Source of the DNA: Mytilus edulis
Taxonomy: Eukaryota
Length of the DNA: 64,000 nt
Assembly: GCF_963676685.1 (NCBI RefSeq)
Contig: NC_092350.1
Span: 10,416,001 to 10,480,000, forward strand
Reading direction: 5' to 3'
The notes beneath the pieces were generated by a model. It had not been told where the DNA came from. It ran no database searches and saw only the letters and a program-made list of their open reading frames with translations. This document shows positions 1 to 64,000 of the stretch, piece after piece. Position 1 is the stretch's first letter; the number at the start of each line of letters is the position of its first letter. Made by a program: the position numbers and the translations under genes.

Positions 1-530
1 CAAACTGCACACAAAATGGCTGAAACATATGCACCAGATAACCTTGAGGTGTCTGCAAAACAAAAGAACTGTATATCGAACTGAAGAATGTGTAGTGCAC
101 TCTTTTCAACTGTCCTCAAAAATATTTTTCTAAAATGTTGGTAATAAATTATCATACTATTTGAATATGTAAATTAGTTTGTATCACACAATAATTATCT
201 ATTGTTTAGTTGCACGCCTAATAAGATGACACTAAAATAATGAATAAGGGACTTTATTTTTTGAATTTTCCTCGGAGTTCAGTATTTTTGTGATTTTACT
301 TTTTGAGCAATAACCTATAACCATGATAAACTAAAGTTATTCTTAATTGTGCTCAATGTAGGCATATATTGTATTCAACAAGAACCAAAAATGTCTAGTT
401 AAAATTCTTTAATAAACTCATCATTGATATCAGCATTATACAAATTTATCAGAGACGCTCGAATAAAAAAGTTATAAAGTTATAAAACAGAATTTGATTT
501 TTTTTAATTTCTTGACTGTTTTTGTCATAC

Positions 531-3500
531 CTATTGTTGTTACTTCCAAAACCTCAGTAAAATTACTATGACCAAGTTTGTTTTTTGAAAACATTCGTAC
601 ATAATATGAAGTCCCTGGTGTCATCGAATAAAGCGTGAACAATTGTTGTCCTTGCATTGTGTCTGCTAAAGGTCCATAGTTTGATAGTTGAACCATATCT
701 TTGGTAAATAATTCTATATAGAATTCTTGCTGATATCCACCATTAAAATTTCTGTTCCATCTGACAAATATCTTTGTAGCTGTTGTTGCTAAAGTTACGT
801 TGTATGGGCTCAGTGGTAAACCTTTCAACAAATACAAATGATAAGTTAAAACATGTGGGCATATTGGCGTCTCGTAAAAAAAAGACCGATGGGATATATT
901 TTATTTTTTTGTTTAAAAACACATAGAACCCTATATGCAGTGGAATTTTTTTTATATTGGATAGACTGCTGGCAGCCGCATGAATATTGTATATATGCAG
1001 TGGAACTTTTTAGATTGGATAAACTGCTAGCAGCCGGATGAATATTGTATGTCGACTAACAAAAAACGAATCGGGCGCTAACTTCAGATACATTTGTACT
1101 GATGCACTATATATATTGCCTGTGTAATGTTTTTTAATTTAGCTTTTTAACTACTTCCGTTCTTTTGTTCCTGGTAAAGGTGAATACATAAAAGCTCTTT
1201 GGACGCACGAATTGTACAGAATGATAAGTAGATTTGTTTGAATAATAATGAACAATAAATGGTGCTAACAGAGAGATCAGGAGTCGGTAGTTAAACATTG
1301 TCGGCGTTACAACAATAGGAGTGCAAAGGTAATAAGTCTAAATCCTAATAAAATTTTTTTAGAAGAAAGCAAAATAGGTATCTACTCACACAAATCAATA
1401 ATATATTTAACAATCATCGAATTTTCAATAGATGGACTAATAATTTCAATTGTATACAAGAGTCCAAAGTCAAATATAAATGAACAATATTTGCTTACTT
1501 GCTGACTTTAAAGTAAAGTGGTAAGTGGTGTTTCCAAAACGACTCACAGCGGTTGCAGTATAATTTCCAAAATCCTCTCCTGTTAATGGTTTAGTCTTTA
1601 TTTTAATGTTGAAACCCTCAACATAAATGTTCCTTCCATGAATAACAACGGATATGTTGTTTTGTTCTTTAATTTCACTAACAACAAATTTTTGTTGATT
1701 AAAACCGTCTTTAATAACCATATCAACTTCCTCTAAGCTATACACTTCAAAGTTCAAAATTGTCGTTTGTGCAAATGTTCCATATTTTACAGCTTGAATC
1801 TTATTTCCAAAAATTGGAGGTCCTAAAAGAGAAAGTAGTGTGTTTCAAACATTTATACTTATTCAAACTCTAGCACCGATCGAATTTATACATACATGCA
1901 GTGTCAATGTTTCATAAAATGAAGCACTTGAACCTATTAAAGTATTATTGCTTTTTTTTTGCCGATTTTTCTAATCATTCACAATTGGCAAAAACAATCA
2001 TTAATTATTGATATTCTTCCGAGCTTCATTAAGAAACCAGTATGCCTTGTCATCGACTAGACTGACGTTTAAAACCTTTGTTATTCGATCATGTATTATA
2101 TTTTCTTGAAAAGAGAGGCGAAAGACACCAGAGGGACAGTCAAACTCATAGACTGAAAATAAACTGACAACGCCATTGCTAAAAAATAAAAAGACAAACA
2201 GACAAATAAAAGTCGATAACTGCTAACAAAAACAGGCGAAAGATAACAAAGGTCATTCAATAAAAGTTAATTCCAAGGTTGTTTTCTCTAGAGATACTTT
2301 AACGGAAGCAATATTTGTTTTTGCAGAGTGTAGAATATATGGCATAGTATATTTTGAATGGATTGTCTTATTTGCACTCATACCACATCCCTATATCTAT
2401 ATATGTATGTGCATCTTAAGTTTTAAAATAATATGCAAGAGTTAGGTGTGTCCATATCCTTTTGTGTTTTTATTTACATAGCATACCTTTACAACTGATT
2501 GCTGTATGTTTTGTTTGACGTAGTTTGTCATTACGATCAGTGATTCCATTACTAACTGAGCAAATATAAATCCCAGTGTCCTGTAATATACTTTCTTGTT
2601 TTGTTTGATTTAAAATCAAACTTCCATTCTGATCTCCATTTAAAAATCTGATGTGCTGCCCAGTATTTGAGGTATGTTCCCAGGGTTCGAATGTATATAT
2701 GTTTGGTAATCCTTTTGGAATGCAGTCTAGCTTAAAAATATTATCCATTCTTGAAACCTTTATATTTACTACCGGTGGATCTAAAATAAAAAGGTACAGC
2801 TCACACATTTAAAGAGATAATATTCTTTTTTATAGATTTTCTTTTATTTCATAGCGAAAAAAAAAAGAAGATACAGGATGGTTGTCCATAATTTTATAAG
2901 TACAATACTAAAGGTACCTCATTTAAAGCAAAATTGTTTTATTTGCAAAGCATATGTGTATAAATTTTGAGATCTGAATTAATATGTCAGTGTAAGGAGT
3001 GTCCATAGCCTTCAGTAGTATATATTAATATTTCCTGTGCTATTTACTTTCATGATTTCATAGACATTATGATCAGTGGGAAAATATTGCTATGTTGATG
3101 CTTTAAATATATTTTAATGCAAAAATCTGTTCATTGGAACTACACATATAGTAATAACTTTATACGTCAGATGCAATAAAATGTTCGAAAAATCTGTTTA
3201 CTTGATTTTTTTTATATTTCTCAATAAATTACCAAATAATTACAATAACAAAAGTATTAAAGCAAATGTCATTAATGACCAATTTTTTATACTATATGAA
3301 TAAAACCAAATACAACTGGTTCAGTCTTTGAAAACATTGCCTTTGGTTAATGGAAATAACACATTTTGATTATTTCTTATTCCGGCTGATCGAGTCAACA
3401 AATAATGAAATAAAATCGATGTGATTCTTGGCGAAACTTCAATACTGCAGACTTAATCCTGGTGTTACCGAACAGCAGTATACTACTCCATCTTATCTTA

Positions 3501-6500
3501 TAAATTGAGACATTCATCAATCTCCAATAATATGATGCATAATGTAATATGAACTATAGTTGAGACCCACCTCGGGATGTGGAATTTTCTCGCTGCATAA
3601 AAGACCCATTTGTGGCCTTCGGTTGTTATTTGCTCGTTGGTCGGATTGTTGTCTCTTTGACATATTCCTAATTTCCATTCTCAATTTCATATAACGTTTT
3701 CTTTTACGAGTAACACAGCAGGTATAACAAGTAACTTGTGACACAGCTTGTAGAGCTAGTAACTGCTGTCCATGCCGGAGCGTCTGAGATTGTTTTTAAA
3801 TTTTTTTTTGGAGGAGTTGTCTTATTTTGTGGAGGTGAGTGTTTGTGTTATTCTTTGTAGTGTTTTGTGGACTATGATAATCATTTTTTCTATTAACATG
3901 GTGTGTCTATTTTATTCGATTATTCATTTTTATTTCACCCTAAGTTTTAATTTCAATCGATTCCGATGATATAAAGCTTGTCATATTTTAAAGATGTCTT
4001 TTTTATTTACAACCTAATGTTGACACTTTTGAATACTAAGGAGGTGTGGTATGAATGGGACAAATACAAAACAGAAAAAAATACGCTGATTTAGGTTGTT
4101 TGGCTGCTGTTTATATGACGTATTACTTACATCTCATTTGTATTAGATATAAAACCATATACTTACATTGAACAGTTATATAAATTCTGGCGGTCCCAGT
4201 TCCTACCTCGTTTATGACCTTACAAGTAAATGTGCCAGTGTGTGTTTTTGTTACTGGGTATATCTCTAACATCCTGAGATCTCTAAATATGTTTATGCTT
4301 TCATCCACATCATAACTAGGGTGATACCATGAAATATTATGTTGATTGGGGTAACAAGAGAAATTGCATGTCAAATCTAAAGGACCCCCTTCTTTAAGAG
4401 TTAACTGTGTGCCTTCACTTAATCTTACTCTTGGTTTATCTAAAACAGAAAAAGAAAAAAACTGTTAATGTCGTAGAAATAAAATGAGTTTACTAAACAT
4501 TTGCTATGAGTAAAACAATAAGATAAATTTGATAATCATTCAAGCGATATAATTTCAATGTTTATTGGAATAACCAATAATTCTAGCAAAATTTAGACAG
4601 TAGCCAAATATAGACAGATTGATTCGCATATGTTTTCTGTATGATTAACAATATGATACCTACTTTCAGTTGATAAATGCATTTAGGACTTCATGAGTAA
4701 AATAAGAATCGTCCCAAACTTTCAGAAACTATACTTAATTAAAAAAAAATGCTAGATAGTTATCAAAGGTACCAGGATTTTAATTTAAAACGCCAGACGC
4801 GCGTTTCGTCTACATAAGACTCATCAGTGACGCTCAGATCAAAATAGTTATAAAGCCAAACAAGTATAAAGTTGAAGAGCATTGAGGATCCAAAATTCCA
4901 AAAAGTTGTGCCAAATACGGCTAAGGTAATCTAATCCTTGGATAAGAACATCCTTAGTTTTATAAAGATTCATCATATACATACATTTAACAACAAGCTG
5001 TACTTTGGAAATCAATGGCACAGTCATATGACGATTAATTGCTTTGCAAGTAAAATTAATACGAGGGCTGTGATAAGTCAGACGTAAAGAATGGTTGATG
5101 CGTCCAGGTCCTCCTACTATATATAATCCGTCAGTTGATTGAAGAGATAACGTTTCTGGTGGATCTCCACTGTCAACTAAGCAGCTTATTGTAAGTTCAC
5201 TGCCTTCTTTACCTGATATATAGGCTTTGTATTCGTTTAAGAATCGTATATTTGAAGGGTATTCTGTAAAGTAATTTGAAAAAAAACAAATATTAACATA
5301 AGTCAAAACGTGCATTTTTTTAAATAAATGTAAATACACAAAATTTATTTCTTTACAAAATGCATATTTTTTTGCATAAAATTTATAGATAATTTGATAG
5401 CAATGAGTTACATGATGTGTTTGATATAATAGCACTTTTTCATAAGGTTGTTGTTGGTTCTTGCATAAACTTTTTACTACCCAGCATACAGTATGAACAA
5501 GCTCTGTTTAAAATCTTTTTCCTGAAATGAACATTGATTAACTACATAAAATATGGTGAATGACAAGCCTAACGATTTCAAATTTGTTATCGTTTCCTCG
5601 AGTTCTTTTAATATAGTCAGACACTTTCCGTTCGTTTGAATGACGTTTCATTTCTCAATTGAAAAATGTGTGTGCGTGCTTGTTAAAATCATAAGAACTT
5701 TATATCTAGGAATTTGCAAATTTAAAAACACCTGTCTACAGTTTTACGATGGATTACTGAAACCATGGTGATAGCGTAAAAAAATTCACGATCTTTTATC
5801 TTCATATATATATTACCATTTATGAGCTATTTTCTATCAAGAATTGTTTTACTTTGTTTGGATTTCTTTGATTTTTTGTGGTGACGCAATTATATACTAG
5901 CAATTTCCACAAAACTAAAATGTAATAAGTATTCATCGTCAAAATCATATTTGCAAAAATACTTCGTCAGTTATAACTGTAATACTTAAATGCTTTGAAA
6001 TTAATTGTCATTTTTTGGTGTTCTTTCTTTTTAATTTGTTTTCCAGAGTGTTTATGCCGTCTTTATACTAAATTCGGTGTATGTTCACTGATTGATCTGG
6101 GGGTACATAATGTCTTCATTGATTGTAACTGACTTTGAAAAAGATCTCAATATCTGCAAGTACTCTAATTTCGGTGCTGTGTGTTTTTTCATGTCTTTGT
6201 TTTATGCCTTGTTCCAATCTCTTCCCAAGCAAGGATAGGTTTGAGTTCACACTACCATGTTTAACCCGGTCACATTCTTTATGTGTATGTCTCTAGTCAA
6301 TAGATTGTAGTTCGTGGTTGTCGCTGGTTCATGTCTTGCATTTTCATTATTTTCGTAAACTATTTTGTTCAACATCAGGCCAAACGTTTCCTCGTTTTTC
6401 ATGTCGATGCCCTTTATGGCCGGCTATATTGTATGATGTTTGCTCATTTTGAAGGTCATACTGTGACATTTTTTTGGCTTTAATCAACTTCATTTGAACT

Positions 6501-9353
6501 CTGATGGATAGTTGTTTCATTGGCATTTATACCACATCTCCTTTTTTTCATATTATGACATATTATGACATAATTGACAATTTTTAATGGTAAGCATGAT
6601 AATACCAAGCAGGAATTGGGACCCAATTATTTCTTCCTTTACTTCAATTCATTTTTTTTCATATTTGAGAGGATATTTTGTATAATATATAATATATATC
6701 ATGTAATTTCTGGAGACTGATTAAACATAGTCAATAACTACAAGTTGAGACACCTTTTGTCCAAGGGTTCGAAATACAGAGAGCCACAGCCAATCAGTTA
6801 GAAGCAGAACTTCAAACTACTAATGGATTCTGTTGAGGGTTATGCAAAAGACTGGGCAAAACGAGAAAAGGTTGAGGTTGACACTCTTTTGGAGTGGGTT
6901 AAATTAGTGATTCAGATAAGAGTAAGTAAGCTTAAAGGGTCAATGACCACCAAAGCTCCTTCCATCTTTAAAGACCCTCAGGTCATAAAGGAGTTGTCTT
7001 GCCTCCATGACAAATATGTTGTCGTTCCAGCTGACAAAGCCTCAAACAAGATTGTTTTTGTTTGCAAGAAACACTACATTGACTGCCTGATTAAGGAACT
7101 GGGGATACATAACACACTTAGAAATCCTACATATACACTAAGTACGCTTACGAAGCAGGAGATCTTGGAAAACGACAAATCGTTCTAATCTCCTTTGGTG
7201 TAAATCCAAAGGATGAAGACCAGGATCTTCCATCCTTATATTGGATTCCTAAGCTTCACAAGCGTTCTTATAAGTAAAGGTATATTGCAGGTTCTTCCAA
7301 GTGTTCCACTAAACCCCTTTCTAAAGTCCTTACTGCCATACTCACTGCAGTCAAAAAAGGACTTCAGAAATATTCCGAAACGGCATATTCAAGAAGTGGT
7401 GTTAATCAGATGTGGATACTGAAAAATTCAAAAGAGTTATTGGTGAATTAACAATCTCAATCATTAAAACATTGTATCAACTTTAAAACATTTGATTTTT
7501 CAACTCTTTATACCACTATCCCACATACCAAACTTAAAGCTCGAATGAAAGAACTCGTCAGCTTATGTTTCTTTAACAAAAAGGGCACTAGACGTTTTAA
7601 ATATCTAGTTTTGGGCTGGAATTCAGCTTACTTTGTGAAAAATCATACAGAGTCAAGGAGAAAATATACCGACGAGGATATCACTGCCATGCTGGACTTT
7701 TAAATTGACAACATATTTGTTGAATTTGAAGGTTTGGTCTTCCAACAGACTATTGGAATCCTAATGGGTACCAATTGCGCTCCTCTACTTGCAGATTTGT
7801 TTTTATATTCCTATGAAGTAGAATTCATCCAAGGGCTTGTACAGAAAGGAGAAAAGAAATTAGCCCAATCTTTTAAATTCACCTTTCGGTATATTGATGA
7901 TGTACTGTCTCTTAATAATAATAGATTCAGTGATCACTTACATTTAATATATCCAAGTGAACTTGAAATTAAAGATACTACCGACACAGATAAATCTGCC
8001 TTATATATAGACCTTTTTCTCGAAATGACTACAGATGGTAGGTTGAATACCAAAATTTATGACAAACGGGATTATTTTAATTTTCCTATAGTCTAATTTC
8101 CATTTCTGTGTAGCAACATCAGCGGCACCAGCATATGGAGTATATGTGTCTCAATTGATACGTTACTCTAGAGCTAGCTCAAAGTACGTTGATTTTGTTG
8201 AACGAGGAATACTACTTTCTCAAAAGTTGCTAAGACAAGGCTATGAATCAATCAAATTAAGGTCATCACTCAAGAAATTTTACGGTCGCCATCATGAGCT
8301 GATTGACCATTATGACAAAAGTGTGTCAGAAATCATATCTGATATTCTTCCTCAGTCATAATAACCTTCCATCATTACCGAACTAAACAAAGAAATAACA
8401 CGACGGGTGCCGTATACGGTGCAGGAAATGCTTACCCTCCCGGTTTTTAGTGGAGTTCGTGTTGTTTCTTATTTCTTATTTATAACTGTTTATATAAATG
8501 TCCTTTGGTTTTGTGAGTCTTTGTTAACTCCTTGGTTTTGATTGTTATTGTCATATAACATGTACAATAAAATTGAGAATTGAAATGGGGAATGTGTCAA
8601 AGAGACAAGTATACTAGTTCAGCGATTATGGACGTCTGCAAAATTTCAATTACTTTGACATACTAGTGGTCCCCTTCGTTGTTTCTTCGAAAATTTGTAA
8701 ATGGTCATGGCCCGCATTTAAGAGAGCAATAATATCGAAAATAAATATGGACCATATACGAACACAAACATCCACCCTTTACATTTCAGACTCACTTAAT
8801 TACAAGTTAAATAAAAGCCCTTTGGATATACTACAAATTTGAGCATCTTTTCATAATTTTTATCGCGGTACAATATCCCATTTAAAAGATAGTAGATTCA
8901 TTAAGGGTTTTCATGCGTGGGAACTGGACTGTTGTTATGTAGAGTCAGGTCACAAACATATTATCATTTAAAAACAATATGATTGTATATTTGATTGCGT
9001 ATTACTTGTAATTCTTAATGATACATCATACGCAGAAAAAATGTTGTCTTGGAAATAGCTGCATCTATATTCTCCTTCATCGTATTCTGAAATGTTCCTT
9101 ATTTTCAACTGATATTTTCCTCCGCTTTTGTTTATAATGATCTTGAAACGGTCCTTGTTTTCAATGTCTGGATTTATTGATGTTCCATCTGTATATACTG
9201 TAAAATTTCTGCTGTGATTACCATATAACATTCGTGACCAACGTATTCCGTTTACTGTCTTATTAGAACAGTTTAAGATCACTTCAGCTCCTTTGGTTAC
9301 ATATATTTTGTCTTTTTGAGGAACAGCAATACTTTTACCTTTATCATAAAAAT
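531..9353 (-). CDS. Multi-exon Ig-superfamily cell-surface protein (five Ig-like domains then FN3; nephrin/sidestep-like architecture). First exon not placed; 3' part lies beyond the window edge
   Basis: Exons with AG/GT boundaries, all phase 1: 9353-9006 (V-type Ig, LNC..IRW..YQLKIRNISEYDEGEYRC), 5263-4985, 4439-4167, 2780-2487 (DTGIYIC), 1822-1499 (DFGNYT), 821-531 (FN3, FNGGYQQEF..PGTSYYVRM). Confidence 0.85.
932..1050. repeat. ~59-bp tandem duplication (2 copies), intronic
   Basis: tatatgcagtggaa...atgaatattg occurs twice with few mismatches. Confidence 0.8.
4790..4835 (-). ncRNA. Minimal type I hammerhead ribozyme within a retrozyme-like repeat fragment (~4752-4960)
   Basis: Minus strand reads GCGTCA-CTGATGA-GTC(ttatgta)GAC-GAAA-CGCGCG-TC-TGGCGT: intact core, stems I and II, palindromic stem III. 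Confidence 0.85.
6700..8530 (+). mobile_element. Penelope-like retroelement, 5'-truncated RT pseudogene with 3' non-coding tail, antisense in an intron
   Basis: Fragmented ORFs: PADKAS, FDFSTLYT region, QQTIGILMGTNCAP, FRYIDD, SQLIRYSRA. Several stops and frameshifts; no C-terminal GIY-YIG. Boundaries approximate. Confidence 0.85.
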
Positions 9354-10519
9354 CTATACAATGTTAAAATACTTAATATTTCTAATTTATTCGAAAATAT
9401 GAGTGATTGTTTCAAAATTTGTTTAGTAATATAATAATCTATGAAGCAAGTATGTTTTTTTTTCTAATTTTCGGACAATTCTTTTTCAAGATTATAGTCT
9501 TTTATAAGTGTCTTTTATCTTATGGGTGCTATGAAATTAAAACTGTATTTCTTTTTGATTTGATATTCTCTCTATATGTTGATGAATATGAATAGTATAC
9601 ATGGTAATGCACGAGTTATGTAAAACATCTAAATAAGGCTATCTGAAAATAGCGTCAAATATGCCCGACATTGTTGTTAAATTCAACAAACTACCACTAT
9701 GCACAAAATATCAAGAATAATTTTCATGAAAAAAGTTAAACCAAGCTTTGTTGTACTGAAGAGTAATTGTGAAACAATACTTTAAAAATTGTAACAAAAT
9801 ACTACTATCAACTAAAGAGAAATTATCAATTGAAAACCCCTGCACTCCTGTTAACTAAAAAAGTTCATTTAGTCTCTGTTTGTTAGTTTTCTAATTTTCA
9901 ATCATATAGCAATTCGTTTATTTGATAACACCACTAACACAGGATATTTCTACTTACATGACACTTTTCCTATTTTTAGAATTTAATTGATTCCAAGGTA
10001 AGTTAATAATTAACTTAATGCCAGCAGCTTATGTAATCCAGCTACTTATTTTCAGTATATGAAATATATCTGTATTTATTTTTAAGTACATTTCATCGCA
10101 GTAATCATAATAAATGTAATAACATTGTGCTTTTCATTCATGCGTGTTACCTTGGCATTGTCATCAAGTAATGCTTAGTTTGATTATTAGTTCAATCAGA
10201 ATGTACATTAGACATGTTAAATTTAACCTTGATCTTATTTTTACAGTTTTCTTATTTTATTGACATTTTGCATATATATTTCATATTATTTTGATACTTA
10301 CAACAAAAGCATCCAAAGACAAGTAAAAACGTCACTTCTAGTGGCATCTAAAGTATAAAATATAAATAACATATGTTCGATATTTTGAACCTTTGTGCAC
10401 GTTTTATTCCAATATGTTGCACTTAAAAGATATTTGATTCCGGAACCTAACAGTAAAGATGAAGAGGCAGTACTTTCAAAAATACTATCTCGTTACATAA
10501 TTGTTTTTAGGTTTAGGGA

Positions 10520-10990
10520 AAAAAAATCCATTGTGAACTTTTCACTTCTATATTCCAAAATTCAAGCTGGGCCAGCATGCAGTTTATATATCTCCCAGGT
10601 GATACGATATACCAGGGCTGTTATGTCCTATCATGATTTCCTTAATAACGGGTTGCTGGTCACAAAGAAGCTGTTAAACTAAGAATTACTAGTGGTGAAG
10701 TTGAAACCGTCCCTTTCGGACACCATAACGAGTTGGTTGATCGTTATGAATTATCAGTTTCACAGATGATAAAACAGATATGTTTCAATTGTCATCATTA
10801 CAATCCCGTCCCCTTCTTCCCGAATGTGACTTTATATCCAGGTTTGTACTGACATGAGAAACACGACGGGTACCATATGTAGATCTGCATATCCTTCAAG
10901 GAAACCTGAAATCACCCATATTTTAGACATGCTGTTGTCAGTTATTTTCAACTTTCGAGTTTGAATGCCCCTTTGGTATCTTTCAGCTTT
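10520..10990 (+). mobile_element. Penelope-like element 3' remnant
   Basis: YISQVIRYTRA..YHDFL..GLLVTKKLLN followed by the cacgacgggt.. tail also seen near 8399. Confidence 0.7.
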
Positions 10991-12383
10991 CTGCATTTAA
11001 AAGCGTTCATTTTTATGTTCATAACTTCAGGAATAAATGAACGAATTAAGATAATTATACGAAATGACATGCTGTGTCCAGTAAACAGGACGACCATACA
11101 AAATCTTAACTACAAATAATTGCACAATTTGTGATGATATAAAAGCGCATTATACTTACTGTCGTTGGTTATGAGTGTAGGGAATGCCTTTATTCATAAC
11201 ATTGTTCTTTTTTCTGTCTATTAATTATTTCCTTTCTCCTCCAAACTTCCTGTGTTTGTATAGATTAAGGAAGTTTATGCCAATCAAACTCGTCGAAACA
11301 ATGCTATGACTGATGTACTTTGGAAAAATATTAAAGGAAATTGATCATTAATGCAGGAGTTGGAGTGTTGAATTTACAAAAACAATCAGATAATAGTACG
11401 ACAATATGTGAAGTGCAAAAATATGAAATCAAGTGTGTCAATTTGGTGATATCCGATTCATCAAATATTCCCAATTTGAGGAAGATAAAATGTTCGGATA
11501 CCATTTACTGATAGTTTAACCTCAATCATCCTTCTTGGACAATATGATAACAACTAATAATTTGGCTTTCGCAATCCTCACTTTACTTAAAAATTGTTTT
11601 AATGAGATATTGCTGGAGAGTCGAGACAAAACGCACTAGAAGAATATATAAGAAAATGATATTAATATATAAAAGTTTAAATATATTGCATTGTATTCTT
11701 CGTGTCAGTTATAATCTCGTTAAAGGTTCTCTTTCTTTTGTGTGTTTATTGTTTTCAAATTTAAATAATTACTGTAGTCAATTTATAAAGAAACATTAGT
11801 TATATTTATCATTGGACGAATATCCTTGAGACGAATTGACATATGTATAATATTGAGAATCTAAATGAGGACTATGTCAAAAGAAACTAACCCGACTACA
11901 TATACATATTACGAAACGTAACATTGGTTTCCTTGGTCACCAAGATTGCAAACAAAATCAACCTATCATCGATTATAGAGACGCACAATTCAATTTATGT
12001 CAAAATAAACAGATTTTATAATGTTTTTCTTATGACGTTCTATTGCACCACTGCTCCAGGTAAGGGAAGGATTGGCTTCTTTGAAAATATTAAACCCACC
12101 ACATTCGATGTGTACCAATCCCAAGTAAGATGCATGTAGTTTTGTAGTTATCGTTTGTTTATATTCATGCCTCACATGTAGCACCCGTCGTGCTGCAATT
12201 TTAGTACACATCCCGTCGGTAATTTCAGCTTCATCATTTGATATTCAAGGTTTGAAAGCTTTCTTGTTAGAGGTTTAGCTAGTTATAAAACCAGGTATAA
12301 CCCACTATGTTCTACATAAGGAAATGCCTGTACCACGTCAGGAATATGATTTTTTTAAAATAAAATGAATTGATTTATGACTA

Positions 12384-12673
12384 GTTATTACTAGATTTAT
12401 TTCAGTTGACTGGGCGGGGTTTAAGAAGTTCGCTTATTTAAGACCAGTCCATCAATATACAGGAGTATTGGGGAAAAACTCAGTGAAGTGTCCAGTTATT
12501 CGTCCCATATCATACACATTTGTATATGCGTTTGATGACACTGACATGTGATTATAATTCAATAGTTATCATAACGAAAATTACCCTTATCACACACACC
12601 TTCAAATAGACTGTTCTTATGCAAACTAAATCACAAGCTCCGCCCGATCAGTTGAAATAACATTGGTAATAAC
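12384..12673. mobile_element. MITE-like inverted-repeat element
   Basis: gttattac..tatttcagttgactgggcgg is complementary to ccgcccgatcagttgaaata..gtaataac. Confidence 0.55.
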
Positions 12674-15366
12674 ACCAGTATACTACTGTTGCCTTTATAT
12701 AGCATTTCTTTGTACTAGTATTGCTGAATATTGACATTTGTAAAGACACAGCTAGTTACGTTCAGCTACTTGCAAAGTATTTAAACATTGTAACTTCATC
12801 ACTTACATAAAAATGTGGTATGATTGTCAATGCGATATGAAAAGGGTTCAGAATACATGTAGTGATTTTGTTGTTGTAAAAGACCGTCTGATTATCATAT
12901 TATCAACTCTTGTAATTGCGATAATCGAAACTCTTATCGTCCATTTTTATATCTCCTTCAGTAATTTAGATCTCTATGTGTTCATGGAGTTATGACCTTA
13001 CATTTCAATGGCTTTCAAATGTTTTAATTTGAAAAAAGTAAGATTTTTAAATGTACATTATATAGAGACCAAGGTAGTTTATCGTGTAGATATTATAAAT
13101 TTAAACATTTTTTGCGATCGGCTTTAATGCATATATTTACCTTATGTAAGGTACATTTGAGTACACTTAAATACATGCAATTTATTTTATTAGTTATTTG
13201 CTAGTGAAAGATTTCAAAAGAAATATAAACTAAACATTAAGATGAATTCGTTTCAACTAGTATTACGGAAGTCGGTTTTGGGGTCATAGACAAGCATAAA
13301 CAAAATATTAATAAATAGATTTCACCTTGATAAAGTTATTGGATAAAACGGAGATATATATTGTTGTGGTAAGAGAGTTTCTTTCTGTATGCCTTCTTAT
13401 AGCAGATTAATTCTTATTTAACAACAGAACTATTGTATATAATTTCGATAAGTGTGTGAATTGTGCGTAAATACGTAAACTGCATTGGTTTAAGTAATAT
13501 AAAAGTTATTTAAAAATATTTGCATACTTAAATTGGCATTTAATTATCTTCCGGGTTTCATTTAATATCAACAAAGTGTTATCTATATACAAAATAACTG
13601 ACAATATTTATTTAGGTTGACGCTTCCGTCCTAAAAAGGTCAAATTTACTTTATTTGGAACAAATATGGGCAGATCAGTCATGTTTTAACTTTATTATCT
13701 AACCCTTTCGTATGCGTGCGTTAAACCCATTAAAATATGTATCTTTAAAATAATAGCTATTTCAAAAAAATAAAATGTATGATGAGTAAGTTTTTTTCAG
13801 ATATCTGATGTAAGTGCTATTTCAATATTGTTAATATAATCTATTTTATGAAAATTTGTGAAACAGTAAAACAACTGACAAATTTTTTTTTTACCTGTTG
13901 TTTTATTGATGAAAGAAAAACAACATGAACTCAATTAAATAACTAGTTGCACGTGCATATTAAAGGAAATGCAAAACCCCTTCTTTAATAACAATTTTGT
14001 AAATAGGACATTATAATTATATAAAGGTTAAATTATTCAGATAAGGAACTTCTGTCTAGTTGATTTATGACTAATTAAATAAAAAGACATGGTTTGTGCA
14101 TACATGAATAGAAAATCAATAAGTAAATGTGTTTGAATTGAACTTTGAGTTTAGAAGGAGGGTAAAGTTTGTAAGTCTGGTTCGATTTTGTGTTATGTCT
14201 TACGTTTTGTGGTTTGGAATCATTCTCATTTCTTAAAGGGATCTTAAAGTTAAGATAATTAATCAGCTTGTTCATTAATAAGATTTATATTTTAAAGCAA
14301 CTATATGCACATTTATTTGTTGTTCACAGTTGTGATCTGTGACCAAGATGAGTTCATGTAATGTCCGTTTCTGATTATTTATAGCGGTATACTACTGTAC
14401 GTCGTCTTTCGTTACACATTGCAAATTCTTTACTCAAATACTGAAAAAAAACTATTCTAATTAATTCGCTGTTATTTATTGCAATAAAGGGCGTTTAAAT
14501 GCAGAATTGTATAATACATATAAGTATGTATCTTACTTCCTATACATTTTTAGGAATATCATTAGTTAAAAGCAAATGCGCGAAGACCGTTTATATTTCA
14601 TTTCGGGTGAGTAACCTGGGTTTATTTCAATACACGGATAGAAGACGTGTGACTCCCCCGTGTAAAAACACATGGTGTTGCGGAAGAATCTGACAGGTTT
14701 CAACAGACGAAGAAATTGATGATAAACGATTGAAACGTAATAAAACACATTTAAAGCTAAGAAGTTGTTATTGTTGGTATTTATTTTGTATATACCGATA
14801 GAAGTAGGTACTAAATACTAGCATTGAAGACTTGGTCACTTTGATTAGCCACAATTCTAAATACCACATGTCGGTAAGATACATTCGTTACACAGTGGGG
14901 TATTGAACTCAGCCAATATGGAAATTACTGACCCAATATATATCGTACTACGTCGCTAGTACAATATGTAAACGATATTTTAAAATAGCACGTATACATC
15001 AGATAATAAAATTCAATAAAATTTTGTTCACTAAAACTGTTGTTCATTTTGAAAAATGGTAGGCTCCAAATTCATGCGATGTTAATAGTAGTGAACAAAA
15101 CAATGTACAAATACAATTAAGAAGGATAAAAAATTGGTTATCTGCTATAATTACACCTTATGTAAGAATCCTGGGTTTTTATTGGTTGGTAGCCAGTGTA
15201 TTTTTAACCAATTTGTTCATTTTTAACGCCGCCGGGGTATATGCAAAAAGGATATGCCTTTTTTATTTTTTCTGTCGTGGTATTTGCAAAAGAAACTCTA
15301 TCCGACTGGACGCTTGTAATGTCACAATCATCAATGCGTTTTTTTAAGTTAACATTCGGTGTAATT

Positions 15367-15478
15367 AAACAGATATAGCATGTTCTTGAGGGGTATTTGC
15401 CTTACGGCTCGTGAAATTTAAAATTCTCTCGACTGGTATTTTTTCGCAAATACCCCTCCTTAACATGATATATCTGTT
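15367..15478. repeat. Imperfect ~33-bp inverted repeat (foldback element)
   Basis: aacagatatagcatgtt..gaggggtatttgc pairs with gcaaatacccctc..aacatgatatatctgtt. Confidence 0.65.
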
Positions 15479-16687
15479 AGAAGACATCCAGAAATAATCA
15501 GTATTTTAATATCTACTAGAAGAAATTGTTGTATCCATGATTTTTACTATGTGTATTGTATTAGATGATGACTTAAAACCTGTTGGTGACCCTCTGCTGT
15601 TGTTTTTTATTTGGTCGGGTTGTTGTCTCTTTTACACATTTCCCATTTCCATTCTCAATTTTATTAAAATTAACAATGATTACAATATTGTTATTTACTT
15701 CATTGAAAATGATTTTTTTTTATCGTTACCAAATTTGCGGTACCCTATTTGAAATTACATTTTTATAATGCATGGTACGATAACACAGATGATATTATAC
15801 AAGTCTTTGGCATCATCAACAAAAAAGAAAGTTAATTCGTATTACTAACATGTACTTTAATCAGGTATGTTTTACACAGTTTACTTTAGTTTATTTGCAA
15901 ACATTTTGAAATCTGAACTATTCATGGGAAAAACATTTCTATGGCCCGCTACAAAGTGGTTGTAGTCATATAGTGCTTCCTTTATCTGTCATTCCGTCAT
16001 TCCATCATGACTTCATTCTGTCATTCTATCACCCCACAACGAACATTTATACGGACTTTATTCTAAAAGCCTTGCCATATTGAGCTGATTGTTTGTATGA
16101 GAATCCACTATGATGAGTAATAAATCAAGTTTTTGTTTAGTTCCACCTCAGTAATTATTCCAGTATTACTTTGGTCTTTGTAAATTACATGAAAAGAACA
16201 GTTATATGGGTTTTCTACTCCTAAAAACGGATTAAAGCTCTTCTTGCGAGTGGGACAATTCGTGTCGTTCCGACACATGTAGTTTTATTTAATTGTTTTT
16301 AGTAAAATGCAACTTTTTAAAATTGTTTATAAAAAAAGAAGATTTAGTATGATTGCCAATGATCAACTTTCCACAAGAGACCAAAATGACACAGACATTG
16401 ACTATAGGTCACCGTACGGCCTTCAACAATGAGCAAAGCCCATACCGAGTTGAGTAGAAAAAAATATCTATACTTTGGCATCAACAGAAATTTCTTGATT
16501 TTCAGTAAATTGAAATAATTTTTTTTCTTCAAAGCATTGATACAATTTGTTACTTTGAGTCAGAGTTGTTACAGTATAAAGGCAAATGATTAAAAGTGTG
16601 TTACCATCACCATTTAAAAGTTGATTTTGTATATTTTTATTCGTAACAGTCAATCAAGAATGAAGAAGCAATTGTTGTCAAAGCAAC

Positions 16688-19600
16688 ATGCATTTGACTA
16701 TTCCAGTTTTGGTATTTTTGGTTGATCTGTCATTTGCAAAAGGTAAAATAAATAAAGTTTATAAAAAAGACAATAAGCTATGGTTTTTAATAATATTTTG
16801 GATTTCGAACATCAGCGAAGAGACATTTTTGTCGAGACGCGCATCTGGTGAAGAACAATTGACACCTTTAACGTAATTAATTTGTAATTTTATAAGAATT
16901 AGTTTGTTAATTTCAAAATATCATCGTTATCTACTAAATCAATATTTAAATATAAGACAACATGAAAAAGGAAAACATGCTTGTTGTTGCCATTATAAGA
17001 AAAAGTAAAATCACAAAAATACTCTACTCCTAAGAAAATAAAAAAACGGAAAGTCCCTTAACAAATGGCAATATCAAAAGCTCAAACATATTAAAAAAAT
17101 TGTAAACTACTGTCATATCCCTGACTTGGTACAGGCATTTTTTAAAGTAGAAAAGGATAGATTAAACCTGGTTGTATAGTTAGTTACACCTCTCTGTATG
17201 ACATTCGCTAAAACACACCAAAAAAAACAAAAACATGTAGAAAAGCTTCATATTGTGTTAATATTTTACAGCATAAAGATACCGATAAATCTGATAATTG
17301 GTTCATAAATAACGTATTCAAATATGTTAGTTTAGAGAATGGTAAATGTAGTGTAATGTTTAACGTTATGTCATCAAATAGTCTGTTTAACCATGCAACC
17401 TGCTCATCTTACCAACTTGTTCCGTTATTTATATAATGCAAACGGCATTGAAGGGTCTTCAATTAAGAATGGAAAGAAGCTATCTCTTAAATTTCACGTT
17501 TCGCTAGAAAATCGTGTATAAATATATATGTTGTATACATTAAAAAGTGAACAAAACAACACCAATATTAAAAAAGGAAACAGAAAATACAAATTTCAAT
17601 CAATAAGTCTAATAACAGATATCCTTCATCAGTGTAAAATATAAAAAAAAAAAGAATTGTACCAATTTATTATGATATTCTTTAAGCGTAAACAATCAAA
17701 TAGGTAATATTTGAACCAAAATGTTTTGTTTATCAAGCATTGTACAATAAAGCAAACAATAGTAGATACACATCGAAAAAGACATATTATGAAACGTTAA
17801 AAAAACAGAGGGGCGAAAGATACCAGAGGGACATTCAAACTCATAGATCGAAAATAAACTGCCAACGCCATGGCTAAAAAAGAAACAGAAAATACAGATA
17901 AATAATAGTACACAAGACATAGCATAGGAAACTAAACACTAAGCAACATTAAGGTGAATGGTTAGATAATGTAATTTCTTTTTCAGAATATTTATCATGG
18001 AAACTTTTGACAAATAAAGTTGTCTTCGGTCAAGCTATTCAACTCATGTGTCACTTGCCAAAACAAAACTGCTGTCACAATTTCACTAGGTCATGGGAAG
18101 GTGGACCTGATTATAAACCTTTGACTCTCAATGAAAAGTCATCCAACTATACAAAATATATAGAGCATTTAGATACAGAAACTGGCAACTCAATTTTGAC
18201 AATCAAATCTTTTTCTGAGAGTGATGTTGACATTCTTTATCAATGCAGTTACGGGTTTTCCAGCTACGCCGCAGTTTTGCAGTTGACAAAGCATAGATAT
18301 GAGTGTATGATAATTTGTGCATTTTGTAGCAGTATCCTGATATAATAATGATTAAGTTTTGTTGATAAAATTTTTGTCTCAATGAATTAAATAAGGCAGA
18401 TACGGTATATTATGATAATACATTCATTTTATGACAAAGCTAATGTATGATTTCCACACGTCATTTTGCGTCACTGGTATTTCGAATTTTGAACATAATG
18501 ACAACCAAAACCATGATTACAATATGCATTATAGTCACTATTATACAAGGAACTATGAGTAATGCTGTCATACCGGCGACATTTTATTCATAAGTTTAAG
18601 TACATCCTAAATCGTAGTATATCAGAAAAGAACAGAATTACAACACGTGCAATACAATAGCAAGAAACAAAAAAATACCTTTACAGGCATTATTATTTTT
18701 TAATTACAAGGTAGTCTTTTGTGAATTTCTAATATTCTAACTTTTAAATTGTGTTTGCAAACAATAAATTGAATATCAAAAGGAAAAGTTTCACGTTAAT
18801 AAAAGCTGTCATGCGCACGTCAAGAGGAAAACATAGTACATGTATTCTGAAATTTTCTTTGTTCATTGTATCATATTATCTACATTTTTTCTATCTTTAC
18901 CAATCAAACCTTGTTTGTGATAAAATATTAATTGTATGTATGCCAACTCCTAATTATATTTACTTACCTACTTATACCGATACAGTTCTTTATAGAACAT
19001 TCTGACTATTCTGTTTATATTCCTTTGTCAGGACAATTGAATGTATTTCACTCGAATATACCTAATGAGATGATTTAAGATAGTAATTTAATCCTTACTG
19101 TTCTATTGATTAGCTATCAATCTATTTATTCAGATCACCCAACCGAATTAGTGCCTGTTTCTTTGAGCTTAAATGGGACTCACATGTATGCAAAAATTTC
19201 ATTGGAAAAGGTTTTTCCAAAACCACAGTGTTATGGTAATGCTAATGTAAGTATAACATACATTTGAGTTAGTGTAAATTCTTAATTGAATACAAGTCTT
19301 TCTGACTTCATGTGTTTTTTTACGCTACGTTATTTTGTGCACGATCTTTTTAATTAAGACCTGTGCATTGAGAATCCGGTCTTCCTTCAGTTTTCAATGT
19401 ATCCGTTTGCTGATTCGTTAACAATATTTGGAAAGCAATAAAGGATATATAGGTATGACACCAATGATTATGCACGATATGTTGATATGCATTTAAATTT
19501 GATTACAAAATGACCAATTATGTTTTGAAAAAGATTTTGTTTACAAATCACAAGGTTTTTGTTCAAGATTTCTTAATTTAAGAACTTAAATATTTTATAT

Positions 19601-21184
19601 AGATACTATTTGCTAGTTTCAGTATCAGATGTGCCGTAAAAACTTGTAAAAATATCTCAAAATATTTAAAACATTTGTTGATGTTAGAATTTATATGAAA
19701 TTTAATACAAGTGTATAGGTATAACAAGCTTTTTCAAACCAATATCAATATCCGATGTCAAAAACTATCCATTTGAAACTCTTTTTGTAATTTTTGTAAT
19801 TAAATCATAATCAATTCAATTTGACATTAACTTGACACATCTTCGAATTTTTTTCCGACTGTCAAGATTAATGAAGATTGAAATCATATTAAATGTATTG
19901 ATTTGTTACTTAATATTTTGTTACTGTGTCTCAAAGAGAAATGTGCAATCGGAATCCTTCTTGGCATCGCCAGTAATCTAGTTACTTTCATTTATGTTAC
20001 AAAAAAAACCACCATAAAACTTGCACTTTACTATATACCTAAATGTATATAGTATAATTCAAAGTTATCATTTTGTATAGATTCTATTATATATATTGAT
20101 GTGTCCTTTAATTTATATATACTAAAGCATATACAAAAATCTAAATTCCTTAATTTTTTTCAGGAAGAGGATATCACACAAGAATCTTTGAAAGTAATCT
20201 CTAAACGTAACGGAATCTTTTATAAATCAATGATTGGTTTCAACTATATGATTGACCCCCAGCGATGTTTTGGTTTGGTCACAATAACTTGTCTGATTGG
20301 AACTAGTTATATAAATATAGCTGAACGGACCTTCTCATGTCGCAAAATTGGTATGTCATTATTGGTGAATTTATTGAAAAATGTACACCTTCCTGGACCG
20401 TAACCTCAACACGTGTTTTTCTTTCTTAGGGTTATAAACATATGTTAAACCAACCTTACTGATGTTAAACCCTTAACTAAAATAAAGCAGTATTCAAACA
20501 AAAAGATCCCAACGGACCAGAAAAGCGCATAAAACACTCATATGCAAACTCAGTACAATACGAAATTTCATTTCTACACATATTTCAAGTGTTTATTATG
20601 ATAGCTCGTGGCATTAACAGTTAGTATGGTGACATGCTTTGCTGACTTAATCGGATTTTGTATAAACAAACACCATCTACAACGTGGTATTCGGACAAAC
20701 CTGAAGATTCTCAAATTTAGAATATGATGTCTGTTGTCAAAACTGAAGATCTAAATATAGTGCGTTTCCTGAAAGATTAAAGGCATGATAACAAAATTCT
20801 GATGGGCAACAAAAAGTAAAAAATTCTAAATATGGGTAAAAACGTCAAAGAAATCATGAATTAGGGTAACAAATCGTACTGGAAAGCTTAATAGTATTAA
20901 CAACAATAAGCATGCCAAGACATAATTTAGTTGTGTTGATTTGCTACTTAGAATGCACATTTACTCATATCAGAATTAAATGAATGAAAAGAAAAACGAA
21001 ACAACTGCACACTCTATTTTCATAAAAAAAACAGAAGGTAAAGTGTTCTTATTATGTTACAGGATCTACATTCCATGGCAAGCACCTTGCTCAAAGAGAT
21101 TTTGCCGCATCAAACTCTCATGATGTAGAATCAAACATTATAGGGAAAGTTTTGTTTGTTTTATGTTTCCATTTTGTCAAGTAA
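16688..21184 (+). CDS. Complete 5-exon two-Ig-domain protein with signal peptide and short hydrophobic C-terminus (possible GPI anchor)
   Basis: Exons 16688-16742 (MHLTIPVLVFLVDLSFAK), 17987-18304 (V-like Ig, QLMC..RSW..LTIKSFSESDVDILYQC), 19134-19246, 20164-20350, 21063-21184 (..IIGKVLFVLCFHFVK*). GT/AG sites join in frame (phases 1,1,0,1). Confidence 0.8.
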
Positions 21185-21989
21185 ATAAGCCTTATCAACT
21201 TTTATAACTATCGATAAGCTAATTAGTTTAAACATATTTATTTATGATGGATTGTTAAACAAGTTATTACAATGTATACTAGTCCCTTTCCACTTTGTTA
21301 GTGCGAGTACTGCTTCGATAAGGTGGAAACGATCATACATTATATTGCATATCCCATTAGTGCTACCATCAAGAATTCAAGTCTGAAATTTCGTCGATTT
21401 TGAATAAGTGATCCACTAACAACCACTAGAACTTCATATGCGATATTTTCAATAAAATTGAGAATGAAATGGGGAATATGTCAAAGAGACAACAACCCGA
21501 TAAAATCCCGCATCCGGAGGTGGTCCTAAGCTGGCTCCTAGATAGAATTGTGTACTAGTTCATTGAAATGGCTTTTAAGAAAACAACAAACTGAGCACCC
21601 AGCATTCGATCTTAAACACAAAATTGTCCACAATATAATGTTCTGGACATAAACGCCACAGAATGAGATAATTAATCAGTCTCGTACTAAAACATTTAAT
21701 CATAATTTAGTGAGATAATTTCATTCAAATAATTTAGAAGGAAAACAAATAATAATTGCTTTAAGGAAAGCGTACAAACACAAGAAAAACTTATACAACT
21801 TGCAATATTAGATATATTTATAATGAAATTACTAAAAAGTTTATTATACTGTTGAGTGGTCTTTATTTATTACCCGATATCCAATATAGTATTCATGAAA
21901 TATATTAATTATTAGAGTTGTTATTGGATATAAGTATATGTAAACTTTTTTCTGATGTGCACTCACCCTTATCATTACATATAGATTGT

Positions 21990-24742
21990 CAATCATTGAT
22001 TAAAAATAATGAAATTGAAAACCATTCTGTACAGCAAAATATGATTGGAAAATGGAAAATGGAAAAAAATAAATGAATTTGGAAAAGAATATTGATACAG
22101 ATAAAGTTGATTGTGTTATAAGCAAGCTGAATACTTATAATGATAAAGAAAATATCTAAAAAAATGATGTGAATAATTTAGTACATGAAGTTTCTGATAT
22201 ATTGATTGATTATGCAAAACTTACTTTTGGTACAAACGTGTATGCTAAAACTATGTTGCGTAATTCTAAGAAACAAAACAATAAACAATGGTATGATAAA
22301 GATTGTAACAACGCAACGAAAGAATTAAGAAAATCACAAAGACTTTATAAACAGTATGGGTCAAATATTTTTAAAGAAAGATTACGACAGAGTGAGATAT
22401 ATTATAAGAAAGTGATGGATGGAAATATTAAGAAATTAAATGCAGATATGAGTGACAACATGAAAAAATTGAAAAATAAAAATCCAAAGAATTTTGGAAA
22501 TTATTTAATAAGGGACGTCAAAGGGAAAAAAGAAATATATCTATTGGAACATTATTTGATTTTTTTAAAGATTTGAATAAGAACAAGTTTGAAGATGAAT
22601 TTATTATTGAAAATGATGTGAGCTCATCTTGTGACGATGACACAATTAATTGTGTAATTACACGAGAAGAAATTTTAAAAGCTGTTAAAAAGGCGAAGAA
22701 TAATAAATCACCTGGGGCAGATCAAATCATTAATGAATACATTGCTTCATCTCTAGACAGTATGATTGATATATACACACAATTGTTTAATCTTATTTTT
22801 GATACGGGTATATTGCCGGAAGCCTGACTTATTGGTAATGTGATACCAATATTTAAGAGCAAGGGGTGTAAATTAGATCCAAAAAATTATAGACCGATAA
22901 CTTTGTTGTCGTGCTTGGGGAAAATATTTACATCTATTCTTAACGACAGGTTGGGGTTTTTCGTTGATGAATTGAATATATTAAATGAAAATCAAGCCGG
23001 CTTCCGACATGGGTACTCTACAACATATTTTTTCTTTATATCACTTTTTGAACTTCTCAGTGTTAAAAAGAAAAAGCTTTTTTGCGCTTTTGTAGATTTT
23101 GAAAAGGCGTTTGATTTTGTACACCGAAATTCTTTATTATATAAACTCCTTTTGAATAATGTAAAAGGAAAGTTTCTTAGAGTTGTTAAAAATATGTATG
23201 ATGATGTTAAATCACGTATTGTACATAATAATAATTTATCTGACATGTTTGCTAGTGAAATTGGTGTTAGACAAGGGAAAATCTTTCTGCTCTGTTATTT
23301 TCTCTATATTTGAACGATTTACAGCAGTATTTAGAAAATGTTAACATAACTGGTGTACAATCTTTAACATTAGATATGGAAAATGAACTTAATATATACC
23401 TAAAACTGTTTGTATTATTATATGCTGATGATACTATTTTACTTGCTGAATCAAGTTCAGATTTACAGTTACTTTTAAATAATTTTTCACAGTATTGTAA
23501 TAATTGGAAATTAAGTATCAATGTTAGCAAAACCAAAGTGATGGTTTTTACAAGAGGAAGAATATCCAATAATTTGAAATTTTGTATTGAAAAAGAAGAA
23601 ATAGAGATAGTTAAACATTATAAATACCTTGGTGTTATTTTTTCTAGAAATGCATTTTTTTTCGAAACTAGGAAATATTTACGAGACCAAGCAACTAAGG
23701 CTATGTATAGTGTTATCAAGAAAAGCAGATTGAATCACTTATCGATTGAATGTCAACTAGAAATGTTTGATAAAGCTGTTGTACCCATTCTTCTATACGG
23801 GACTGAAATTTGGGGATACGAAAATTTTGATATACTTGAGCGAGTTCATTTGAAATTCTGTAAGCACATTTTAAAACTTAAAAACTCAATTCCAAATTTT
23901 ATGATTTATGGAGAACTTGGGAGATACCCCATTTCTTTATATGCAAAATTACGAATGATAAATTTTTGGTGTCGCCTTCTTGATAATACAAATGAAGATA
24001 AATTATTCTGTATACTATATAAATTACTATACATTAATTATAACAATTATGGTATTGGAAATAAATGGATTTTATGTATTAAGAAAACTTTTGATGAATG
24101 TGGCATGTTAAATGTATGGCATTGCCAAGATTATTTTAACAAAAAATGGATAAAATTAAGTATTGAGCAAAAGCTTAAAGACCAATTTCGACAAGAATGG
24201 TGTACAGATTTACACCAATCTTCAAAAGGTTTATGTTATAGAATTTTCAAGACTGAATTTAAATTTGAAAAGTATTTGTCGACTTTGCCTTTTAAATTTT
24301 TATATACTTTGTGTAAATTTAGATGCGGAAATTATCGTTTGCCAGTGGAGACAGGAAGGTGGCAAACTATTCCGAGATCGGAAAGGTCTTGTAATCTATG
24401 TAGCTATAAAGATATTGGCGATGAATTTCACTACATTATGTCATGCAATTTTTTTAACATAGAAAGAGAAAAATATTTACCACACTTTTGTTACAAAAAT
24501 GCAAACATTATTAAATTTAAAAATGTATTCTCATCTGAAAATGTTGTAGAACTAGAAAAATTGTGTAGATTTATACGATATATATCATTGAAAGTCTGTC
24601 CTCCTGGTTAGAGGAACTGTAATATTATTATAATGTTATTTATTTTCACACATGCGAAACAAAGATATGTATTATATATGAACTGTTATTATCTCTGTAG
24701 CTATGTACTAGTTTATGAGAATAAAATAATTCATTCATTCAT
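21990..24742 (+). mobile_element. 5'-truncated decayed LINE (RTEX/CR1-group-like RT)
   Basis: KSPGADQI, NYRPITLL, ENQAGFR, FVDFEKAFD, LLYADD and a C-terminal C-x2-C..H..C motif. Frameshifts and a stop; AATAAA plus (ATTC)n tail. 5' end approximate. Confidence 0.85.
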
Positions 24743-26121
24743 AATTGTATATCACATAGTCACGCTACAGATATGTCTTTGTGTCATTAAAAATTCAAAT
24801 GACAAGAATAATTGGGTACGTAATATACGAAATTAACTCGTTTGAACTTGGTTTCAATGAGTTGTGGTTTTCACAAAATTCACTATGTACAGAACATGTT
24901 ATTGTAATCAAATAGCGGAAACGGTAACTGTTTGATATTGTAAAGCAATAGTTTGCTGCTGAAATGTTGAGTCTAAGAAAGTATTGTTGTAAATATATTT
25001 GACAGAGACATCTTTATGTAATCAATTTCAATTTATTTTTAAAAAAAATTAAAAAAAGGTATCATAAAAACATTGAAAAAGTGAAACTGTGCTCACATAA
25101 TGTAGCAAACAAAAAGGGAATGCACTCTAAGGATTAGCGAAATTTTGGAATTTGTACATCGTGTATTGCTACAATAAATGAAATGTGTTGTATTGTATTA
25201 CATGATTATGTTCGTTATTCTAAATCTACGTAAATGCTTAATTCAAACAAAATACTACAGAGTAAGCAAATTGTTTATAAACGTATGTTTGCAGGTATTA
25301 TAAGCGATAATGATAAAGTATTGATGAAACTCAAACTTTGAAATAACTTTTTTTTATGAAAATCATTGTTTTAATTCTATTACTTTGAGCAGATTTGGAT
25401 TTCATTTGTTATGTATATTTTCTATTTGGATTTTGTACATGTAATTATATCGTTTATACTACTTCTGTCTATTTTGTTTTCATCTTTTATTGAAATTTAT
25501 ACATATAATTATACTTAAAGTTGTATTAACACAATTGGTTAATATATAATTAGAATGAGAAGACAAAAACTAACAAAGCATATGCTTACAGGGTTCAAAC
25601 ACAAGCAAAATAATAAATGATATGAAAGATATATTTAGAAAGAGATTACTACAAAAGTTGTTTTAATGTTGAGGTGTTTCTTTCCCCATATCCAGTATTA
25701 ATTAAGCTTATGATATAATATCCGAGCATATTCTTTTCTAATGGCCTTAAATACACACTGAGAATTTTATTTATACGATACTTTTATTAAATAGCATTTT
25801 AACATAGGTAAATTATTATAGGAAATACCAATATAAGTAGGTAATTGATGTATATAGATATTAAACTAGGTGATATGAGATGCTATAAATACATTTAACA
25901 AATATACAATGAATCAAATCAAAATGAGGTGGATTTGTGGTAATTTGTAAAGATAACTTGAAGAAAACCCCGACCTTTAAAAATAAATAAACGGAAACGG
26001 TTTTCTTATTGTTGACGTAACATTTGCAAGTTTCTTAAACAAGAGAATCGATATTTTTTAAACATATCAATATAAATATACGCAATAAAATAGGAATGTT
26101 GCATTCAGTTTAATATAAAGA

Positions 26122-26350
26122 GAAGATGTGGTATGCTTGTCAATCAGACAACTCCAACAAGTGACCAAATAACACAGAAATTAACAACTATAGGTCAATG
26201 TACTACCTTCAACAATGAGTATTTACCATACCGCTTAGTCAACTATAAATGGCCCTTAATTTACAAATGTAAAACAATTCAAAAAAAAAAATGAACTGCT
26301 TAATTTATGTACAGAAAAGTGAACGCAAAACAAATATATTACACAGAAAA
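26122..26350 (+). repeat. Abundant short interspersed repeat; related copies near 6230-6540(-), 16347-16450, 26755-27110 and 41345-41700
   Basis: Shared core gatgtggtatgattgccaatgagacaac..ctataggtcaccgtacggccttcaacaatgag. Confidence 0.7.
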
Positions 26351-27751
26351 CAAAAGGCAAGTTAGTTTGTAGCTCGGATTTGTTTTCTCTCAATCGACTT
26401 ATGACTTTTGAAGATCAGTATACTACTATTAAAAGGAACTGTATCCTTGTAAAAATCAATCAACCATCATGATGACATTTCAATATTCCATGTAAGAGAC
26501 TATTTCAAAATATAGTTTGCAAGGATTTTAAATGCATTGAAAATAAGTTACTAACATGGCAATTAACTGTAAATATTGAACAAAAAAGTTGCATATAAAC
26601 AAAAGTGAGTGGCTTTTTAATAGACACTTTCCACTATTGTAGACATGCAAGAATATTTTTTTTGACTTTCATTTCATTTTGTTTTGTTGAACTTGTCATT
26701 CGGTCATTTTTTCTGTTTACATGCAGTTTCCTTCTATCATATAAAAAAGAAAGTGTGATATTACTGCCAATGATACAACTCTTCGCAAGACCTATTGACA
26801 TAGAAATATGCAATTATAGGTCACCGTACGATATAGGACTTATCGCATAATCAACAATAAAACGCATCGAAATGACAAACGTAAAACCAGAAGACTAACG
26901 GCCTAATCTATGTACAAAAATTAATGAACGAAAAACGAATATGTTACACAACAACAAACGACAACCACTGAATTACAGACTTCTGGCTTGGGACAGGCAC
27001 GTACAGAAGATGGTGCGGTTAAACTCGTTTGAAGGTGCCAAACCTTCCTCTAAACAAGGGACAGTGCTGTGACTGTACAACATAAAAACAAACTAGAAAA
27101 TCTGTGAAAAAGGGCTTACTTCGTCTCTGGTTTCTCTTAGAAAAACAACATAGCACAAAACCGTTTTTAAGGACAATACTTATAGGAAGCCAACGAAAAG
27201 TGCATCTACACTTATGCTGACATTTTTACAGTTCCTGTCTTTCTGCTCATTTTTAAGATAAAAGACAAAACATATACAAATTGGTAAAAAAGTCATTTCA
27301 GGGTAAAAATTACATTAAACAGTCATCTGATTTCTCTGATTGGACGAATAAGTAAACTGACCATGTTTGATTTTTAAAGTTGTTATCTATCTTTTATACA
27401 TATGCGTAGCGGACTGACGATTTTGACCATTCAGACTTATTTGTAGAGCTTGTCTTGCTGATACTTTTTCTTTTGACATTTTTTCTATTAAATATATATA
27501 TTATGGTTTTAAAGATGAAGAAATAAAAATAATGGTAAAATTCGAAATATAAGGTGGATATTAAACCATTCCATGTCCTACTGTTTCCCGCATAATTAAG
27601 ACTAAAATAATTAAGTTTCTGGTCGAATCCGATACCGATAACAATAGTATATGTCACATGAAGTTTCCGGTGGTAGTTACCTGATACATTCTGTAAATCC
27701 CCCATTTATCAGAACTTTGAATTCATTTAGAATATGTTTTATATCTATGTA

Positions 27752-28525
27752 AAAGAGGAAAGATACCGGAGGGACAGTCAAACTCATAAATCGAAAATAA
27801 ACTAACAACGCCATGGCTTTAAATGAATAGGACAAACAGACAAACAATAGTACACATGACACAACATAGAATACTAAAGAATAAACAACACGAACCCCAC
27901 CAAAAACAAGGGGTGATATCAGGTGCTCCGGAAGGGTAGGCAGATCCTGTTCCACGTGTGGCACTCGCCGTGATAACAAATCCGGTAAATAGTCTTATTC
28001 GGTAGGTCACATTTATGAAAGGGAAGGGGATTATAGTTACGACGTAAGGAAAATATCCGATATTATTTGTGAAACGGTTATTCCATAAAGAGGGACGAAA
28101 GATACCAAAGGGACAGTCAAACTCATAAATCTAAAACAAACTGACAACGCCATGGCTAAAATGAAAAAGACAAACAGAAAAACAATAGTACACATGATAC
28201 AACATAGAAAACTAAAGAATAAACAACACGAACCCCACCATAACGGTCAACCAACTCATGATGGCGTCCGTAAAACTTACGAAGAGTTGATTTCAACTTC
28301 ACCATTTGGAACTCTTGATTTAATAGCTGGCTTGTGAGCAACAACCCTCTATCAAGAAAATTATGATAGGAAATGTAAACACGGGAATATCGTATCAATT
28401 GGAAGATATATACACCGTATGCAGGTGCTGCTGGAATGTTGCTACTTAGAAATGAAAAGTACCCAATTCGAAAGCTGAAATCATCTCTTTTGTCGAAAAG
28501 TTATGTTTTCAATCGACCCTCATCG
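27752..28525 (-). mobile_element. Penelope-like element 3' end containing a nested copy of its own terminal segment
   Basis: LIRYSR..YHNFLDRGLLLT..LRKFYGRHHELVDRY. Terminal segment present at ~27752-27900 and again at ~28089-28238. Confidence 0.75.
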
Positions 28526-29736
28526 TACACTATTTAGCAAGTTTCCTTCCACCTTAATACGACTTCTAAATTTCTTTAGTAAGATATAAAATTAAATTTA
28601 GTTTATTGTAGTATAACCAGGACGGGTTAAAACAGAAAGATTTTGAAAGCTAAAAAAACTGTGCAGGACTTATCAGACGAAAATACGAATACTGCAGGTA
28701 TGTTTTAGTTCACTATATGATTGCGTTGAGGAAGGATTTATGTACAATTTTACTCTACACAATTGAATGCGGTTTTTGATAAAAAAAAAAATCTTCGAGT
28801 AATCGAAATGACAGTAGGTGACGACCAAACGTGAATGAAACATCAGCAAACACAAAATCTTTGTCATTCTAAAGCTTCAAAATCAGCAATTACAATCATG
28901 TTTTCAGTATCAATAATCGTCCTAAAAATGCAGGAAATATTTGCCGCTGGACGGTAAGCATTTAACAATCAACGAATCAATACTTTTAGTTAAACGAATC
29001 TTCTTGATGCATTCGTTTTAAAATTTTTCTACAGAAATGATTGTGTTGTACCAAAAACCTTATAAATTCCTCTATGTATGTGTTAGTTCCTTATTCATCT
29101 CATAAAGAATTGTAAAAAAAAGTTTGCAAAAGACTGATTTATCTATCTATCAAATTAACATATGTTATTCGATAAATATACATATACAGGTAATTCGATA
29201 TTTCCATATTTAGGTGCAACTGATGCCTTATAGAAATAAGATCCGACATAAATAATATATATTCCAAAACTGACAATTAGCGCAAGTACTGCTGTAGAAA
29301 TTTGAACCCATGATTCCTTCACATCAATGCAACTCTACCTGCACTGTGTTAGAATTCTTCTCCCAGTTCGCAACATATGTTATACAAAATATATTTTTAT
29401 TGTTTAGGTAAGCTTTTTGACATCTACATTAGAGAAGATATCGCGTGATTGCTTATGAGACAACTATTGACTTCATAAACCTTATATTTTGAGTTTATTA
29501 ATCATACATGTAAGCTTTGAGAATTGAACAATTCTTTCAATTATCAAATCTATTGCTATGCATAACGAATTACTAAACAGCTGTTTGGTTACACTAACCC
29601 CACTGGAATTTGCATTACATATTTTTTTTATTTAACACTCAATTGTGTATACATAATATTCTTTAAATATTTGTGAATTTACAGGTGAATCATCACCTAA
29701 ATATAGGATATGATATATATGTATATATATATATAT

Positions 29737-31103
29737 ATGTATATACAACTCGTCTAAACATCAACCCAACAATGTTAGATCTGTAAATTTGCTTTCGCAA
29801 ATTTTTGGTTCTTCCCTCGCCGGGATTCGAACCCATGCTACTGTGATATCGTGACACCAAATCGCCTGCACTGCAGCCGTCCCGCTAGACCACACGACCA
29901 CCTGGGCTCTCAAAAAAAGAGCTTTCGGTGGGCATGTGTTACCTTTCCACGTCAGTTTTAATCTAGCGGCGTACTACAGTACATGATATATAAGGCATGA
30001 AGATGTTATTGTTACAGATCAGCTAAATTATCTATAGTAAAGGATCCTACAAATTAATGTAAGATACAGTCACAGAAAATAATTATATTCATAAGTACGT
30101 CTGAGTCAGTGACAACCCTACAACAGATGTATCCATCGGATCGCCATCAATGATGGTGATACATGGCTGTGTACATAATGTATATACAACTCGTCTAAAC
30201 ATCAACCCAACAATGTTAGATCTGTAAATTTGCTTTCGCAAATTTTTGGTTCTTCCCTCGCCGGGATTCGAACCCATGCTACTGTGATATCGTGACACCA
30301 AATCGCCTGCACTGCAGCCGTCCCGCTAGACCACACGACCACCTGGGCTCTCAAAAAAAGAGCTTTCGGTGGGCATGTGTTACCTTTCCACGTCAGTTTT
30401 AATCTAGCGGCGTACTACAGTACATGATATATAAGGCATGAAGATGTTATTGTTACAGATCAGCTAAATTATCTATAGTAAAGGATCCTACAAATTAATG
30501 TAAGATACAGTCACAGAAAATAATTATATTCATAAGTACGTCTGAGTCAGTGACAACCCTACAACAGATGTATCCATCGGATCGCCATCAATGATGGTGA
30601 TACATGGCTGTGTACATAATGTATATACAACTCGTCTAAACATCAACCCAACAATGTTAGATCTGTAAATTTGCTTTCGCAAATTTTTGGTTCTTCCCTC
30701 GCCGGGATTCGAACCCATGCTACTGTGATATCGTGACACCAAATCGCCTGCACTGCAGCCGTCCCGCTAGACCACACGACCACCTGGGCTCTCAAAAAAA
30801 GAGCTTTCGGTGGGCATGTGTTACCTTTCCACGTCAGTTTTAATCTAGCGGCGTACTACAGTACATGATATATAAGGCATGAAGATGTTATTGTTACAGA
30901 TCAGCTAAATTATCTATAGTAAAGGATCCTACAAATTAATGTAAGATACAGTCACAGAAAATAATTATATTCATAAGTACGTCTGAGTCAGTGACAACCC
31001 TACAACAGATGTATCCATCGGATCGCCATCAATGATGGTGATACATGGCTGTGTACATAATGTATATACAACTCGTCTAAACATCAACCCAACAATGTTA
31101 GAT
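29737..31103 (-). repeat. 441-bp tandem repeat (3 apparently identical copies plus ~44 bp) with a tRNA-derived Pol III head
   Basis: The same register recurs at 29741, 30182, 30623 and 31064. In copy 1: A box TGGTCGTGTGG (29900-29890), B box GGTTCGAATCC (29833-29823), T7 run just upstream. Flanked by TA-rich tracts. Confidence 0.9.
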
Positions 31104-34100
31104 ATGTATATATAGACGTATTACACATATCCTGATATACTCGTACGATTCGTTGTTTCGGGAGACCGAACAATGTTTGCTAATTGTGATTACTAATTAG
31201 ATTTTGCAAGGTAGACAAATTGGGTACTGATTATTTTGTGCATGATTTACTAGCGCCTTTTCTTCTTGCTTAATTGCATTCATTGGTAATAAGATTTTAA
31301 AATGTTATTATTATTATAAGAGACACTACGCGTTTTACCTTAATTAAACCTGTGTAAAATACGTTCCGATGTTTCTATTTAGAATTATACCTGTTTTAAC
31401 ATAAAAGAAAACTTTAACTTACTTAATTTTCAGAAATATGAACAATTGAACAAATATTTAATAAATCCAAGTTTTAAAGAAAATGTGAAATACTAAGAAT
31501 TGGCATTCATAAACCAATTAAATGACGTTTTCCTATCTTACAAAACACATTTACATGACTATCTACAAACTCTGGATGTTCGTATTAAGTGCGAGGTTTG
31601 GCTAGTCATAAAACCGGGTCCCCCCCCCCCCCCCATTTATTTCTTAAAATGTCCTATACCAAATCAGTTATGTGGCAGTTTTTATCAAATAGTTCGTTTC
31701 CATGTATGTTGCATTTGCGTTTGTTTTTAATGCACTTTAGTGTTTCTGTTGTTCTGTTGTTTTCCTCTTACAGTTGATGTGTTTCCCTCGGTTTAATTTG
31801 TTACCCGACTTTATTTTCTCTTAATCGATTTACGACTTTTGAACAGGGTATACTACTGTTGCCTTTATTTAATATATCATCATGTATTAGTTTGTTAGTT
31901 AACTAGTTATTAGTTTATTAGTTATTTGTTTTTCACTTTATGAATAGTAAGTAGTAAATATAAATTAATAAATCACAAAAAATATAAGCTATGATTCGAT
32001 TGATTACTACATATTTTATTTTCCCATATTCATTTTATCATCCAAATACAATTAGACATAAAATGTGTAAACCAAAGTAAATTTTATTTTCAAAGTGGAA
32101 TTGTGTCAGGTGTTCTTACGGCAAAAACCTACTGTAAGTTCTTGATTAATCTTAGATATGATATATTAAGTCCAATTGTACCATATCAATCGCCAAAAAT
32201 AGTGTTGGATATTAATTTGAGTCTTTACTGATATATTACTTTTAATTTCTCTTTCCAACTGGTTGTGTACTGGTTTTAGAAGAGAACTCTTTTATAGGTA
32301 ATCTATGACTTTTGGGGGAATTTATTCATCCAAAACATAATGTTATTTGTTAAGATAACACTATTGTCTACCTTTTTTTTTTTACAGGGAATGTTTTTAT
32401 GCCAGTTACACAGAATAACTCATTTCCGTTTTTCTTGTTTTGCTTTCCCAATCTTGTCTCCTTGCATTTCTATAATCATTTCATTATTTGCGTGCCCAAC
32501 CGTTTTTATTTGATTGTGTAATCATTTCCTTTCCTTTTTTTTTCTTTTTAACTTTGCCAACATTTTCTTTTTGCCTCTCCAACTTTTTCTCCCTGCTGGC
32601 CCATTTCTTGATTCTTTCACACCTTTTTCTTCAAAATAAAATAAAAGTTGTTTGTAGTTGTTTTACATTCCTCTTGTCCTGGATTCCAATTGCTTTTGAC
32701 AAAATATATCATCACGCTTTTGTTATTAACTTTTTTATTTTAAAACCTTTGTTCATTTTCTCTAATGAACTTAATCATTAATTCTTCTTACTTAAGATAG
32801 TGGACTTGTTATCCAGTTTTATATTAAAAAAAAATCTATGATAACTTGCATCAATATCTTATTGAAGGGAAATAGCCTAATGGTTCGGCTTAAAATTCGT
32901 ACTTGCTCATGCAGTATTCCTTTGTAGATATTTTTCCGTTCCCATATTTTTGTTTGTTTGAGTGATTTATTTTTTTTATTTGTAAATTGCATATCGATAT
33001 ATGTGTTCTAATTTGTAGTTTAGTTCTTTTTATGTACATGTGTACCATGTGTTTTGTGTATCTTATAAAACATTGAATTAAATTAAATTGATTCAAATAC
33101 TCTTTTACATTAAATGCACCAAATATCATAATTGTTTTCTTGTGTAAGCTTCAAGTGGTGCACTGTTACCTTCATTGTAACAAAGTCCAATTATCAGTTT
33201 GCAATCAGATGTTTTGATAAAGAAAGATCCGCTTCTCGTGCTTGTCATACCACACTATTAAGAAGTTTACCGGGAAATACATTTTCTCCGAGTTCACTTA
33301 AAAAACGTCATAATTATACGTCTTATACTAATGGCCTGAAATCAAATCTCTAATGTTACTGTAATCAATGCGCATTTGTATTTTCTTGATAGACCTTTTC
33401 AGTTTAAAGACCAAGTCTGGAGATTATTATCAAAGGAATAAAATATTTCTGAAATTAACCTCTTTAAAACAATACTAAAATCATTCAAATGCCGATATCG
33501 TTATTATTTTTACGTTGTTGTGCCATAAATAAACATTGGGAAGTTTATCATAATCTATTTATAGCTACAATGCAACTTTACACATTGCTAGTCAATATAG
33601 CAGATTATAACAGATTCAGTGTATTGGGCCTGATTGTCAACTTCAACTAACAAAATTATACAGAATGTTACTATTTTCATTTGTGATAGTGTGTATTGTC
33701 TATCTTACACTCGCAGCGACTGACAGATCATCAAAAGGTGTGTATGTGTATTGTATATATATATGTTGACCCACTTTATAACCGTAACTTGTTATTTTCA
33801 ATCTTTCAACTTGTTATACATCTTTCAAATGAGGCAAATTTTTTTTGGTTATTTACTAATGAAAATTTGTCTGTACTTAAATATTTAGGGAGCTATATTA
33901 TTATACATGTCTAGATGATCTAGATGTTAGACGAAATGTTAATTGATGTATGTAATAACAATTATTGATAATTGTAATGATTTTATGGTTCTGATCCTGC
34001 CTGAAATTAAATGTATGTGATTTTTATAGAATGAAGATAATAACATTTGTCTGAACTTTTCTTAATGTTTCATTTTATTATATAAAAATGTTTTTTCTGT

Positions 34101-34154
34101 TACAAATCATGATGTATTGTTCTATGTGTACATGTTATGCTGCCCATCAAGGGC

Positions 34155-34341
34155 NNNNNNNNNNNNNNNNNNNNNNNNNNNNNNNNNNNNNNNNNNNNNN
34201 NNNNNNNNNNNNNNNNNNNNNNNNNNNNNNNNNNNNNNNNNNNNNNNNNNNNNNNNNNNNNNNNNNNNNNNNNNNNNNNNNNNNNNNNNNNNNNNNNNNN
34301 NNNNNNNNNNNNNNNNNNNNNNNNNNNNNNNNNNNNNNNNN
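34155..34341. other. Assembly gap (N run)
   Basis: Run of N. Confidence 1.
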
Positions 34342-34582
34342 AAAGAGGGATTGAATTAATCACCAGCAGTATATACCTTTTGGGTTAAAAAATGCACATC
34401 TGCAATGTTTGTTGTATTTGTTCTGGAAATCATTAGTTAGATAGTTAGCACAATCATAAATACAACAACGAAATTAACTGATATATAGAGGGCAAATGAA
34501 AGAAACGAGTTCCATGCCAAACTGATCCTGTTTGATCAAAGGCTATAGGCTAAGAACGAAAAGTATCATTCTAATTTTTCAG

Positions 34583-37500
34583 TTTTGATAGATGTACAAA
34601 AAGACCGGCTGGTATTTGGTCAAACAGTTGAGTTAGTTTGTCATCTGCAAGGCTCTTTACACTTAGCGGATGGCAGCAGTCGACAGTGGTCTGGTGGGAT
34701 TTTCAACAAAGTTCTTAGTTTGAACGGATATTCTTCTGATATAAACAAATATCAAGAAGTTATTAAAACCAACACAGAATTTCGTCTTCGAGTGTTAAAT
34801 TTCAATGAATCCGACGCCAACCAATATTATAAGTGTGTTTATGGATTCAAATATAATGAGACTAAATTAGATCTAACGAAGAAACCGTATGAATGTAAGT
34901 GCAGTCTTATCATATATATGGGATTTTATATCGAGTCATATCTTTTTACTAACCAAACCAAGCAAGATTTGTTTCAGTCAATCTAAAGCAAGCATTTTTT
35001 TCAACATTCGTACAGACAAAGACATATGATATACTCTGTGAGGTTTGAAGTCTCTACGTATTGTAGAAATTTTGGTATGAAATGTCAAATTGAATGCCTA
35101 AAAAATATAAACAATTATTTAGACATGTATTAAAAAGGAACCGAGTATTTGTTTTCCACGTACATGTTTGTGAACCAAACCATTTACTTCATAAGACTTT
35201 ATATAGGAATCACCTTGTATGTCATCTGGCTGTAAGGAAATCTCCTCTTAAATACCGGGATATATAGACAATAACTGTTTAGTGTCTTTAAATATCAGCT
35301 GTATTTGTACGAGGCTAGGAAACAAGGTGTATGCGAGCTTTTAGCGAGCTACTACACCTGTTTCGAGCCGAGTACAAATACAGCTGATATTTAAAGACAC
35401 TAAACAGTTATTGTCTTTATCCTGCAATTAATTCTGTATATTGTTTGTGTTTTGAAAGACACAAAAACTAACATATTTAGCATTTATTTTCGATTTGCAA
35501 TCCCTTGAGGCCCGCGTAGTAATATCAAAATCAAACATTACGCTGAAGACGGGTTCACAAAAAAAGAATCTCCAATGGTCAACAATATGATACATGGCTC
35601 AAGGTGAATAATTGTCTATTTCAACATAACAACTAATTTCAACAGTAAAAACAAATAACAAAACAATTTCAAATTTGAAACAGAAGTGTACGAGTTGTCC
35701 TACGCTTCAGACTTGACATTCACTAAACATGCATGCTGAAATTGACATGGTTGATTTTGTAACACAATCATACACATTCAAGTTTTGAAATCGACAATTG
35801 TCATCGTCATTGGAATGCAACTGGAATACACATTCTGAGGTCATCACACAGGTTCAAACAATACTCAGTCCGGCAGTGGGCGGAGCTTCAAAGCGATATC
35901 TGTATAGTATACAGATACAGCATAGCGATATCTGTAGGGCTGTATCTGTATAGTAGGACACCCAATTGCAGGATAAAGTTAAATGAAACATCACACAAGA
36001 CTTGCATGAAGAAATTTGATTGTTACAAAGGGAGATAATGGGATTTTTTAAAAACTTTTTCAATGTTGAACGTGGGCGCAATTCCTCTCAAACCTCTGAG
36101 TGGATTTCAATTAAACTTCACACATGTAAATCACATAATATATAAAGATGTGCCTGAAGAAATTTTATTGCAGTCAAATTGTTGCTTGAGTTTTTTTTAT
36201 TTGAAGACTGTTAGGGGGAGATTGGTATCACCTTAGTTTGTGAGCTTGCTCAACGTACCTAAATTTTCACTTGCGGCTCAGTTGAATTATAATGAGGCAA
36301 ACTTGGCAATAATTTGAAAAATGACTTTGCGAGAAAAACTGAATGGCAAGGTTTTTTTTATCTCAATAGAAATAAGCCAATATGTTCCCAAAATGTTAAA
36401 ATGTTCTACCTCATCTGCTTTTGAACATGCTTTATTACTCTCTACTTTAGATATACCAAGTAAAAGTGAAATTGACACGCAGTTTAACATAAACAACGAA
36501 AGTAAAATTGTGACGACGTATGTAAGATTTCAGAAAATGTATCCAGAACCTCAGTGTGTTGTTTATGCTAATGTAAGTGCGTATTTCCTCCCTTATTACT
36601 TGGAATTTACTTAATTCCTCTTTCTGAAAACTAGCTATATACGTCAATAATTTCTCAGAACAATCTTATTATTCTGTAAAACTGTAGTGGGAATTTATTA
36701 TTATTCCTATGAGTCATCATTTCCTCATTTAATAATATTATATAAATACACCTAATATATCTCAGGTTGTATAACAAATCAAATCACATCCAAAAATAAT
36801 TGTTATCTTATCTTATAAGTTTCACATTTATTTTTACCTGCCAAATAATACTATTGGACACTGTATTGTTGGTTTTAGAAGGGAAAAACGGCAACAGGGA
36901 TAACCGATGGTAATTCAAAAAATAATATATTTTGCATACAGTTTGGTTTCAACAATTTTATATGATCTCGCCATTGTTAATGTATGATACTAGGTCAATC
37001 TTTACAAATAAAGCGGTCCATAATTTGATAATGTTATTTAAACCCATTTATTAACAGTATAATGGTATTTCCCTTTATAAAGAACATATTATAATTTGTT
37101 CCTGTGCAATTATACATTAGTGTTACAACCTGTAAACCACTAATACCCTTTGCCAAATATTTGCATAATTTTCTAGCCAGCGTTTTTATTTTTTTGAAAA
37201 CAATTGGAATCTTAAATGATCCTTCAATCTTATAAAATAATTGATATAGGTTATTTAAGACTAATGAACGTCAGTGAGACACCCGAAAGAGGGAGGCTTG
37301 AACTGGGTTCAGATACGGATCTTACGCGATTATATGCATAAGGCAGCAACCATTTGATTTTCGGGGGGGGGGGGGGGGGGGGGGCTATGGGTTTTTTTTC
37401 TGGACAAAATTTTTTTTTTTTTCGCCACACAATCTATTTTTTTCGCGACAAGTCGAAAACAATTTTTTTCTTTCAATTTTAGCATTACATATAGTGGCAG

Positions 37501-40318
37501 CTGAGGATGAAACAAACAATTTTTTTTTCTGAGAATCATAAACAATTAGAGAACATGAGAATTATTTTTTTCTCCAAAAACTGGAAACAAAGTTTTTTTA
37601 AAAAAAAAAACCATAGCCCCCCCCCCCCCCCCCCGAAAATCAAATGGTTGCTGCCTAACGTTTATATAGTCTGAAACTATAAACAACTGCCATACAAGTG
37701 GAAGGTTTAGATAGCTAATCAGGTGAAATCCGCCATTTTCGTCGTCAAATGCCTGTACAAAGTCAGGAATATTACAGTTGTTTTCCGTTCGTTTCTCTGG
37801 TTTATTTAGTCCAGTGTTTTGTTTTGTCAGTTTTTAAATTTACCTACCTAAGAGTATGGTATTTTTCTTAATACTTTTTTTTGTAAACCATACAAAGAAC
37901 TACCGGTACATGTATGTGTTCATGCATTTTAAGTAAGGGTATACCTAAAGGGATTGCCTGTTTTTGCAGATTATTTTTTATTTTTTGCAGAAATCATCGG
38001 TAAACATGACAATTGAAAGTAAGAAAACTATTGGTTTGTTTCTAAATGTTTCACTCAATTCAGAAATTAAGACAGCAGAATGTTGTGGAAGAGTAATCAC
38101 AATGGTATGTTTAGTAGGAACACGTGAAATAGTCAGAAAAACAATGAAGATTCCGGAGTGTGATGGTAAGTACATTTAAAGTTATCTCTGTTTCATATGG
38201 TAAACGCAGGTGCCCGTTTCAAAGATGTGGGGTAGTATTTATGATTGTTTTTGTGCAATAAGTTTAACTTCCATTTTCTCATTTTCTTATTAAACCGAAT
38301 CTGAAGATGTTACGAAATTTGTCGGTTTCTGAGTATTTGTAAATATGCATCCAACAACTTTGTTCTGATGTGCATGTGTCATATTAGTTGGCTTCAACTT
38401 AAAAAAAATAATGAAAATAGTAATTACCCAATGCAAAGCAAAAGATACGATTGAGATGATAAAACAAGGACGTATCGTATTATAATAACAAAATATCAGG
38501 ATACATTAGATTGAAACTTATTCAGCCATTGCACTTATCAGCAGAATAATTAGGGTCGTTGTCTGATCTGCTGAAATAGTTGCATGTTTTCCATTATTCA
38601 ATTGCTCTATAATTAGTTATATACAATGTTTTCTTAGAAATGATGACATACTAGGTTATACCAAGGTCTAAATAGTGACCCTTTCAATTGAAATATAATA
38701 CTGCCATTACGTTTTTCTTGAAATAAGAAACAGGTCTCTTTAAAAATATCTCGAGTTCAATTCTCCAAAAAGATAGTCTTTGTTAGTATACAGAAATTAT
38801 TTTTGATAAAATGACTTAACTCGTTAACATTTTTGATTTGGCTTTTGATAATGTTTGTGGCAGTCTCCATCCTAGATTTTTTAAAGACAAATACGGCCTA
38901 ATATTTTTCTCTTATTTTGACATTTGTGTTTTCTGTTTTGTTTCAGATCGGGTCGAAATAGTCAAGTTGTCAGGGATAACAGTGATTGTTTTACCAATCG
39001 TGTCCATAGTATTGGTCTGTTTAGTTAGTTTGGTACTGGTGTGCAAAAGAAAAAACAAGTAAGATTCACAATTTATATCAATAGAAAAGTAGATGCTGAT
39101 TTGAGGATATATAAACGTTACAACAATAATAATAAAACTCGACAATACAGGTTTATCAATAACATTAACGGTACCAAATTCTTGCACCAGATGCGCATTT
39201 CGACAATACATTTATCAAAATAGACAGGTATAGATGACCAATGATAGACAGTTGTCATTTGGGTGTAATACCTCCAAGTCATAGTATGTCAAATCTGTTT
39301 GCATACAAAAATAGGTCGAAAAAATATTCCCTTGAATTCAACAGTTATAGGTAATTAATCCTTCATTTCATTGCAATAAAACATTTCTGGGTTATAAACA
39401 TACTTCTTGGGTACTAAATATGTCAAAGCACCTTTATCTTTTTTATTTGGGGTTTCTATATACATTATTTTATTTTTTTGAAACTTACACACCGGTAAAA
39501 AAAAAAAGTGAACATTTGATTGGTTAACTTCCAGTGATAGTTATTTTTCTTATATGCAATGAAATGTTATTTGCAATTGTTTCTATGGTACTGACCAGGA
39601 TAATACTTTACTCATGCCAAGTATTTCTTTATTTGAAACAAAGATAAATTCTGGACTTTTTTTTGGGAAAGTGCAAATTAAGCAAAGACTTATAAGGGAA
39701 AATCAATGATGGCATTACACCTTACCGAAAGGAAAGCTCTAAATATTCCATGTTGATAAGTAATTTTAAATAGTCGATGGCATGCATAACACACACACCA
39801 AGTTTTCAATGGACGACCACTGACGAATTTCCTGATCTCGGTGACGCAAATGGTATTCTAGCCTAGCGTACCCCTGCACACTTGGTCACTTCTTTCGATA
39901 CCTACAATACTCGGTGGATTTTAGTGTGATGTATACTTGCGATATCACCCTAAATAGAATCATGGGGTTAAAAATGATTTTAAAGACAATAAAAAATTTC
40001 TTCATTTCAGTATTATCATATAAAAATAATAAGATGTTAAATGATTTCCAATTAGGCATTTCTCCACCAAAAATCGAATGGCCTATTAAAAATATAAAAA
40101 AATAGATCACTGTACGGCCCTCTTAACAATAAGTATTAGTATAAAAAATGTTACAGAACAGATTTGGTCAAACAATCAATAATCTTCGTCCGTGTTGTAT
40201 TATACAACAATACACAATCAAATTGTAACATGAAACAATGAACTTGATTTGATTATATGTTTATTATTTTATTCTTTTTAGGTCTGATTATTTGAAATCT
40301 GGAACAAACGAATGCTGA
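34583..40318 (+). CDS. Two-Ig-domain type I membrane protein, paralogue of the 16688-21184 gene; signal exon not found
   Basis: Exons 34583-34894 (LVFGQTVELVC..QW..LRVLNFNESDANQYYKC), 36451-36572, 37991-38165, 38947-39058 (TM, ITVIVLPIVSIVLVCLVSLVLVC-KRK), 40282-40318 (SDYLKSGTNEC*). Ectodomain intron phases match the paralogue. Confidence 0.8.
35267..35977. mobile_element. Foldback non-autonomous element with two abutting inverted-repeat pairs
   Basis: ~45-bp perfect IR at 35267-35417, then tttatcctgcaatt (~35417) pairing with aattgcaggataaa (~35964-35977). Confidence 0.6.
37342..37655. mobile_element. PIF/Harbinger-like MITE
   Basis: TIR ggcagcaaccatttgattttcg(G)n-ctatgg with its complement at the right end; TAA duplication on both sides. 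Confidence 0.85.
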
Positions 40319-42421
40319 GAAATCGTGCTCAAGAAATGCTATATAGCACAGATGTTCGGAAGAAGACTTTCCGGAAGTCGCCGGAGCGTAATCGGCGAAG
40401 GATGAGTAGCTATGAAGCACAATGTTAAAACTCACAGTTGTAAACACAAGCTTCGCGGAAGCACGAAAACAGTCTCTGTTAAAGTCTCTTTAATCAAAGA
40501 CCATGCTTTGATCTGCTGCTAAAATACAAGTGCAGCCCTAGAACTATTGAATTGTAAAAACAATAATTGTCCCTTTACATGCACTTTGTTTGATTGTTTT
40601 GCTTTTTCATTTTCAGTCTACTTACATCTAAAGTATAACACGACTAATTATTATTTCAATTATAGTATAAAGTATCTTACACATAACAAGTGATCTTTAA
40701 TGTGCATATGGTTTATGATTAAGGTTAAAGTCAAGTATAGACAGCAAAACAAATGACATAAATGCCAAAATAGATCTAATGAACAACATGTATGCATGCA
40801 GTACATACTATCCATTTCTTTATTATGAATCGATCAGAACACTAAACGGTAACTAGAAAGATTACATCTTCTTAGACCAATGAAACGATTCAGAAGTCAG
40901 AATTTAGAAATTGGTCAATGTGTTCAATTAAACAACCCTTTCAGGACATATAGATAACTGTATTTACAGTTTTCACCTCCTCTTTTATATCTTTTTTGCA
41001 TCAATAAGACATCGCTTTCAAAATCTGGTAGATGTATCATTTGTCATTTGATTTGTACGAGTATCTTTGATTAAACTAGAGTTTTGAAATGTATGAAAAA
41101 TGATGCAATGTATTTAGGTTAACATATCACTGTCAAAGTCATAACGGCTTTGCTATTATATAAATGAGTATCGTTTTACGTACATGTTATTTTTTTTATA
41201 TTATTTTACAATTGTTGTTTCATTAAAAATGTTTGAAAACTTCAAATGTACTTTGATTCATAAAGAACGTGGCCTCTTTGACATCATTACCATAATCAAT
41301 TTTGGGGCGTTGACTATCAAACTTATCGTTTACACAAGAATAAGAAGATGTGACAAGCCGCCCATGGAGATCAAATGACACAGACATCATCAACTACAGG
41401 TCACAGAACGGCCTTCAACAATGTGCACATTTCAAACATCATAGTAATCTATAAAATACCTCGAAAAAAAAACCAATTCGAACAAGACATATAACGGTCT
41501 GATTTAAGGACAAAACTATAAACAAACAAAAAACAAATATGATATACAGCAACTAAAGACAATCTTGATTTTGAACAGGCCGTGAAATCCAGAACGTGGC
41601 GGGGTCAAATAGCGCCAAACATTACCCCTAACCTAGGGCAGTGGTGTAACAGACCGACATAATAGCAATCTATGAAAATCAGTTGAAAAACCTAACTCGT
41701 CAGATTAATACAAAACGCATAAAAACACAACTAATCACATCTATACATAACACATAACACATCAAACCATCAAACCATAACAACAACACACAAGACACAT
41801 AGTACAGGTTTGAGAGAACTTGCAGTTATTAAAAACTTGTTGAAAGCAAATAAGAACTTATAGAAAATCATGTGTCTATATAAGACTAAAATATTAATCA
41901 GCACGCATACAACGTCCAATAGATTTAGTGTAACACCGTTATAAATAATCAAAGAATAACATTACATTGTGCAATTCCAAAATTATAGGTATTGCCCAAT
42001 TGTAGAGCAGTAAAAGTACACAACTTTGTTTGGACTTTTATACAGTTTACCACCAATGACCTCTTAAACAAATGACTTTATTTCTAATAAAAGTTGGGTT
42101 TTTTTTCGTCTTTCAATTGCAATTCGTATCGCGCATGAACATGATACAGTGCATACAACATATTGTTTAAATAAATTAATTAACGAAGTTGATTTCGATT
42201 GTTTTTTTTATTATCAAATTTACTTATTATATTTTACATTGGAGTCTATCCACTGTGAATATATCATTCATTCTATAATATACATTGTGTATAAATATTT
42301 GATCTTGTTTTCAGTTACTGCGAGCAATATTTTTAGACGGTAATTTTAGCATATATTTTTAAATGTGCCTGTTTCAAGTAAGGAATATTGCAGAGGAAAT
42401 AGATACTAGGTCTTATGGTGG

Positions 42422-42778
42422 GTGGTCTGATGCGACCAATTTCCCTTTTTGTATTTTCACGTTTCTTCTTTTACTTTTCTAAAGCGAAATCGGGAAATTG
42501 AGAAATCGAGATAGCAAAATCGAAAAATTGGGAAATCGGGATATCGAGAAATCAAGAAAACGAAAAACGCGAAATCGAGAAATTCATTTTGCGTTTTCGC
42601 ATTATCGCTTTCGTGCTTTCTTGCTTTCTCGATTTCCCGATTTCTCGATTTTCCTATATCTCGATTTCCCGATTTCCCGATTTCTCAGTTTCTCGATTTC
42701 CCGATTTCACGTTTGAAAAGTGAAAGGAGAAAACACGAAAACGCAAAAAGGCGAAATAGTGGCCGCATCCAGTCACCA
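42422..42778. mobile_element. Palindromic MITE with internal 9-mer subrepeats
   Basis: gaaatcgag/gaaatcggg repeats mirrored by ctcgatttc/cccgatttc; imperfect complementary ends. Confidence 0.7.
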
Positions 42779-45700
42779 AAAAGTCTTGAATTTAAAATGG
42801 ATTGATTGTATTTATAACACCCCTTCTCAATTTCGAACCTATTATATTTTATAGTCATTAGTGTATTGTTGACCTCTATGTTTCTTCTGTTGTTTTTTAT
42901 TTTTGTATTTCTTAAACGCATCCCCTTGCATTCTTATCTATTGTTTCCAGACTATACATTTTTTTATGAATCAGCAGGCAATGAGACACTGACTATATCT
43001 ACTAGAGAATAGTTTAAACAAGTAAAAACAATCACGCAATTACAGATTTTCGACAACTTTGGATATACATATTCATAATTTCCGATGATAGAGTAGTATT
43101 AACTTAAACCAAACGATCAACGATCTGTTATATTAATGAATATTCCTAATAATAGTTAACTAGAAAATATCGTCTAAATCCGGGAGGTAACTCTGTAGGA
43201 ATCCTGTACACCTTCAATCCACTTTTTGATTGAAGCTCTGAAAATATATGAAAATAAAATATTTCAAACTGTATACAAATAAAAATACAAAGATTATAAA
43301 AGATGGACCAAATAACTAAATTAATACTTCTTATATTTTCCAATGTGAAAGAGATTTATTTCCTTTTACTTAAATTAAAATACAAGAACATATCACACTG
43401 CATACATAAGCAGGAGTTAACAATGTGCAATTGCAATTAAAAACAATTAGATTTAAAAAAAATCTTTTTATACAGTTTTTTTCTTGTTCTAAGGATACAG
43501 TTTCAGAGATAGTCCACTCTGCAGACTTAAGAGAGTAAAAGTAAAACTAAACTACAGCATACCAGTCAGTTATTTAAGCATGGACAGATAAATTTGTAAA
43601 TAAAAACAGGTGTGCATAATAATTTTTCTAAAAATCACCTTTACCAGTTTCAATAAAGATGTCCCGGGAAATTGACATTTCAAACATGTTACTATTACAT
43701 GTATACAATCAGTGCTCATCTTTTAACTACTAATTAGGAATCTTTCTAAATTTAGCAGCTACATATGTATGAATACTTTATACATGTAGTCATAAGCTTT
43801 TGAAATGTACACAGTGCAGCCTCACTTTTTAAATACCACAACAGTGGGCGAACTGGTGACAAAATATTACCTCCCCTGTAAACAGTGCGCTCTTCTGACT
43901 AGAGGTATTCGGTAAAGAAAAACGGACGATGCTGTAATTGTTTAGCTTGTTAAAAATGAGCTAGCACAAACGAACTAAGATGTGTCAACATAATGTGAAT
44001 ATGATTACGAATCAGGTAAAATATTTATTGTTAAGTTTATCACCTTATTGTATCATCATATGATAGGTAAATGCGTGAATTTTTGATTTTCAGTGTCGTT
44101 AGGGTTCAAACTTGTAATCATGCCATCCTTGATTATTTTTTTTTTAAATACTATCCAATGGTCGGAACACCTTGATTTTCTCCCAATTTGTAAAGTTGAT
44201 TATGTTGCATGATATATATTTTTATCGGTGGAAAAAAATGATATGCAGCAAAGATTGGCAGTTTTTAATTTGTGTTGCTATGTGAAATAAAGGGAAGTAA
44301 ATTAAAGTAAAAGAAGGCGCGCTTTTTCAAATAGTAAACAATTTAATTCAGATGCATAGTATTTTGTCAAATGATAAAGAATATCGGAGAAACTTGCTAG
44401 AAATTCATCTAATTTATAAAAGATATACAACATGACATACTGAAATCTGATAGGGGTAAAACCACCATACCTTGAACAAATTCAGTAAAAAAAGGGGGGG
44501 GGATGCTACGAAATTTAGATTTTATTTATTTGTTGTCGACAGCCAAAAGATGATTTGACATGCAACTAACTACTTTTTCAATTTCCTTGTAAAGTAAAAT
44601 TGGCTTTTTTGGGGGTCTCTGTTCATTGTGGTCTAATATTTTCAGGTTCTCTTTGGATTGCCAAATAATATTATAATCATCTAATTGAATGTTCAAATTA
44701 TTTTGCAGCGATGGTCTGTATGGAAGGAAGACTGTCATTTAACCCAACAGTTCCGGATGGCCCTTTTAACTAATTGCTTAACATCAATAGCGATGTAAGA
44801 TTCAAGTGTTTGATTTAGCACAAGTTTAGCCAGGTTTTCCTTGTAATTGTGGTAGAAAAACCACTAGACAGTGTCTGGCATTGAAATGATATCAAACGGA
44901 TGTTTTATGGAATAATTCTCGTACATATGGCAATCATATGCATAGGAATGTGGAGCTAGTCTCTTTCATGCAGCAATTTTTAATTTCCAATATAAACTCC
45001 GAAAAGACAGGGGCATAGAAATGTATACCAATGAGAAACATTTTTTGTGAATAAAATCATTCCAAAACTTAAATGTGTCATTAGTGTTGCATTATTTATC
45101 AGTAGAGATAATCAGATTCCAGTAATATTGCCCAACTGAAGGTTTTTGTTGGTAATGTTTTGTAAATCTTAGTTGTTTTGACAAGTTGGGCTGTGCAGGT
45201 TGCCCGGCTGCCCCTTTCAGTGTGAGACAATATTTTGTTTATTGTAAACAAAATCACTGATTCAAGACTGGAGCGGGCCCCTTTTATGCAGTTAGTGCGA
45301 ACCCCTTAGGTTTCAACCATTACATGCAATACGGGGGGAGGAGGAAGATTTTTTTTACCGCGTCAAACATTTTTCCTAATAATAATACATTGAGATTTAA
45401 AATATACTTTGCTATATGTAGTGTTTATATTAAAGTATTGCCAACAAAATTCATTAAATTTGGGATCATAATATTGTTTAAGAAAAACCCTTACCCCCTC
45501 CCCTGTACATCATAAAAGTGCATAATCTTCTGTAACACACGTGCATGGTTAATTCGGATCACATATTTTCTATTCCGATATTATCAGAATTCGAAGGTTC
45601 ATATCATTTACAATATCATTCAAAAATTTTCTGGGATTTTTTTTTACTATCAACGTTGAACCTCGAGGTTACACACATTGTAGTAAAAAAAAATCCAATA

Positions 45701-47173
45701 AAAACGTTGAATGTAAATGATATGCACCTTTAAAATCTTATATTGTAGGACTCATGTTGTTCAAACATAATGTGTTGATCAATTATGGTATGATGATTTT
45801 GATAAACTTCACATTAGGTTATCTTTCACGTATATTGATTACATAATATCGAGTTGTCCCAACGATATACTTGTCGGTGTGCTCGATCATACGAATTTAC
45901 CGACATTCATATAGACAAAATGACACAACTTTGAAAAATTCTTGTGACGAAACTACATTTCGGAACACGTTAAAAATTGGATACTCAGAAAGCTACATTA
46001 TTAAGGTTTGATATATATTTTTTTTTTTAAAAAAAAGAAAAATATGCAGTCAAATCTGGCAGTTTTTTACACACCCCTATGTTGAACAATAGGTTGTTCA
46101 ATTAACAGCATGTTTGGCAATAAAAAAATCATATATTAACAAATTTAGCATTAACATATACTTTATTTATAGTGGTTGTATAAAAGTTAGATAATGGTTT
46201 TGTGTTTTAAGAGATATTCATCCCTATGCATATCGGTTTTTATGCGTAAATTGTCTCTCCTGTTTTTAGACCTTTTCTATCTCTTTCATAAGAAGAGTGA
46301 CTTTTCTATTGTTCTAGTGTCACTGGAAATCCCACTGACAATTGGTACATCACTGAATGAATAAATTATTGCGCCTTGTCTATTTTTCTCCACCAATTGG
46401 AAAAAAAAATTCATCCGCACACATGTTCACATCATTTATAAGGCACATAGAGCACCCAAAATAGCTGCATTTTAATCGCAAAATAAAGGTATTAAAAAAA
46501 AAGTTCTTTCTGTAACACACAATTGATGAAGACAAAGTTTTCAATGAGAATTTAAGGTGGACTACTTGGACCCGTACCGAAAATATATTTCAGAAATATA
46601 AGATAATTGAATCTTCTCATGTTGTCACAGTATAATACACAATATAAGTAAAAATTACATACAAAAAGCATCTAAAAAAAACAGTGAGAAAATAAGACCT
46701 GAGAAAAATATAACCACAGAAATTAGAAAGAAATACATTTTAATAATTCTGCAATTAAAAGATGGATTGTGTTGTTCTTGTAGTATGTTTTTTCTTACCT
46801 TTTTCTATTTATGTATACATGTATATTATTTTTTTCAGGGCGGTATACCAGAAAATGTATAACATTCTTGTTTTTTTTCTGTAGGATTTGGAAGAAAATA
46901 TGTATGTCTCTCTGTCTCTCTCTCTCTATATTTATCCTTTTATTTCTTTCCTTTGCATGTTTTGAAACAAGTTTCTCTTTATTTTTCTTCTTCTTTCAAT
47001 ACAGTAACCTGACTGTCTTGGTCTAATCTTAGTGCAAAATAAAAAGACAAATAGAAAGAAGAATAAAGAAAGATGTGGAGAAAGAAGAATAAAGACAGAT
47101 GGTGGAGAGGGGGTTTCAGCTATATTTGATTTTGATGTACAACATATTCAGACTCTTTTTGAAAAATATTGGT

Positions 47174-47189
47174 GGCCCTTAAAAGGGCC
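47174..47189 (-). terminator. Histone H3 mRNA 3' stem-loop with downstream purine-rich element
   Basis: GGCCCTTTTAAGGGCC-ACCA, then CAAAAAGAG (47161-47153). Confidence 0.95.
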
Positions 47190-47214
47190 GTTATTGTATA
47201 GAGTAAATGTCAGT

Positions 47215-47792
<578 letters not shown>

Positions 47793-48536
47793 CTGATCTG
47801 GAAGTTACTTTCACAGCTTTCAATCCCTTTTTGGACTGAAGCTAACAATTGTTCACCCCAAGCTAACATTTGGCACACATTTGTTTCTATTCTGTTTTGT
47901 TGTGATCGTGTCAACGAAAATTTAAATCAGAAAAAAAAGTACTCAAGAGTAATGAAGAATTGAATTATTCTTTATTCAAATAATAAATAATTGGTTAATC
48001 AACAGTCTGACACGAAATTAATAATTGACAGGAAAATAAAGTAAATTAAATAGCAAAATAGAAAAAAAAAGAAGAAAAAAACATCATCCATCCATTTTGA
48101 TCAGTATCCGATTGGTATAGACATGCAGCCGTTTTCTTAGAGCGTGTCGCCTGTTTCTCGTATAAAGACATGCTTATAACAGTACACAACTGTCACTCGT
48201 CTCAGTGTCTTGAAAGGGTTCTTAAGACAGAGAGAACACTTTGTAATATCTATAGTCTTTGTATTCTCTAGCTATATTCTCTGTATTCTCTATAGTCTAG
48301 TATACTGCACGCATACTGGGAAACTTGCTCATTGTTAAAGTATTATTTATTGTTTATATACGATTTTGCCGAATAAAACTGATTTCAGCTAAAAAAAAAA
48401 TAATCTACACAACTATAAATATACGCATAAGTACTTTGTATTAGAACACAAACTATATATTATATATTTAAGAGAATGTGACAGCAGAAGAAGAAAATAA
48501 GCCAGCTAGATCACAGACAAGACAGACACACACACA

Positions 48537-48565
48537 ACGAACGAACGAACGAACGAACGAACGAA
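48537..48565. repeat. (ACGA)n microsatellite
   Basis: About 7 copies. Confidence 0.9.
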
Positions 48566-48998
48566 TATATTTATATGAAAATAAGGTCAAAGATTGTAAT
48601 TTGTGTGCGTAAATTATATAATATAATATATAGGACTGCAACTAATTTACACAACAAACGATACAAATATGCAACATTGACCACTAACAACTGAGTTTTT
48701 CTTCCTCTCGTGCTTGCGCATTTCCGTCGAATATACGTTATATGGTTGTATATTTTCTTGGACTTGTATAAGAAAAGAAAGAAAGAAAAAAAAGAAACAT
48801 GTCTTGTTCTTCATTTTTTTCACACCAACTATTGTAATATATAATAATAAAGTAGACACCTGTATATTGTTTGCAAAGAAAAAAGAAAACAGAAAATAAA
48901 AAGACAGAGAAATGGAGGGAGTGAGCTATGTTTGAGATTGCTTTCTGCATTCAACTAAATTGTACAACAAAATCAGATTCTTTTTGAAAAATGTTGGT

Positions 48999-49014
48999 GG
49001 CCCTGAAAAGGGCC
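48999..49014 (-). terminator. Histone H2A mRNA 3' stem-loop with downstream element
   Basis: GGCCCTTTTCAGGGCC-ACCA, then CAAAAAGAA. Confidence 0.95.
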
Positions 49015-49044
49015 GTTGTAAGTGAAGTTTCTGTTGTGTTGACT

Positions 49045-49428
<384 letters not shown>

Positions 49429-49475
49429 TTAATACGTTGTTTGACTTGAACAAGTATAAACAATGATTATCCCAA

Positions 49476-50101
49476 TATATATGTGGTGGTGTTTAACGAC
49501 CTTGACTGGCCTTTCAGCCCTCGCACGGTCGGCTCGGTGCCCGAAGGCGTTTGGTGAGCTTTAAATATTCTGGAGCCATGGGTCAGGAACAAGTAGTGGA
49601 GGTCGCAATATGGAGGCCGCCATCTTGGTTTTGGTGAGTTGTTTTTGGTTTTTGACTATTTTGTTGTTTATTCTTCACTAACGGCTGCTTTCAGGGCCAG
49701 TTTGGTCAGCTTGGCAGCCCGCTAGCCTCGATGATGGAGTACTGGTAGATGATCTCGGACGTAGTTCGAAAGATGACAGGAAGCATTATCAGGACCAAAG
49801 CCGTGAGGCAGTGAAATGAAGGTCGTATCACCCAACAGCCTAGGATACAGCCCTCGGACGTTAATCGGCATAACACTCCCCATAATACAATGGTTTTGGA
49901 GTGCATGTTAACGCGGGTACGCCAACTACTACGTCTATCTGTACGGCATGGATCGGTTTCTGTCATCTTAAGTAGTAAGTCGTTGATATCTAACTGTAAA
50001 CCCTCATCGAAGATAGCGGGTAAAGGAGAGCTGGCCCAGCACGTCCGTTCAGCTGTAATGACTGAGACGTGACTGGATTGTGTTTTGAATGGTAATGGAT
50101 G
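49476..50101 (-). mobile_element. Non-autonomous ~620-bp retroelement, copy U1 (subfamily A)
   Basis: Flanked by GATTATCCCAA (49465-49475, 50102-50112); 3' stem-loop plus TTAAAC tail. Confidence 0.85.
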
Positions 50102-50112
50102 GATTATCCCAA

Positions 50113-50165
50113 TATGTGGTGGTGTTTAACGACCTTGACTGGCCTTTCAGCCCTCGCACGGTCGG
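50113..50165 (-). mobile_element. ~55-bp mini-element S1 (3' stem-loop only)
   Basis: Matches the U1 3' end; flanked by ATTATCCCAA. Confidence 0.8.
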
Positions 50166-50176
50166 TATTATCCCAA

Positions 50177-50780
50177 TATGTGGTGGTGTTTAACGACCTT
50201 GACTGGCTATACAGCCCTCGCACGGTCGGCTCGGTGCCCGAAGACGATTGGTGAGCGTTTGAATAATTTCTGCCGTGGGTCAGGAACAAGAAGTAAGGAC
50301 GCCGAATGGAGGCCGCCATCTTGGTTTTGGTGAGTTGATTTTGGTTTGTTTACTATTTTGGATTTTACTTCTTAACAACGGCTGCTTTCAGGGCCAGTTT
50401 GGTCAGCTTGGCAGCCCGCTAGCCTCGATGATGGAGTACAGGTAGATGATCTCGGACGTAGTTCGAAAGATGACAGGAAGCATTATCAAGACCAAAGCCG
50501 TGAGGCAATGAAATGAAGGTCATATCACCCAACAGCCTAGGATACAGCCCTCGGACGTTAATCGGCATAACACTCCCCATAATACAATGGTTTTGGAGTG
50601 CATGTTAACGCGGGTACGCCAACTACTACGTCTATCTGTACGGCATGGATTGGTTTCTGTCATCTTAAGTAGTAAGTCGTTGATATCTAACTGTAAACCC
50701 TCATCGAAGATATCGGGTAAAGGAGAGCTGGCCCAGCACGTCCGTTCAGCTGTAATGACTGAGACGTGACTGAAAAAATT
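50177..50780 (-). mobile_element. Non-autonomous retroelement copy U2 (subfamily B-like)
   Basis: Flanked by GTATTATCCCAA (50165-50176, 50781-50792). Confidence 0.85.
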
Positions 50781-50792
50781 GTATTATCCCAA

Positions 50793-50848
50793 CAACAAAT
50801 GGAAGTTTTTAACGACCTTGACTGGCTATACAGCCCTTGCACGGTCGG
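50793..50848 (-). mobile_element. ~55-bp mini-element S2
   Basis: Tail matches U4; same 5' breakpoint as S1. Confidence 0.8.
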
Positions 50849-52812
50849 TATTATCCCAACTACTACTAAATAGAGTTTAATGGCGGCTACCCTTGCGGGT
50901 ATTGCGCCAGATTACCTTATATAAAAACATTTCAAGTAAATGTTTTAGAATTATCATTATTTAGGTATAAGCCTATATTATATATTCATATTATAGAAAT
51001 TTGTGAGTTTTTTTGTTTTTTTTCCCCTTAAATTTAATCTTATTTAAATCTGAACTATAGTGTTTATTTTAATTATCTTGATTATCTTTTGGTTAATTTA
51101 AAGTACGAAAAAGAAATATATGTGAACTTATTATTCCATCATTTGTAACTTAGCTTTCTTTGTTTATGAATATTAAATACATTGGTAAATAGGTGTGTTT
51201 GTTGTTTATACATGAAAAATGTAAGTATCTTATACTCTTTGATAGACATATCTGACTTTTACAAATATGCAAATCCTAGAAGGGGTCCGACATATTCCCG
51301 TACATGGTATATACATTAATACAATTATACCGCGGCTCGTACGTCCTTGGTAAACTGTGATTCTCTGTATATTGAATTTGACTAAAGATAGCACCCTCAC
51401 TTATAAAAGATTCTTGAACTTACGTTGTAGAATAAAAAAAATATATAATATATATATTACTGTGTATGTATAATTAGAATCTGTAATGTATTGTTATAAC
51501 ATATTTGTGTGTAATAAATTGCAAGTGTTGATATTGTGCAGTTATGTTCAGTATAGATACAAGAGAGTGCTATCTTGGTAGTACCTGATCTAGTGTACTA
51601 CTTCAAAAAATAAAAACTTTCGTAGAAGTTTTAGTGTATATTGTCAAATTCAACGGGGTTATGTTTCTTTTATTTAGAAATCATAAACTGATAAATGATA
51701 CCCTCCAGCTCTGTTACAACTTTTAAAAAGGCCAATATTTAGAAATGAAAAAACTAAAAAGAAAAGGTAAATAATATATTTCTACCAAATTATTTGTTTT
51801 TGGTGTCATCCGTTTAGACTGGAGTTGTTTCCCTTGCACTGTAAAGAAATAAATTGTAAATACCTGCAGCCGTTAAGCTACCACGTGGTAACCATGTGCT
51901 ACAGGCAGACAGGGCGAGAGGGCTGTAAACAAACAATTTCCAGTCTAAACGGATGAATTAGCAGCCGTGACTAAAAATGATAGACAATAATACCAATACA
52001 AGGTTAGTATTTACACGGTGCATTGTTTTTGGTCGTTGTAAAATATGCTGGTTGGTTCTAAAATCATCATATCACAAGGACCTGGGTTCTGGCAAGCCAG
52101 TGCCCTTAAAGAAAAATATCCCACAATAAGATAACTCATCTCGTCCGTCGACCCCATGTATAACCCTATCAATATTTTAGCTGCGGTGTCAATAGTTTAT
52201 CCATTGACAGCAGCTGAATCACATTCCTCATAGTGTTAGTTAGGTACTTATATATATACAATGTACATGCAGTTAATTCTTGTTGTGAGGTTTGTGTCCC
52301 CAATTTGATTTGGGATGGACCGACGAGAGAGTGCTTGTGATTGATGATTTCTGGGAGATATGTCAGACTCCTGTGGCTTGATATTTTACATATGATCTCA
52401 TGTATTTATCAGCAAGATGAGATTTATAATATTAAAAATCAACTGCTAATTATTTTAATCTAATTTATTTTCACTTTCTAACTTAGATTTTCTCTTATCT
52501 AGAGTTAATTTAATCGGTTGTTACAAATGTAATTAGTATTTTGAATATTTGAGATGCCTTGTCATACTTGTTAAAATCCATGGGTTGTTGTCCAGTGACT
52601 AATATTTCAAAGTTTTATTTTAGAAATAAGTAATTTTACTAGGCCTATAGTTTATGTCATTTTTCTTTTCCTATACTAATAATATCTGTAGGTTTTCTAA
52701 CCCCTACCAAAAATATCTTATTAAAATAATTATAAGCATGTTTTTACAAAATTTACACTAGAAACTAGAAATATATATTGAGGTTTTTTGTATTTTCTGA
52801 ATAATTTTACTT

Positions 52813-54561
52813 TTATCGCATACCCGTGTTTATTAAATAATCCCATATTGGGATAAGGGTCTGAGAATATCCTGAAAATAAATTTTTATACGAGAGATCT
52901 TTTACACCGGTTGATTCAAACTTTTCCATCATTTTATGTCTTTGTGGTATGTACTTATTACAGTTAAACAGGTAGTGTTGCATGTCGTCCACTACTAAAC
53001 ATGTGTCACACAGTTCACTATTACATTTACCCATTGTGTATTTGAATTTATTAGTGAATATATAACTTGATCTAAGTTTAAATAGAGTTCTTTCTCTTTC
53101 TCTTGTACTCTTTGGTATGGTAATACAAAAGTTAACATCTTTTTGAATAGCGTGTAGTTGTTTACTTTTAGTGTTGTTTTCCCAGTATTGTTGCCACATT
53201 TTTTTTAATAAATTTTTACATAAACATTTGATATCTTCTTTGTAAAGTGGTATACTAGTTATACATGTCTCTATTGATAGAGCCTTTTTAGCTGCTGTGT
53301 CTGCCATTTCATTACCACTTAAACCCACATGACTGGGTATCCATTCTAAAATTATATTCAAACCTAATTTGGACAGTTTACTGTATATATATTGGATGTC
53401 ATAAATTATTTGTGTTTTAACTTTAAATATACTTCCTGTAATAGCTTTTAGTGCTGACAGTGAATCTACAAATATTACAGTATTTTCTGGTTGAAATTCT
53501 TCTAACCAATATAAAGATAAAAGTATGGCTGTCAATTCACACATAAATATTGAAACATGATTTTGTAATTTAAAACCTTTTTTTACTTTAAGTTCTGGAA
53601 CGACAAAAGCACATGCATTTGTGTTGTTTTCTGGATTCTTAGATCCATCTGTATATATTTTTAAAAAATTACTATACTTGTTATCAATGAGGATATTTCC
53701 TTCACTTTTAATTAGGTGAGGACTATCCTTTTTAGTAATAATATTTGTAAGTTCCGTTTTGACCTGTGGTTTTAGAACATGCCATGGTGGGGTAGGGAAC
53801 TCTTTACATTTGTATACAGTATTAATATCTACATTATATTTATTCATAGTATCATGTGCAGTAACACAATATGGTTTTTGATTTTCTTTAATTTTTTCCT
53901 TATTAAATTCATATATAGCATTTTCTTGTAAACTTTTTATAGTTGGGTTTGTGTCATTTAGACTAAATATATTCAAAAAAGACTTAGTAATAAGACTTTT
54001 TCTTCTCAACCCATATGGGGGGTCACCAATTTCAGTCTGTAATCCACTTATACTGGCAGTTTTATGAGCACCTGCACATATCCTTAATGCTTGGGCTTGA
54101 ATACTATCTAGTTTTTTCTTGACAGAGTAGGAGGCTGAGTTATAAACCTCACAGCCATAATCTATCTTTGACCTTATCATTGATATATATATTGTTCTCA
54201 GGGTAGAACAATTTGCACCCCATTTAGTACCAGTTAATAATTTCATGCAGTTCAACACCCTTGAACATCTACTTTCTATATATTGTACATGTTTTAACCA
54301 TGTTAGTTTTGAATCGAAAATCATACCTAGAAACTTGACTTCTTTAACAAATGACAATATTGTTTCTCCAAGTTTAAGTTTAATACAAGGAGAACTACTC
54401 TTACTAAATATCATAGCTACCGTTTTTGTTTGTGATATTAGGAAACCCCATTTATCACACCAAGTATTAATTGTGTCTATATCCTCTTGCATTCTTTTTT
54501 GTAGATATTTAGAACTTTTTCCAGATAACCATATGGCACTGTCATCAGCAAATTGTGACAT
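52813..54561 (-). CDS. LINE ORF2 C-terminal part: RT (FADD), RNase H, CCHC
   Basis: FADD, YTDGS, CELTAI, VDSLSAL, WIPSHVGLSGNEMAD, CDTC..H..C. Confidence 0.92.
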   Translation of the reverse strand: MSQFADDSAIWLSGKSSKYLQKRMQEDIDTINTWCDKWGFLISQTKTVAMIFSKSSSPCIKLKLGETILSFVKEVKFLGMIFDSKLTWLKHVQYIESRCSRVLNCMKLLTGTKWGANCSTLRTIYISMIRSKIDYGCEVYNSASYSVKKKLDSIQAQALRICAGAHKTASISGLQTEIGDPPYGLRRKSLITKSFLNIFSLNDTNPTIKSLQENAIYEFNKEKIKENQKPYCVTAHDTMNKYNVDINTVYKCKEFPTPPWHVLKPQVKTELTNIITKKDSPHLIKSEGNILIDNKYSNFLKIYTDGSKNPENNTNACAFVVPELKVKKGFKLQNHVSIFMCELTAILLSLYWLEEFQPENTVIFVDSLSALKAITGSIFKVKTQIIYDIQYIYSKLSKLGLNIILEWIPSHVGLSGNEMADTAAKKALSIETCITSIPLYKEDIKCLCKNLLKKMWQQYWENNTKSKQLHAIQKDVNFCITIPKSTRERERTLFKLRSSYIFTNKFKYTMGKCNSELCDTCLVVDDMQHYLFNCNKYIPQRHKMMEKFESTGVKDLSYKNLFSGYSQTLIPIWDYLINTGMR

Positions 54562-54572
54562 AGCACAGTACT

Positions 54573-56630
54573 TTAAATTATTGGATATATATAATCATTC
54601 ACCATGATGTTAAATAGTGTAGGACTTATACAACTACCCTGTGGTGTACCATTCTGAATTATAAATATTTCAGAGTAAGTATTATTAACTTTAACTTGTA
54701 TAGTTCTGTCACTAAGAAAATCCTTTACCCATCCCAACATATTACCCCTTATACCTATTGAAGCCATTTTTATTAATAACCCATTTTTCCATAGCATATC
54801 AAATGCCTTTTGGAAATCTATAAATACACCAACTGTGAAATGTTTTTTGAGAAATGCTTTATGAATATCATTATCAATTCTAATTATTTGTTCCATAGTA
54901 TTTCTATTTTTCCTAAATCCACTTTGATTTGGTGTGTAGAAATTATTTTTTTCTAGATACCAACGTAGTCTATTATTAACCATTTTCTCCATAATTTTTA
55001 CAAAATTAGAAGTAAGGGCTATTGGTCTATATGACTGTGGGTCTGTGGGGTTTTTTCCAGGTTTAAGTACTGGTGATATAATGGAATGTTTCCATTCACT
55101 TGGAAGTTTTTGTAAAAACCAAACTCTATTGATAAAAAGTAATAACACAGACAGTGATTTGTCTGTAAATTGTTTGAACATAGAATACGTAATTTTATCT
55201 TTTCCAGGGGAGGTATCAGATGTATCACTGATAGCATCTTTTAATTCTTGCATAGTATATGGTTCATTATAACTATCAGAGTTATCCTTATAATAGTGTA
55301 ATAATTTACTGTACTCCTTTTGATCAATATCTTGTTTCTGATTTTTAAATTTTTCTGAGTAATTATGGTCACTACTGACTTGAGCATAATTTGTAGCAAG
55401 TATATCTGCTTTGTCTTGAGTAAATTCATATTTGGTATTATTATATAACAGGGTTGGTAAATTTAATTTTTTAAATGTTTTACCCAACATTGATTTTACT
55501 TTTTTCCATACATCTGATAATTTAGTATCATTATTGAGAGAGTTACAGTAGCTCTCCCAATACATAGCTTGTGCAGCTTTGATAGTTTTTCTGCACGTTC
55601 TTTCTTTTTCTCTATATATAGTGAAATCAATACCAAGACCTGAATGTTGGGCACGGTTTTTACAGGTGTTCCTTTCTTTAACACATTTAGTGCATTCAGG
55701 TGTCCACCATGGTACCTGTGGTTTTTTAGGTTTATTATTTTTTAATTTGACTGGGATGCACTCCCCAGCTATTTTGAGTATTTTGTTTGTTAGTCTTGAA
55801 CATGTTTCTTCTATATTGTCAGAAATCATGTCAGGACTCAAATGTTCATTACACTTGCTGGAGAATGCCTCCCAGTCTGCTTTCTTATAATTATATACAG
55901 ATTCAGTTTCATCAATTTGCATTTGTTTATGGCTAAAACTAATATTTACAACATGATGGTCACTGCCATAGGAACTAATGAGGTCAACTGACCATGTTAA
56001 TTTACTAGCTAAACTAGAATTACAAAAAGACAAATCAATAGGTGACAGTTCTAATGTACTGGGGTTACATCTTGTACCTGTACCATCATTAAGAAGTACT
56101 ATATCTTTATACTCAAGGAAAGAGAACAGCTCTCTTCCCTTAGTATCTATATTTTTACCGCCCCACATAGTGTGGTGGGCATTAAAGTCTCCACATAGTA
56201 TAAATTTTCCCTCTATTTGATCAAATATATTGTTATAATGGGGTAGTTTTGTATTTGATGCTGTGTCATAAAGATTGACCAGTGTAATATTATTATTATC
56301 AAAACTAAATTCAATACATGATATTTCTAAATCACTGTTAATATTCTTTTTCAGATATGGAAGATTTTCTCTGACATATATAGCTGTACCTCCATGTGAT
56401 TTGGTATTACGTACAGAAAAATCAGCTATTTTATAACCTATTACATGTGGATGATCTTGTTCGTTTTTACACCATGTTTCCTGGAAGCAAATAATATCAG
56501 GCTTCATTTGTGACATAGCTATATACGCCGCAGCATTGTTGTTAATGCCGCGACAGTTCCAATGAACAACACTGAACATTATGTTATATAATAATAAACA
56601 TGATAAATAAATAGTATAATTGATAGCCAT
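54573..56630 (-). CDS. LINE ORF2 N-terminal part: APE endonuclease and RT, frameshifted at ~54590
   Basis: WNCRG, FQETW, GDFNAH, SDH, YRPIALT, QSGFR, DFQKAFD, GTPQG. Confidence 0.92.
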   Translation of the reverse strand: MAINYTIYLSCLLLYNIMFSVVHWNCRGINNNAAAYIAMSQMKPDIICFQETWCKNEQDHPHVIGYKIADFSVRNTKSHGGTAIYVRENLPYLKKNINSDLEISCIEFSFDNNNITLVNLYDTASNTKLPHYNNIFDQIEGKFILCGDFNAHHTMWGGKNIDTKGRELFSFLEYKDIVLLNDGTGTRCNPSTLELSPIDLSFCNSSLASKLTWSVDLISSYGSDHHVVNISFSHKQMQIDETESVYNYKKADWEAFSSKCNEHLSPDMISDNIEETCSRLTNKILKIAGECIPVKLKNNKPKKPQVPWWTPECTKCVKERNTCKNRAQHSGLGIDFTIYREKERTCRKTIKAAQAMYWESYCNSLNNDTKLSDVWKKVKSMLGKTFKKLNLPTLLYNNTKYEFTQDKADILATNYAQVSSDHNYSEKFKNQKQDIDQKEYSKLLHYYKDNSDSYNEPYTMQELKDAISDTSDTSPGKDKITYSMFKQFTDKSLSVLLLFINRVWFLQKLPSEWKHSIISPVLKPGKNPTDPQSYRPIALTSNFVKIMEKMVNNRLRWYLEKNNFYTPNQSGFRKNRNTMEQIIRIDNDIHKAFLKKHFTVGVFIDFQKAFDMLWKNGLLIKMASIGIRGNMLGWVKDFLSDRTIQVKVNNTYSEIFIIQNGTPQGSCISPTLFNIMVNDYIYPII

Positions 56631-56675
56631 TTTTAATTGTATATTGTTAATACTTTATATTGGGCGATAAATGAA

Positions 56676-57914
56676 TTATATCATTTCAGTTGTAACTCTA
56701 CTAGCCATTTCCAAACCTAATGAGAGATCAAAATTTGACCCAAACATCTGTTTTACAACTATTCCTACAAAACCCATAATTGACTTTAAAGTAAAGTCTA
56801 TGGGTTTAGTAGGAGGGCTCATAGTCTGGTGCATGACAACACTAATTACAGTTACCAAGTCTTGTATGGTACATTTATCTTTTTTGGGTGGTACTGAGCT
56901 CTGATCTTTTGGGGTTTTGCTAGTTGATTTAGAGCTTTCTTTATGATGTTCATTGATTTTAAGCTGGTTTGTTGCTTGTTGTAGTGAAATATTTTTAGAT
57001 TTCACCAGCTTAAGGGCCATTTTTTGTTGGGTCCTTTGTGGACATTCTTTGTCATTAGACATATGTTTACCTTTACAGTTTACACATTTTAAATCTGTTG
57101 AGGTACATTGCTCGTTCTCATGTTCCTCTCCACATTTAATACATCTTTTTTTATTTCTACATTGGTTTGCCATATGCCCAAACCCCTGACATTTATAGCA
57201 TTGAATAGGTTTAGGTACAAATAATTTGGTATTATATGTTTTGTACCCAATATTGATTGTTGCTGGTAGCTGGGGTGTCTGAAAGAATAACTTTATGGAT
57301 CTAGATGGTTTTCTTTCACCGATTTGTTTGTCAAAGTAGGACATCCTTTGAATTTTACTAACTTTCTGGGCTTTAAGCACCGACACGATATCTTCGTCTT
57401 CAACGTTAATGTCTAGAGGCACGTTATAAATAACTCCTATTGATGAAGTTACAGATTTGGGCACACTTGTCCTAATCTGTAATTCACCAATGAGTTTGAC
57501 GCGTTTTAGCTGTTTCCACTGCGATTTGTCAATGCACTCTACTAGTATTTTCCCACTGTTAAGTGGTTTAATTCTTTTTGGGGTACCAACAGTCTCAAGG
57601 AGAATCTTTTGGATTTTTATCTGATTTTGGGTGCTAAGTTTAGTATTGGGATCAACACTCTGTAGGACTAGTAAATACTCATTACCTTTTACTGAGGGTG
57701 TATGGGGGAGAGGGGAAGGTGTATTAAGGAGGGTATTATCATTTAGGGGAGATGTACTTGCCATTCTTTTTCGTCTTTTCCTCTGTGTGGACCAGCCATG
57801 TTTTTCATATTCAGAGGATTCCATGTCTGTGGTATCAGTTTCATTGAGGGACTTATAAAATTCTTCCTCATCGAACTGACCAGAAATTGTTTTGTCCATA
57901 ATGTCGGACAACAA
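56676..57914 (-). CDS. LINE ORF1 gag-like protein with three zinc knuckles (first ATG at 57899)
   Basis: CYKCQGFGHMANQC, CIKCGEEHENEQC, CVNCKGKHMSNDKEC. Confidence 0.92.
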   Translation of the reverse strand: MLSDIMDKTISGQFDEEEFYKSLNETDTTDMESSEYEKHGWSTQRKRRKRMASTSPLNDNTLLNTPSPLPHTPSVKGNEYLLVLQSVDPNTKLSTQNQIKIQKILLETVGTPKRIKPLNSGKILVECIDKSQWKQLKRVKLIGELQIRTSVPKSVTSSIGVIYNVPLDINVEDEDIVSVLKAQKVSKIQRMSYFDKQIGERKPSRSIKLFFQTPQLPATINIGYKTYNTKLFVPKPIQCYKCQGFGHMANQCRNKKRCIKCGEEHENEQCTSTDLKCVNCKGKHMSNDKECPQRTQQKMALKLVKSKNISLQQATNQLKINEHHKESSKSTSKTPKDQSSVPPKKDKCTIQDLVTVISVVMHQTMSPPTKPIDFTLKSIMGFVGIVVKQMFGSNFDLSLGLEMASRVTTEMI

Positions 57915-58156
57915 AGAATATTGGTGAACACTTTTCAGTAGACAAGAAAAGTTGAGTATCTAACTATAATAATACTATAATAATACTGAATAAATTATTC
58001 AGATAGCAGACAATATCAATTATTTAATATTCTCAAAAAAATATCTGAAATATAAGACTATAAACACAAAATATAATGATATATTCTAATTCAGTGCAGT
58101 GCTACAAAAACACGACCGTGATGATCCGGGACTCACAACCCGAGGTATTATCCCAA

Positions 58157-59684
58157 ATATATGTGGTGGTGTTTAACGACCTTGACTGGCCTTTCAGCCC
58201 TCGCACGGTCGGCTCGGTGCCCGAAGGCGTTTGGTGAGCTTTAAATATTCTGGAGCCATGGGTCAGGAACAAGTAGTGGAGGTCGCAATATGGAGGCCGC
58301 CATCTTGGTTTTGGTGAGTTGTTTTTGGTTTTTGACTATTTTGTTGTTTATTCTTCACTAACGGCTGCTTTCAGGGCCAGTTTGGTCAGCTTGGCAGCCC
58401 GCTAGCCTCGATGATGGAGTACTGGTAGATGATCTCGGACGTAGTTCGAAAGATGACAGGAAGCATTATCAGGACCAAAGCCGTGAGGCAGTGAAATGAA
58501 GGTCGTATCACCCAACAGCCTAGGATACAGCCCTCGGACGTTAATCGGCATAACACTCCCCATAATACAATGGTTTTGGAGTGCATGTTAACGCGGGTAC
58601 GCCAACCGCTACGTCTATATGTACGGCATGGATCGGTTTCTGTCATCTTAAGTAGGTGTAAGACATAATAATGTCCTTATAAAATAATGTCCATTGCCAT
58701 GGAATGATGTCCCTCAAAAGGACAGATTTTTACTGCTAACTATATGAAATAGTGTCCACTCACAGGACAAATTTTCATAGTAGTTGCTGTTAAATTGTAA
58801 GGGAAGTAATACAAAGGTCATTACAAAGTTTTATTATACTTGAATTTTAATTAAAATATGAAGGATTGATGAGAAATTGATCAATGTACAAATGTAAACA
58901 AATAAATAATGGATGGAAGTGAATATAGAGAAATTTAAGTTCCTAGAAATTCCCAGCAAATGGAAATGACAATGAAAGAATAACAATAAGAAGGAAGTGT
59001 AAAATCAAATATGAAGAACTTTATAATATGTATTATGTCAGATAACTTGCGGAAGGCAATAGAAAATAAATAATGTCCATTGCCATAAAATATTGTCTCC
59101 ATGAAATATGGTCCATCTGCAGAACAAATTTTCGTAGTGAATGTTATTCAATTGTGTACTCAAAGGAAAATAAAATGGAACAGCATCTAACATGTATATA
59201 ATTATATTAAAAAATATAGATATGAAGATAAGGATGGTAGGAGTGCCAATGAGACAATTTTTATGTCAAAGTAACAATTAATTCAAGTTCGTAATTAAAG
59301 TTAAAATGCGTCCAGTAATAAAAAGGCAATGGATATCATTTAATACTTTAATCATATAAAAAAATGACCTGGCGGACACAATGTCCTGTGAAATAAAGGT
59401 CCATGTGGACATATTATGGTAGCGAAAAATGTCTATGTTCATGGACACTTTTTCATACCTGAGGACATGTTTTCATAGGAAATTGTGTCCAGGACACATT
59501 TAAATAAGTAAATATTGTCAAAATGTGTCCGGTGGACATTTTTTCATGGAGGACATTATTAAATCCTACATAGTAAGTCGTTGATATCTAACTGTAAACC
59601 CTCATCGAGGATAGCGGGTAAAGGAGAGCTGGCCCAGCACGTCCGTTCAGCTGTAATGACTGAGACGTGACTGATGAAATGAAT
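58157..59684 (-). mobile_element. Non-autonomous retroelement copy U3 (subfamily A), interrupted by a MITE
   Basis: Near-identical to U1; flanked by TATTATCCCAA (58146-58156, 59685-59695). Confidence 0.85.
58657..59570. mobile_element. 914-bp non-autonomous DNA transposon with TGT..ACA termini
   Basis: 21-bp imperfect TIR tgtaagacataataatgtcct / aggacattattaaatcctaca; many subterminal tgtcc/ggaca motifs; tagg/tagt flanks. Confidence 0.8.
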
Positions 59685-59695
59685 TATTATCCCAA

Positions 59696-60322
59696 CAACA
59701 AATGGAAGTGTTTAACGACCTTGACTGGCTATACAGCCCTCGCACGGTCGGCTCGGTGCCCGAAGGCGATTGATGAGCATTTAAATATTTTCTGCCGTGG
59801 GTCAGGAACAGGTAGTAAGGACGCCGAATGGAGGCCGCCATCTTGGTTTTGGTGAGTTGATTTTGGTTTTTTACTATTTTGATGTTATTCTTCACAACGG
59901 CTGCTTTCAGGGCCAATTTGGTCAGCTTGGCAGCCCGCTAACCTCGATGATGGAGTACTGGTAGATGAATCGTGGACGTAGTTTTAAAGATGACAGGAAG
60001 CGTTATCAGGACCAAAGCCGTGAGGCAGTAAAATGAAGGTCGTATCACCCAACAGCCTAGGATACAGCCCTCGGACGTTAATCGGCATAACACTCCCCAT
60101 GATACAATGGTTTTGGAGTGCATGTTAACGCGGGAACGCCAACACCTACGTCTATCTGTACGGCATGGATTGGTTTCTGTCATCTTAAGAAGTAAGTCGT
60201 TGATCATCTAACAATAAACCCTCATCGAAGATAGCGGGTAAAGGAGAGCTGGCCCAGCACGTCCGTTCAGCTGTAATGACTGAGACGTGACTGAATGGAT
60301 TGAATCCAAAATGGATTGAATG
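59696..60322 (-). mobile_element. Non-autonomous retroelement copy U4 (subfamily B), promoter-proximal
   Basis: Flanked by TATTATCCCAA (59685-59695, 60323-60333). Confidence 0.85.
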
Positions 60323-60555
60323 TATTATCCCAAGAGGTGGTAGTTTACTATTTATACCCGCAAAACGGATTGAAAGATGTTTCAGTTCTAAACCAATCAA
60401 ATCATCGCTTCTTCCAGGTAGTTAGGTTGAATGTTAGAAGGTGCTCTCTCCGAAGTTCGCGTTAAGTAAAAACTTTCAATCCGTTTTGCCGAGTATAAAT
60501 AGAAATTTTTATTAACGGCCATCATTCACTGATTACATTTCAGAGAGTATACATC
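60323..60555. promoter_or_regulatory. Bidirectional H2A/H2B-type histone promoter
   Basis: Divergent TATAAATA boxes (60356-60349 minus; 60494-60501 plus), each preceded by CTTTCAATCCGTTTTGC. CCAAT at 60393. ATCATTC cap motif at 60521-60527, about 30 nt from the plus-strand TATA. Confidence 0.8.
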
Positions 60556-60930
60556 TGTCTGTATTTAACTAATCACCACAAATAGTTAAACATGTCAGGA
60601 ATCTAATCACCACATTTAGTTAAACATGTCAGGCATGGATTAGATAATAAAATGTCGAATCAGAAAATGTATTGACTAATGTGAAAATCTGTATATATGT
60701 TTGTTCCGTCTGTGTATATGTTCTTCATGTGTGTATTTATAAACTGTTTTGTGTGATCAACGAAATTTGACGTTCACAAAGAAAAAGGCGGGGAAGAGAA
60801 ACAAAGCATTTACTGACTTAAGTATAAGCAACCCACTTGCACAAGCACTACTTTTTTCCTTTCCCCACCTCACCTTTCTATTATCCATATGTGTTTAACT
60901 TTTTGTTCATTATAACAATATAAAACAAAT

Positions 60931-62226
60931 ATGAATGTGATATATTCAAGAGCCGCCTCAGATGGCGAAGAAGGGATAAAAATAGGGAAAATGATCCCAA
61001 GGCCCTGTACCCTGCTAATACAATCTGATTACGAATCACATAAAATCACATCGGCAGAAATGCTACATTACATTAATAGCGAGATAAATCTTGAAATATC
61101 AGCCCTCATATGCTATTTTCAATCAACTGGTATAAACAAGTTCTCGGCCTCTTTTAGAGATGAACATGCAAAAGACATCTTCCAAGATACATTTAGCGAT
61201 AAAATAGAGATTCAAGATATTACATTTAATGTAGAACAAGCAGAACCCCTACAATGGGGGAAAAAAAAAAAAACTATTGACATTACTTTGTTTGGTATAC
61301 CATATGAATTAAAACCAGAGTACATAAGAAACAAAATGCAAAAATATGTAGATATAAGGGAAATAAAATATAACAACTACAAAGATTTCCCCGATATATC
61401 CAGTGGGGTCGTTACTGTTGTAGCAAACAGTATTAAAGAGGATATACCCAAAAAGATATATATAAAAGGGCAACAGATATCTACTCGATATGAAGGCCAG
61501 CCACACGGCAAAAAGTGTTTTAATTGCCAAGCATATGGACATATCTCAAAAGATTGTCCAGAGCCACAAGGTAGAATCTGGGGTTCAGCAAGAACCCACC
61601 CTACTAGAACAAGAACAAATAGTAGTGAGTCCCTATCCACACAAGACTCACAAGAATCCCAAGATTCACAAGAAACCACAATTGTAAACTCAGGGGAAAT
61701 AGAGGTAGAAATCTACCATGAAAAGGAAACATTAGAAATAACCCAAACTAACACTTCCGATTCCACCCCCTTAGAAGAAACTCTAAACGAATCAAAGAGC
61801 AGCAATGAGTCAATTGATCATGAAATCATAATCACACAAGCTCTTGAAGTCAAATTTGATAAACCTCAGTCAGAGACTGAAAAAATAAATGAAAAACAAA
61901 AAGGTAAAAAAAAGCCAAACCAAACTGATTACAATGATCTGATGGACGATTTAACAGAGATATTGGGCTCAGTTTCTGAGTCAGAGCCCGAAAATAATGA
62001 AACAGAAGAACAGCAAATAGAAAATAAAGAGTCGAATGCCAAATCTGGAGCCTCAGTGGCTCAAGGAAAAGGTACGACCCAAACCAAAAAAGAAAAAGTC
62101 CTAACAGACAAAGAAAAAAAGAGAGCAAGAACAGAAAGACAAAGAATCGAAAAAAGGAAAAATCTAAGTGATAGCGAAAATGAAGTAGAAAAAAGGAAGC
62201 CAGTGGCAAAGAAACAGATAAAATAA
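60931..62226 (+). CDS. L1/Tx1-type LINE ORF1 with a single CCHC knuckle
   Basis: TLFGIPYEL..IPKKIYIKG..RYEGQP..CFNCQAYGHISKDC and a charged C-terminus. Confidence 0.85.
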   Translation: MNVIYSRAASDGEEGIKIGKMIPRPCTLLIQSDYESHKITSAEMLHYINSEINLEISALICYFQSTGINKFSASFRDEHAKDIFQDTFSDKIEIQDITFNVEQAEPLQWGKKKKTIDITLFGIPYELKPEYIRNKMQKYVDIREIKYNNYKDFPDISSGVVTVVANSIKEDIPKKIYIKGQQISTRYEGQPHGKKCFNCQAYGHISKDCPEPQGRIWGSARTHPTRTRTNSSESLSTQDSQESQDSQETTIVNSGEIEVEIYHEKETLEITQTNTSDSTPLEETLNESKSSNESIDHEIIITQALEVKFDKPQSETEKINEKQKGKKKPNQTDYNDLMDDLTEILGSVSESEPENNETEEQQIENKESNAKSGASVAQGKGTTQTKKEKVLTDKEKKRARTERQRIEKRKNLSDSENEVEKRKPVAKKQIK

Positions 62227-62359
62227 AACAATGGTCATAAGATAAAACTAGATTTAAATTAAAATTAAAGAAAGACAAAACCTATTATATTGTATATTTT
62301 ATTATTTATTTATGATTAGTATCTTCACATTACTTCTATACTTTCTTTTACTAACTCAC

Positions 62360-64000
62360 ATGAGCACACTTCATATTATTTCACAAAATATAAGGAAAAA
62401 TATAAATACAAAGTATAAAGATGTTATCAACAGTTACCAAGATGCAAATATCATATGTCTACAAGAAACAGGGGTTTTAAAAAGATCAACCCAAGTTGAC
62501 ATTGAAGCCACTACAAATTTTAAAATTTACAGTTCCGATGGAGAAAATAGGGCAAGGGGTGTATGTATATTAATAGCAAAAGATGCAAAAGAAATACTTC
62601 AAAAACAGGTTCCAGCGACGCTAAAAGGAAATTTCATCCATATTGAATTTAAATTAGAAAGTAAAAAATATCAACTGCTAAATATATATAGCCCAGAGAA
62701 TACAACAAGACCACAAACAGAATTTTACGATCAATTAAATAAATATGTTGAACTGATAAATGTGAAAACAGACGTAGTAATTTTTGGAGGGGACTTTAAC
62801 CTGATAGCATCAGAAATAGATTCAAAAACAGGAATAATTAAAACAGGTAGAAGGACTTTAGATTTATTTAACAGTATAATTCACAAACTAAATATAAAGG
62901 ATACTTACAGATATAGAAATAAAAATAAAAGAGTATACTCATGGGCAAATTTCGATAACAGTTCAGCAACAAGAATAGACAGAATTTATCTATCTAAACA
63001 TATCTGCAATAAAATAAAAGACACCATAAATACACCATTTACAAGATCAGACCATAAAGGATATAAATTAAGAATTTTAATGGGCCATATAAAATGGGGA
63101 ACAGGATTCTGGAAGCTAAACGAATCATTATTAAAACAAAAGAAGTATACAGAACTGGTAAGAAATTTTTGGAATTCATGGGAAAAGGAGAAATATAAAA
63201 TGAATATCTTAGATTGGTGGGAAAAAGGGAAAAAATCAATAAAGGATATAACCATAAACTATAGCAAGGTAATGGCAACCAAAGAAAAATACAAATATAA
63301 GGGCTTGATACAAGAGCTAGAAGAAGAGGAAAATAAGGATACAAATGATATATCTAATGACAGAATAAATAAAATAAAAAAAGAAATAGAAACATTAGAC
63401 GATAATAGGAAAAAAGGAGTTATAATAAGATCAAGGGAGGAATATTATAATGGAGATCTAGAAAATATAGAAATTTTTGAATTAGCTGAAGAAAAAAGGG
63501 GCATAAAAAAAGAAATAAGAGAACTTTATGACAAAAATGGGATATTAAGGGAAAACAAAGAAGAAATAATAAACGTGGTTAGAGACTTTTATGAAGGACT
63601 ATATAGTAGCCAAAACATAGAAAACGGAAAAATTAAAGACTATTTGGAAGGGGTCAAAATTAATAAATTAGAGGAAGCAGATTGGATACATTTGAACCCA
63701 ATCATGACAAACGAAGAATGTTTTAAAAATACAAAAGACTTCCAAAATAATAAAACACCAGGAATAGATGGTCTAGGGAAATCATTCTATGTCGAATTTT
63801 GGGATATTATAGGCGAGGATTTGACAGAAGTAATAAATAATATTTACTTAACAGGGGAAATGACGGAATCTATGAAAACCGGCATAATTACTCTGAGTTA
63901 TAAAAATAAAGGAGATCCTAAAGAATTGAAGCAATGGAGACCCATAAGTTTATTGTGTTTTGACTATAAAATTATAACAAAGACCCTAACAAAGAAAATG
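62360..64000 (+). CDS. L1/Tx1-type LINE ORF2 (APE endonuclease and start of RT), open to the window edge and absent from the ORF track
   Basis: Hand translation of motifs: MSTLHIISQNIR, CLQET, GGDFN, RIDRIY, SDH, GFWKLN, KTPGIDG, FWD, WRPISLLCFDYKII; start and end are in the same frame. Confidence 0.9.
   Translation, partial: MSTLHIISQNIRKNINTKYKDVINSYQDANIICLQETGVLKRSTQVDIEATTNFKIYSSDGENRARGVCILIAKDAKEILQKQVPATLKGNFIHIEFKLESKKYQLLNIYSPENTTRPQTEFYDQLNKYVELINVKTDVVIFGGDFNLIASEIDSKTGIIKTGRRTLDLFNSIIHKLNIKDTYRYRNKNKRVYSWANFDNSSATRIDRIYLSKHICNKIKDTINTPFTRSDHKGYKLRILMGHIKWGTGFWKLNESLLKQKKYTELVRNFWNSWEKEKYKMNILDWWEKGKKSIKDITINYSKVMATKEKYKYKGLIQELEEEENKDTNDISNDRINKIKKEIETLDDNRKKGVIIRSREEYYNGDLENIEIFELAEEKRGIKKEIRELYDKNGILRENKEEIINVVRDFYEGLYSSQNIENGKIKDYLEGVKINKLEEADWIHLNPIMTNEECFKNTKDFQNNKTPGIDGLGKSFYVEFWDIIGEDLTEVINNIYLTGEMTESMKTGIITLSYKNKGDPKELKQWRPISLLCFDYKIITKTLTKKM

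Follow-up and report, generated by a model that had tools for sequence, protein, structure and literature searches.

Seven retrotransposon copies, all inserted at one 10-bp site in the promoter of a histone H2A gene, were identified in the window (the whole 64,000-nucleotide stretch of Mytilus edulis contig NC_092350.1 that was analysed), and the stack that they form was confirmed to be real. It probably arose through repeated target-primed reverse transcription at a single preserved target, placed approximately 23 bp downstream of a TATA-like box. The stack separates the H2A TATA box from the 5'UTR of the gene. It consists of four non-autonomous units of about 0.6 kb (U1-U4), one LINE of 7.3 kb and two hairpin-only mini copies (S1, S2), with seven of seven elements in H2A sense. 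On the plus strand of the window, the 10-mer ATTATCCCAA occurs eight times (copies ending at 49475, 50112, 50176, 50792, 50859, 58156, 59695 and 60333), as compared with an average of 0.35 and never more than two in shuffled sequences. Both the positions of these copies and the seven same-sense elements among them (U1, S1, U2, S2, LINE, U3, U4) had been called correctly in the initial annotation. Its description of neighbouring copies as matching over 10-13 bp held for 10-11 nt, with 13 not being reached; the 10-mer is followed by an A at six of the eight junctions, giving 11 nt in common, and by a C at two.

Read in H2A sense (minus strand), the promoter half runs from the TATA box (TATAAATA) through 15 nt, a target site duplication (TSD), U4, a TSD, U3 and a TSD to the LINE, with the gene half continuing as TSD, S2, TSD, U2, TSD, S1, TSD, U1, TSD, 5'UTR and ATG. 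All TSD copies and elements of the stack lie on the minus strand, the TSD copies being located as matches to the 10-mer, which reads TTGGGATAAT in H2A sense. The promoter-proximal TSD copy (60324..60333) adjoins U4 (59696..60323), identified by sequence comparison as a full-length member of the non-autonomous TTG-tail subfamily; its 5' filler, of the CAATCCAT type, is 30 nt long, and its identity to dispersed copies is 99.8%. Beyond the second TSD copy (59686..59695) lies U3 (58157..59685), a full-length unit of the TA-tail subfamily that is 99.8% identical to dispersed copies and is interrupted by a 916-bp MITE-like DNA transposon with inverted ends and a TA duplication (58655-59570). The third TSD copy (58147..58156) precedes the LINE (50860..58146; 7,287 bp), which ends in a (TAG)n tail and was delimited with Pfam and by comparison with other copies. 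Between the fourth (50850..50859) and fifth (50783..50792) TSD copies is S2 (50793..50849), a mini copy of 57 nt consisting only of the 3' hairpin, UUAAA and a TTG-type tail. U2 (50177..50782) is a full-length unit of an older or rarer subfamily, its best genomic relative being 98% identical, and is followed by the sixth TSD copy (50167..50176) and S1 (50113..50166), a 54-nt mini copy (hairpin and tail) whose 5' end point coincides with that of S2 and which matches the final 53 nt of U1 and U3 at 100% identity. The seventh TSD copy (50103..50112) and the eighth (49466..49475), the latter adjoining the H2A 5'UTR, flank U1 (49476..50102), a full-length unit of the TA-tail subfamily with 99.7-100% identity to many dispersed copies. 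Each member possesses an individual 5' end (filler or truncation point) and an individual tail (TA-rich, TTG-type or TAG-type). These differences identify the members as separate reverse-transcription products rather than DNA duplicates and, together with the different subfamilies, support the earlier view of independent insertions as opposed to tandem duplication.

The interrupted gene possesses an intact H2A coding sequence (49045-49422, minus strand; Pfam H2A) and a 5'UTR (49423-49465, minus strand) that matches the next histone repeat, L061. Together (49045..49465) they are separated by 10.9 kb from the TATA box (60349..60356, minus strand), which is identical in the intact repeat L061 and whose first T precedes the start of the promoter-proximal TSD copy by 23 nt. 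An H3 gene was also identified with Pfam (47215-47625). In L061 the empty site was found to comprise the TATA box, 15 nt, a single 10-mer, the 5'UTR and the ATG, and the window aligns with it over 227 nt on the promoter side and 485 nt on the gene side with no mismatch (712/712), bearing out the prediction that removal of the insert rebuilds a normal promoter. Exact-pattern counts across the whole assembly returned 100 empty H2A promoters and one filled, namely the stack. This H2A copy occupies the outermost position of the histone array on the chromosome, with most histone units being situated in unplaced contigs. In a run from another individual, one contig joins the H2A 5'UTR and TSD directly to a TTG-tail element; this junction is absent from the assembly, and the site has therefore either been hit independently or is polymorphic. 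Short-read contigs at the H2A site showed only the empty-site form and this one alternative junction, contigs breaking at repeats.

The LINE encodes an ORF1 with zinc knuckles (56676-57914) and an ORF2 in two separate frames, the first containing APE and RT (54573-56630) and the second the end of RT and RNase H (52813-54561); all are on the minus strand and were identified with Pfam (for ORF2, Exo_endo_phos 4.8e-18, RVT_1 3.9e-27 and RNase_H 4.5e-12). Its 3'UTR is approximately 1.9 kb, and its 5' end is without the first ~4 nt present in other full-length copies. With an APE endonuclease, RT and a C-terminal RNase H, it may be assigned by predicted domain content to the I superfamily (I, Nimb, Ingi); its Atlas matches were to generic jockey-like LINE clusters only. 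A second ORF1-bearing element at 60931-62226 was rejected as a relative of the LINE, the zinc knuckle being the only match.

The U family comprises about 1,000 dispersed genomic copies, and 60 or more ends of the LINE are likewise dispersed. The 5' ends of both read as Inr-like, with a DPE-like GGWCGTG at +29..+35, and their 3' ends have a common architecture, in which a two-tier hairpin is followed by UUAAAC, some 10 nt of further sequence and a tail of short repeats. This hairpin/UUAAAC/tail module is all that the minimal S copies contain. Insertions of the U family display TSDs of 8-13 bp (mode 11), 5' fillers of 0-54 nt, tails of TA, TTG or TAG, and truncated S copies. By their TSDs, truncation, 5' extras and tails, the U, S and LINE copies are products of target-primed reverse transcription, with U being probably of the LINE-mobilised type. 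The hairpin sequences of U and the stack LINE differ, and thus the latter may be a mere relative of the true driver. No Rfam family matched within 49400-51000 at E values up to 1, on which ground a snRNA-, tRNA- or 5S-derived SINE origin of U was rejected; without a tRNA, 5S or 7SL head, U is not a classical SINE. Loci L143-L145, which share only U positions 25-210, were also rejected as the autonomous partner, the sequence beyond being non-coding.

The initial annotation had proposed a histone-TSS-specific LINE with non-autonomous partners and expected most copies to abut the 10-mer or other histone TSSs. Tabulation of flanks contradicted this. About 80 dispersed U copies (29 + 10 + ~40) were found in unrelated flanks, each with its own TSD, as were the LINE ends examined (~28 3' ends and 14 5' ends), and the TSDs of dispersed copies, 8-13 bp in length, have no sequence consensus. 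Only one H2A site is filled against 100 empty. The elements do not home to histone genes, and no histone genes were found beside loci sharing a 26-nt promoter motif. What the families appear to share at their insertion sites is a TATA-like box approximately 23 bp upstream of the TSD and no histone sequence.

Site choice by the U family is non-random and keeps a fixed distance to a TATA-like box whatever the surroundings. TATAWA was found to start at -26..-21 from the TSD in 21 of 62 TSD-defined dispersed insertions, these being full-length, mostly young U copies and not all copies, as compared with 0-3 per other 6-nt bin (binomial p 2e-22); it peaks at -23 (nine sites) and -22 (eight sites). 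The A+T fraction at -23..-18 is 0.84-0.90 against a background of ~0.65, and the anchored motif reads TATA-W-A-W-(G/T). A held-out set, fetched after the idea had been formed, gave TATAWA in the same bin at 8/28 sites (p 1e-10). Forward TATAA[AG] outnumbers its reverse complement in the bin by 17 to 8, and genome-wide pattern counts gave 40 occurrences of TATAWAW at 22-52 nt upstream of the U core versus four at a gap of 62-92. The canonical TATAWA is present at only about one third of sites and any run of seven A/T at about half, with some sites having no recognisable box. For the LINE, 13 sites were definable, of which about eight have a W-rich box at -23..-20 (canonical in two only); it may follow the same TATA-distance rule as U.

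Independent insertions at the same place in paralogous flanks were found for four pairs of loci (L011/L106, L012/L113, L003/L121 and L086/L091). Other stacks with chained TSDs were identified behind TATA boxes at L066 (three elements, four TSD copies), L128 and L024, and 21 junctions genome-wide consist of a hairpin end followed by the start of an S copy. The targets include, besides the histone promoter, several canonical-looking putative core promoters. The UUAAAC box of the element itself (17-22 nt from the end) was considered as a means of making the 3' junction a secondary target; this was unsupported in the one checkable case (L033/L077), where the spacing is 30 nt and the TSD is shifted.

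Under repeated target-primed reverse transcription, and counting from the first T of the TATA-like box, a first nick would be made about 23 bp downstream (range 21-26), the box being upstream on the element sense strand, and a second nick 8-13 bp beyond it. An insertion disturbs neither the TATA box nor the 15-nt spacer, and one TSD copy is also left as it was; with box and spacing intact, the promoter-proximal copy stays a perfect target that can be hit again, each further hit adding one element and one TSD copy. The box of the H2A promoter is the canonical TATAAATA, exactly at -23. The 10-mer followed by A at six of the eight junctions fits an 11-nt TSD inherited through reuse of the promoter-proximal copy. 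If true, the TATA-distance rule accounts for seven elements at one nucleotide position without histone specificity. The outermost H2A copy of the array is presumably dispensable, in which case insertions would be tolerated and accumulate. Signs of youth are the identities of U1, U3 and U4 to their relatives (99.7-99.8%) and the perfect flanks. In the order of insertion that we infer, the members closest to H2A would be the oldest; U2 (98%) looks older than U1, which runs against U1 as the first arrival. Seven hits at one copy versus 100 empty identical sites also call for an extra assumption, either array-edge tolerance or a burst.

It is tentatively proposed that the LINE and its non-autonomous dependants home to Pol II core promoters via the TBP-bound TATA box or the pre-initiation/open complex. 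The template strand would then be nicked about 23 bp downstream of the box, the TSD would correspond approximately to the region melted at initiation, and a new copy at the start site would gain a TATA box for its own Inr/DPE-like 5' end. With the landmark preserved, a target that renews itself and stacks with chained TSDs would both be explained. TBP or the Pol II pre-initiation complex is favoured as the tether. In a rather unlikely alternative, neither TBP nor the transcription machinery takes part: the box would be recognised by an element-encoded protein itself, or by way of the A/T-tract shape, and any suitable A/T box would be a target, promoter or not. At many sites the only box is a degenerate A/T one, for instance TTAAATAG or ATAAAAC, the genome is A/T-rich with such boxes being common, and no coding sequence was found within 1.5 kb downstream at any of the 11 TATA-like-box loci examined, all of which would suit direct reading. 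However, the best-defined sites resemble true core promoters: TATATAAG or TATAAAGG lies in G+C-richer surroundings, in one case downstream of a CCATATGG box, and the histone promoter is itself a target. Furthermore, no DNA-binding domain was detected besides the ORF1 zinc knuckles, and cutting two helical turns away from the box, at a constant spacing, is what tethered complexes typically do. ORF1, the APE-RT linker and the C-terminus were searched for a domain able to read TATA or to bind TBP, and none was found, which counts against tethering as well.

An improbable alternative to successive hits is that the whole chain was laid down at once, in one compound event or short burst, by a complex held at the promoter for several rounds, for example by re-priming from the fresh TSD end (…ATTATCCCAA-3', the same as the original primer 3' end) with new RNA templates. 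This would be consistent with all datable members being very young, with the 0/712 differences in the flanks to the neighbouring repeat and with hairpin-only S copies, resembling aborted rounds, next to complete copies in this stack and in others; a uniform per-site rate would also hardly yield seven hits at one copy while 100 identical sites stay empty. However, successive 11-nt TSDs account more simply for the extra A at six junctions, the nearest relative of U2 differs by ~2% as against 0.2-0.3% for the other members, and U3 has had time to receive a DNA transposon. One complex would, in addition, have to use templates of three tail types, LINE included.

That the stack is an assembly artefact of mis-joined repeats is very improbable. 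Short-read contigs end in repeats with none spanning the junctions, and most histone units are in unplaced contigs, but a mis-join would not give eight perfect TSD copies, seven complete tailed elements and a flawless empty site, and similar chained stacks exist at several other loci.

Recognition of the H2A start-site sequence TTGGGATAAT by the LINE and its partners, in the manner of R1, R2 or Tx1, would readily account for a histone promoter with seven insertions that share one TSD, and for the further junction in the run from another individual, but has next to no probability given the unrelated flanks and separate TSDs of every dispersed U and LINE copy examined, the TSDs without consensus and the 100 empty H2A sites. 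For R1, R2, Tx1/Keno/Mutsu/Utopia and NeSL, insertions recur at a single position in a multicopy gene; the target is regenerated and head-to-tail arrays form (PMC4640811, PMC5340908). Nearly all copies of such sequence-specific LINEs lie in one target, whereas the families of the stack have unrelated flanks and occupy 1/101 H2A sites; neither a common target nor appreciable occupancy, the marks of the target-sequence-specific non-LTR class (R1/R2/Tx1 type), was found. Amplification at the DNA level from one or two insertions, by unequal crossing-over or replication slippage, is scarcely credible even in a tandem array, where unequal exchange is common, and with U1 and U3 99.4% alike, since the 5' filler or truncation point and the tail length or type differ in every member and, with three subfamilies and a LINE present, no pair of members can be DNA copies.

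Integration whose position is set by a transcription landmark is known at Pol III genes. The yeast LTR retrotransposon Ty3 integrates a few bp from the Pol III start, as set by the TBP-containing TFIIIB complex (PMC5911963, PMC6673722), and here too position relative to a landmark counts while flanking sequence does not. Ty3, however, is an LTR element with an integrase that enters Pol III genes in either orientation, whereas the stack elements employ APE-type target-primed reverse transcription at Pol II-type TATA boxes with a biased orientation. TRE5-A, a LINE targeting tRNA genes in Dictyostelium, inserts ~48 bp upstream of a Pol III landmark, and contacts between its ORF1 protein and TFIIIB subunits, TBP among them, have been reported (PMC5911963, PMC6101501, PMC5391098). 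It is similar in being a non-LTR element at a fixed distance from a transcription-complex landmark, but it belongs to another LINE clade and inserts upstream at Pol III genes, unlike the stack elements, which insert downstream of the TATA box at the position of a Pol II start site.

Full-text searching of the literature found neither a TATA-distance-specific nor a histone-specific LINE, and in the literature searched landmark guidance as in Ty3 and the Dictyostelium TRE elements is not known to extend to Pol II TATA promoters or animal APE-type LINEs. If true, the homing proposed above would be the first of a non-LTR retrotransposon to Pol II start sites and a natural system in which a retrotransposon nicks at a fixed distance from the TATA box. 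It would explain how promoter-less non-autonomous elements secure transcription, and predicts that TATA-driven genes of this animal are knocked out or rewired recurrently and in an orientation-specific way. It would also offer a tractable case of LINE tethering to a chosen DNA landmark, with a bearing on tools for targeted RNA-mediated insertion.

APE, RT and RNase H, zinc knuckles in ORF1 and tails of short repeats are features that the stack LINE shares with the Drosophila I factor and with LINEs of the jockey/Doc type, and the Inr/DPE-like 5' end of U and the stack LINE is a further resemblance. A modest preference for core promoters and A/T is seen in de novo insertions of the I element (PMC10018349), and the I superfamily in bivalves is represented by Nimb and Ingi (PMC10294476). 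No fixed TATA-box spacing has been reported for the I element, and the stack LINE is likened to it by its domains. In stringent LINE/SINE pairs (e.g. eel UnaL2/UnaSINE1), the partner is recognised through a 3' stem-loop. The stack LINE and U similarly have the same 3' hairpin architecture, but their hairpin sequences are unlike and U is no classical SINE. Several independent retroelement insertions in one promoter have also been described for Drosophila CG18446, into which roo has inserted multiple times (PMC4982627); the roo copies are alternative alleles in different strains, spread over ~370 bp, whereas the H2A stack is a chain at one nucleotide position on one chromosome.

On the forward strand of the window, ATTATCCCAA was found to occur eight times, against 0.35 copies expected from shuffled sequences, and the position of every copy reported in the initial annotation proved exact. 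As the genes for H2A (49045-49422) and H3 (47215-47625) both lie on the minus strand, the order of the elements between these copies is given in minus sense. The H2A TATA box TATAAATA (60349-60356, minus strand) is followed by a 15-nt spacer, TTGGGATAAT, U4, the 10-mer, U3, the 10-mer and a 7.3-kb LINE, beyond which come the 10-mer, S2, the 10-mer, U2, the 10-mer, S1, the 10-mer, U1, the 10-mer, the H2A 5'UTR and the ATG. U1-U4 are non-autonomous units of about 0.6 kb, S1 and S2 are hairpin-only mini copies, and the 10-mer is the recurring target site duplication (TSD). Each copy had been described as matching its neighbour over 10-13 bp; the repeated match was confirmed, with 10-11 nt rather than 13 common to neighbouring copies. 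The 10-mer is followed by A at six junctions and by C at the two closest to H2A. The filled H2A copy is the outermost unit of the histone array placed on this chromosome.

For dispersed U copies, the upstream flanks were aligned on the first TSD base, from which distances are counted (negative being upstream). TATAWA was found to start at -26 to -21 in 21 of 62 U sites, with 0-3 sites in each of the other 6-nt bins from -68 to -3 (p about 2e-22), the most frequent starts being -23 (nine sites) and -22 (eight sites). The hypothesis was formed on the first 34 sites, 13 of which had TATAWA in this bin, and the 28 sites fetched later by exact match to the U 5' core gave eight (p 1e-10). A+T content was 0.84-0.90 at -23 to -18 of these flanks, compared to about 0.65 elsewhere. 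The anchored motif was TATA-W-A-W-(G/T), mostly in forward orientation (TATAA[AG] 17, reverse complement eight, with palindromic TATATA accounting for part). When no TSD calls were used, TATAWAW preceded the U core by 22-52 nt at 40 genomic places, and by 62-92 nt at four. Furthermore, in four pairs of insertions (L011/L106, L012/L113, L003/L121 and L086/L091) the elements occupy corresponding positions in paralogous sequences and have different TSDs. The TATA box of the window, TATAAATA, has its first T at -23, the modal distance of the dispersed sites. This statistically strong TATA-distance rule replaces histone specificity and explains the stack. Among 13 definable LINE sites a W-rich box was seen at -23 to -20 in about eight, canonical in two only, and adherence of the LINE to the same spacing is suggestive only.

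A 26-nt motif of the H2A intergenic promoter, GGTGYTCTC..CGARGTYCGCGTT (60439-60464), was observed to recur at 85-92% identity in the upstream flanks of four loci with element copies (L128, L033, L051 and L078). In L128 it lies upstream of a TATAAATAG hit by U, and it also occurs inside tandem repeats of 130 bp into which the LINE has inserted. Histone genes were not found near the loci sharing it.

Regarding how the box is read, tethering of the elements to TBP or the pre-initiation complex is favoured, since the motif agrees with the consensus for TBP, the best sites resemble real core promoters, and the two nicks fall approximately two and three helical turns past the box, on either side of the region that melts at initiation in Pol II promoters. 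Direct reading of the A/T box by an element protein is a serious rival. No DNA-binding or TBP-binding domain was found in the element proteins.

In target-primed reverse transcription, the first nick falls where the future TSD has its upstream edge. An insertion leaves the TATA box, the 15-nt spacer and the TSD copy on the upstream side intact, so that machinery measuring from the box would meet the same target again, each new hit adding one element and one TSD copy. The extra A would have come in with S1 and been part of an 11-nt TSD whenever a later hit occurred on the promoter-proximal side, 11 nt being the modal TSD length of the U family; the distribution of A and C after the 10-mer is that expected under such serial hits. 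Chained stacks are common elsewhere and fit this model of repeated hits. At L066 a TATATAAT box precedes two U units and a truncated copy, which are flanked and separated by four copies of one TSD. Two U units share one TSD at L128, where TATAAATA lies at -23, and at L024 one TSD occurs three times, enclosing a U unit and a truncated copy. Genome-wide, 21 junctions were identified in which a hairpin end is followed by an S-type start within 12-42 nt. Less probably, the whole stack in the window arose at once, in one compound event or burst.

U1-U4 carry four different 5' fillers ahead of a common core and represent three subfamilies, the 5' ends of S1 and S2 are the base of the 3' hairpin, the LINE begins a few nucleotides inside the usual LINE 5' end, and every member has its own tail (TA-rich, TTG-type or TAG-type). 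These differences indicate separate reverse-transcription products, upholding the earlier description of independent insertions rather than tandem duplication. The anticipated empty site was present in the next histone repeat of the same chromosome (L061), where a single 10-mer lies between an identical TATA box and an identical 5'UTR, with both window flanks free of substitutions (227/227 and 485/485 positions). U1, U3 and U4 share 99.7-99.8% identity with dispersed relatives, and U2 98% with its nearest. Judged by the near-identity of U1, U3 and U4 to their relatives and by the unsubstituted flanks, the stack is young, unless gene conversion holds the flanks uniform. Contigs from public runs, too short for spanning junctions, contained the empty-site form. 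In a contig of run X2, from another sample, the H2A 5'UTR and 10-mer were joined directly to a TTG-tail element (49472 to 50793); as this joint is absent from the present assembly, it may reflect an H2A site that was hit independently or, alternatively, a polymorphic stack of which this is a shorter allele.

The histone-TSS-specific system of LINE and non-autonomous partners proposed in the initial annotation was rejected, as all dispersed copies read had unrelated flanks, which it had itself named as contrary to its reading, each with its own 8-13-bp TSD, and exact-pattern searches returned 100 H2A sites that are empty and no filled one besides that of the stack. First-look candidates numbered about 900-1,060 for the U unit, on all large contigs, and 63 for the LINE 3' end. 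Histone genes are repeated in tandem units of 5,738 bp, and the next units start approximately 8 kb past the window end. In the placed array beyond the window (C7:10499541-10502231), one H2A-site spacing is 2,659 bp compared to 5,738 bp, so the unit there is partial; most histone units are carried by unplaced contigs.

U-family targeting resembles that of two elements guided by TBP-containing TFIIIB, namely Ty3, which integrates at Pol III start sites, and TRE5-A of Dictyostelium, which does so near tRNA genes (PMC5911963, PMC6101501, PMC6673722). It is unlike that of the R1/R2/Tx1 families, which are sequence-specific (PMC4640811). In Drosophila, the preference of the I element for promoters and A/T is only modest (PMC10018349). 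The RNase H-bearing I superfamily of bivalves is represented by Nimb and Ingi (PMC10294476). Neither a LINE with fixed TATA-box spacing nor a histone-specific LINE was found in the literature searched in full text.

The LINE encodes a zinc-knuckle ORF1 and an ORF2 with APE, RT and RNase H, in two frames in this copy. The U unit, a label unconnected with snRNA, matched no Rfam family. LINE and U 3' ends are alike, consisting of a two-tier hairpin, UUAAAC, about ten nucleotides and a short-repeat tail, and S copies are exactly this module (hairpin, UUAAAC, tail). Such a 3'-end pattern is shown by LINEs that recognize their own 3' stem-loop. The hairpin sequences of U and the stack LINE differ, so the true driver may be another LINE to which that of the stack is only related. 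An element of approximately 85 nt starting AATGCCCAAAAAGG was observed with the same 5' end inside stacks at L088 (reverse complement, 150-232) and L112 (875-960); its hairpin and TTG tail are shared with S2 and U4, and it could be a further mini family, or else the true driver LINE's 3' end.

By direct reading, both U and LINE begin with an initiator-like CA(G/T)TC and have GGWCGTG at +29 to +35 (CGG(A/T)CGTG at +28 to +35) with identical spacing, their 5' regions being otherwise unrelated (LINE 58105-58146, U1 core 50042-50075, minus strand). This pair resembles the internal Inr/DPE promoters of insect jockey/I-type LINEs, and with a TATA box upstream of the landing site, a core promoter of this type would be complete. 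Between TSD and core, U copies carry 0-54 nt of variable, initiator-like filler in CAAT/CCAT/TCAT-like units (60294-60323 and 50076-50102 in the window; loci L008, L013, L014 and L119), possibly produced by slippage or template jumps, or left over from earlier start sites.

A later insertion of 916 bp interrupts U3 at 58655-59570. It has imperfect inverted ends, internal repeats of the GGACATTAT type and a duplicated TA, and is probably a MITE belonging to a DNA transposon that targets TA. On the plus strand, the gene paired divergently with H2A has lost its 5'UTR at 60559/60560 relative to the intact repeat, the break lying 66 bp past its own TATAAATAG, just ahead of the ATG and not at the +23 position. 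Beyond it, another element (60560-64000, plus strand) carries a 431-aa zinc-knuckle ORF1 (60931-62226); this was considered as kin of the stack LINE ORF1 and found to be unrelated, with the zinc knuckle alone in common. Further reverse-transcriptase ORF fragments at 22169-24611 (plus strand) belong to another degraded LINE unconnected with the stack.

What the first reader, a model, noticed from the sequence alone, without database searches (positions are those of the whole stretch)
49680..49699. Non-coding element carries a segment antisense to the histone mRNA stem-loop
Seen in all four U copies (49680-49699, 50376-50396, 58360-58379, 59894-59915). The element-sense strand reads TGGCCCTGAAAgcaGCCGTT(G), versus the reverse complement of the H2A stem-loop TGGCCCTGAAAaggGCCGTTG (18/21). 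A nearby GTGAAG in U1, U3 and U4 also matches H2A 3' UTR. The three changes break the element's own hairpin but leave most pairing to histone mRNA. Inference: the RNA could pair with nascent histone transcripts to localise the RNP at histone loci or compete with SLBP; it could also be just a captured relic.
Basis: partly seen in the sequence, partly recalled or inferred. Interest (0 to 1): 0.85.

Follow-up and report, generated by a model that had tools for sequence, protein, structure and literature searches.

The report
Histone stem-loop relic in mussel retroelement
A young, abundant, non-coding retroelement in a mussel-type genome carries a ~30-base patch antisense to the tail of histone H2A/H2B messages; the match is real and the RNA is made from the predicted strand, but no test here shows a function, so it is most likely a fossil.

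Summary
All four U copies carry the same 20-mer on the minus strand, 17/20 to the antisense histone stem-loop. The similarity extends into the histone 3' UTR tail (28/33 to an H2A type, 29/35 to an H2B type) and stops at the mature mRNA 3' end. None of 507 natural 600-nt pieces of this genome comes near that score against histone mRNA ends.

U is a ~600-bp dispersed non-autonomous non-LTR retroelement with at least 415 to 905 copies, 8-13 bp target duplications and a 5' truncation gradient.

The functional idea is not supported:
- The patch is no better conserved than the element's body.
- No histone-like intermediates exist.
- U is absent from 30 other H2A genes and 30 kb more of flanking and array sequence on chromosome 7.
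- Tandem stacking also occurs at non-histone sites.
- Pairing is favourable in silico (net about -15 kcal/mol) and accessibility is average, so pairing is not excluded.

Best reading: an inert captured relic (0.55). Rivals: chance or an own structural element (0.25), functional antisense (0.08). Interest is low to moderate.

The parts
49666..49699 (-). Histone-like patch in U1: the 20-mer 49680-49699 plus an extension into the 3' UTR-tail homology. Antisense to histone mRNA in the U RNA.
   Evidence: 29/35 to major-unit H2B; 23/27 ungapped to chr7 H2B
50365..50396 (-). Histone-like patch in U2 (20-mer 50377-50396).
   Evidence: 28/33 to major-type H2A; 0/200 shuffles reach the score
58360..58379 (-). 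Motif in U3.
59890..59915 (-). Histone-like patch in U4 (20-mer 59896-59915).
49476..50075 (-). U1, a full-length copy of the ~600-bp non-autonomous retroelement. In the minus sense the 5' end starts CAGTCACG and the 3' end finishes ...CCACCACATATATA.
50177..50773 (-). U2, a full-length copy of a second subfamily (94% to U1).
58157..59673 (-). U3 (99% to U1), interrupted at 58656-59562 by a ~0.9-kb insertion.
59696..60297 (-). U4, a full-length copy of a third subfamily with a different 3' tail.
50113..50165 (-). A 5'-truncated U fragment holding only the 3'-terminal ~54 nt. A second one lies at 50793-50848. Both are cut at the same base.
49507..49525 (-). 3'-domain hairpin of U. Its loop is GAAA-type in U1/U3 and GUAU-type in U2/U4. 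Whole-RNA folds pair it with the motif.
48974..49422 (-). Histone H2A gene (49422..49045) with its 3' stem-loop (49019..48974). This is the local sequence the patch was compared with.
49466..49475 (.). Target-site duplication ATTATCCCAA at the H2A transcription start. RNA 5' ends pile up at 49468. Further copies sit at 50103, 50167, 50783, 50850, 58147, 59686 and 60324.
50860..58145 (-). A 7.3-kb LINE in the same stack, with a CCHC ORF1 and an APE-RT-RNase H ORF2 broken in two. It lacks the motif and has no 3' homology to U.
60334..60432 (-). The displaced H2A promoter. The TATAAATA box is at 60356..60349.
   Evidence: identical to intact paralogues once the stack is removed

Best explanation
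U is a young, expressed, non-autonomous non-LTR retroelement of about 600 bp. Shown: it is transcribed from the minus strand. Inferred: transcription starts from an internal 5' promoter-like end, and the RNA is copied into new sites by a LINE reverse transcriptase through target-primed reverse transcription. That mechanism would account for the observed 8-13 bp target duplications, 5' truncations, extra 5' nucleotides and frequent tandem re-use of an insertion site.

At the junction between its conserved 5' body and an A-rich linker, U carries a 27-35-nt patch. The patch descends from the last ~30 nt of an H2A/H2B-type histone mRNA (3' UTR tail plus stem-loop, ending at the mature 3' end) and sits in antisense orientation. 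Three adjacent substitutions have destroyed the hairpin.

The patch is a fossil of one old capture or recombination event in the family's master copy. It is carried passively by all descendants, and its presence beside a histone gene in this window is a coincidence of insertion. The route by which an antisense patch was captured is not shown.
For: Similarity:
- It is specific to histone mRNA 3' ends and far above natural background: 38/39/32 against a maximum of 28 in 507 pieces, and 0/200 shuffles.
- It covers non-hairpin flanks (AACGGC, CTTCAC, GTTTAT) and stops at GGGCCA, the mature mRNA end.

Family nature:
- There are at least 905 candidate copies at 92-100% identity on all chromosomes, with target duplications.
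- Exact-word counts rise 144, 152, 204, 415 from the 5' to the 3' end.
- There is no tRNA or Rfam hit.

Strand: RNA reads are about 98% minus-sense.

Passive carriage:
- 204 genomic copies hold the motif with GCA almost invariant.
- No copy has a histone-like stem.
- Variability of the patch equals that of the element body.
- The hairpin is broken.

No histone targeting:
- No U lies near 30 other H2A genes or in 30 kb more of chromosome 7.
- Histone arrays are about 0.1% of the genome (237 H2A matches in units of 5.74 kb), so roughly 0.4-0.9 U sites are expected there by chance.
- Tandem U pairs occur at non-histone sites.
Against: - Known template-switch chimeras join RNAs sense to sense. I have no demonstrated mechanism for an antisense internal patch.
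- No intermediate or ancestral copies were found, so descent from a histone mRNA rests on similarity alone.
- With thousands of repeat families in a genome, one such match by chance is not negligible. My estimate is of order 0.2 per genome, from a Gumbel fit I made by hand to the null.
- The patch is invariant in four diverged subfamily copies while the next 25 nt vary. This is also what a constrained element would show.
- Pairing with H2A/H2B 3' ends is energetically favourable, and the half of the patch complementary to the UTR tail lies in an accessible linker.
Confidence: 0.55

Rival explanations
1. Chance or convergent resemblance. The motif is part of U's own RNA architecture: a GC-rich arm pair around a GAAA-type loop. 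It resembles the antisense of any histone stem-loop because that antisense is itself a GNRA hairpin. It never came from a histone gene.
For: - U has a second, similar CUGAAAG hairpin in its 3' domain, and whole-RNA folds pair the motif with it at probabilities of 0.7-0.99.
- In an 81-nt local fold the GCAGCCGUU half of the motif pairs with an upstream GCGGGCUGC stretch.
- No histone-like intermediates exist.
- Whole-unit alignment scores of this size are common for natural sequence.
- The hypothesis was formed after seeing the data.
Against: - The match includes 13-20 nt outside the hairpin (AACGGC, CTTCAC, GTTTAT), and none of 507 natural pieces comes within 4 score units of even the weakest U copy.
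- The match ends exactly at the histone mRNA 3' end.
- The predicted internal helices show no covariation, and their energies do not differ from shuffles for the local folds (z -1.0 and -1.1).
Confidence: 0.25
2. Functional antisense. U RNA base-pairs with the 3' end of H2A/H2B (pre-)mRNAs. This would tether the retroelement RNP at histone loci, compete with SLBP, or disturb 3' processing.
For: - The RNA has the right polarity and is expressed.
- Duplex energy is -39 to -40 kcal/mol, about -14.6 net of opening costs for H2A and H2B, and weaker for H3 and H4 at -7 to -9.
- The UTR-complementary half lies next to a very accessible linker that could serve as a toehold.
- The patch is invariant in all four window copies and in RNA reads.
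- Six U insertions sit at an H2A transcription start.
Against: - The patch has no conservation beyond that of the element body.
- No U lies at 30 other H2A genes or in 30 kb more of chromosome 7, and the number of U sites in histone arrays matches chance expectation.
- The same stack holds a LINE without the motif, and tandem stacking occurs elsewhere.
- There are no chimeric joints, and no variant letters in the patch.
- The histone stem-loop costs 13-14 kcal/mol to open. In vivo it is also bound by SLBP, which is established knowledge and was not tested here.
- Three mismatches sit in the middle of the duplex.
Confidence: 0.08
3. Small-RNA route. The antisense patch makes U transcripts and histone mRNAs ping-pong partners or siRNA substrates. 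This would yield histone-derived or histone-targeting piRNAs.
For: - A sense and an antisense RNA with 24-29 nt of near-complementarity are both expressed.
- Histone-derived piRNAs made by ping-pong partners are described in a mosquito (PMC5416884; title and abstract seen).
Against: - No small-RNA data were available here.
- The three central mismatches would weaken slicing.
- Nothing in the sequence points specifically to this route.
Confidence: 0.04
4. The plus-strand, sense-like copy acts as a histone-type 3' processing or SLBP-binding signal for antisense or host transcripts.
For: The plus strand keeps the AAC flank, the loop and the 3' arm of the stem-loop.
Against: - The stem is broken. 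It gives no Rfam Histone3 hit even at E up to 10, and its fold energy does not differ from shuffles.
- There is no histone downstream element after it.
- Only about 1-2% of reads over the patch, and up to about 7% elsewhere in U, come from that strand.
Confidence: 0.02

Closest known systems
Host-RNA fragments captured by LINE machinery (U6-L1 and other template-switch chimeric retrocopies; 3'/5' transduction by L1 and SVA). From my own knowledge, not tested here.
   Same: A short piece of an abundant cellular RNA, ending at that RNA's mature 3' end, is embedded in a retroelement and copied with it.
   Different: Known chimeras join the pieces sense to sense at an element end. Here the piece is antisense, internal, only ~30 nt long and fixed in a whole family.
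Stringent-type LINE/SINE pairs that share a 3' hairpin and a short tail (for example eel UnaL2/UnaSINE1). From my own knowledge.
   Same: U is non-coding, has a conserved 3' hairpin domain and a short non-poly(A) tail, and shows target duplications and 5' truncation.
   Different: U has no Pol III (tRNA, 5S or 7SL) head. No partner LINE with a shared 3' end was identified; the neighbouring 7.3-kb LINE has none.
U7 snRNA
   Same: A small non-coding RNA stretch complementary to the 3' region of histone pre-mRNA.
   Different: U7 pairs with the element downstream of the cleavage site, not with the stem-loop. U's complementarity stops at the mRNA end. No Rfam family above threshold matches U, U7 included.
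LTR12 retroviral repeats bearing histone-pre-mRNA-like motifs that are repressed by U7 snRNA (PMC11417402; abstract seen)
   Same: A transposable-element family carries a motif borrowed from, or resembling, the histone 3' processing region.
   Different: There the motif is sense-like and has an experimentally shown effect. Here it is antisense to the stem-loop and untested.
Alu-containing lncRNAs that pair with Alu elements in mRNA 3' UTRs to trigger Staufen-mediated decay, and TE-derived piRNAs that target the nanos 3' UTR. From my own knowledge.
   Same: A transposable-element RNA base-pairs with a host mRNA 3' UTR.
   Different: Those act through long imperfect duplexes or small RNAs and have shown effectors. 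No effector or interaction is shown here.
Tandem double insertions of transposable elements at one site (described for Drosophila). From my own knowledge.
   Same: Several elements lie head to tail, each bounded by the same target duplication.
   Different: This concerns the context of the stack, not the motif.

Membership tests
Histone 3' UTR stem-loop (Rfam RF00032) | A 6-bp stem with a 4-nt loop that scores above the family threshold. | tested here: not met
   No Histone3 hit in 49440-50120 on either strand even at E up to 10. The true H2A and H3 loops score 41.3 and 40.1 bits. The plus-strand fold gives -6.5 kcal/mol, z -0.4.
Histone 3' UTR stem-loop (Rfam RF00032) | A purine-rich downstream element (the U7 binding site) within ~15 nt after the loop. 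| tested here: not met
   The histone genes share ...ACCAACATTTTTCAAAAAGA... after the loop. U reads GTTTGGTCAGC there, with no similarity.
U7 snRNA | A 5' region complementary to the histone downstream element, an Sm-type site and a 3' hairpin, matching the Rfam model. | tested here: not met
   No Rfam hit at gathering threshold in the window, or at E up to 10 in U. Complementarity ends at the mRNA 3' end.
Non-LTR, LINE-dependent non-autonomous retroelement | Dispersed copies flanked by variable target-site duplications. | tested here: met
   There are at least 905 candidates on all chromosomes. Duplications of 8-13 bp with different sequence are readable at most of the 29 loci inspected.
Non-LTR, LINE-dependent non-autonomous retroelement | Common 3' end with 5' truncation. 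| tested here: met
   Exact-word counts from the 5' to the 3' end are 144, 152, 204, 415. There are 739 against 394 candidates for the two terminal 150-mers. Short 3'-terminal fragments occur in the window and elsewhere.
Non-LTR, LINE-dependent non-autonomous retroelement | Transcribed in the sense given by its ends. | tested here: met
   Stranded RNA reads are about 98% minus-sense. The direction was calibrated on the H2A 5' UTR, where 72 molecules end at the predicted start site 49468.
Non-LTR, LINE-dependent non-autonomous retroelement | 3' end shared with an autonomous LINE partner. | tested here: inconclusive
   U has no significant 3' homology to the 7.3-kb LINE of the same stack.
Classical SINE | A Pol III head derived from tRNA, 5S or 7SL RNA. 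| tested here: not met
   ARAGORN finds no tRNA. There is no Rfam hit at E up to 10 apart from a chance miRNA match.
Functional antisense regulator of histone mRNA (working definition) | The complementary stretch is conserved beyond its surroundings. | tested here: not met
   The patch has 2 minority calls over 32 copies, and 8 of 30 windows of 20 nt have 3 or fewer. The variant-free block in RNA reads is 70 nt long, of which the motif is only the first 20.
Functional antisense regulator of histone mRNA (working definition) | The stretch is accessible and the duplex is favourable. | tested here: inconclusive
   The net energy is about -14.6 kcal/mol for H2A and H2B. The opening cost of 10.1 kcal/mol equals the median of U windows, and the adjoining linker is open. 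All of this is in silico and leaves SLBP out.
Functional antisense regulator of histone mRNA (working definition) | Physical association with histone transcripts or histone loci. | not testable with these tools
   Indirect evidence only: no enrichment of U near 30 other H2A genes and no read joints.

The most novel reading that the evidence does not exclude
The patch is kept because it works. U RNA uses an accessible toehold against the single-stranded tail of H2A/H2B 3' UTRs to invade the stem-loop. It would thereby dock the retroelement RNP in the histone locus body during S phase, displace SLBP, or seed histone-directed small RNAs. That would be a transposon exploiting the one animal mRNA class with a unique, universally conserved 3' end.
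Probability: 0.07. Interest if true: 0.8.

Novelty: new member of a known kind. Interest (0 to 1): 0.3.

Why it matters
If the patch is only a fossil, it is a tidy example of a retroelement family carrying a tiny piece of a host message. It also shows how proximity to a histone gene can make such a piece look meaningful. The useful by-product is a characterised, expressed, very young non-autonomous retroelement family of a mussel-type genome, with a known sense strand, known ends and a habit of stacking at one site.

If the patch were functional, it would be the first transposon RNA aimed at the histone stem-loop, which is the binding site of SLBP and the hallmark of replication-dependent histone mRNAs. 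That would link transposon activity to S phase or to the histone locus body, and it can be tested with existing interactome and small-RNA methods.

Tried and rejected
- Rfam on the whole window and, permissively, on U gave only the two true histone stem-loops and one chance miRNA hit. U is therefore not an snRNA, SL RNA, tRNA-SINE or hammerhead element. I had first considered a spliced-leader or snRNA gene because of a GGTGAGT and Sm-like stretch on the plus strand. This was rejected by the minus-strand transcription and the target duplications.

- Plus strand as the element's sense, suggested by the variable ATGGATTGA-like stretch at the high-coordinate end that looks like a 3' tail. This was rejected by the RNA strand, the truncation gradient and the 3'-terminal fragments. 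The stretch is then extra sequence at 5' junctions.

- The neighbouring 7.3-kb LINE as U's parent or partner: no shared 5' or 3' sequence.

- A search for histone-like intermediates found none.

- A cross-species test was not possible:
  - A metagenome scan for the 20-mer returned three unrelated bacterial contigs.
  - The 86-aa ORF of U, used as a handle, found only the same element in one Logan contig.
  - A second organism in the run list holds U with one difference in 593 nt, too close to be informative.

- A significance test against whole histone units with natural sequence as the null is uninformative because of AT-rich spacer matches. It was replaced by a test against mRNA 3' ends.

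- Covariation in the predicted helices could not be assessed because the motif and the helix cores are invariant.

- Two script calls returned no answer and were rerun.

- The 86-aa ORF (49966..49706) is intact in 24/32 young copies, but no relatives of it were found outside this element. I treat it as non-coding.

Full report
WHAT IS THERE

The only other match with up to three mismatches in the window is the real H2A stem-loop, on the other strand. The H2A gene (49422..49045), the H3 gene (47625..47215) and their Rfam Histone3 stem-loops are all on the minus strand. The plus strand of each U copy therefore reads like a sense histone 3' end with three adjacent changes in the 5' arm of the stem. 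The minus strand reads as its antisense.

The resemblance goes beyond the 20-mer. The best local alignment of every U copy to histone repeat units always falls on a 3' UTR tail plus stem-loop:
- 23/27 ungapped to H2B of the chromosome-7 array;
- 28/33 for U2 against the H2A type that is commonest in the genome;
- 29/35 for U1 against the H2B of that commonest unit.

The resemblance stops at GGGCCA, within about three bases of where histone mRNAs end. Nothing resembles the downstream processing element.

IS IT MORE THAN CHANCE?

Against the nine distinct 50-nt histone mRNA ends found in this genome, U1, U2 and U4 score 38, 39 and 32. For comparison, 507 natural 600-nt pieces of the same genome give mean 21.2, sd 2.2 and a maximum of 28. 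Markov shuffles of U2 never reach its score against whole units (0/200). Natural sequence often scores as high against whole units, but only through AT-rich spacer matches, so that comparison is uninformative.

From a Gumbel fit I made by hand to the null, I put the per-piece probability at about 3e-5. Over a whole genome's repeat library that leaves a chance expectation of order 0.2. Real descent from a histone mRNA end is therefore likely but not certain.

WHAT U IS

U is a dispersed repeat.
- The genome search finds at least 905 candidate places, with the best 40 at 92-100% identity on all large contigs.
- Copies are bounded by 8-13-bp target duplications of unrelated sequence.
- There is no tRNA, snRNA or other Rfam family in it.
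- Exact-word counts rise along the minus strand: 144 near the high-coordinate end, 152 in the middle, 204 at the motif and 415 near the low-coordinate end. The terminal 150-mers give 394 against 739 candidates.
- Short fragments holding only the low-coordinate ~54 nt occur in the window and elsewhere.

This is the 5' truncation pattern of target-primed reverse transcription, with the minus strand as sense.

A public stranded RNA data set settles the strand. Over U1 the depth is 112-225 in one direction and 0.4-13 in the other. The H2A 5' UTR in the same stretch, which must be minus-sense, lies entirely in the majority direction, with 72 molecules ending at 49468. That position is 30 nt downstream of the TATA box of intact paralogues.

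In the minus sense, U starts with CAGT and has a GGACGTG about 29 nt further on. This is reminiscent of the initiator and downstream promoter element of insect LINEs. It is an inference from the sequence and was not tested.

U has no sequence in common with the 7.3-kb LINE next to it, and its partner remains unknown.

TESTS OF THE FUNCTIONAL IDEA

Conservation:
- In an alignment of 32 copies the motif has 2 minority calls, and 8 of 30 windows of 20 nt have 3 or fewer.
- In RNA reads the variant-free block runs from 49680 to 49750, so the motif is simply the first 20 nt of a 70-nt invariant stretch. The T-rich segment on its other side is full of variants and indels.
- The four window copies, which belong to three subfamilies, agree with this picture.
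- Copies are so young that post-insertion conservation says little. The comparison between subfamilies shows no special constraint on the motif.

History:
- 204 genomic copies hold the motif with its flanks, and the three changed bases are GCA in nearly all of them.
- The only variants are single-base changes, and no copy has a histone-like stem within two mismatches.

Structure:
- Alone, the motif folds weakly: -6.3 kcal/mol, z -1.0. The H2A loop gives -11.4.
- In folds of whole U RNA the two arms of the motif pair with the 3'-domain hairpin at probabilities of 0.7-0.99. Opening the 20 nt costs 9-11 kcal/mol. That is exactly the median for 20-nt windows of U1.
- The linker just downstream costs only 1-5 kcal/mol to open.
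- The motif is thus neither specially buried nor specially exposed.

Energetics:
- The duplex with H2A or H2B 3' ends is -39 to -40 kcal/mol.
- Opening the histone end costs 13-14 kcal/mol and opening U about 11, which leaves about -14.6.
- For H3 and H4 the net is -7 to -9.
- Pairing is possible on paper. SLBP binding in vivo is not modelled.

Localisation:
- H2A occurs in at least 237 places, in 5.74-kb tandem units. That is about 0.1% of the genome, so 0.4-0.9 U sites are expected there by chance.
- Thirty other H2A genes with 1.5-kb flanks, and 30 kb more of chromosome-7 sequence beside the window (20 kb of the histone array and 10 kb upstream), contain no U.

THE LOCAL STACK

The window's U copies belong to one stack. 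Removing 49476-60322 restores exactly the promoter and 5' UTR of intact paralogues. Each of the seven insertions (four U, two U fragments, one LINE) is bounded by the same 10-bp duplication at the H2A start site.

This looks like histone targeting, but three points speak against that:
- The stack includes a LINE without the motif.
- Tandem U pairs, and tandem 3' fragments, occur at several non-histone places.
- Copies of the LINE are also found head to tail elsewhere.

Re-use of an insertion site is therefore a habit of these elements, not evidence for guidance by the patch.

VERDICT

The interpretation that the RNA acts on histone transcripts is not supported by conservation, distribution or read evidence, although thermodynamics and accessibility do not exclude it.

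The most likely reading is an inert, degenerate fossil of a histone H2A/H2B mRNA 3' end fixed in the master copy of a young non-autonomous retroelement (0.55). The next most likely is a chance or structural resemblance (0.25). How an antisense patch would have been captured is unexplained, and this is the main weakness of the favoured reading.

LIMITS

- No genomes of other molluscs could be reached.
- The organism is called a blue mussel in earlier notes of this scan. I did not verify that, but the 1.37-Gb assembly fits a mussel-type genome.

Noticed in passing
49466-60333: Seven retroelements (four U, two 54-nt U fragments, one 7.3-kb LINE) are stacked head to tail between the TATA box (60356..60349) and the start site (49468) of one H2A gene. 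Each is bounded by the same 10-bp duplication ATTATCCCAA. Joining the two sides reproduces the intact promoter of paralogues exactly.
   Followed up: yes
49424-49476: About half of the RNA reads covering the H2A 5' UTR do not stop at the start site. In addition, 59 of 122 reads cross 49475 with a 2-nt deletion. This suggests U1-to-H2A read-through transcripts in the sequenced animal. Such an RNA would hold the antisense patch and the true stem-loop in one molecule.
   Followed up: partly
U 5' junctions, e.g. 50076-50102, 60298-60322; L002-L030: Between the 5' end of U (CAGTCACG in the minus sense) and the target duplication lie 0-30 extra bases. They have a recurring ATGGATTGA-like composition on the plus strand and differ in every copy. 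Their origin is unexplained.
   Followed up: partly
50113-50165 and 50793-50848: Two U fragments from different subfamilies are truncated at exactly the same base, at the foot of the 3'-domain hairpin. Pairs of such short 3' fragments 49-66 bp apart also occur on other chromosomes. This points to a preferred stop or processing point.
   Followed up: partly
58656-59562: A ~0.9-kb AT-rich insertion with inverted-repeat-like ends interrupts U3. It carries many repeats of an AATGTCC/GGACA motif and looks like a small DNA transposon.
   Followed up: no
50860-58145: A full-length 7.3-kb LINE lies on the minus strand. It has a CCHC ORF1, and its ORF2 is split near 54561-54573 into an APE-RT piece and an RT-RNase H piece. 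Its 3' UTR is nearly 2 kb long and ends in TAGTAGTAG. There are about 50 copies, some head to tail elsewhere.
   Followed up: partly
60334-62226: The other side of the bidirectional histone promoter has a TATAAATA box on the plus strand near 60495-60505. It is followed not by H2B but by unrelated sequence and a second LINE ORF1 with a CCHC knuckle (60931-62226).
   Followed up: no
L031-L060 and L061-L062: The genome has two H2A unit types with identical protein but different promoters and 3' UTR tails. The commoner type makes up 28 of 30 sampled genes. The window's type is found in the chromosome-7 array.
   Followed up: partly
49706-49966 (minus strand): An 86-aa ORF ends 7 nt before the motif. 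It is intact in 24 of 32 young copies, has no relatives outside this element, and is cysteine- and arginine-rich. It is probably not coding.
   Followed up: partly

Follow-up and report, generated by a model that had tools for sequence, protein, structure and literature searches.

The insert stack at the histone H2A promoter

The window, by which the whole analysed stretch of 64,000 nt of Mytilus edulis DNA is meant (G000:C7:10416001-10480000, within a 1.37-Gb genome), ends in a histone unit whose H3 and H2A genes both lie on the minus strand. In this unit 10,858 nt separate the H2A TATA box and the ATG, and they are made up of four copies of a non-coding element (U), two tail fragments and one LINE. 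The features, all on the minus strand, are the following.

49045..49422, minus strand: histone H2A ORF, parted from its own TATA box by the stack
49466..60333, minus strand: stack of eight copies of one 10-nt target duplication with seven inserts between them
49466, 50103, 50167, 50783, 50850, 58147, 59686, 60324, minus strand: starts of the target duplications
49476..50075, minus strand: U copy, subfamily UA, with head at 50075 and DPE-like motif at 50047-50040
49559-49532 and 49531-49497, minus strand: upstream hairpin and terminal stem of the UA copy
50113..50165, minus strand: tail-only insert of U type, beginning at the foot of the terminal stem
50177..50772, minus strand: U copy, subfamily UB
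50793..50848, minus strand: tail-only insert with diagnostic letters of LINE family K, beginning at the foot of the terminal stem
50860..58143, minus strand: LINE copy of family A (I group)
50860..50909, minus strand: 3' end of A, with outer stem and inner GNRA hairpin (50909-50881), TTAAAC (50880-50875) and a (TAG)n tail
56630-52813, minus strand: ORF2 of the A copy, APE-RT-RNase H (Pfam), with a frame break near 54570
57899-56676, minus strand: ORF1 of the A copy, with zinc knuckle
58111..58118, minus strand: DPE-like CGGTCGTG of A, GGWCG at +29 from the CATT start of the family
58157..59673, minus strand: U copy with a 0.9-kb insert (inverted ends) at 58657-59562
59696..60293, minus strand: U copy closest to the TATA box
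60349..60356, minus strand: TATA box of the H2A gene, 23 nt ahead of the first target duplication

In all 11 further histone units that were retrieved, out of 40 scored and 169 candidates, the stack site is empty, and the target sequence, there single-copy, lies 23 nt after the TATA box. The K-diagnostic letters of the fragment at 50793..50848 indicate that K RNA was copied into the stack site, and hence that K acted here.

Further inserts and repeats are found in the window. The 0.9-kb insert inside one U copy has imperfect inverted ends of ~20 nt and an apparent 3-nt duplication, and probably represents a DNA transposon of the non-autonomous kind. Directly before the H2B start codon, in the same divergent H2A/H2B promoter and with a short duplication, lies an L1/Tx1-like LINE of ~6 kb with a poly(A) tail (60560-64000, plus strand, and locus L398); this position is empty in other histone units. 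Exact 441-nt tandem repeats, with three full units, occupy 29737-31111.

The non-coding retroposon U

U is a 590-nt retroposon flanked by target-site duplications (TSDs) and devoid of coding capacity. The genome contains 890 candidates, many of them full length, 99-100% identical and situated on unrelated contigs, as well as 150 exact U heads; each copy carries its own TSD, mostly of 10-13 nt and variable in size, and ends in short tandem repeats. U is a young, non-autonomous retroposon moved by a LINE, and histone-specific targeting is ruled out by its dispersal and its unrelated TSDs.

In agreement with the original prediction, U is free of Pol III signals, in that neither Pol III box (A or B) nor any match to a tRNA or to Rfam was found in it; a search for ribozymes and known RNAs likewise gave no Rfam match at E 1. 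The prediction had also pointed to DPE-like motifs near the 5' ends of the window LINE and of U. Both are present (CGGTCGTG at 58118-58111 and CGGACGTG, for example at 50047-50040), and the offsets assigned to them differ between LINE and U only because the window LINE copy lacks its first bases. With A counted from the CATT start of its family, GGWCG begins at +29 in both elements; the classic DPE position is +28. The exact +29 motif is absent from families B, D and K. A full U is predicted to be a Pol II transcript, started either by its Inr/DPE-like head or by a host TATA box. One raw RNA run covers U 130-260 deep, almost wholly on the sense strand, and its reads extend into the flanks at both ends with no sharp start, so that they may represent host read-through.

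Ahead of the head, full U copies have a private patch made up of CATTC/CAATCC-like units, with a median length of 15 nt in 28 copies. The 71 tail-only inserts are without it (0-9 nt), and a similar 5' patch is seen in one full K copy. About 130 nt before its end U contains the word CAAGATGGCGGC (49616-49627 in the window, and three other U copies), which we take to be a YY1-type motif. The head of U shares with A only the CAKT start and the +29 motif. It had no match in the 20 fetched LINE loci, and none of 30 sampled heads (of the 150, two broken ones being set aside) was seen to lead into a LINE. That U is an internally deleted K or A is ruled out; its match to K does not go beyond the last 45 nt, and its head matches neither.

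The probable LINE partner of U

The window LINE has a 3' UTR of 1.9 kb, and its 3' end folds as had been drawn: TGGCG...CGCCA reaches -16.1 kcal/mol (z -3.4), with 1 of 200 shuffles as good. Among the 74 TTAAAC hexamers of the window a stem of such a kind stands directly ahead of six, all belonging to U or the LINE. The fold of the A tail is supported by covariation across five related LINE families, in whose 11 tails 98.2% of pairs are kept and 4 of 10 pairs have changed on both sides. None of 500 shuffles reached the covariation score and slid controls drop to 36-61% paired, although the shuffle test is inflated by relatedness and 81 of the 500 shuffles matched the count of changed pairs taken by itself.

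For the tail of U the prediction was right in part. The outer stem CGACC/GGTCG followed by TTAAA occurs at 6 places in the window (z -1.6 to -2.7 when taken alone), but the proposed inner GGCTG/CAGTC hairpin is 1.7-1.8 kcal/mol worse than the 4-bp stem preferred by RNAfold, GGCT-tetraloop-RGCC. The common TTAAAC end is seen in the window LINE and U, whereas K and many U copies terminate in TTAAAA.

Twenty loci were fetched from related LINE families, and two K copies among them end in the tail of U. The last 45 nt of U are identical to K at 39-42 of 45 positions and to A at 13 of 45. The search for a LINE whose ends match those of U thus led to K, which matches the 3' end but not the head. K is a TSD-flanked I-group LINE of 7.3 kb that encodes APE-RT-RNase H, with intact ORFs in the copy at L138. 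The I-group ORF2 domains APE, RT and RNase H are present in both A and K (Pfam), the ORF1 zinc knuckle was found in A, and ORF1 of K has no Pfam match. K and A are 34.5% identical in ORF2, and no other family exceeded 36% to K among 132 scored matches; the RT tree was made only from families of this genome. The 3' UTR of K opens with five tandem, GC-richer units of ~60 nt (L138:6440-7000).

U and K stand in tandem with one common TSD at L146, L147, L159 and L167, and they have in common the TSD length, the TATA spacing, the 5' patch and the truncation point. Both carry a second hairpin directly upstream of the shared stem, with a 4-bp outer stem and a 3-bp inner stem that abut the terminal stem with no linker. 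The sequences of this hairpin differ and its loop is UUCG in U and GNRA in K; MAFFT did not register it, so the likeness rests on single-sequence folds rather than on a pair count. Likeness in structure only does therefore exist, but it links U with K.

The original prediction held that U was mobilised by the window LINE or a relative through structural mimicry. U is indeed non-autonomous, and very probably K, a relative, is its mover; the window LINE, for all its similar fold and its use of the same site, is likely not the main mover of U. A link to the partner by structure instead of sequence is not confirmed, the tail of U being shared with K at the level of sequence. That A itself moves U in trans through a fold with no sequence match would account for the outer stem, the inner tetraloop hairpin, TTAAA, the +29 motif and the one stack TSD common to both, and the covariation of the A-clade fold indicates that structure is what is conserved. 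It is nevertheless very improbable: the tail sequence of U is carried by K, the invariant GGCGCAA...AG.CG core kept in A-clade tails is missing from U, the truncation point and strong TATA spacing of U are those of K and are lacking or weak in A, and the K-type fragment in the stack places an active K at this very site. Judging from the sequences, A may occasionally cross-use U.

A fixed truncation point

In the genome there are 1569 exact matches to the tail 19-mer, and only 52 K copies extend beyond the junction of the two hairpins. A sample of 50 tails (30 from the top of the list plus 20 others on contig 1, leaving out loci already taken) contained 43 tail-only inserts, 35 of which begin 38-44 nt from the end, besides 4 full and 3 partial copies of U. 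The 5' ends pile up at the foot of the stem, the junction being the stop point in 39 of 46 independent tail-bearing inserts once duplicates are removed. Families A, D and F have AT-rich sequence upstream, and 2 of their 59 copies are tail-only. We infer that the stop at the hairpin junction reflects either an enzyme stop or a cut in the RNA.

The abundance of the short inserts invites the view that they form a minimal SINE which propagates itself, with transcription from the TATA box ahead of each copy. They constitute most of the 1569 tail matches, share one start point and often lie behind a TATA box (34 of 71), and in 68 of 90 cases, counted where G was excluded, a non-parental A precedes the stem. 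The six commonest tail-only haplotypes, however, all occur in longer K or U copies and match K and each U subfamily, so that tail-only inserts arise repeatedly from their parents, and the extra A fits slippage on the CCGA repeat of the stem. A tail-only lineage of its own is thus unsupported, and the minimal SINE is an improbable explanation. As a pair, U and K would provide a natural map of reverse transcriptase stop positions.

Target sites at a fixed distance behind a TATA box

The discovery set consisted of 72 independent U/K sites from 99 TSD calls; seven calls belonged to A, and 20 were dropped as array junctions, long TSDs or duplicates. TATAWA peaks at 24-21 nt before the TSD in this set, and with TATAWA starting 25-20 nt before the TSD as the criterion it occurs at 21 of 72 sites against 1.7 expected. 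The criterion was fixed before validation on 60 new loci, of which 37 were usable (22 had no clean TSD and one was a duplicate); 13 of the 37 carried TATAWA against 0.56 expected, with a background of ~2%. Over the 109 U/K sites the orientation is strongly biased (TATAAA 19 versus TTTATA 1), and 49 sites have at most one mismatch to TATAWAWR against 5.7 expected, the other 60 having at least two. The spacing recurs at both full K copies and in 5 of 15 additional full-length U sites, the TSD of one of them being doubtful.

The rule extends to related families. TATA spacing was found at 8 of 12 sites of families D, F and B and at 0 of 10 of the control family N (p 0.005 and 0.002), TSDs having been obtained at 8 D/F loci out of 30 and at 10 N loci out of 20, with two N calls that look wrong. 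Family A shows weak spacing (3 of 13, none perfect, p 0.03), yet it sits in the stack. One TATA box contained in three copies of a repeat has received U, F and D at the identical base behind it, and stacks with a single TSD also occur at L059 and L065, where D or F is combined with A. Family N, an RNase H-bearing LINE of 6.2 kb with numerous intact copies, is strongly concentrated, among the matches listed, on contig 11 and in one section of contig 8 (G000 C11, C8:78-80 Mb; L346-L364).

Signs of real gene promoters at the targets are weak, and only that of H2A is a proven gene promoter. Inr-like YCAKT occurs at 5 of 34 TATA sites (background 0-3), and CpG and CCAAT show no rise at the target sites; enrichment of Inr or CpG is thus weak or nil. 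Targeting to Pol III genes is ruled out by the lack of any tRNA at 60 insertion loci and of any Rfam RNA at 20. A, D and K inserts also lie 25-29 nt behind a common GGTCCGCGTT-containing motif (L131, L058, L033, L239, L264), at loci where a TATA box is present in the K cases and absent in the A and D cases; this motif may be the sign of a TATA-less form of that target.

Proposed mechanism

The excess of U/K sites 21-24 nt behind a TATA box, in the sense orientation, is likely due to a LINE complex positioned by TBP or the pre-initiation complex. We consider it probable that U is copied by the ORF2 protein of K and that the TATA spacing arises through positioning by TBP or the Pol II pre-initiation complex. 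The ORF2 protein of K would bind K or U RNA at its terminal stem-loop and prime on the short repeat behind it by target-primed reverse transcription. The first nick would fall ~23 nt after the T of the TATA box and the second at ~34 nt, i.e. ~11 nt further; as the distance from TATA box to start is near 30 nt, such nicks would bracket the start site. Most cDNAs would end where the second hairpin abuts the terminal stem, giving the tail-only inserts of ~55 nt. Each insertion leaves the TATA box in place, so that later insertions could strike the same position and the TSD would recur from one stacked insert to the next; repeated rounds at a single open break would give the same pattern.

The same partnership of U and K is compatible with a LINE protein that finds the site on its own, by recognising a bendable, TA-rich and TATA-like stretch which lies two helical turns upstream of the nick. 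The host factor would then play no part and promoters would be struck incidentally. Upstream signatures in the Ingi clade have been interpreted as endonuclease binding sites in the available text of PMC3820030, most U/K sites have no Inr, CpG or CCAAT signal, and the A+T content over the 72 discovery sites is 78-93% in the stretch 22-17 nt ahead of the TSD. Against direct reading stand the TBP consensus and polarity of the motif and the spread of only 4 nt in a spacing common to families that are just 35% identical in ORF2. Guidance by the host therefore remains the probable reading of the two, and direct recognition of the TATA word a rather doubtful one. More tentatively, an RNase H-bearing LINE lineage may be tethered to TBP-bound Pol II core promoters, nick the two strands at the edges of the open start-site bubble, land behind the TATA box in the orientation of the gene, and borrow promoters in this way.

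Relation to known retroposons

By analogy, U works like the LINE-promoter (LP) SINEs of gastropods and bivalves, for which the accessible part of Matetovici et al. 2016 (PMC4758252) gives no identified partner LINE and reports a head resembling Nimb-17_LMi. U has the TSDs, the short tandem repeat tail and the LINE-shared tail of LP-SINEs and perhaps their LINE-type 5' end, lacks a tRNA, 5S or 7SL head as they do, and is, like them, a candidate for Pol II transcription. It differs from them, as far as PMC4758252 describes them, in that its partner is found in the genome, its head matches none of the LINEs compared, and a TATA-spaced target and a fixed truncation point are seen. Motifs of U are absent from three of the four supplements of PMC4758252, and likewise from all 8 supplement files of PMC11481361; either element may be catalogued in 21 of the 33 files of PMC10294476, in one of the four of PMC4758252, or in Repbase.

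The non-autonomous retroposons RIME, NARTc and TSIDER1 of the Ingi clade share a 5' signature with their partner, and, like U, they combine I-group machinery and a near-fixed TSD length with an upstream target signature common to element and partner; U differs in having its 3' end in common with the partner, and in the available text the Ingi motif is not described as a TATA box (PMC3820030). Bipartite elements require both ends from one LINE, according to the accessible portion of PMC5786205, whereas the 5' and 3' ends of U do not come from the same LINE and the match to K is confined to the last 45 nt, which sets U apart from the RIME/NARTc type. Nimb-dependent tRNA SINEs of bivalves are homologous to an I-superfamily LINE over 35-61 bp at the 3' end, comparable to the 45 nt of U, but U has neither their tRNA head nor their Pol III boxes (PMC11481361, in part).

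For targeting, the closest parallels in the available text of PMC4600332 and PMC5391098 are Ty3, Tj1 and TRE5-A, which like U/K insert at a fixed distance from the transcription start and form tandems at one target; an orientation bias is also seen in Tj1 and TRE5-A. Contact with TBP is reported there for Ty3 integrase (with Brf1) and for TRE5-A ORF1. These elements target Pol III genes, whereas the proven target of U/K is a Pol II histone promoter (PMC4600332, PMC5391098). The literature searched, which comprised few subscription journals and excluded Repbase, yielded no TATA-spaced I-group LINE.

Implications

Apart from R1 and Tx1, LINEs of the APE type are generally regarded as having little insertion specificity. 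A strand-specific, fixed TATA spacing, common to 35%-identical families and a SINE, would be a new targeting rule, and it is testable with the intact element at L138. The U/K pair names the kind of partner that the LP-SINE paper, in its accessible part, lacked (PMC4758252). Insertion severs genes from their TATA box, as at H2A, and may hand new copies a promoter. If host-guided targeting is true, it would be a Pol II counterpart, in an animal, of the targeting of Ty3 and TRE5, and a LINE lineage, a Pol II SINE and their 55-nt fragments would together map promoters across the genome.

Follow-up and report, generated by a model that had tools for sequence, protein, structure and literature searches.

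Stacked insertions at an H2A promoter

The window (the whole 64,000-nucleotide stretch of Mytilus edulis DNA that was analysed) contains H3 and H2A genes with histone stem-loops, the only families that Rfam reported there, and 5.74-kb histone repeats adjoin. A divergent H2A/H2B promoter at 60325-60560, with TATA boxes on the minus strand near 60357 and on the plus strand near 60496, is identical to its copies in the 5.74-kb repeats. The H2A reading frame and its 5' untranslated region (49045-49475, minus strand, including the last copy of a target-site duplication, TSD) are separated from their own promoter by about 11 kb of stacked insertions. Eight copies of the 10-mer TTGGGATAAT lie between the TATA box and the ATG of H2A and bound seven insertions, in order U4, U3, an I/Nimb-type LINE, a tail fragment, U2, another tail fragment, and U1, all on the minus strand. 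The first T of the H2A TATA box lies 33 bases before the end of the upstream copy of the 10-mer (60324-60333, minus strand), a spacing that places U4 in the start region of H2A.

U1 to U4 are copies of one non-autonomous retroposon, here called U, each preceded by a different stretch of extra letters, the leader. U4 (59696-60292), full length at about 600 nt, begins with AGTCACGTC, ends in GTCGTTAAACACTTCCATTTGTTG and has a leader of 31 nt (60323-60293, ACATTCAATCCATTTTGGATTCAATCCATTC). U3 (58157-59672; leader of 13 nt at 59685-59673, AATTCATTTCATC) is interrupted at about 58656-59562 by what is likely a non-autonomous DNA transposon, an insert of about 900 bp that has inverted ends and in which ATGTCC words recur. 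U2 (50177-50771) and U1 (49476-50074) are also full length, with leaders of 11 nt (50782-50772, ACAATTTTTTC) and 28 nt (50102-50075, CCATCCATTACCATTCAAAACACAATCC; its first C is possibly a TSD letter). The two tail fragments (50793-50849 and 50113-50166) are 5'-truncated and carry no leader. The LINE (50860-58146), with a CCHC ORF1 (57899-56676) and an APE-RT-RNase H ORF2 (56630-52813) split over two frames, sits in the H2A target site shared with the U copies. AGTCACGTCTCAG occurs four times in the window, always on the minus strand, against a chance mean of 0.02. Because the empty H2A site is intact in 29 of the 30 promoter copies examined (of 169 candidates), TTGGGATAAT can be read as the TSD and the leaders as extra letters. 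An initial annotation of this DNA had described four different leaders; all four were recovered, that of U4 exactly as given and those of U1, U3 and U2 with one or two first letters that it had omitted.

On the other side of the promoter, 60561-64000 (plus strand, running on into locus L114) is a Tx1/L1-type LINE with a poly(A) end, located in the H2B 5' untranslated region immediately before the ATG; the divergent promoter is therefore broken on both sides. Elsewhere in the window, 29737-31111 is a tandem repeat with a period of about 441 bp and identity above 99%.

The U family and its partner LINE

In the 1.37 Gb of genome searched, U is a dispersed family whose 20-nt head has 137 exact matches and whose 18-nt tail has 526. 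Among the loci collected we found 155 heads with no more than two mismatches and kept the 92 with a tail in range, an exact TSD of 9-17 nt and a parsable leader, dropping 63. The most frequent TSD length is 11 bp (27 of 73). With its TSDs, short-repeat tail, 5' truncations and many dispersed copies, U is SINE-like; neither ARAGORN nor Rfam matched a tRNA-like Pol III head, although decayed heads can escape both. An HDV-like 5' ribozyme trimming the leaders was rejected, as its first stem and GG fit by eye but its central hairpin and loop do not. Many tail-only copies, including the two in the window (50113-50166, 50793-50849) and others elsewhere, share one start, A-CCGACCG, about 65 nt from the end, which is either a truncation hot spot or a separate mini-SINE. 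Diverged relatives of U (69-79% identity in the 3' part) with leaders of like kind are present at two loci (L144, L139).

A second family, the partner LINE (L225), has its last 58 bases in common with U at 96.6% identity. L225 and L232 are full-length copies of 7.3 kb; ORF2 of L225 encodes APE endonuclease, reverse transcriptase (RT) and RNase H domains, in an order that fits the I group, ORF1 matches no Pfam family, and we take the element to be of Nimb type. Its head does not match that of U. The common tail suggests that the partner LINE is likely the source of the enzyme that copies U; the window's own I/Nimb-type LINE was ruled out for this role, its tail being different. A leader with ATTC or CAATCC is present on each of the two full-length partner copies that have a TSD. 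Among truncated partner copies, 27 have a TSD; judged by eye, their 0-8 extra letters include none of the leader words, and 24 short tail-only U copies have no leader-type patch. Several U and partner copies are stacked in one target site, as in the window, at L009, L111, L082/L083, L210 and L221, and these stacks together with that in the window show that a used target site gets re-targeted.

U resembles the LP (LINE-promoter) SINEs of molluscs, described as short retroposons with TSDs and a short-repeat tail (PMC4758252), in being a short mollusc retroposon with the same features and without a detected tRNA head. LP-SINEs have a head of about 70 bp homologous to the 5' ends of Nimb-17_LMi, I-3_DR and RTE-9_CPB (PMC4758252); the head of U shows no match to that of its own partner LINE. 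The account of LP-SINEs in section 10 of that source mentions neither variable 5' leaders nor promoter targeting (PMC4758252).

Insertion behind TATA boxes

At scattered sites, copies of U and of the partner LINE are often found in sense orientation with a TATA box about 33 bases ahead of them. Among 80 independent U sites (the 92 minus 12 dropped as tandem, same-locus or look-alike targets), 25 have a TATA[AT]A whose first base is 29-36 bases ahead of the TSD end, against a control mean of 1.97 and maximum of 5 (p 6e-21), and 1 of the 80 has it at the mirror place on the opposite strand; 22 of the 25 boxes lie at -34..-32. The strict motif is absent from 55 of the 80. The interval was chosen after seeing the data, and a held-out set was then examined, in which 5 of 12 sites (those usable among 30 new heads) have the motif versus 0.17 in the control. 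For the partner LINE, the counts are 8 of 23 sites (28 TSD copies minus 5 tandem or duplicate) versus 0.7.

Pol II transcription starts about 30 bases after a TATA box. The TSD would thus extend from about -10 to +2, the stretch of DNA that is melted in the open complex, and the observed spacing, with the TSD end 30-34 bases after the first T of TATA, falls at the expected start; tethering to TBP or to the open start complex may bring the insertion machinery there. It is possible instead that ORF2p reads TATAAA-like DNA directly, about 22 bases from the first nick, without contact to TBP or Pol II. The fixed spacing is compatible with either route and many targets lie in other repeats or unannotated DNA, but the position of the TATA box varies slightly less relative to the end of the TSD (sd 1.15) than relative to the TSD start (sd 1.59), which is blurred by the tail, and the sole target identified and confirmed as a real promoter is H2A. 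Independent insertions of U or the partner LINE are also present at the same position in paralogous repeat copies (L029, L085, L243, L311; L032/L042/L093, L066/L073, L072/L099), the motif ahead of them being a TATA box in some cases and CAAGATGGCGG in others.

Position-specific retrotransposition has been established for Pol III genes, where Ty3, DGLT-A and TRE5 insert at a fixed distance from the transcription start, Ty3 doing so via TBP/Brf1 (PMC6101501). U and the partner LINE resemble Ty3 and TRE5 in their fixed distance to a promoter element, 22 of the 25 TATA boxes at U sites being confined to three positions. However, Ty3, DGLT-A and TRE5 target tRNA genes, whereas an I/Nimb-type LINE and a SINE here hit Pol II-type TATA sites in sense, as judged from spacing. 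Our literature search found no account of TATA-start targeting by an I-group LINE, and Repbase, subscription papers and supplements may contain one. If a LINE and a SINE do land at Pol II TATA starts, they would form a natural promoter trap: genes would be uncoupled from their promoters, as H2A is here by about 11 kb, and in a mollusc genome that lacks annotation the TSDs would point out start sites active in the germline.

Composition, transcription and origin of the leaders

Over the 92 TSD copies, leaders are 0-49 nt long (median 13.5) and at least 4 nt in 87, and their length is the same with or without a TATA box (p 0.82). They are built from AATC, ATTC, ATC and AC words: AATC, ATTC or CATC is present in 79 of the 92 leaders versus 19 of 92 flank stretches of the same length. 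Their letters are A 522, T 469, C 466 and G 54 (3.6% G), and their 162 ANTC words comprise AATC 85, ATTC 75, ACTC 2 and AGTC 0. In the first 75 leaders the commonest of 308 words are ATTC (45), AATCC (40), ATC (35), AC (28) and AATC (16), and 32 of the 75 begin with CA. Adjacent identical words are only marginally enriched (22 versus 15.6, p 0.06). G runs stand ahead of an A-starting word in 23 of 37 cases, against 30% expected (p 4e-5), which is where a copied cap would be expected; the word list was drawn up with the data already in view. In 12 of 100 heads (the first 100 of 153 listed, judged by eye), ATTC, AATC, ATC or AATCC takes the place of the AGTC that belongs to U itself.

Three stranded RNA-seq runs, from one study of a related or the same species, cover U along its length, at about 100-130 in the expected sense orientation versus 1-8 in the other (X21, X22). 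Reads that reach the U head mostly run on into loose ends of leader type (in X21, 57 listed reads where the depth is 87), extending past AGTC by medians of 20-29 nt for the main read groups (X21, X22). Single copies account for some of the leader reads (25 reads, agreement 0.9). No accumulation of RNA starts, at AGTC or elsewhere, was found in these reads. Because the reads run through the head into leaders, U copies are transcribed from upstream, leader included. The premise of the initial annotation, transcription from a host promoter, is supported by this sense RNA and by the position of U4 in the H2A start region.

The leaders had also been read as a nested record of successive transpositions. 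Among the 84 of 92 copies with full bodies, 52 pairs no more than three changes apart share 1.33 terminal leader letters, versus 1.29 when permuted (p 0.46); the last leader word is the same in 2 of the 52, and two copies with identical bodies have only the final C in common. Near-identical bodies thus share the proximal leader only at chance level. An order-3 Markov null accounts for all suffix sharing, whereas an order-2 null does not, and in a tree of 68 bodies the leaders do not cluster (Mantel rho -0.08, p 0.16). Pairs up to 12 changes apart have the same last word in 13.6% versus 6.3% (p 0.013, one of 18 tests), and related copies have leader 3-4-mers in common (p 0.03-0.05, 45 tests), which are weak signs of leader inheritance. 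These results only weaken a cumulative model, because the nesting test loses power if many jumps (10 or more) fit between body mutations and leaders often reset. Since the leader is carried in RNA, its missing inheritance is a real puzzle.

Our main reading, to which we give a probability of roughly 0.58, is that U and the partner LINE target start sites and that the leaders of full-length copies are likely rewritten by the LINE RT during insertion. A stutter of the RT at the capped 5' end is favoured because the patch is limited to full-length ends and independent of flank and TATA, and because G precedes A-starting words and AGTC is replaced in some heads. Target-primed reverse transcription would insert the copy and generate the observed TSD of about 11 bp, the enzyme being assigned from the common tail. 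The host promoter would then transcribe the copy from about the leader start, consistent with the read-through in RNA-seq. At the capped 5' end the RT would slip back, its terminal T re-pairing with the A after a C, and recopy 2-5-letter A...C words about four times, usually ending after C and sometimes reading the cap as G, before second-strand priming. The CA-rich patch may provide an initiator whatever the register, and may also serve as a 5' buffer that the element can afford to lose.

The template for this step would be either the parent's leader, which accounts for the missing AGTC but demands heavy slippage, or the element's first word, which accounts for the reset but not for an AGTC count of 0 in 162. 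Because the parent's leader is present in steady-state RNA, plain copying should transmit it, and the model therefore needs heavy slippage or a substrate that starts at AGTC. We put forward only tentatively the full scheme, in which the LINE/SINE pair docks on Pol II start complexes, the start region of about 11 bp becomes the TSD, and the RT adds telomerase-like repeats at the capped RNA end, giving each copy a fresh initiator array.

Cumulative host tags, whether from histone promoters or from any TATA promoter, are together an unlikely source of the leaders. In the broader version, which is quite unlikely, transcription from any host TATA promoter starts 1-5 bases inside the TSD end and adds these letters plus a C, with frequent resets. 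The expected start does lie inside the TSD end in 23 of 29 TATA sites, host letters plus one C give about the right C content, and the weak leader sharing at moderate distance and the low power of the nesting test at 10 or more jumps are compatible with it. However, the model predicts a wide range of tags (the 29 sites give 22 kinds of outcome), with G in the host part of 6 of 23, whereas G is rare in leaders and AATC or ATTC makes up half of their words. Initiator-like words at empty sites are ACT or AGT in 11 of 43, unlike the ANTC words of leaders; this deficit (p 6e-7), together with the identical bodies that share only a last C, argues against host letters as the source that the initial annotation had supposed.

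Another reading, also rather improbable, has the RT jump in trans to other capped RNAs, such as histone mRNAs or the RNAs of other LINEs, and copy their first 2-5 letters. The G ahead of A-starting words, the match of leader words to histone starts and the head of the window LINE family (ATTCGGG in most of 13 heads seen) would fit such jumps, but longer pieces of these RNAs are not enriched, and the C at the end of each piece is left unexplained.

Less probable still is a source in histone promoters, where each cycle would add a histone cap-site word and a junction C to a nested record. The proposed cap-site words AATC, ATTC and CATT are indeed present about 30 bases behind the histone TATA boxes (GATAATCATT in H2A, CCATCATTCAC in H2B), at starts that are predicted, and AATC, ATC and ATTC are all present in histone 5' regions. 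The H2A TSD, ending in AATC, plus a C gives AATCC, the commonest double-C word (U1, L062), leaders are included in RNA, and none of 66 target sites matches leaders as well as the H2B 5' region does. However, word shuffling reproduces the H2B match (16 tests, p 0.045-0.64, only one at 0.045), contiguous histone 5' pieces are not enriched in leaders beyond the word-shuffle null, and the same words occur at non-histone sites, with similar ones in the partner LINE. Histone promoters hold only 5 of the 155 heads, at two sites and all H2A (four in the window, one on C3); none of the 155 lies at the other promoters compared, those of H2B, H3 and H4, and collapsed arrays in the assembly may lower these counts. 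The closest relatives show no nesting. The original observation is confirmed and its interpretation partly supported.

A host-repair origin, in which polymerase-theta-type templated insertion or snap-back builds the patches from nearby DNA, is largely refuted. In its favour, the U4 leader holds a hairpin (TGGATT-C-AATCCA) and is similar to CTTTCAATCCGTTTT, which lies upstream of the TATA box at this site. However, a comparison over 69 sites shows leaders to be no more similar to the adjacent flank than to flanks from other sites (p 0.29), the vocabulary is identical everywhere, and truncated junctions lack the words. Templating by the element's own tail type was likewise rejected (13 words tested, best p 0.038).

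The 5' tags of Drosophila HeT-A are copied from the 3' end of the neighbour, are inherited and stack in order. U and HeT-A are alike in transcription from a promoter upstream of the 5' end, as the sense reads entering the leaders indicate for U, and in their extra, expendable 5' letters. Unlike HeT-A tags, the leaders of the dispersed U copies are neither inherited as a nested series nor copied from the flank or an upstream start site. HeT-A transcripts with upstream starts begin at -31, -62 and -93 in the upstream element (PMC1636488). The 5' junctions of R1 and R2 have extra non-templated letters of unknown origin, ascribed to RT running off the template (PMC2718515), which may have any sequence and are seen at truncated as well as full-length ends (PMC2718515). 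U leaders differ in being near-universal, up to 49 nt long, composed of four words and limited to full-length copies. Such an addition points to RT activity at the cap; our literature search found no description of such leaders or of such an activity, and one may be contained in Repbase, subscription papers or supplements. If the RT does rewrite the leader, the new initiator array would let the element capture a host promoter and would uniquely barcode every insertion event.

In the family of the window LINE, one AATC or ATC word sometimes precedes the ATTCGGG head, and inspection by eye shows TATA-like words some 32 bases upstream of several copies; this family may be a second one that targets start sites. 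Full-length heads of the partner LINE (L244-L258) are mostly on one contig, C11 (13 of 15 among the matches listed).

Follow-up and report, generated by a model that had tools for sequence, protein, structure and literature searches.

The H2B direction of a bidirectional histone promoter near the right end of the window (the whole 64,000-nucleotide stretch of Mytilus edulis DNA analysed here) leads into a LINE instead of an H2B gene. On the other side, the H2A gene is displaced by a stack of unrelated retroelements. An earlier note on this DNA read the arrangement as two LINE clades converging on one promoter. The question addressed here is whether the H2B-side element, termed LINE-B, is dedicated to histone sites and, if it is not, why its own 5' end carries histone sequence.

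A bidirectional promoter in a boundary histone unit

Positions 60324-60559 match, at 99.6-100% identity, the region between H2A and H2B in a tandem core-histone unit of 5,738 bp, in which the genes lie in the order and on the strands H2B+, H4-, H3-, H2A-. Well over 40 copies of the unit exist (169 candidates), and a second histone repeat type of ~5.76 kb occurs in the same assembly. Contigs from other samples agree exactly over 60324-60559 and run on from there into canonical H2A or H2B. These repeats share gene content, tandem layout and the presence of two repeat types or loci with the published M. edulis core-histone repeats, which contain h4, h2b, h2a and h3 and form two clusters (cited in PMC4106214); the published descriptions make no mention of retroelement insertions in leaders. 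The promoter features are as follows.

60324-60559, no strand assigned: H2A-H2B bidirectional promoter with the initial 36 nt of the H2B leader, canonical by identity to the tandem unit and by contigs from other samples
60348-60356, minus strand: H2A-side TATAAATAG, read from the sequence, in an inverted-repeat arm
60494-60502, plus strand: H2B-side TATAAATAG, read from the sequence, with the mapped cap site 30 nt downstream
60524, plus strand: H2B transcription start, the A of TCATTC, mapped by 126 RNA molecule ends (run X21) with adaptor sequence beyond

The mirror-image TATA modules described previously were borne out, since two inverted repeats (60360-60381/60468-60489, 91%, and 60345-60365/60485-60505) carry TATAAATAG in their arms, one on either strand. 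Histone 3' stem-loops (Rfam RF00032) matched at 48974-49019 and 47149-47194, at the H2A and H3 genes. Together with the divergent H2A/H2B arrangement in the tandem unit and the mapped start, they identify a genuine bidirectional replication-dependent histone promoter. The H2B cap site assigned earlier from the sequence was also correct, as it is the position at which the 126 molecules of run X21 end. The histone-like H2B 5' UTR is retained as well; its length is 36 nt (60524-60559) rather than the ~30 nt first given. As previously observed, the window holds no H2B ORF; the LINE is inserted after 60559.

The unit hit by LINE-B is a diverged boundary unit of the array and carries several other insertions. 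It is 98.5% identical to the canonical unit, and the interior units are 100% identical. To its left lie degraded partial units with further insertions (43170-49461), and one degraded unit holds an additional 2.5-kb insertion. Stretches of N occur at 34155-34341 of the window and once in the array past the window.

The other direction of the promoter is likewise occupied, as had been proposed, by another kind of non-LTR element, several of which are stacked at the H2A start.

49476-60323, minus strand: stack of non-LTR elements at the H2A start, composed of four ~640-bp non-coding units, one fragment with the 3' module only and one RNase H-bearing LINE
52813-56630 (ORF2, with a frameshift in the RT) and 56676-57914 (ORF1), minus strand: the RNase H-bearing LINE within the stack
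49045-49422, minus strand: intact H2A ORF, with the 10.85-kb stack between it and its promoter and its 3' stem-loop at 48974-49019

Every element of the stack is followed by TTGGGATAAT, and these elements differ from LINE-B in being RNase H-bearing and in ending with a structured tail that is not poly(A). That both directions of the promoter are occupied is peculiar to one decaying boundary unit and does not characterise the array.

An intact L1-superfamily LINE in the H2B leader

LINE-B is a 6,021-bp LINE of the L1 superfamily, inserted in sense orientation at +36 of the H2B leader, 3 nt 5' of the ATG. Its main parts, apart from the heads described below, are listed here.

60549-60559, plus strand: 5' copy of the target site duplication (TSD), the 11-bp ATACATCTGTC, defined by comparison of filled and empty sites; the 3' copy lies at G000:C7:10482583-10482593
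60560-60561, plus strand: extra TG at the 5' junction, defined by comparison of filled and empty sites and by the H4 gene sequence
60560-60930, plus strand: 5'UTR of 371 nt, in which upstream ORFs are short only
60931-62226, plus strand: ORF1, 431 aa, with one CCHC zinc knuckle
62312 to window-equivalent 65476 (G000:C7:10481476), plus strand: ORF2, 1,054 aa, intact, with APE, RT and zf-RVT

ORF2 is followed by a 3'UTR of ~1.07 kb and a 32-nt poly(A) that ends at window-equivalent 66580 (G000:C7:10482580). Past the poly(A) come GG, the second 11-bp ATACATCTGTC, AAA-ATG and the same H2B ORF as in the canonical unit. The main structural predictions of the earlier note thus held: a sense-oriented LINE with intact ORF1 and ORF2 occupies the H2B leader, H2B resumes intact after the LINE tail past 64000, and a TSD, expected near 60540-60555, lies at 60549-60559.

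ORF2 matched human L1 ORF2p with E=1e-69 (residues 41-880) and R2 with E=1e-15. Its domains include an N-terminal APE (PF03372), an RT (PF00078) and, at residues 977-1046, a zf-RVT (PF13966); a domain search gave no match to RNase H (PF00075) in ORF2. APE and RT with a C-terminal zinc module and no RNase H, together with the poly(A) and the TSD, place LINE-B in the L1 superfamily (L1/Tx1), and its nearest relatives show 56%, 50% and 44% identity. Rfam families were found neither in LINE-B nor in the H2A-side stack, where the histone stem-loops alone scored. LINE-B is a young, intact, low-copy element that entered the H2B leader by ordinary target-primed reverse transcription.

Transcription across the insertion was sought in run X21. 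All 196 reads over 60556-60559 enter canonical H2B and none is an H2B-leader/LINE chimera; about one chimera was expected, given that the interrupted unit is one among well over 40 (169 candidates), and the run comes from another animal, possibly without the LINE-B insertion. No reads of run X24 aligned.

Two H4 transcript starts at the 5' end of LINE-B

Between the TSD and the body of LINE-B lie two segments derived from H4, here called heads.

60562-60599, plus strand: young head, corresponding to the H4 mRNA from its cap site to +38 (30-nt 5'UTR and ATGTCAGG), 100% identical to H4 of the ~5.76 kb repeat type
60600-60635, plus strand: older, 5'-shortened H4 head, 91-94% identical to the young head and common to the diverged relatives L045 and L046

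In at least 61 repeat copies, the H4 5'UTR with ATGTCAGG is 100% identical to the young head. The first base of this head, 60562, is the position at which 128 RNA molecules of run X21 end, and 319 reads of the same run pass 60599, all into H4 coding sequence. The mRNA cap is a possible source of the G adjoining the head. In the relatives, the second head is 90% identical in L045, where it begins exactly at the equivalent of the cap site, and 83% identical in L046; the upstream flanks of both copies are non-histone. The breakpoints of the two heads coincide within 0-2 nt. LINE-B thus carries the start of a host transcript, in sense, between its TSD and its body, as 5'-transduced or chimeric elements do, and on at least two occasions the RNA of its lineage started with the first 38 nt, counted from the cap site, of H4 mRNA.

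The heads might instead be an internal core promoter or leader, with an initiator and downstream elements, kept for its function and not a record of residence in H4. Insect LINEs usually have internal promoters of the initiator and downstream type. The retention of the head from the cap-site equivalent in relatives that are 10-17% diverged would agree with such a role, as would the exact start of L045. However, a function of this kind leaves the second, fresh head unaccounted for, and run X21, from another animal, shows no expression of the 5'UTR (read depth is 0 across 60635-61974). We regard this explanation as quite unlikely.

Relatives of LINE-B and their target sites

A family dedicated to the H2A/H2B promoter should be found at that promoter repeatedly. 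The LINE-B relatives with readable flanks (L038, L039, L040, L041, L042, L045 and L046) all have non-histone flanks, and the target sequences of the other copies share no common site, so that most copies do not sit at one target sequence. Two family copies, at G000:C11:22.638 Mb and C11:61.036 Mb, are 98% identical. No interrupted H2B leader was found elsewhere in the assembly, the LINE-B locus being the sole case. The claim that sequence-specific families converge on the promoter was therefore abandoned, because other LINE-B copies lie at non-histone sites and H2B leaders are otherwise uninterrupted. The earlier note had itself made the flanks of other copies decisive, and those of L038, L039, L041, L045 and L046 proved unrelated and non-histone. 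With this, the claim of a new histone-specific LINE target is removed. No histone-targeting LINE was found in the literature searched, and histone genes are absent from the LINE targets given in PMC4494074 and PMC4640811.

It is accordingly very improbable that a sequence-specific Tx1-type family is dedicated to this promoter and has converged there with a second site-specific clade, both directions being systematically parasitised. Such a family would explain the sense-oriented elements in both leaders, the roughly six strikes on the H2A-side TTGGGATAAT, the histone-gene origin of the LINE-B head and a weak motif, ACAT..TGTCA, at the H2B, H4 and L038 sites (n=3, picked post hoc). Against it stand the non-histone flanks of the other readable copies, the lack of a second interrupted H2B leader and the more than 40 other units, which are uninterrupted. 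On the H2A side, the short element has 841 candidate copies dispersed over all chromosomes, and only in the window is it joined to the H2A site.

Measured from a sense TATAAA, the 5' junctions at H2B, H4 and L046 are 65-68 nt downstream, but the one at L045 is not; the background frequency of TATAAA is 0.0016 per nt. One member of a family of ~8 copies lies in a histone leader, a kind of target that makes up ~1e-5 to 1e-4 of the genome by our own estimate. The lineage might integrate preferentially ~36-38 nt past the cap (65-68 nt past the TATA) of strong TATA promoters, chiefly those of replication-dependent histone genes, in sense orientation. It would then exploit the S-phase activity of these promoters and gain one leader with each generation. 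This proposal is doubtful, and we know of no description of promoter-proximal targeting by position rather than sequence for a LINE.

Origin of the H4 heads

LINEs that lack a portable promoter are known to rely on internal promoters, on co-transcription with rDNA or snRNA targets, or on occasional 5' transduction. The heads of LINE-B fit either 5' transduction or template switching of the reverse transcriptase (RT) onto a short capped H4 RNA. We favour 5' transduction: LINE-B is not dedicated to histone sites, and its lineage repeatedly took H4 starts by way of borrowed replication-dependent histone promoters, an account that we hold to have an even chance of being right. Parent copies of the LINE would have lain, in sense, a short way into H4 transcription units, where the H4 promoter would transcribe them and the full-length RNA would take the H4 leader to a new site. 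The old head, common to the family, would be the earlier acquisition, and the fresh one ahead of it, which matches present-day H4 at 100%, a later one. The spacing of the 5' junctions from TATAAA and the presence of one copy of so small a family in a histone leader count in favour of this account. The H4 heads and the position of the present copy, 36 nt past the mapped H2B cap site, together point to a lineage that propagates on borrowed replication-dependent histone promoters. The present copy may be transcribed from the H2B promoter today and would then be set up to gain an H2B head next.

A LINE downstream of the donor promoter, which would distinguish transduction from template switching, was not found in this assembly: no LINE-B copy in an H4 gene came up when it was searched from the 5' region of the LINE and from the double-head junction, or for H4 leaders with a non-canonical continuation. 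The histone arrays are mostly on small unplaced contigs, which lessens the weight of this absence. The double-head junction occurs nowhere else in the assembly, and all 61 H4 5' regions among the matches listed are canonical. Only three places diverge from H4 after ATGTCAGG. The same H4 breakpoint is joined to other sequences at C3:11253803, at C3:11465712 and on one contig of another sample, and the partner sequences of these places had no matches among the sequences searched. A discrete RNA end accounts for this recurrence at least as well as repeated insertion at one DNA position does.

Splicing is an unlikely source of the breakpoint. All partners break after CAGG, where H4 has no GT/GC donor. 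A donor-like GGTGAGT follows the head at the two C3 places, but splicing there would leave one surplus G.

Template switching would place both events, the old and the recent, at the RNA level, the RT having jumped, as reverse transcription of the LINE RNA ended, to a short capped H4 RNA from the cap to +38 (for example, one promoter-proximally paused or terminated). The position in H2B would then be an accident, reflecting the insertions that array-edge units collect in open promoter DNA, with no dependence on histone promoters. The break after ATGTCAGG that recurs with at least three or four downstream partners argues for this, as do the absence of an H4-resident parent from the assembly and the richness of the boundary unit in other insertions (the stack at the H2A start and the 2.5-kb insertion in a degraded unit). 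Chimeras of this kind, including fusions of mRNA first exons to L1 with no resident source L1, are documented for L1 (PMC11838501, PMC4476161, PMC2104539). However, a discrete 38-nt H4 RNA is itself a supposition: stable structure that could set such an end is absent from the H4 leader (z=+1.5). No microhomology was found at the head junctions. Template switching also leaves unexplained why a family of ~8 members has a copy at +36 of a histone leader, at a distance from the cap nearly equal to that of the head breakpoint. It is a possible account, and a less probable one than promoter borrowing by 5' transduction.

Relation to known chimeric and target-specific elements

Like mammalian 5' transductions and first-exon-L1 chimeras (including SVA-MAST2; PMC11838501, PMC4494074), LINE-B has host sequence within its TSDs and 5' of a near-full-length LINE. 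As in first-exon/L1 chimeras, that sequence comes from the very beginning of a Pol II transcript and runs in sense, and as in several human cases (PMC11838501), the source locus holds no resident LINE. Unlike in the mammalian chimeras, the donor is an intronless replication-dependent histone gene and the break does not coincide with a splice donor. The head was also gained twice, is stacked and is a family feature, and the copy now lies in another histone leader.

U6/L1 and tripartite Magnaporthe chimeras (PMC4476161, PMC2104539) resemble LINE-B in having the full 5' end of a cellular RNA fused to that of a LINE copy within one set of TSDs, and successive jumps could produce stacked parts in such template-switch chimeras. 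Where known chimeras have a complete small RNA as 5' partner, that of LINE-B would be the first 38 nt of an mRNA, so template switching would require a new short RNA species.

Target-specific LINEs (R2, R1, Keno) are transcribed together with their targets, and SINEU heads derive from U1/U2 snRNA genes and are linked to Tx1-clade LINEs (PMC4494074, PMC4640811). In common with this group, LINE-B has a head from a multicopy, tandemly repeated Pol II gene, a plausible dependence on the flanking promoter and an ORF2 of L1/Tx1-like architecture. In contrast to those elements, most LINE-B copies lie outside the putative target, and the site specificity that defines such LINEs is lacking. The 5' end of LINE-B can be read as a record of serial ties to histone starts: H4, H4 again and now H2B. 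If this association is true, expression of LINE-B would be tied to S phase, and promoter borrowing predicts a 36-nt H2B head on next-generation copies.

A LINE Occupies the H2B Leader of a Divergent Histone Promoter

The canonical histone unit was aligned to the window joined with the next 40 kb, providing a comparison of empty and filled sites. The window covers G000:C7:10416001-10480000. Within it, positions 60324-60559 form the promoter between divergently transcribed H2A and H2B genes, and its mirror-image TATA modules, read earlier from the sequence, are real. Both genes are part of a tandemly repeated unit of 5,738 bp.

Genes of the canonical unit (unit positions, strand)
244-618, +, H2B
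1371-1682, -, H4
3387-3797, -, H3
5322-5699, -, H2A

A search with the 241-bp promoter returned 169 candidates; each of the 40 that were scored was 100% identical, and these lay 5,738 bp apart. The GGATTGAAAG box is repeated upstream of all four histone genes (H2A/H2B, H3, and both H4 types). The H2A and H3 genes give hits to the histone 3' stem-loop (RF00032), so the histone genes of the window are replication-dependent. An account of Mytilus edulis cited in PMC4106214 gives the same gene content and two repeat types, as here.

Unit positions 1-240 stop at window position 60559, and positions 227-5738 restart at 66580 (window numbering carried on beyond 64000). At the empty site the sequence is ..GAGAGTATACATCTGTC/AAAATG, with which the filled site agrees up to 60559 before continuing with a 6,021-bp insertion (LINE-B) ending in a 32-nt poly(A), followed by GG, a second ATACATCTGTC, and AAA-ATG. 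The downstream H2B ORF is identical to the canonical one. These junctions are the standard footprint of target-primed reverse transcription. The earlier note placed a LINE in the H2B leader of a bidirectional histone promoter and expected H2B to resume past its tail with a target site duplication; the alignment, with its poly(A), repeated ATACATCTGTC, and intact H2B, confirms both. RNA reads from one public run placed the H2B cap site at 60524 (126 molecule ends, then adaptor sequence), which puts LINE-B at +36 in a leader of 39 nt.

Anatomy of LINE-B
5'UTR, 371 nt
ORF1, 431 aa, one CCHC knuckle
ORF2, 1,054 aa, APE, RT, and zf-RVT; no RNase H
3'UTR, ~1.07 kb

ORF2 is far closer to human L1 ORF2p (E=1e-69 across 840 residues) than to R2 (E=1e-15), and this sequence similarity supports membership of LINE-B in the L1 superfamily.

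The unit carrying LINE-B is the first of the array, with 98.5% identity to the canonical unit, and the following units are 100% identical. To its left are only degraded partial units (~96%) with more insertions; insertions persist at array edges because the edges escape homogenization. The left end of the array (43170-49461) comprises degraded partial units (96%, 99%) in which the H3 and H2A ORFs are intact and stem-loops are present, and a 2.5-kb insertion lies within them at 43842-46337.

Neither Side of the Promoter Shows Dedicated Targeting

Convergence of site-specific LINEs on the histone promoter, as proposed earlier, is not supported. Apart from the copy in the H2B leader, only six sequences match the 3' end of LINE-B: a pair at 98% and four at 76-79% that fall on three more loci. 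None of their downstream flanks is histone-related, and the flanks are unrelated to one another. Its 5'UTR has two other matches (90% and 83%), also with non-histone upstream flanks, and a search of the assembly for an H2B leader continuing with a non-A base gave the LINE-B site alone. In the upstream flank of the 83% relative (L046:1436-1500), CTATAAAAG precedes the junction by 65 nt and an ATG precedes it by 22 nt; this copy may be inserted in the 5' part of a gene that does not encode a histone.

On the minus strand, one LINE/short-element family has inserted six times in tandem (49476-60323), each time at TTGGGATAAT, a target 1-2 nt ahead of the H2A start predicted from TATA spacing and the TCATTG initiator.

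Order of the H2A-side stack
1, ~640-bp non-coding unit
2, second ~640-bp unit, split by a ~910-bp insertion
3, RNase H-bearing LINE: ORF1 56676-57914; ORF2 52813-56630, frameshift within RT
4, third ~640-bp unit
5, lone 63-nt 3' module
6, fourth ~640-bp unit

Each member is followed by TTGGGATAAT, and beyond the stack come the H2A leader and its intact ORF. The short units diverge from each other by up to 10% and are thus separate insertions. Genome-wide, 841 candidate copies of the short unit are spread over every chromosome, mostly without TTGGGATAAT after them; the unit's junction with TTGGGATAAT occurs at the window locus only. The claim that both directions are occupied therefore stands for this one H2A/H2B unit but not as dedicated targeting, the short unit being dispersed and the junction unique. 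Two copies of GGATTGAA, which resembles the GGATTGAAAG box, lie in the variable 5' extension (60307-60326) of the first short unit. The insertion splitting the second unit (58660-59571) is MITE-like, with GGACAT-rich inverted ends. The frameshift at 54561-54575 (-), inside the RT domain, splits ORF2 of the RNase H-bearing LINE and reflects either a defective copy or an assembly error.

LINE-B Begins with Two Heads Derived from H4 mRNA

After two extra bases, the 38 nt at 60562-60599 match an H4 5'UTR and the first 8 coding bases (..AAACATGTCAGG) at 100%. The matching H4 comes from another tandem histone repeat, a second type with a period of ~5.76 kb found on C5 and many small contigs; in the repeat type present in the window, the H4 leader is different. 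This young head begins 30 nt past the H4 TATAAAG. In public RNA run X21, 128 molecules end at 60562 and 319 reads pass 60599 into H4 coding sequence; the H4 start is precise to ~±2 nt, since the window departs from H4 just upstream. A second, slightly shortened head follows directly (60600-60635; 91-94% identity) and is shared with the 90% relative (L045), where it starts at the cap-site equivalent, and with the 83% relative. This makes the head an old trait of the family, with a fresh one recently added. The breakpoints of both heads coincide within 0-2 nt of one H4 position. The RNA that templated this copy thus started with a capped H4 5' end, and the G adjoining the head may be a copied cap.

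The heads have about an even chance of having arisen by 5' transduction, in which the H4 promoter would drive transcription of a parent LINE lying in sense orientation a short way into an H4 gene. The present copy proves that such an in-leader sense configuration can exist, and its position at +36 of H2B almost equals the cap distance of the head break at +38 of H4. A sense TATAAA (background frequency 0.0016 per nt) lies 65-68 nt upstream of the 5' junctions at H2B, H4, and L046 (TATAAAAG), but not L045. Against this origin, a search of the assembly for an H4-resident LINE-B copy found none.

A less likely alternative is a template switch by reverse transcriptase to a short H4 RNA, capped and ending at +38. 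One point in its favor is that the H4 breakpoint is also joined to other sequences. Two inverted places 212 kb apart (G000:C3:11253803, +; G000:C3:11465712, -) match the head at 100% up to ATGTCAGG, lack H4 promoter and coding sequence, and continue with GGTGAGTGAGTAG; a contig of another sample (X16) has a different continuation, absent from this genome. However, the +38-ending RNA is hypothetical, the H4 leader has no stable structure, the junctions lack microhomology, and the H2B location is left as a coincidence. The C3 heads are followed by splice-donor-like GGTGAGTGAGTAGTTTTTCA, a third kind of sequence at this breakpoint. The X16 contig (single-copy; 60603-60635) carries an older-type head and then GAGGTGGATCGTTATGAC.. 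in LINE-B's place, a continuation found neither in this genome nor at the other loci compared. Splicing is an unlikely source of the breakpoint, as no donor follows CAGG. Another possibility is that the head now acts as an internal core promoter, but this leaves the second head unexplained.

LINE-B is a LINE with a twice-acquired, histone-mRNA-derived head, poised under the H2B promoter. Its anatomy equals that of 5'-transduced or chimeric LINE-1 insertions with mRNA first exons, several of which, as here, have no resident source element (PMC11838501). The head also resembles those of SINEU, which derive from Pol II snRNA genes and have a proposed reliance on flanking promoters (PMC4494074). 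LINE-B departs from both systems in its donor, a histone gene without introns; in its head, which is stacked and inherited as a family feature; and in its present site, another histone leader. No histone-targeting LINEs were found in the literature searched.

Transcription Data

None of 196 junction-crossing reads joined the H2B leader to the LINE; with a single chimeric unit and well over 40 units in all (169 candidates), only ~1 was expected, and the sampled animal may lack the insertion. In X21, sampled at 6%, depth was 0 over 60635-61974, with a few sense reads at 61975-62242. The DNA-like sample X16 contains a ~99% LINE-B copy at single-copy depth, with the histone unit at about 35-fold. 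In run X1, guessed to be RNA, contigs cover LINE-B ORF1 only (60972-62203; depth 12 to about 700), with the 5'UTR uncovered, possibly because a relative is expressed or because the sequence is K/E-rich and of low complexity. Elsewhere in the window, at 22169-24611 (+), broken reverse-transcriptase ORFs mark a further retroelement, degraded and set in AT-rich sequence with GC skew.
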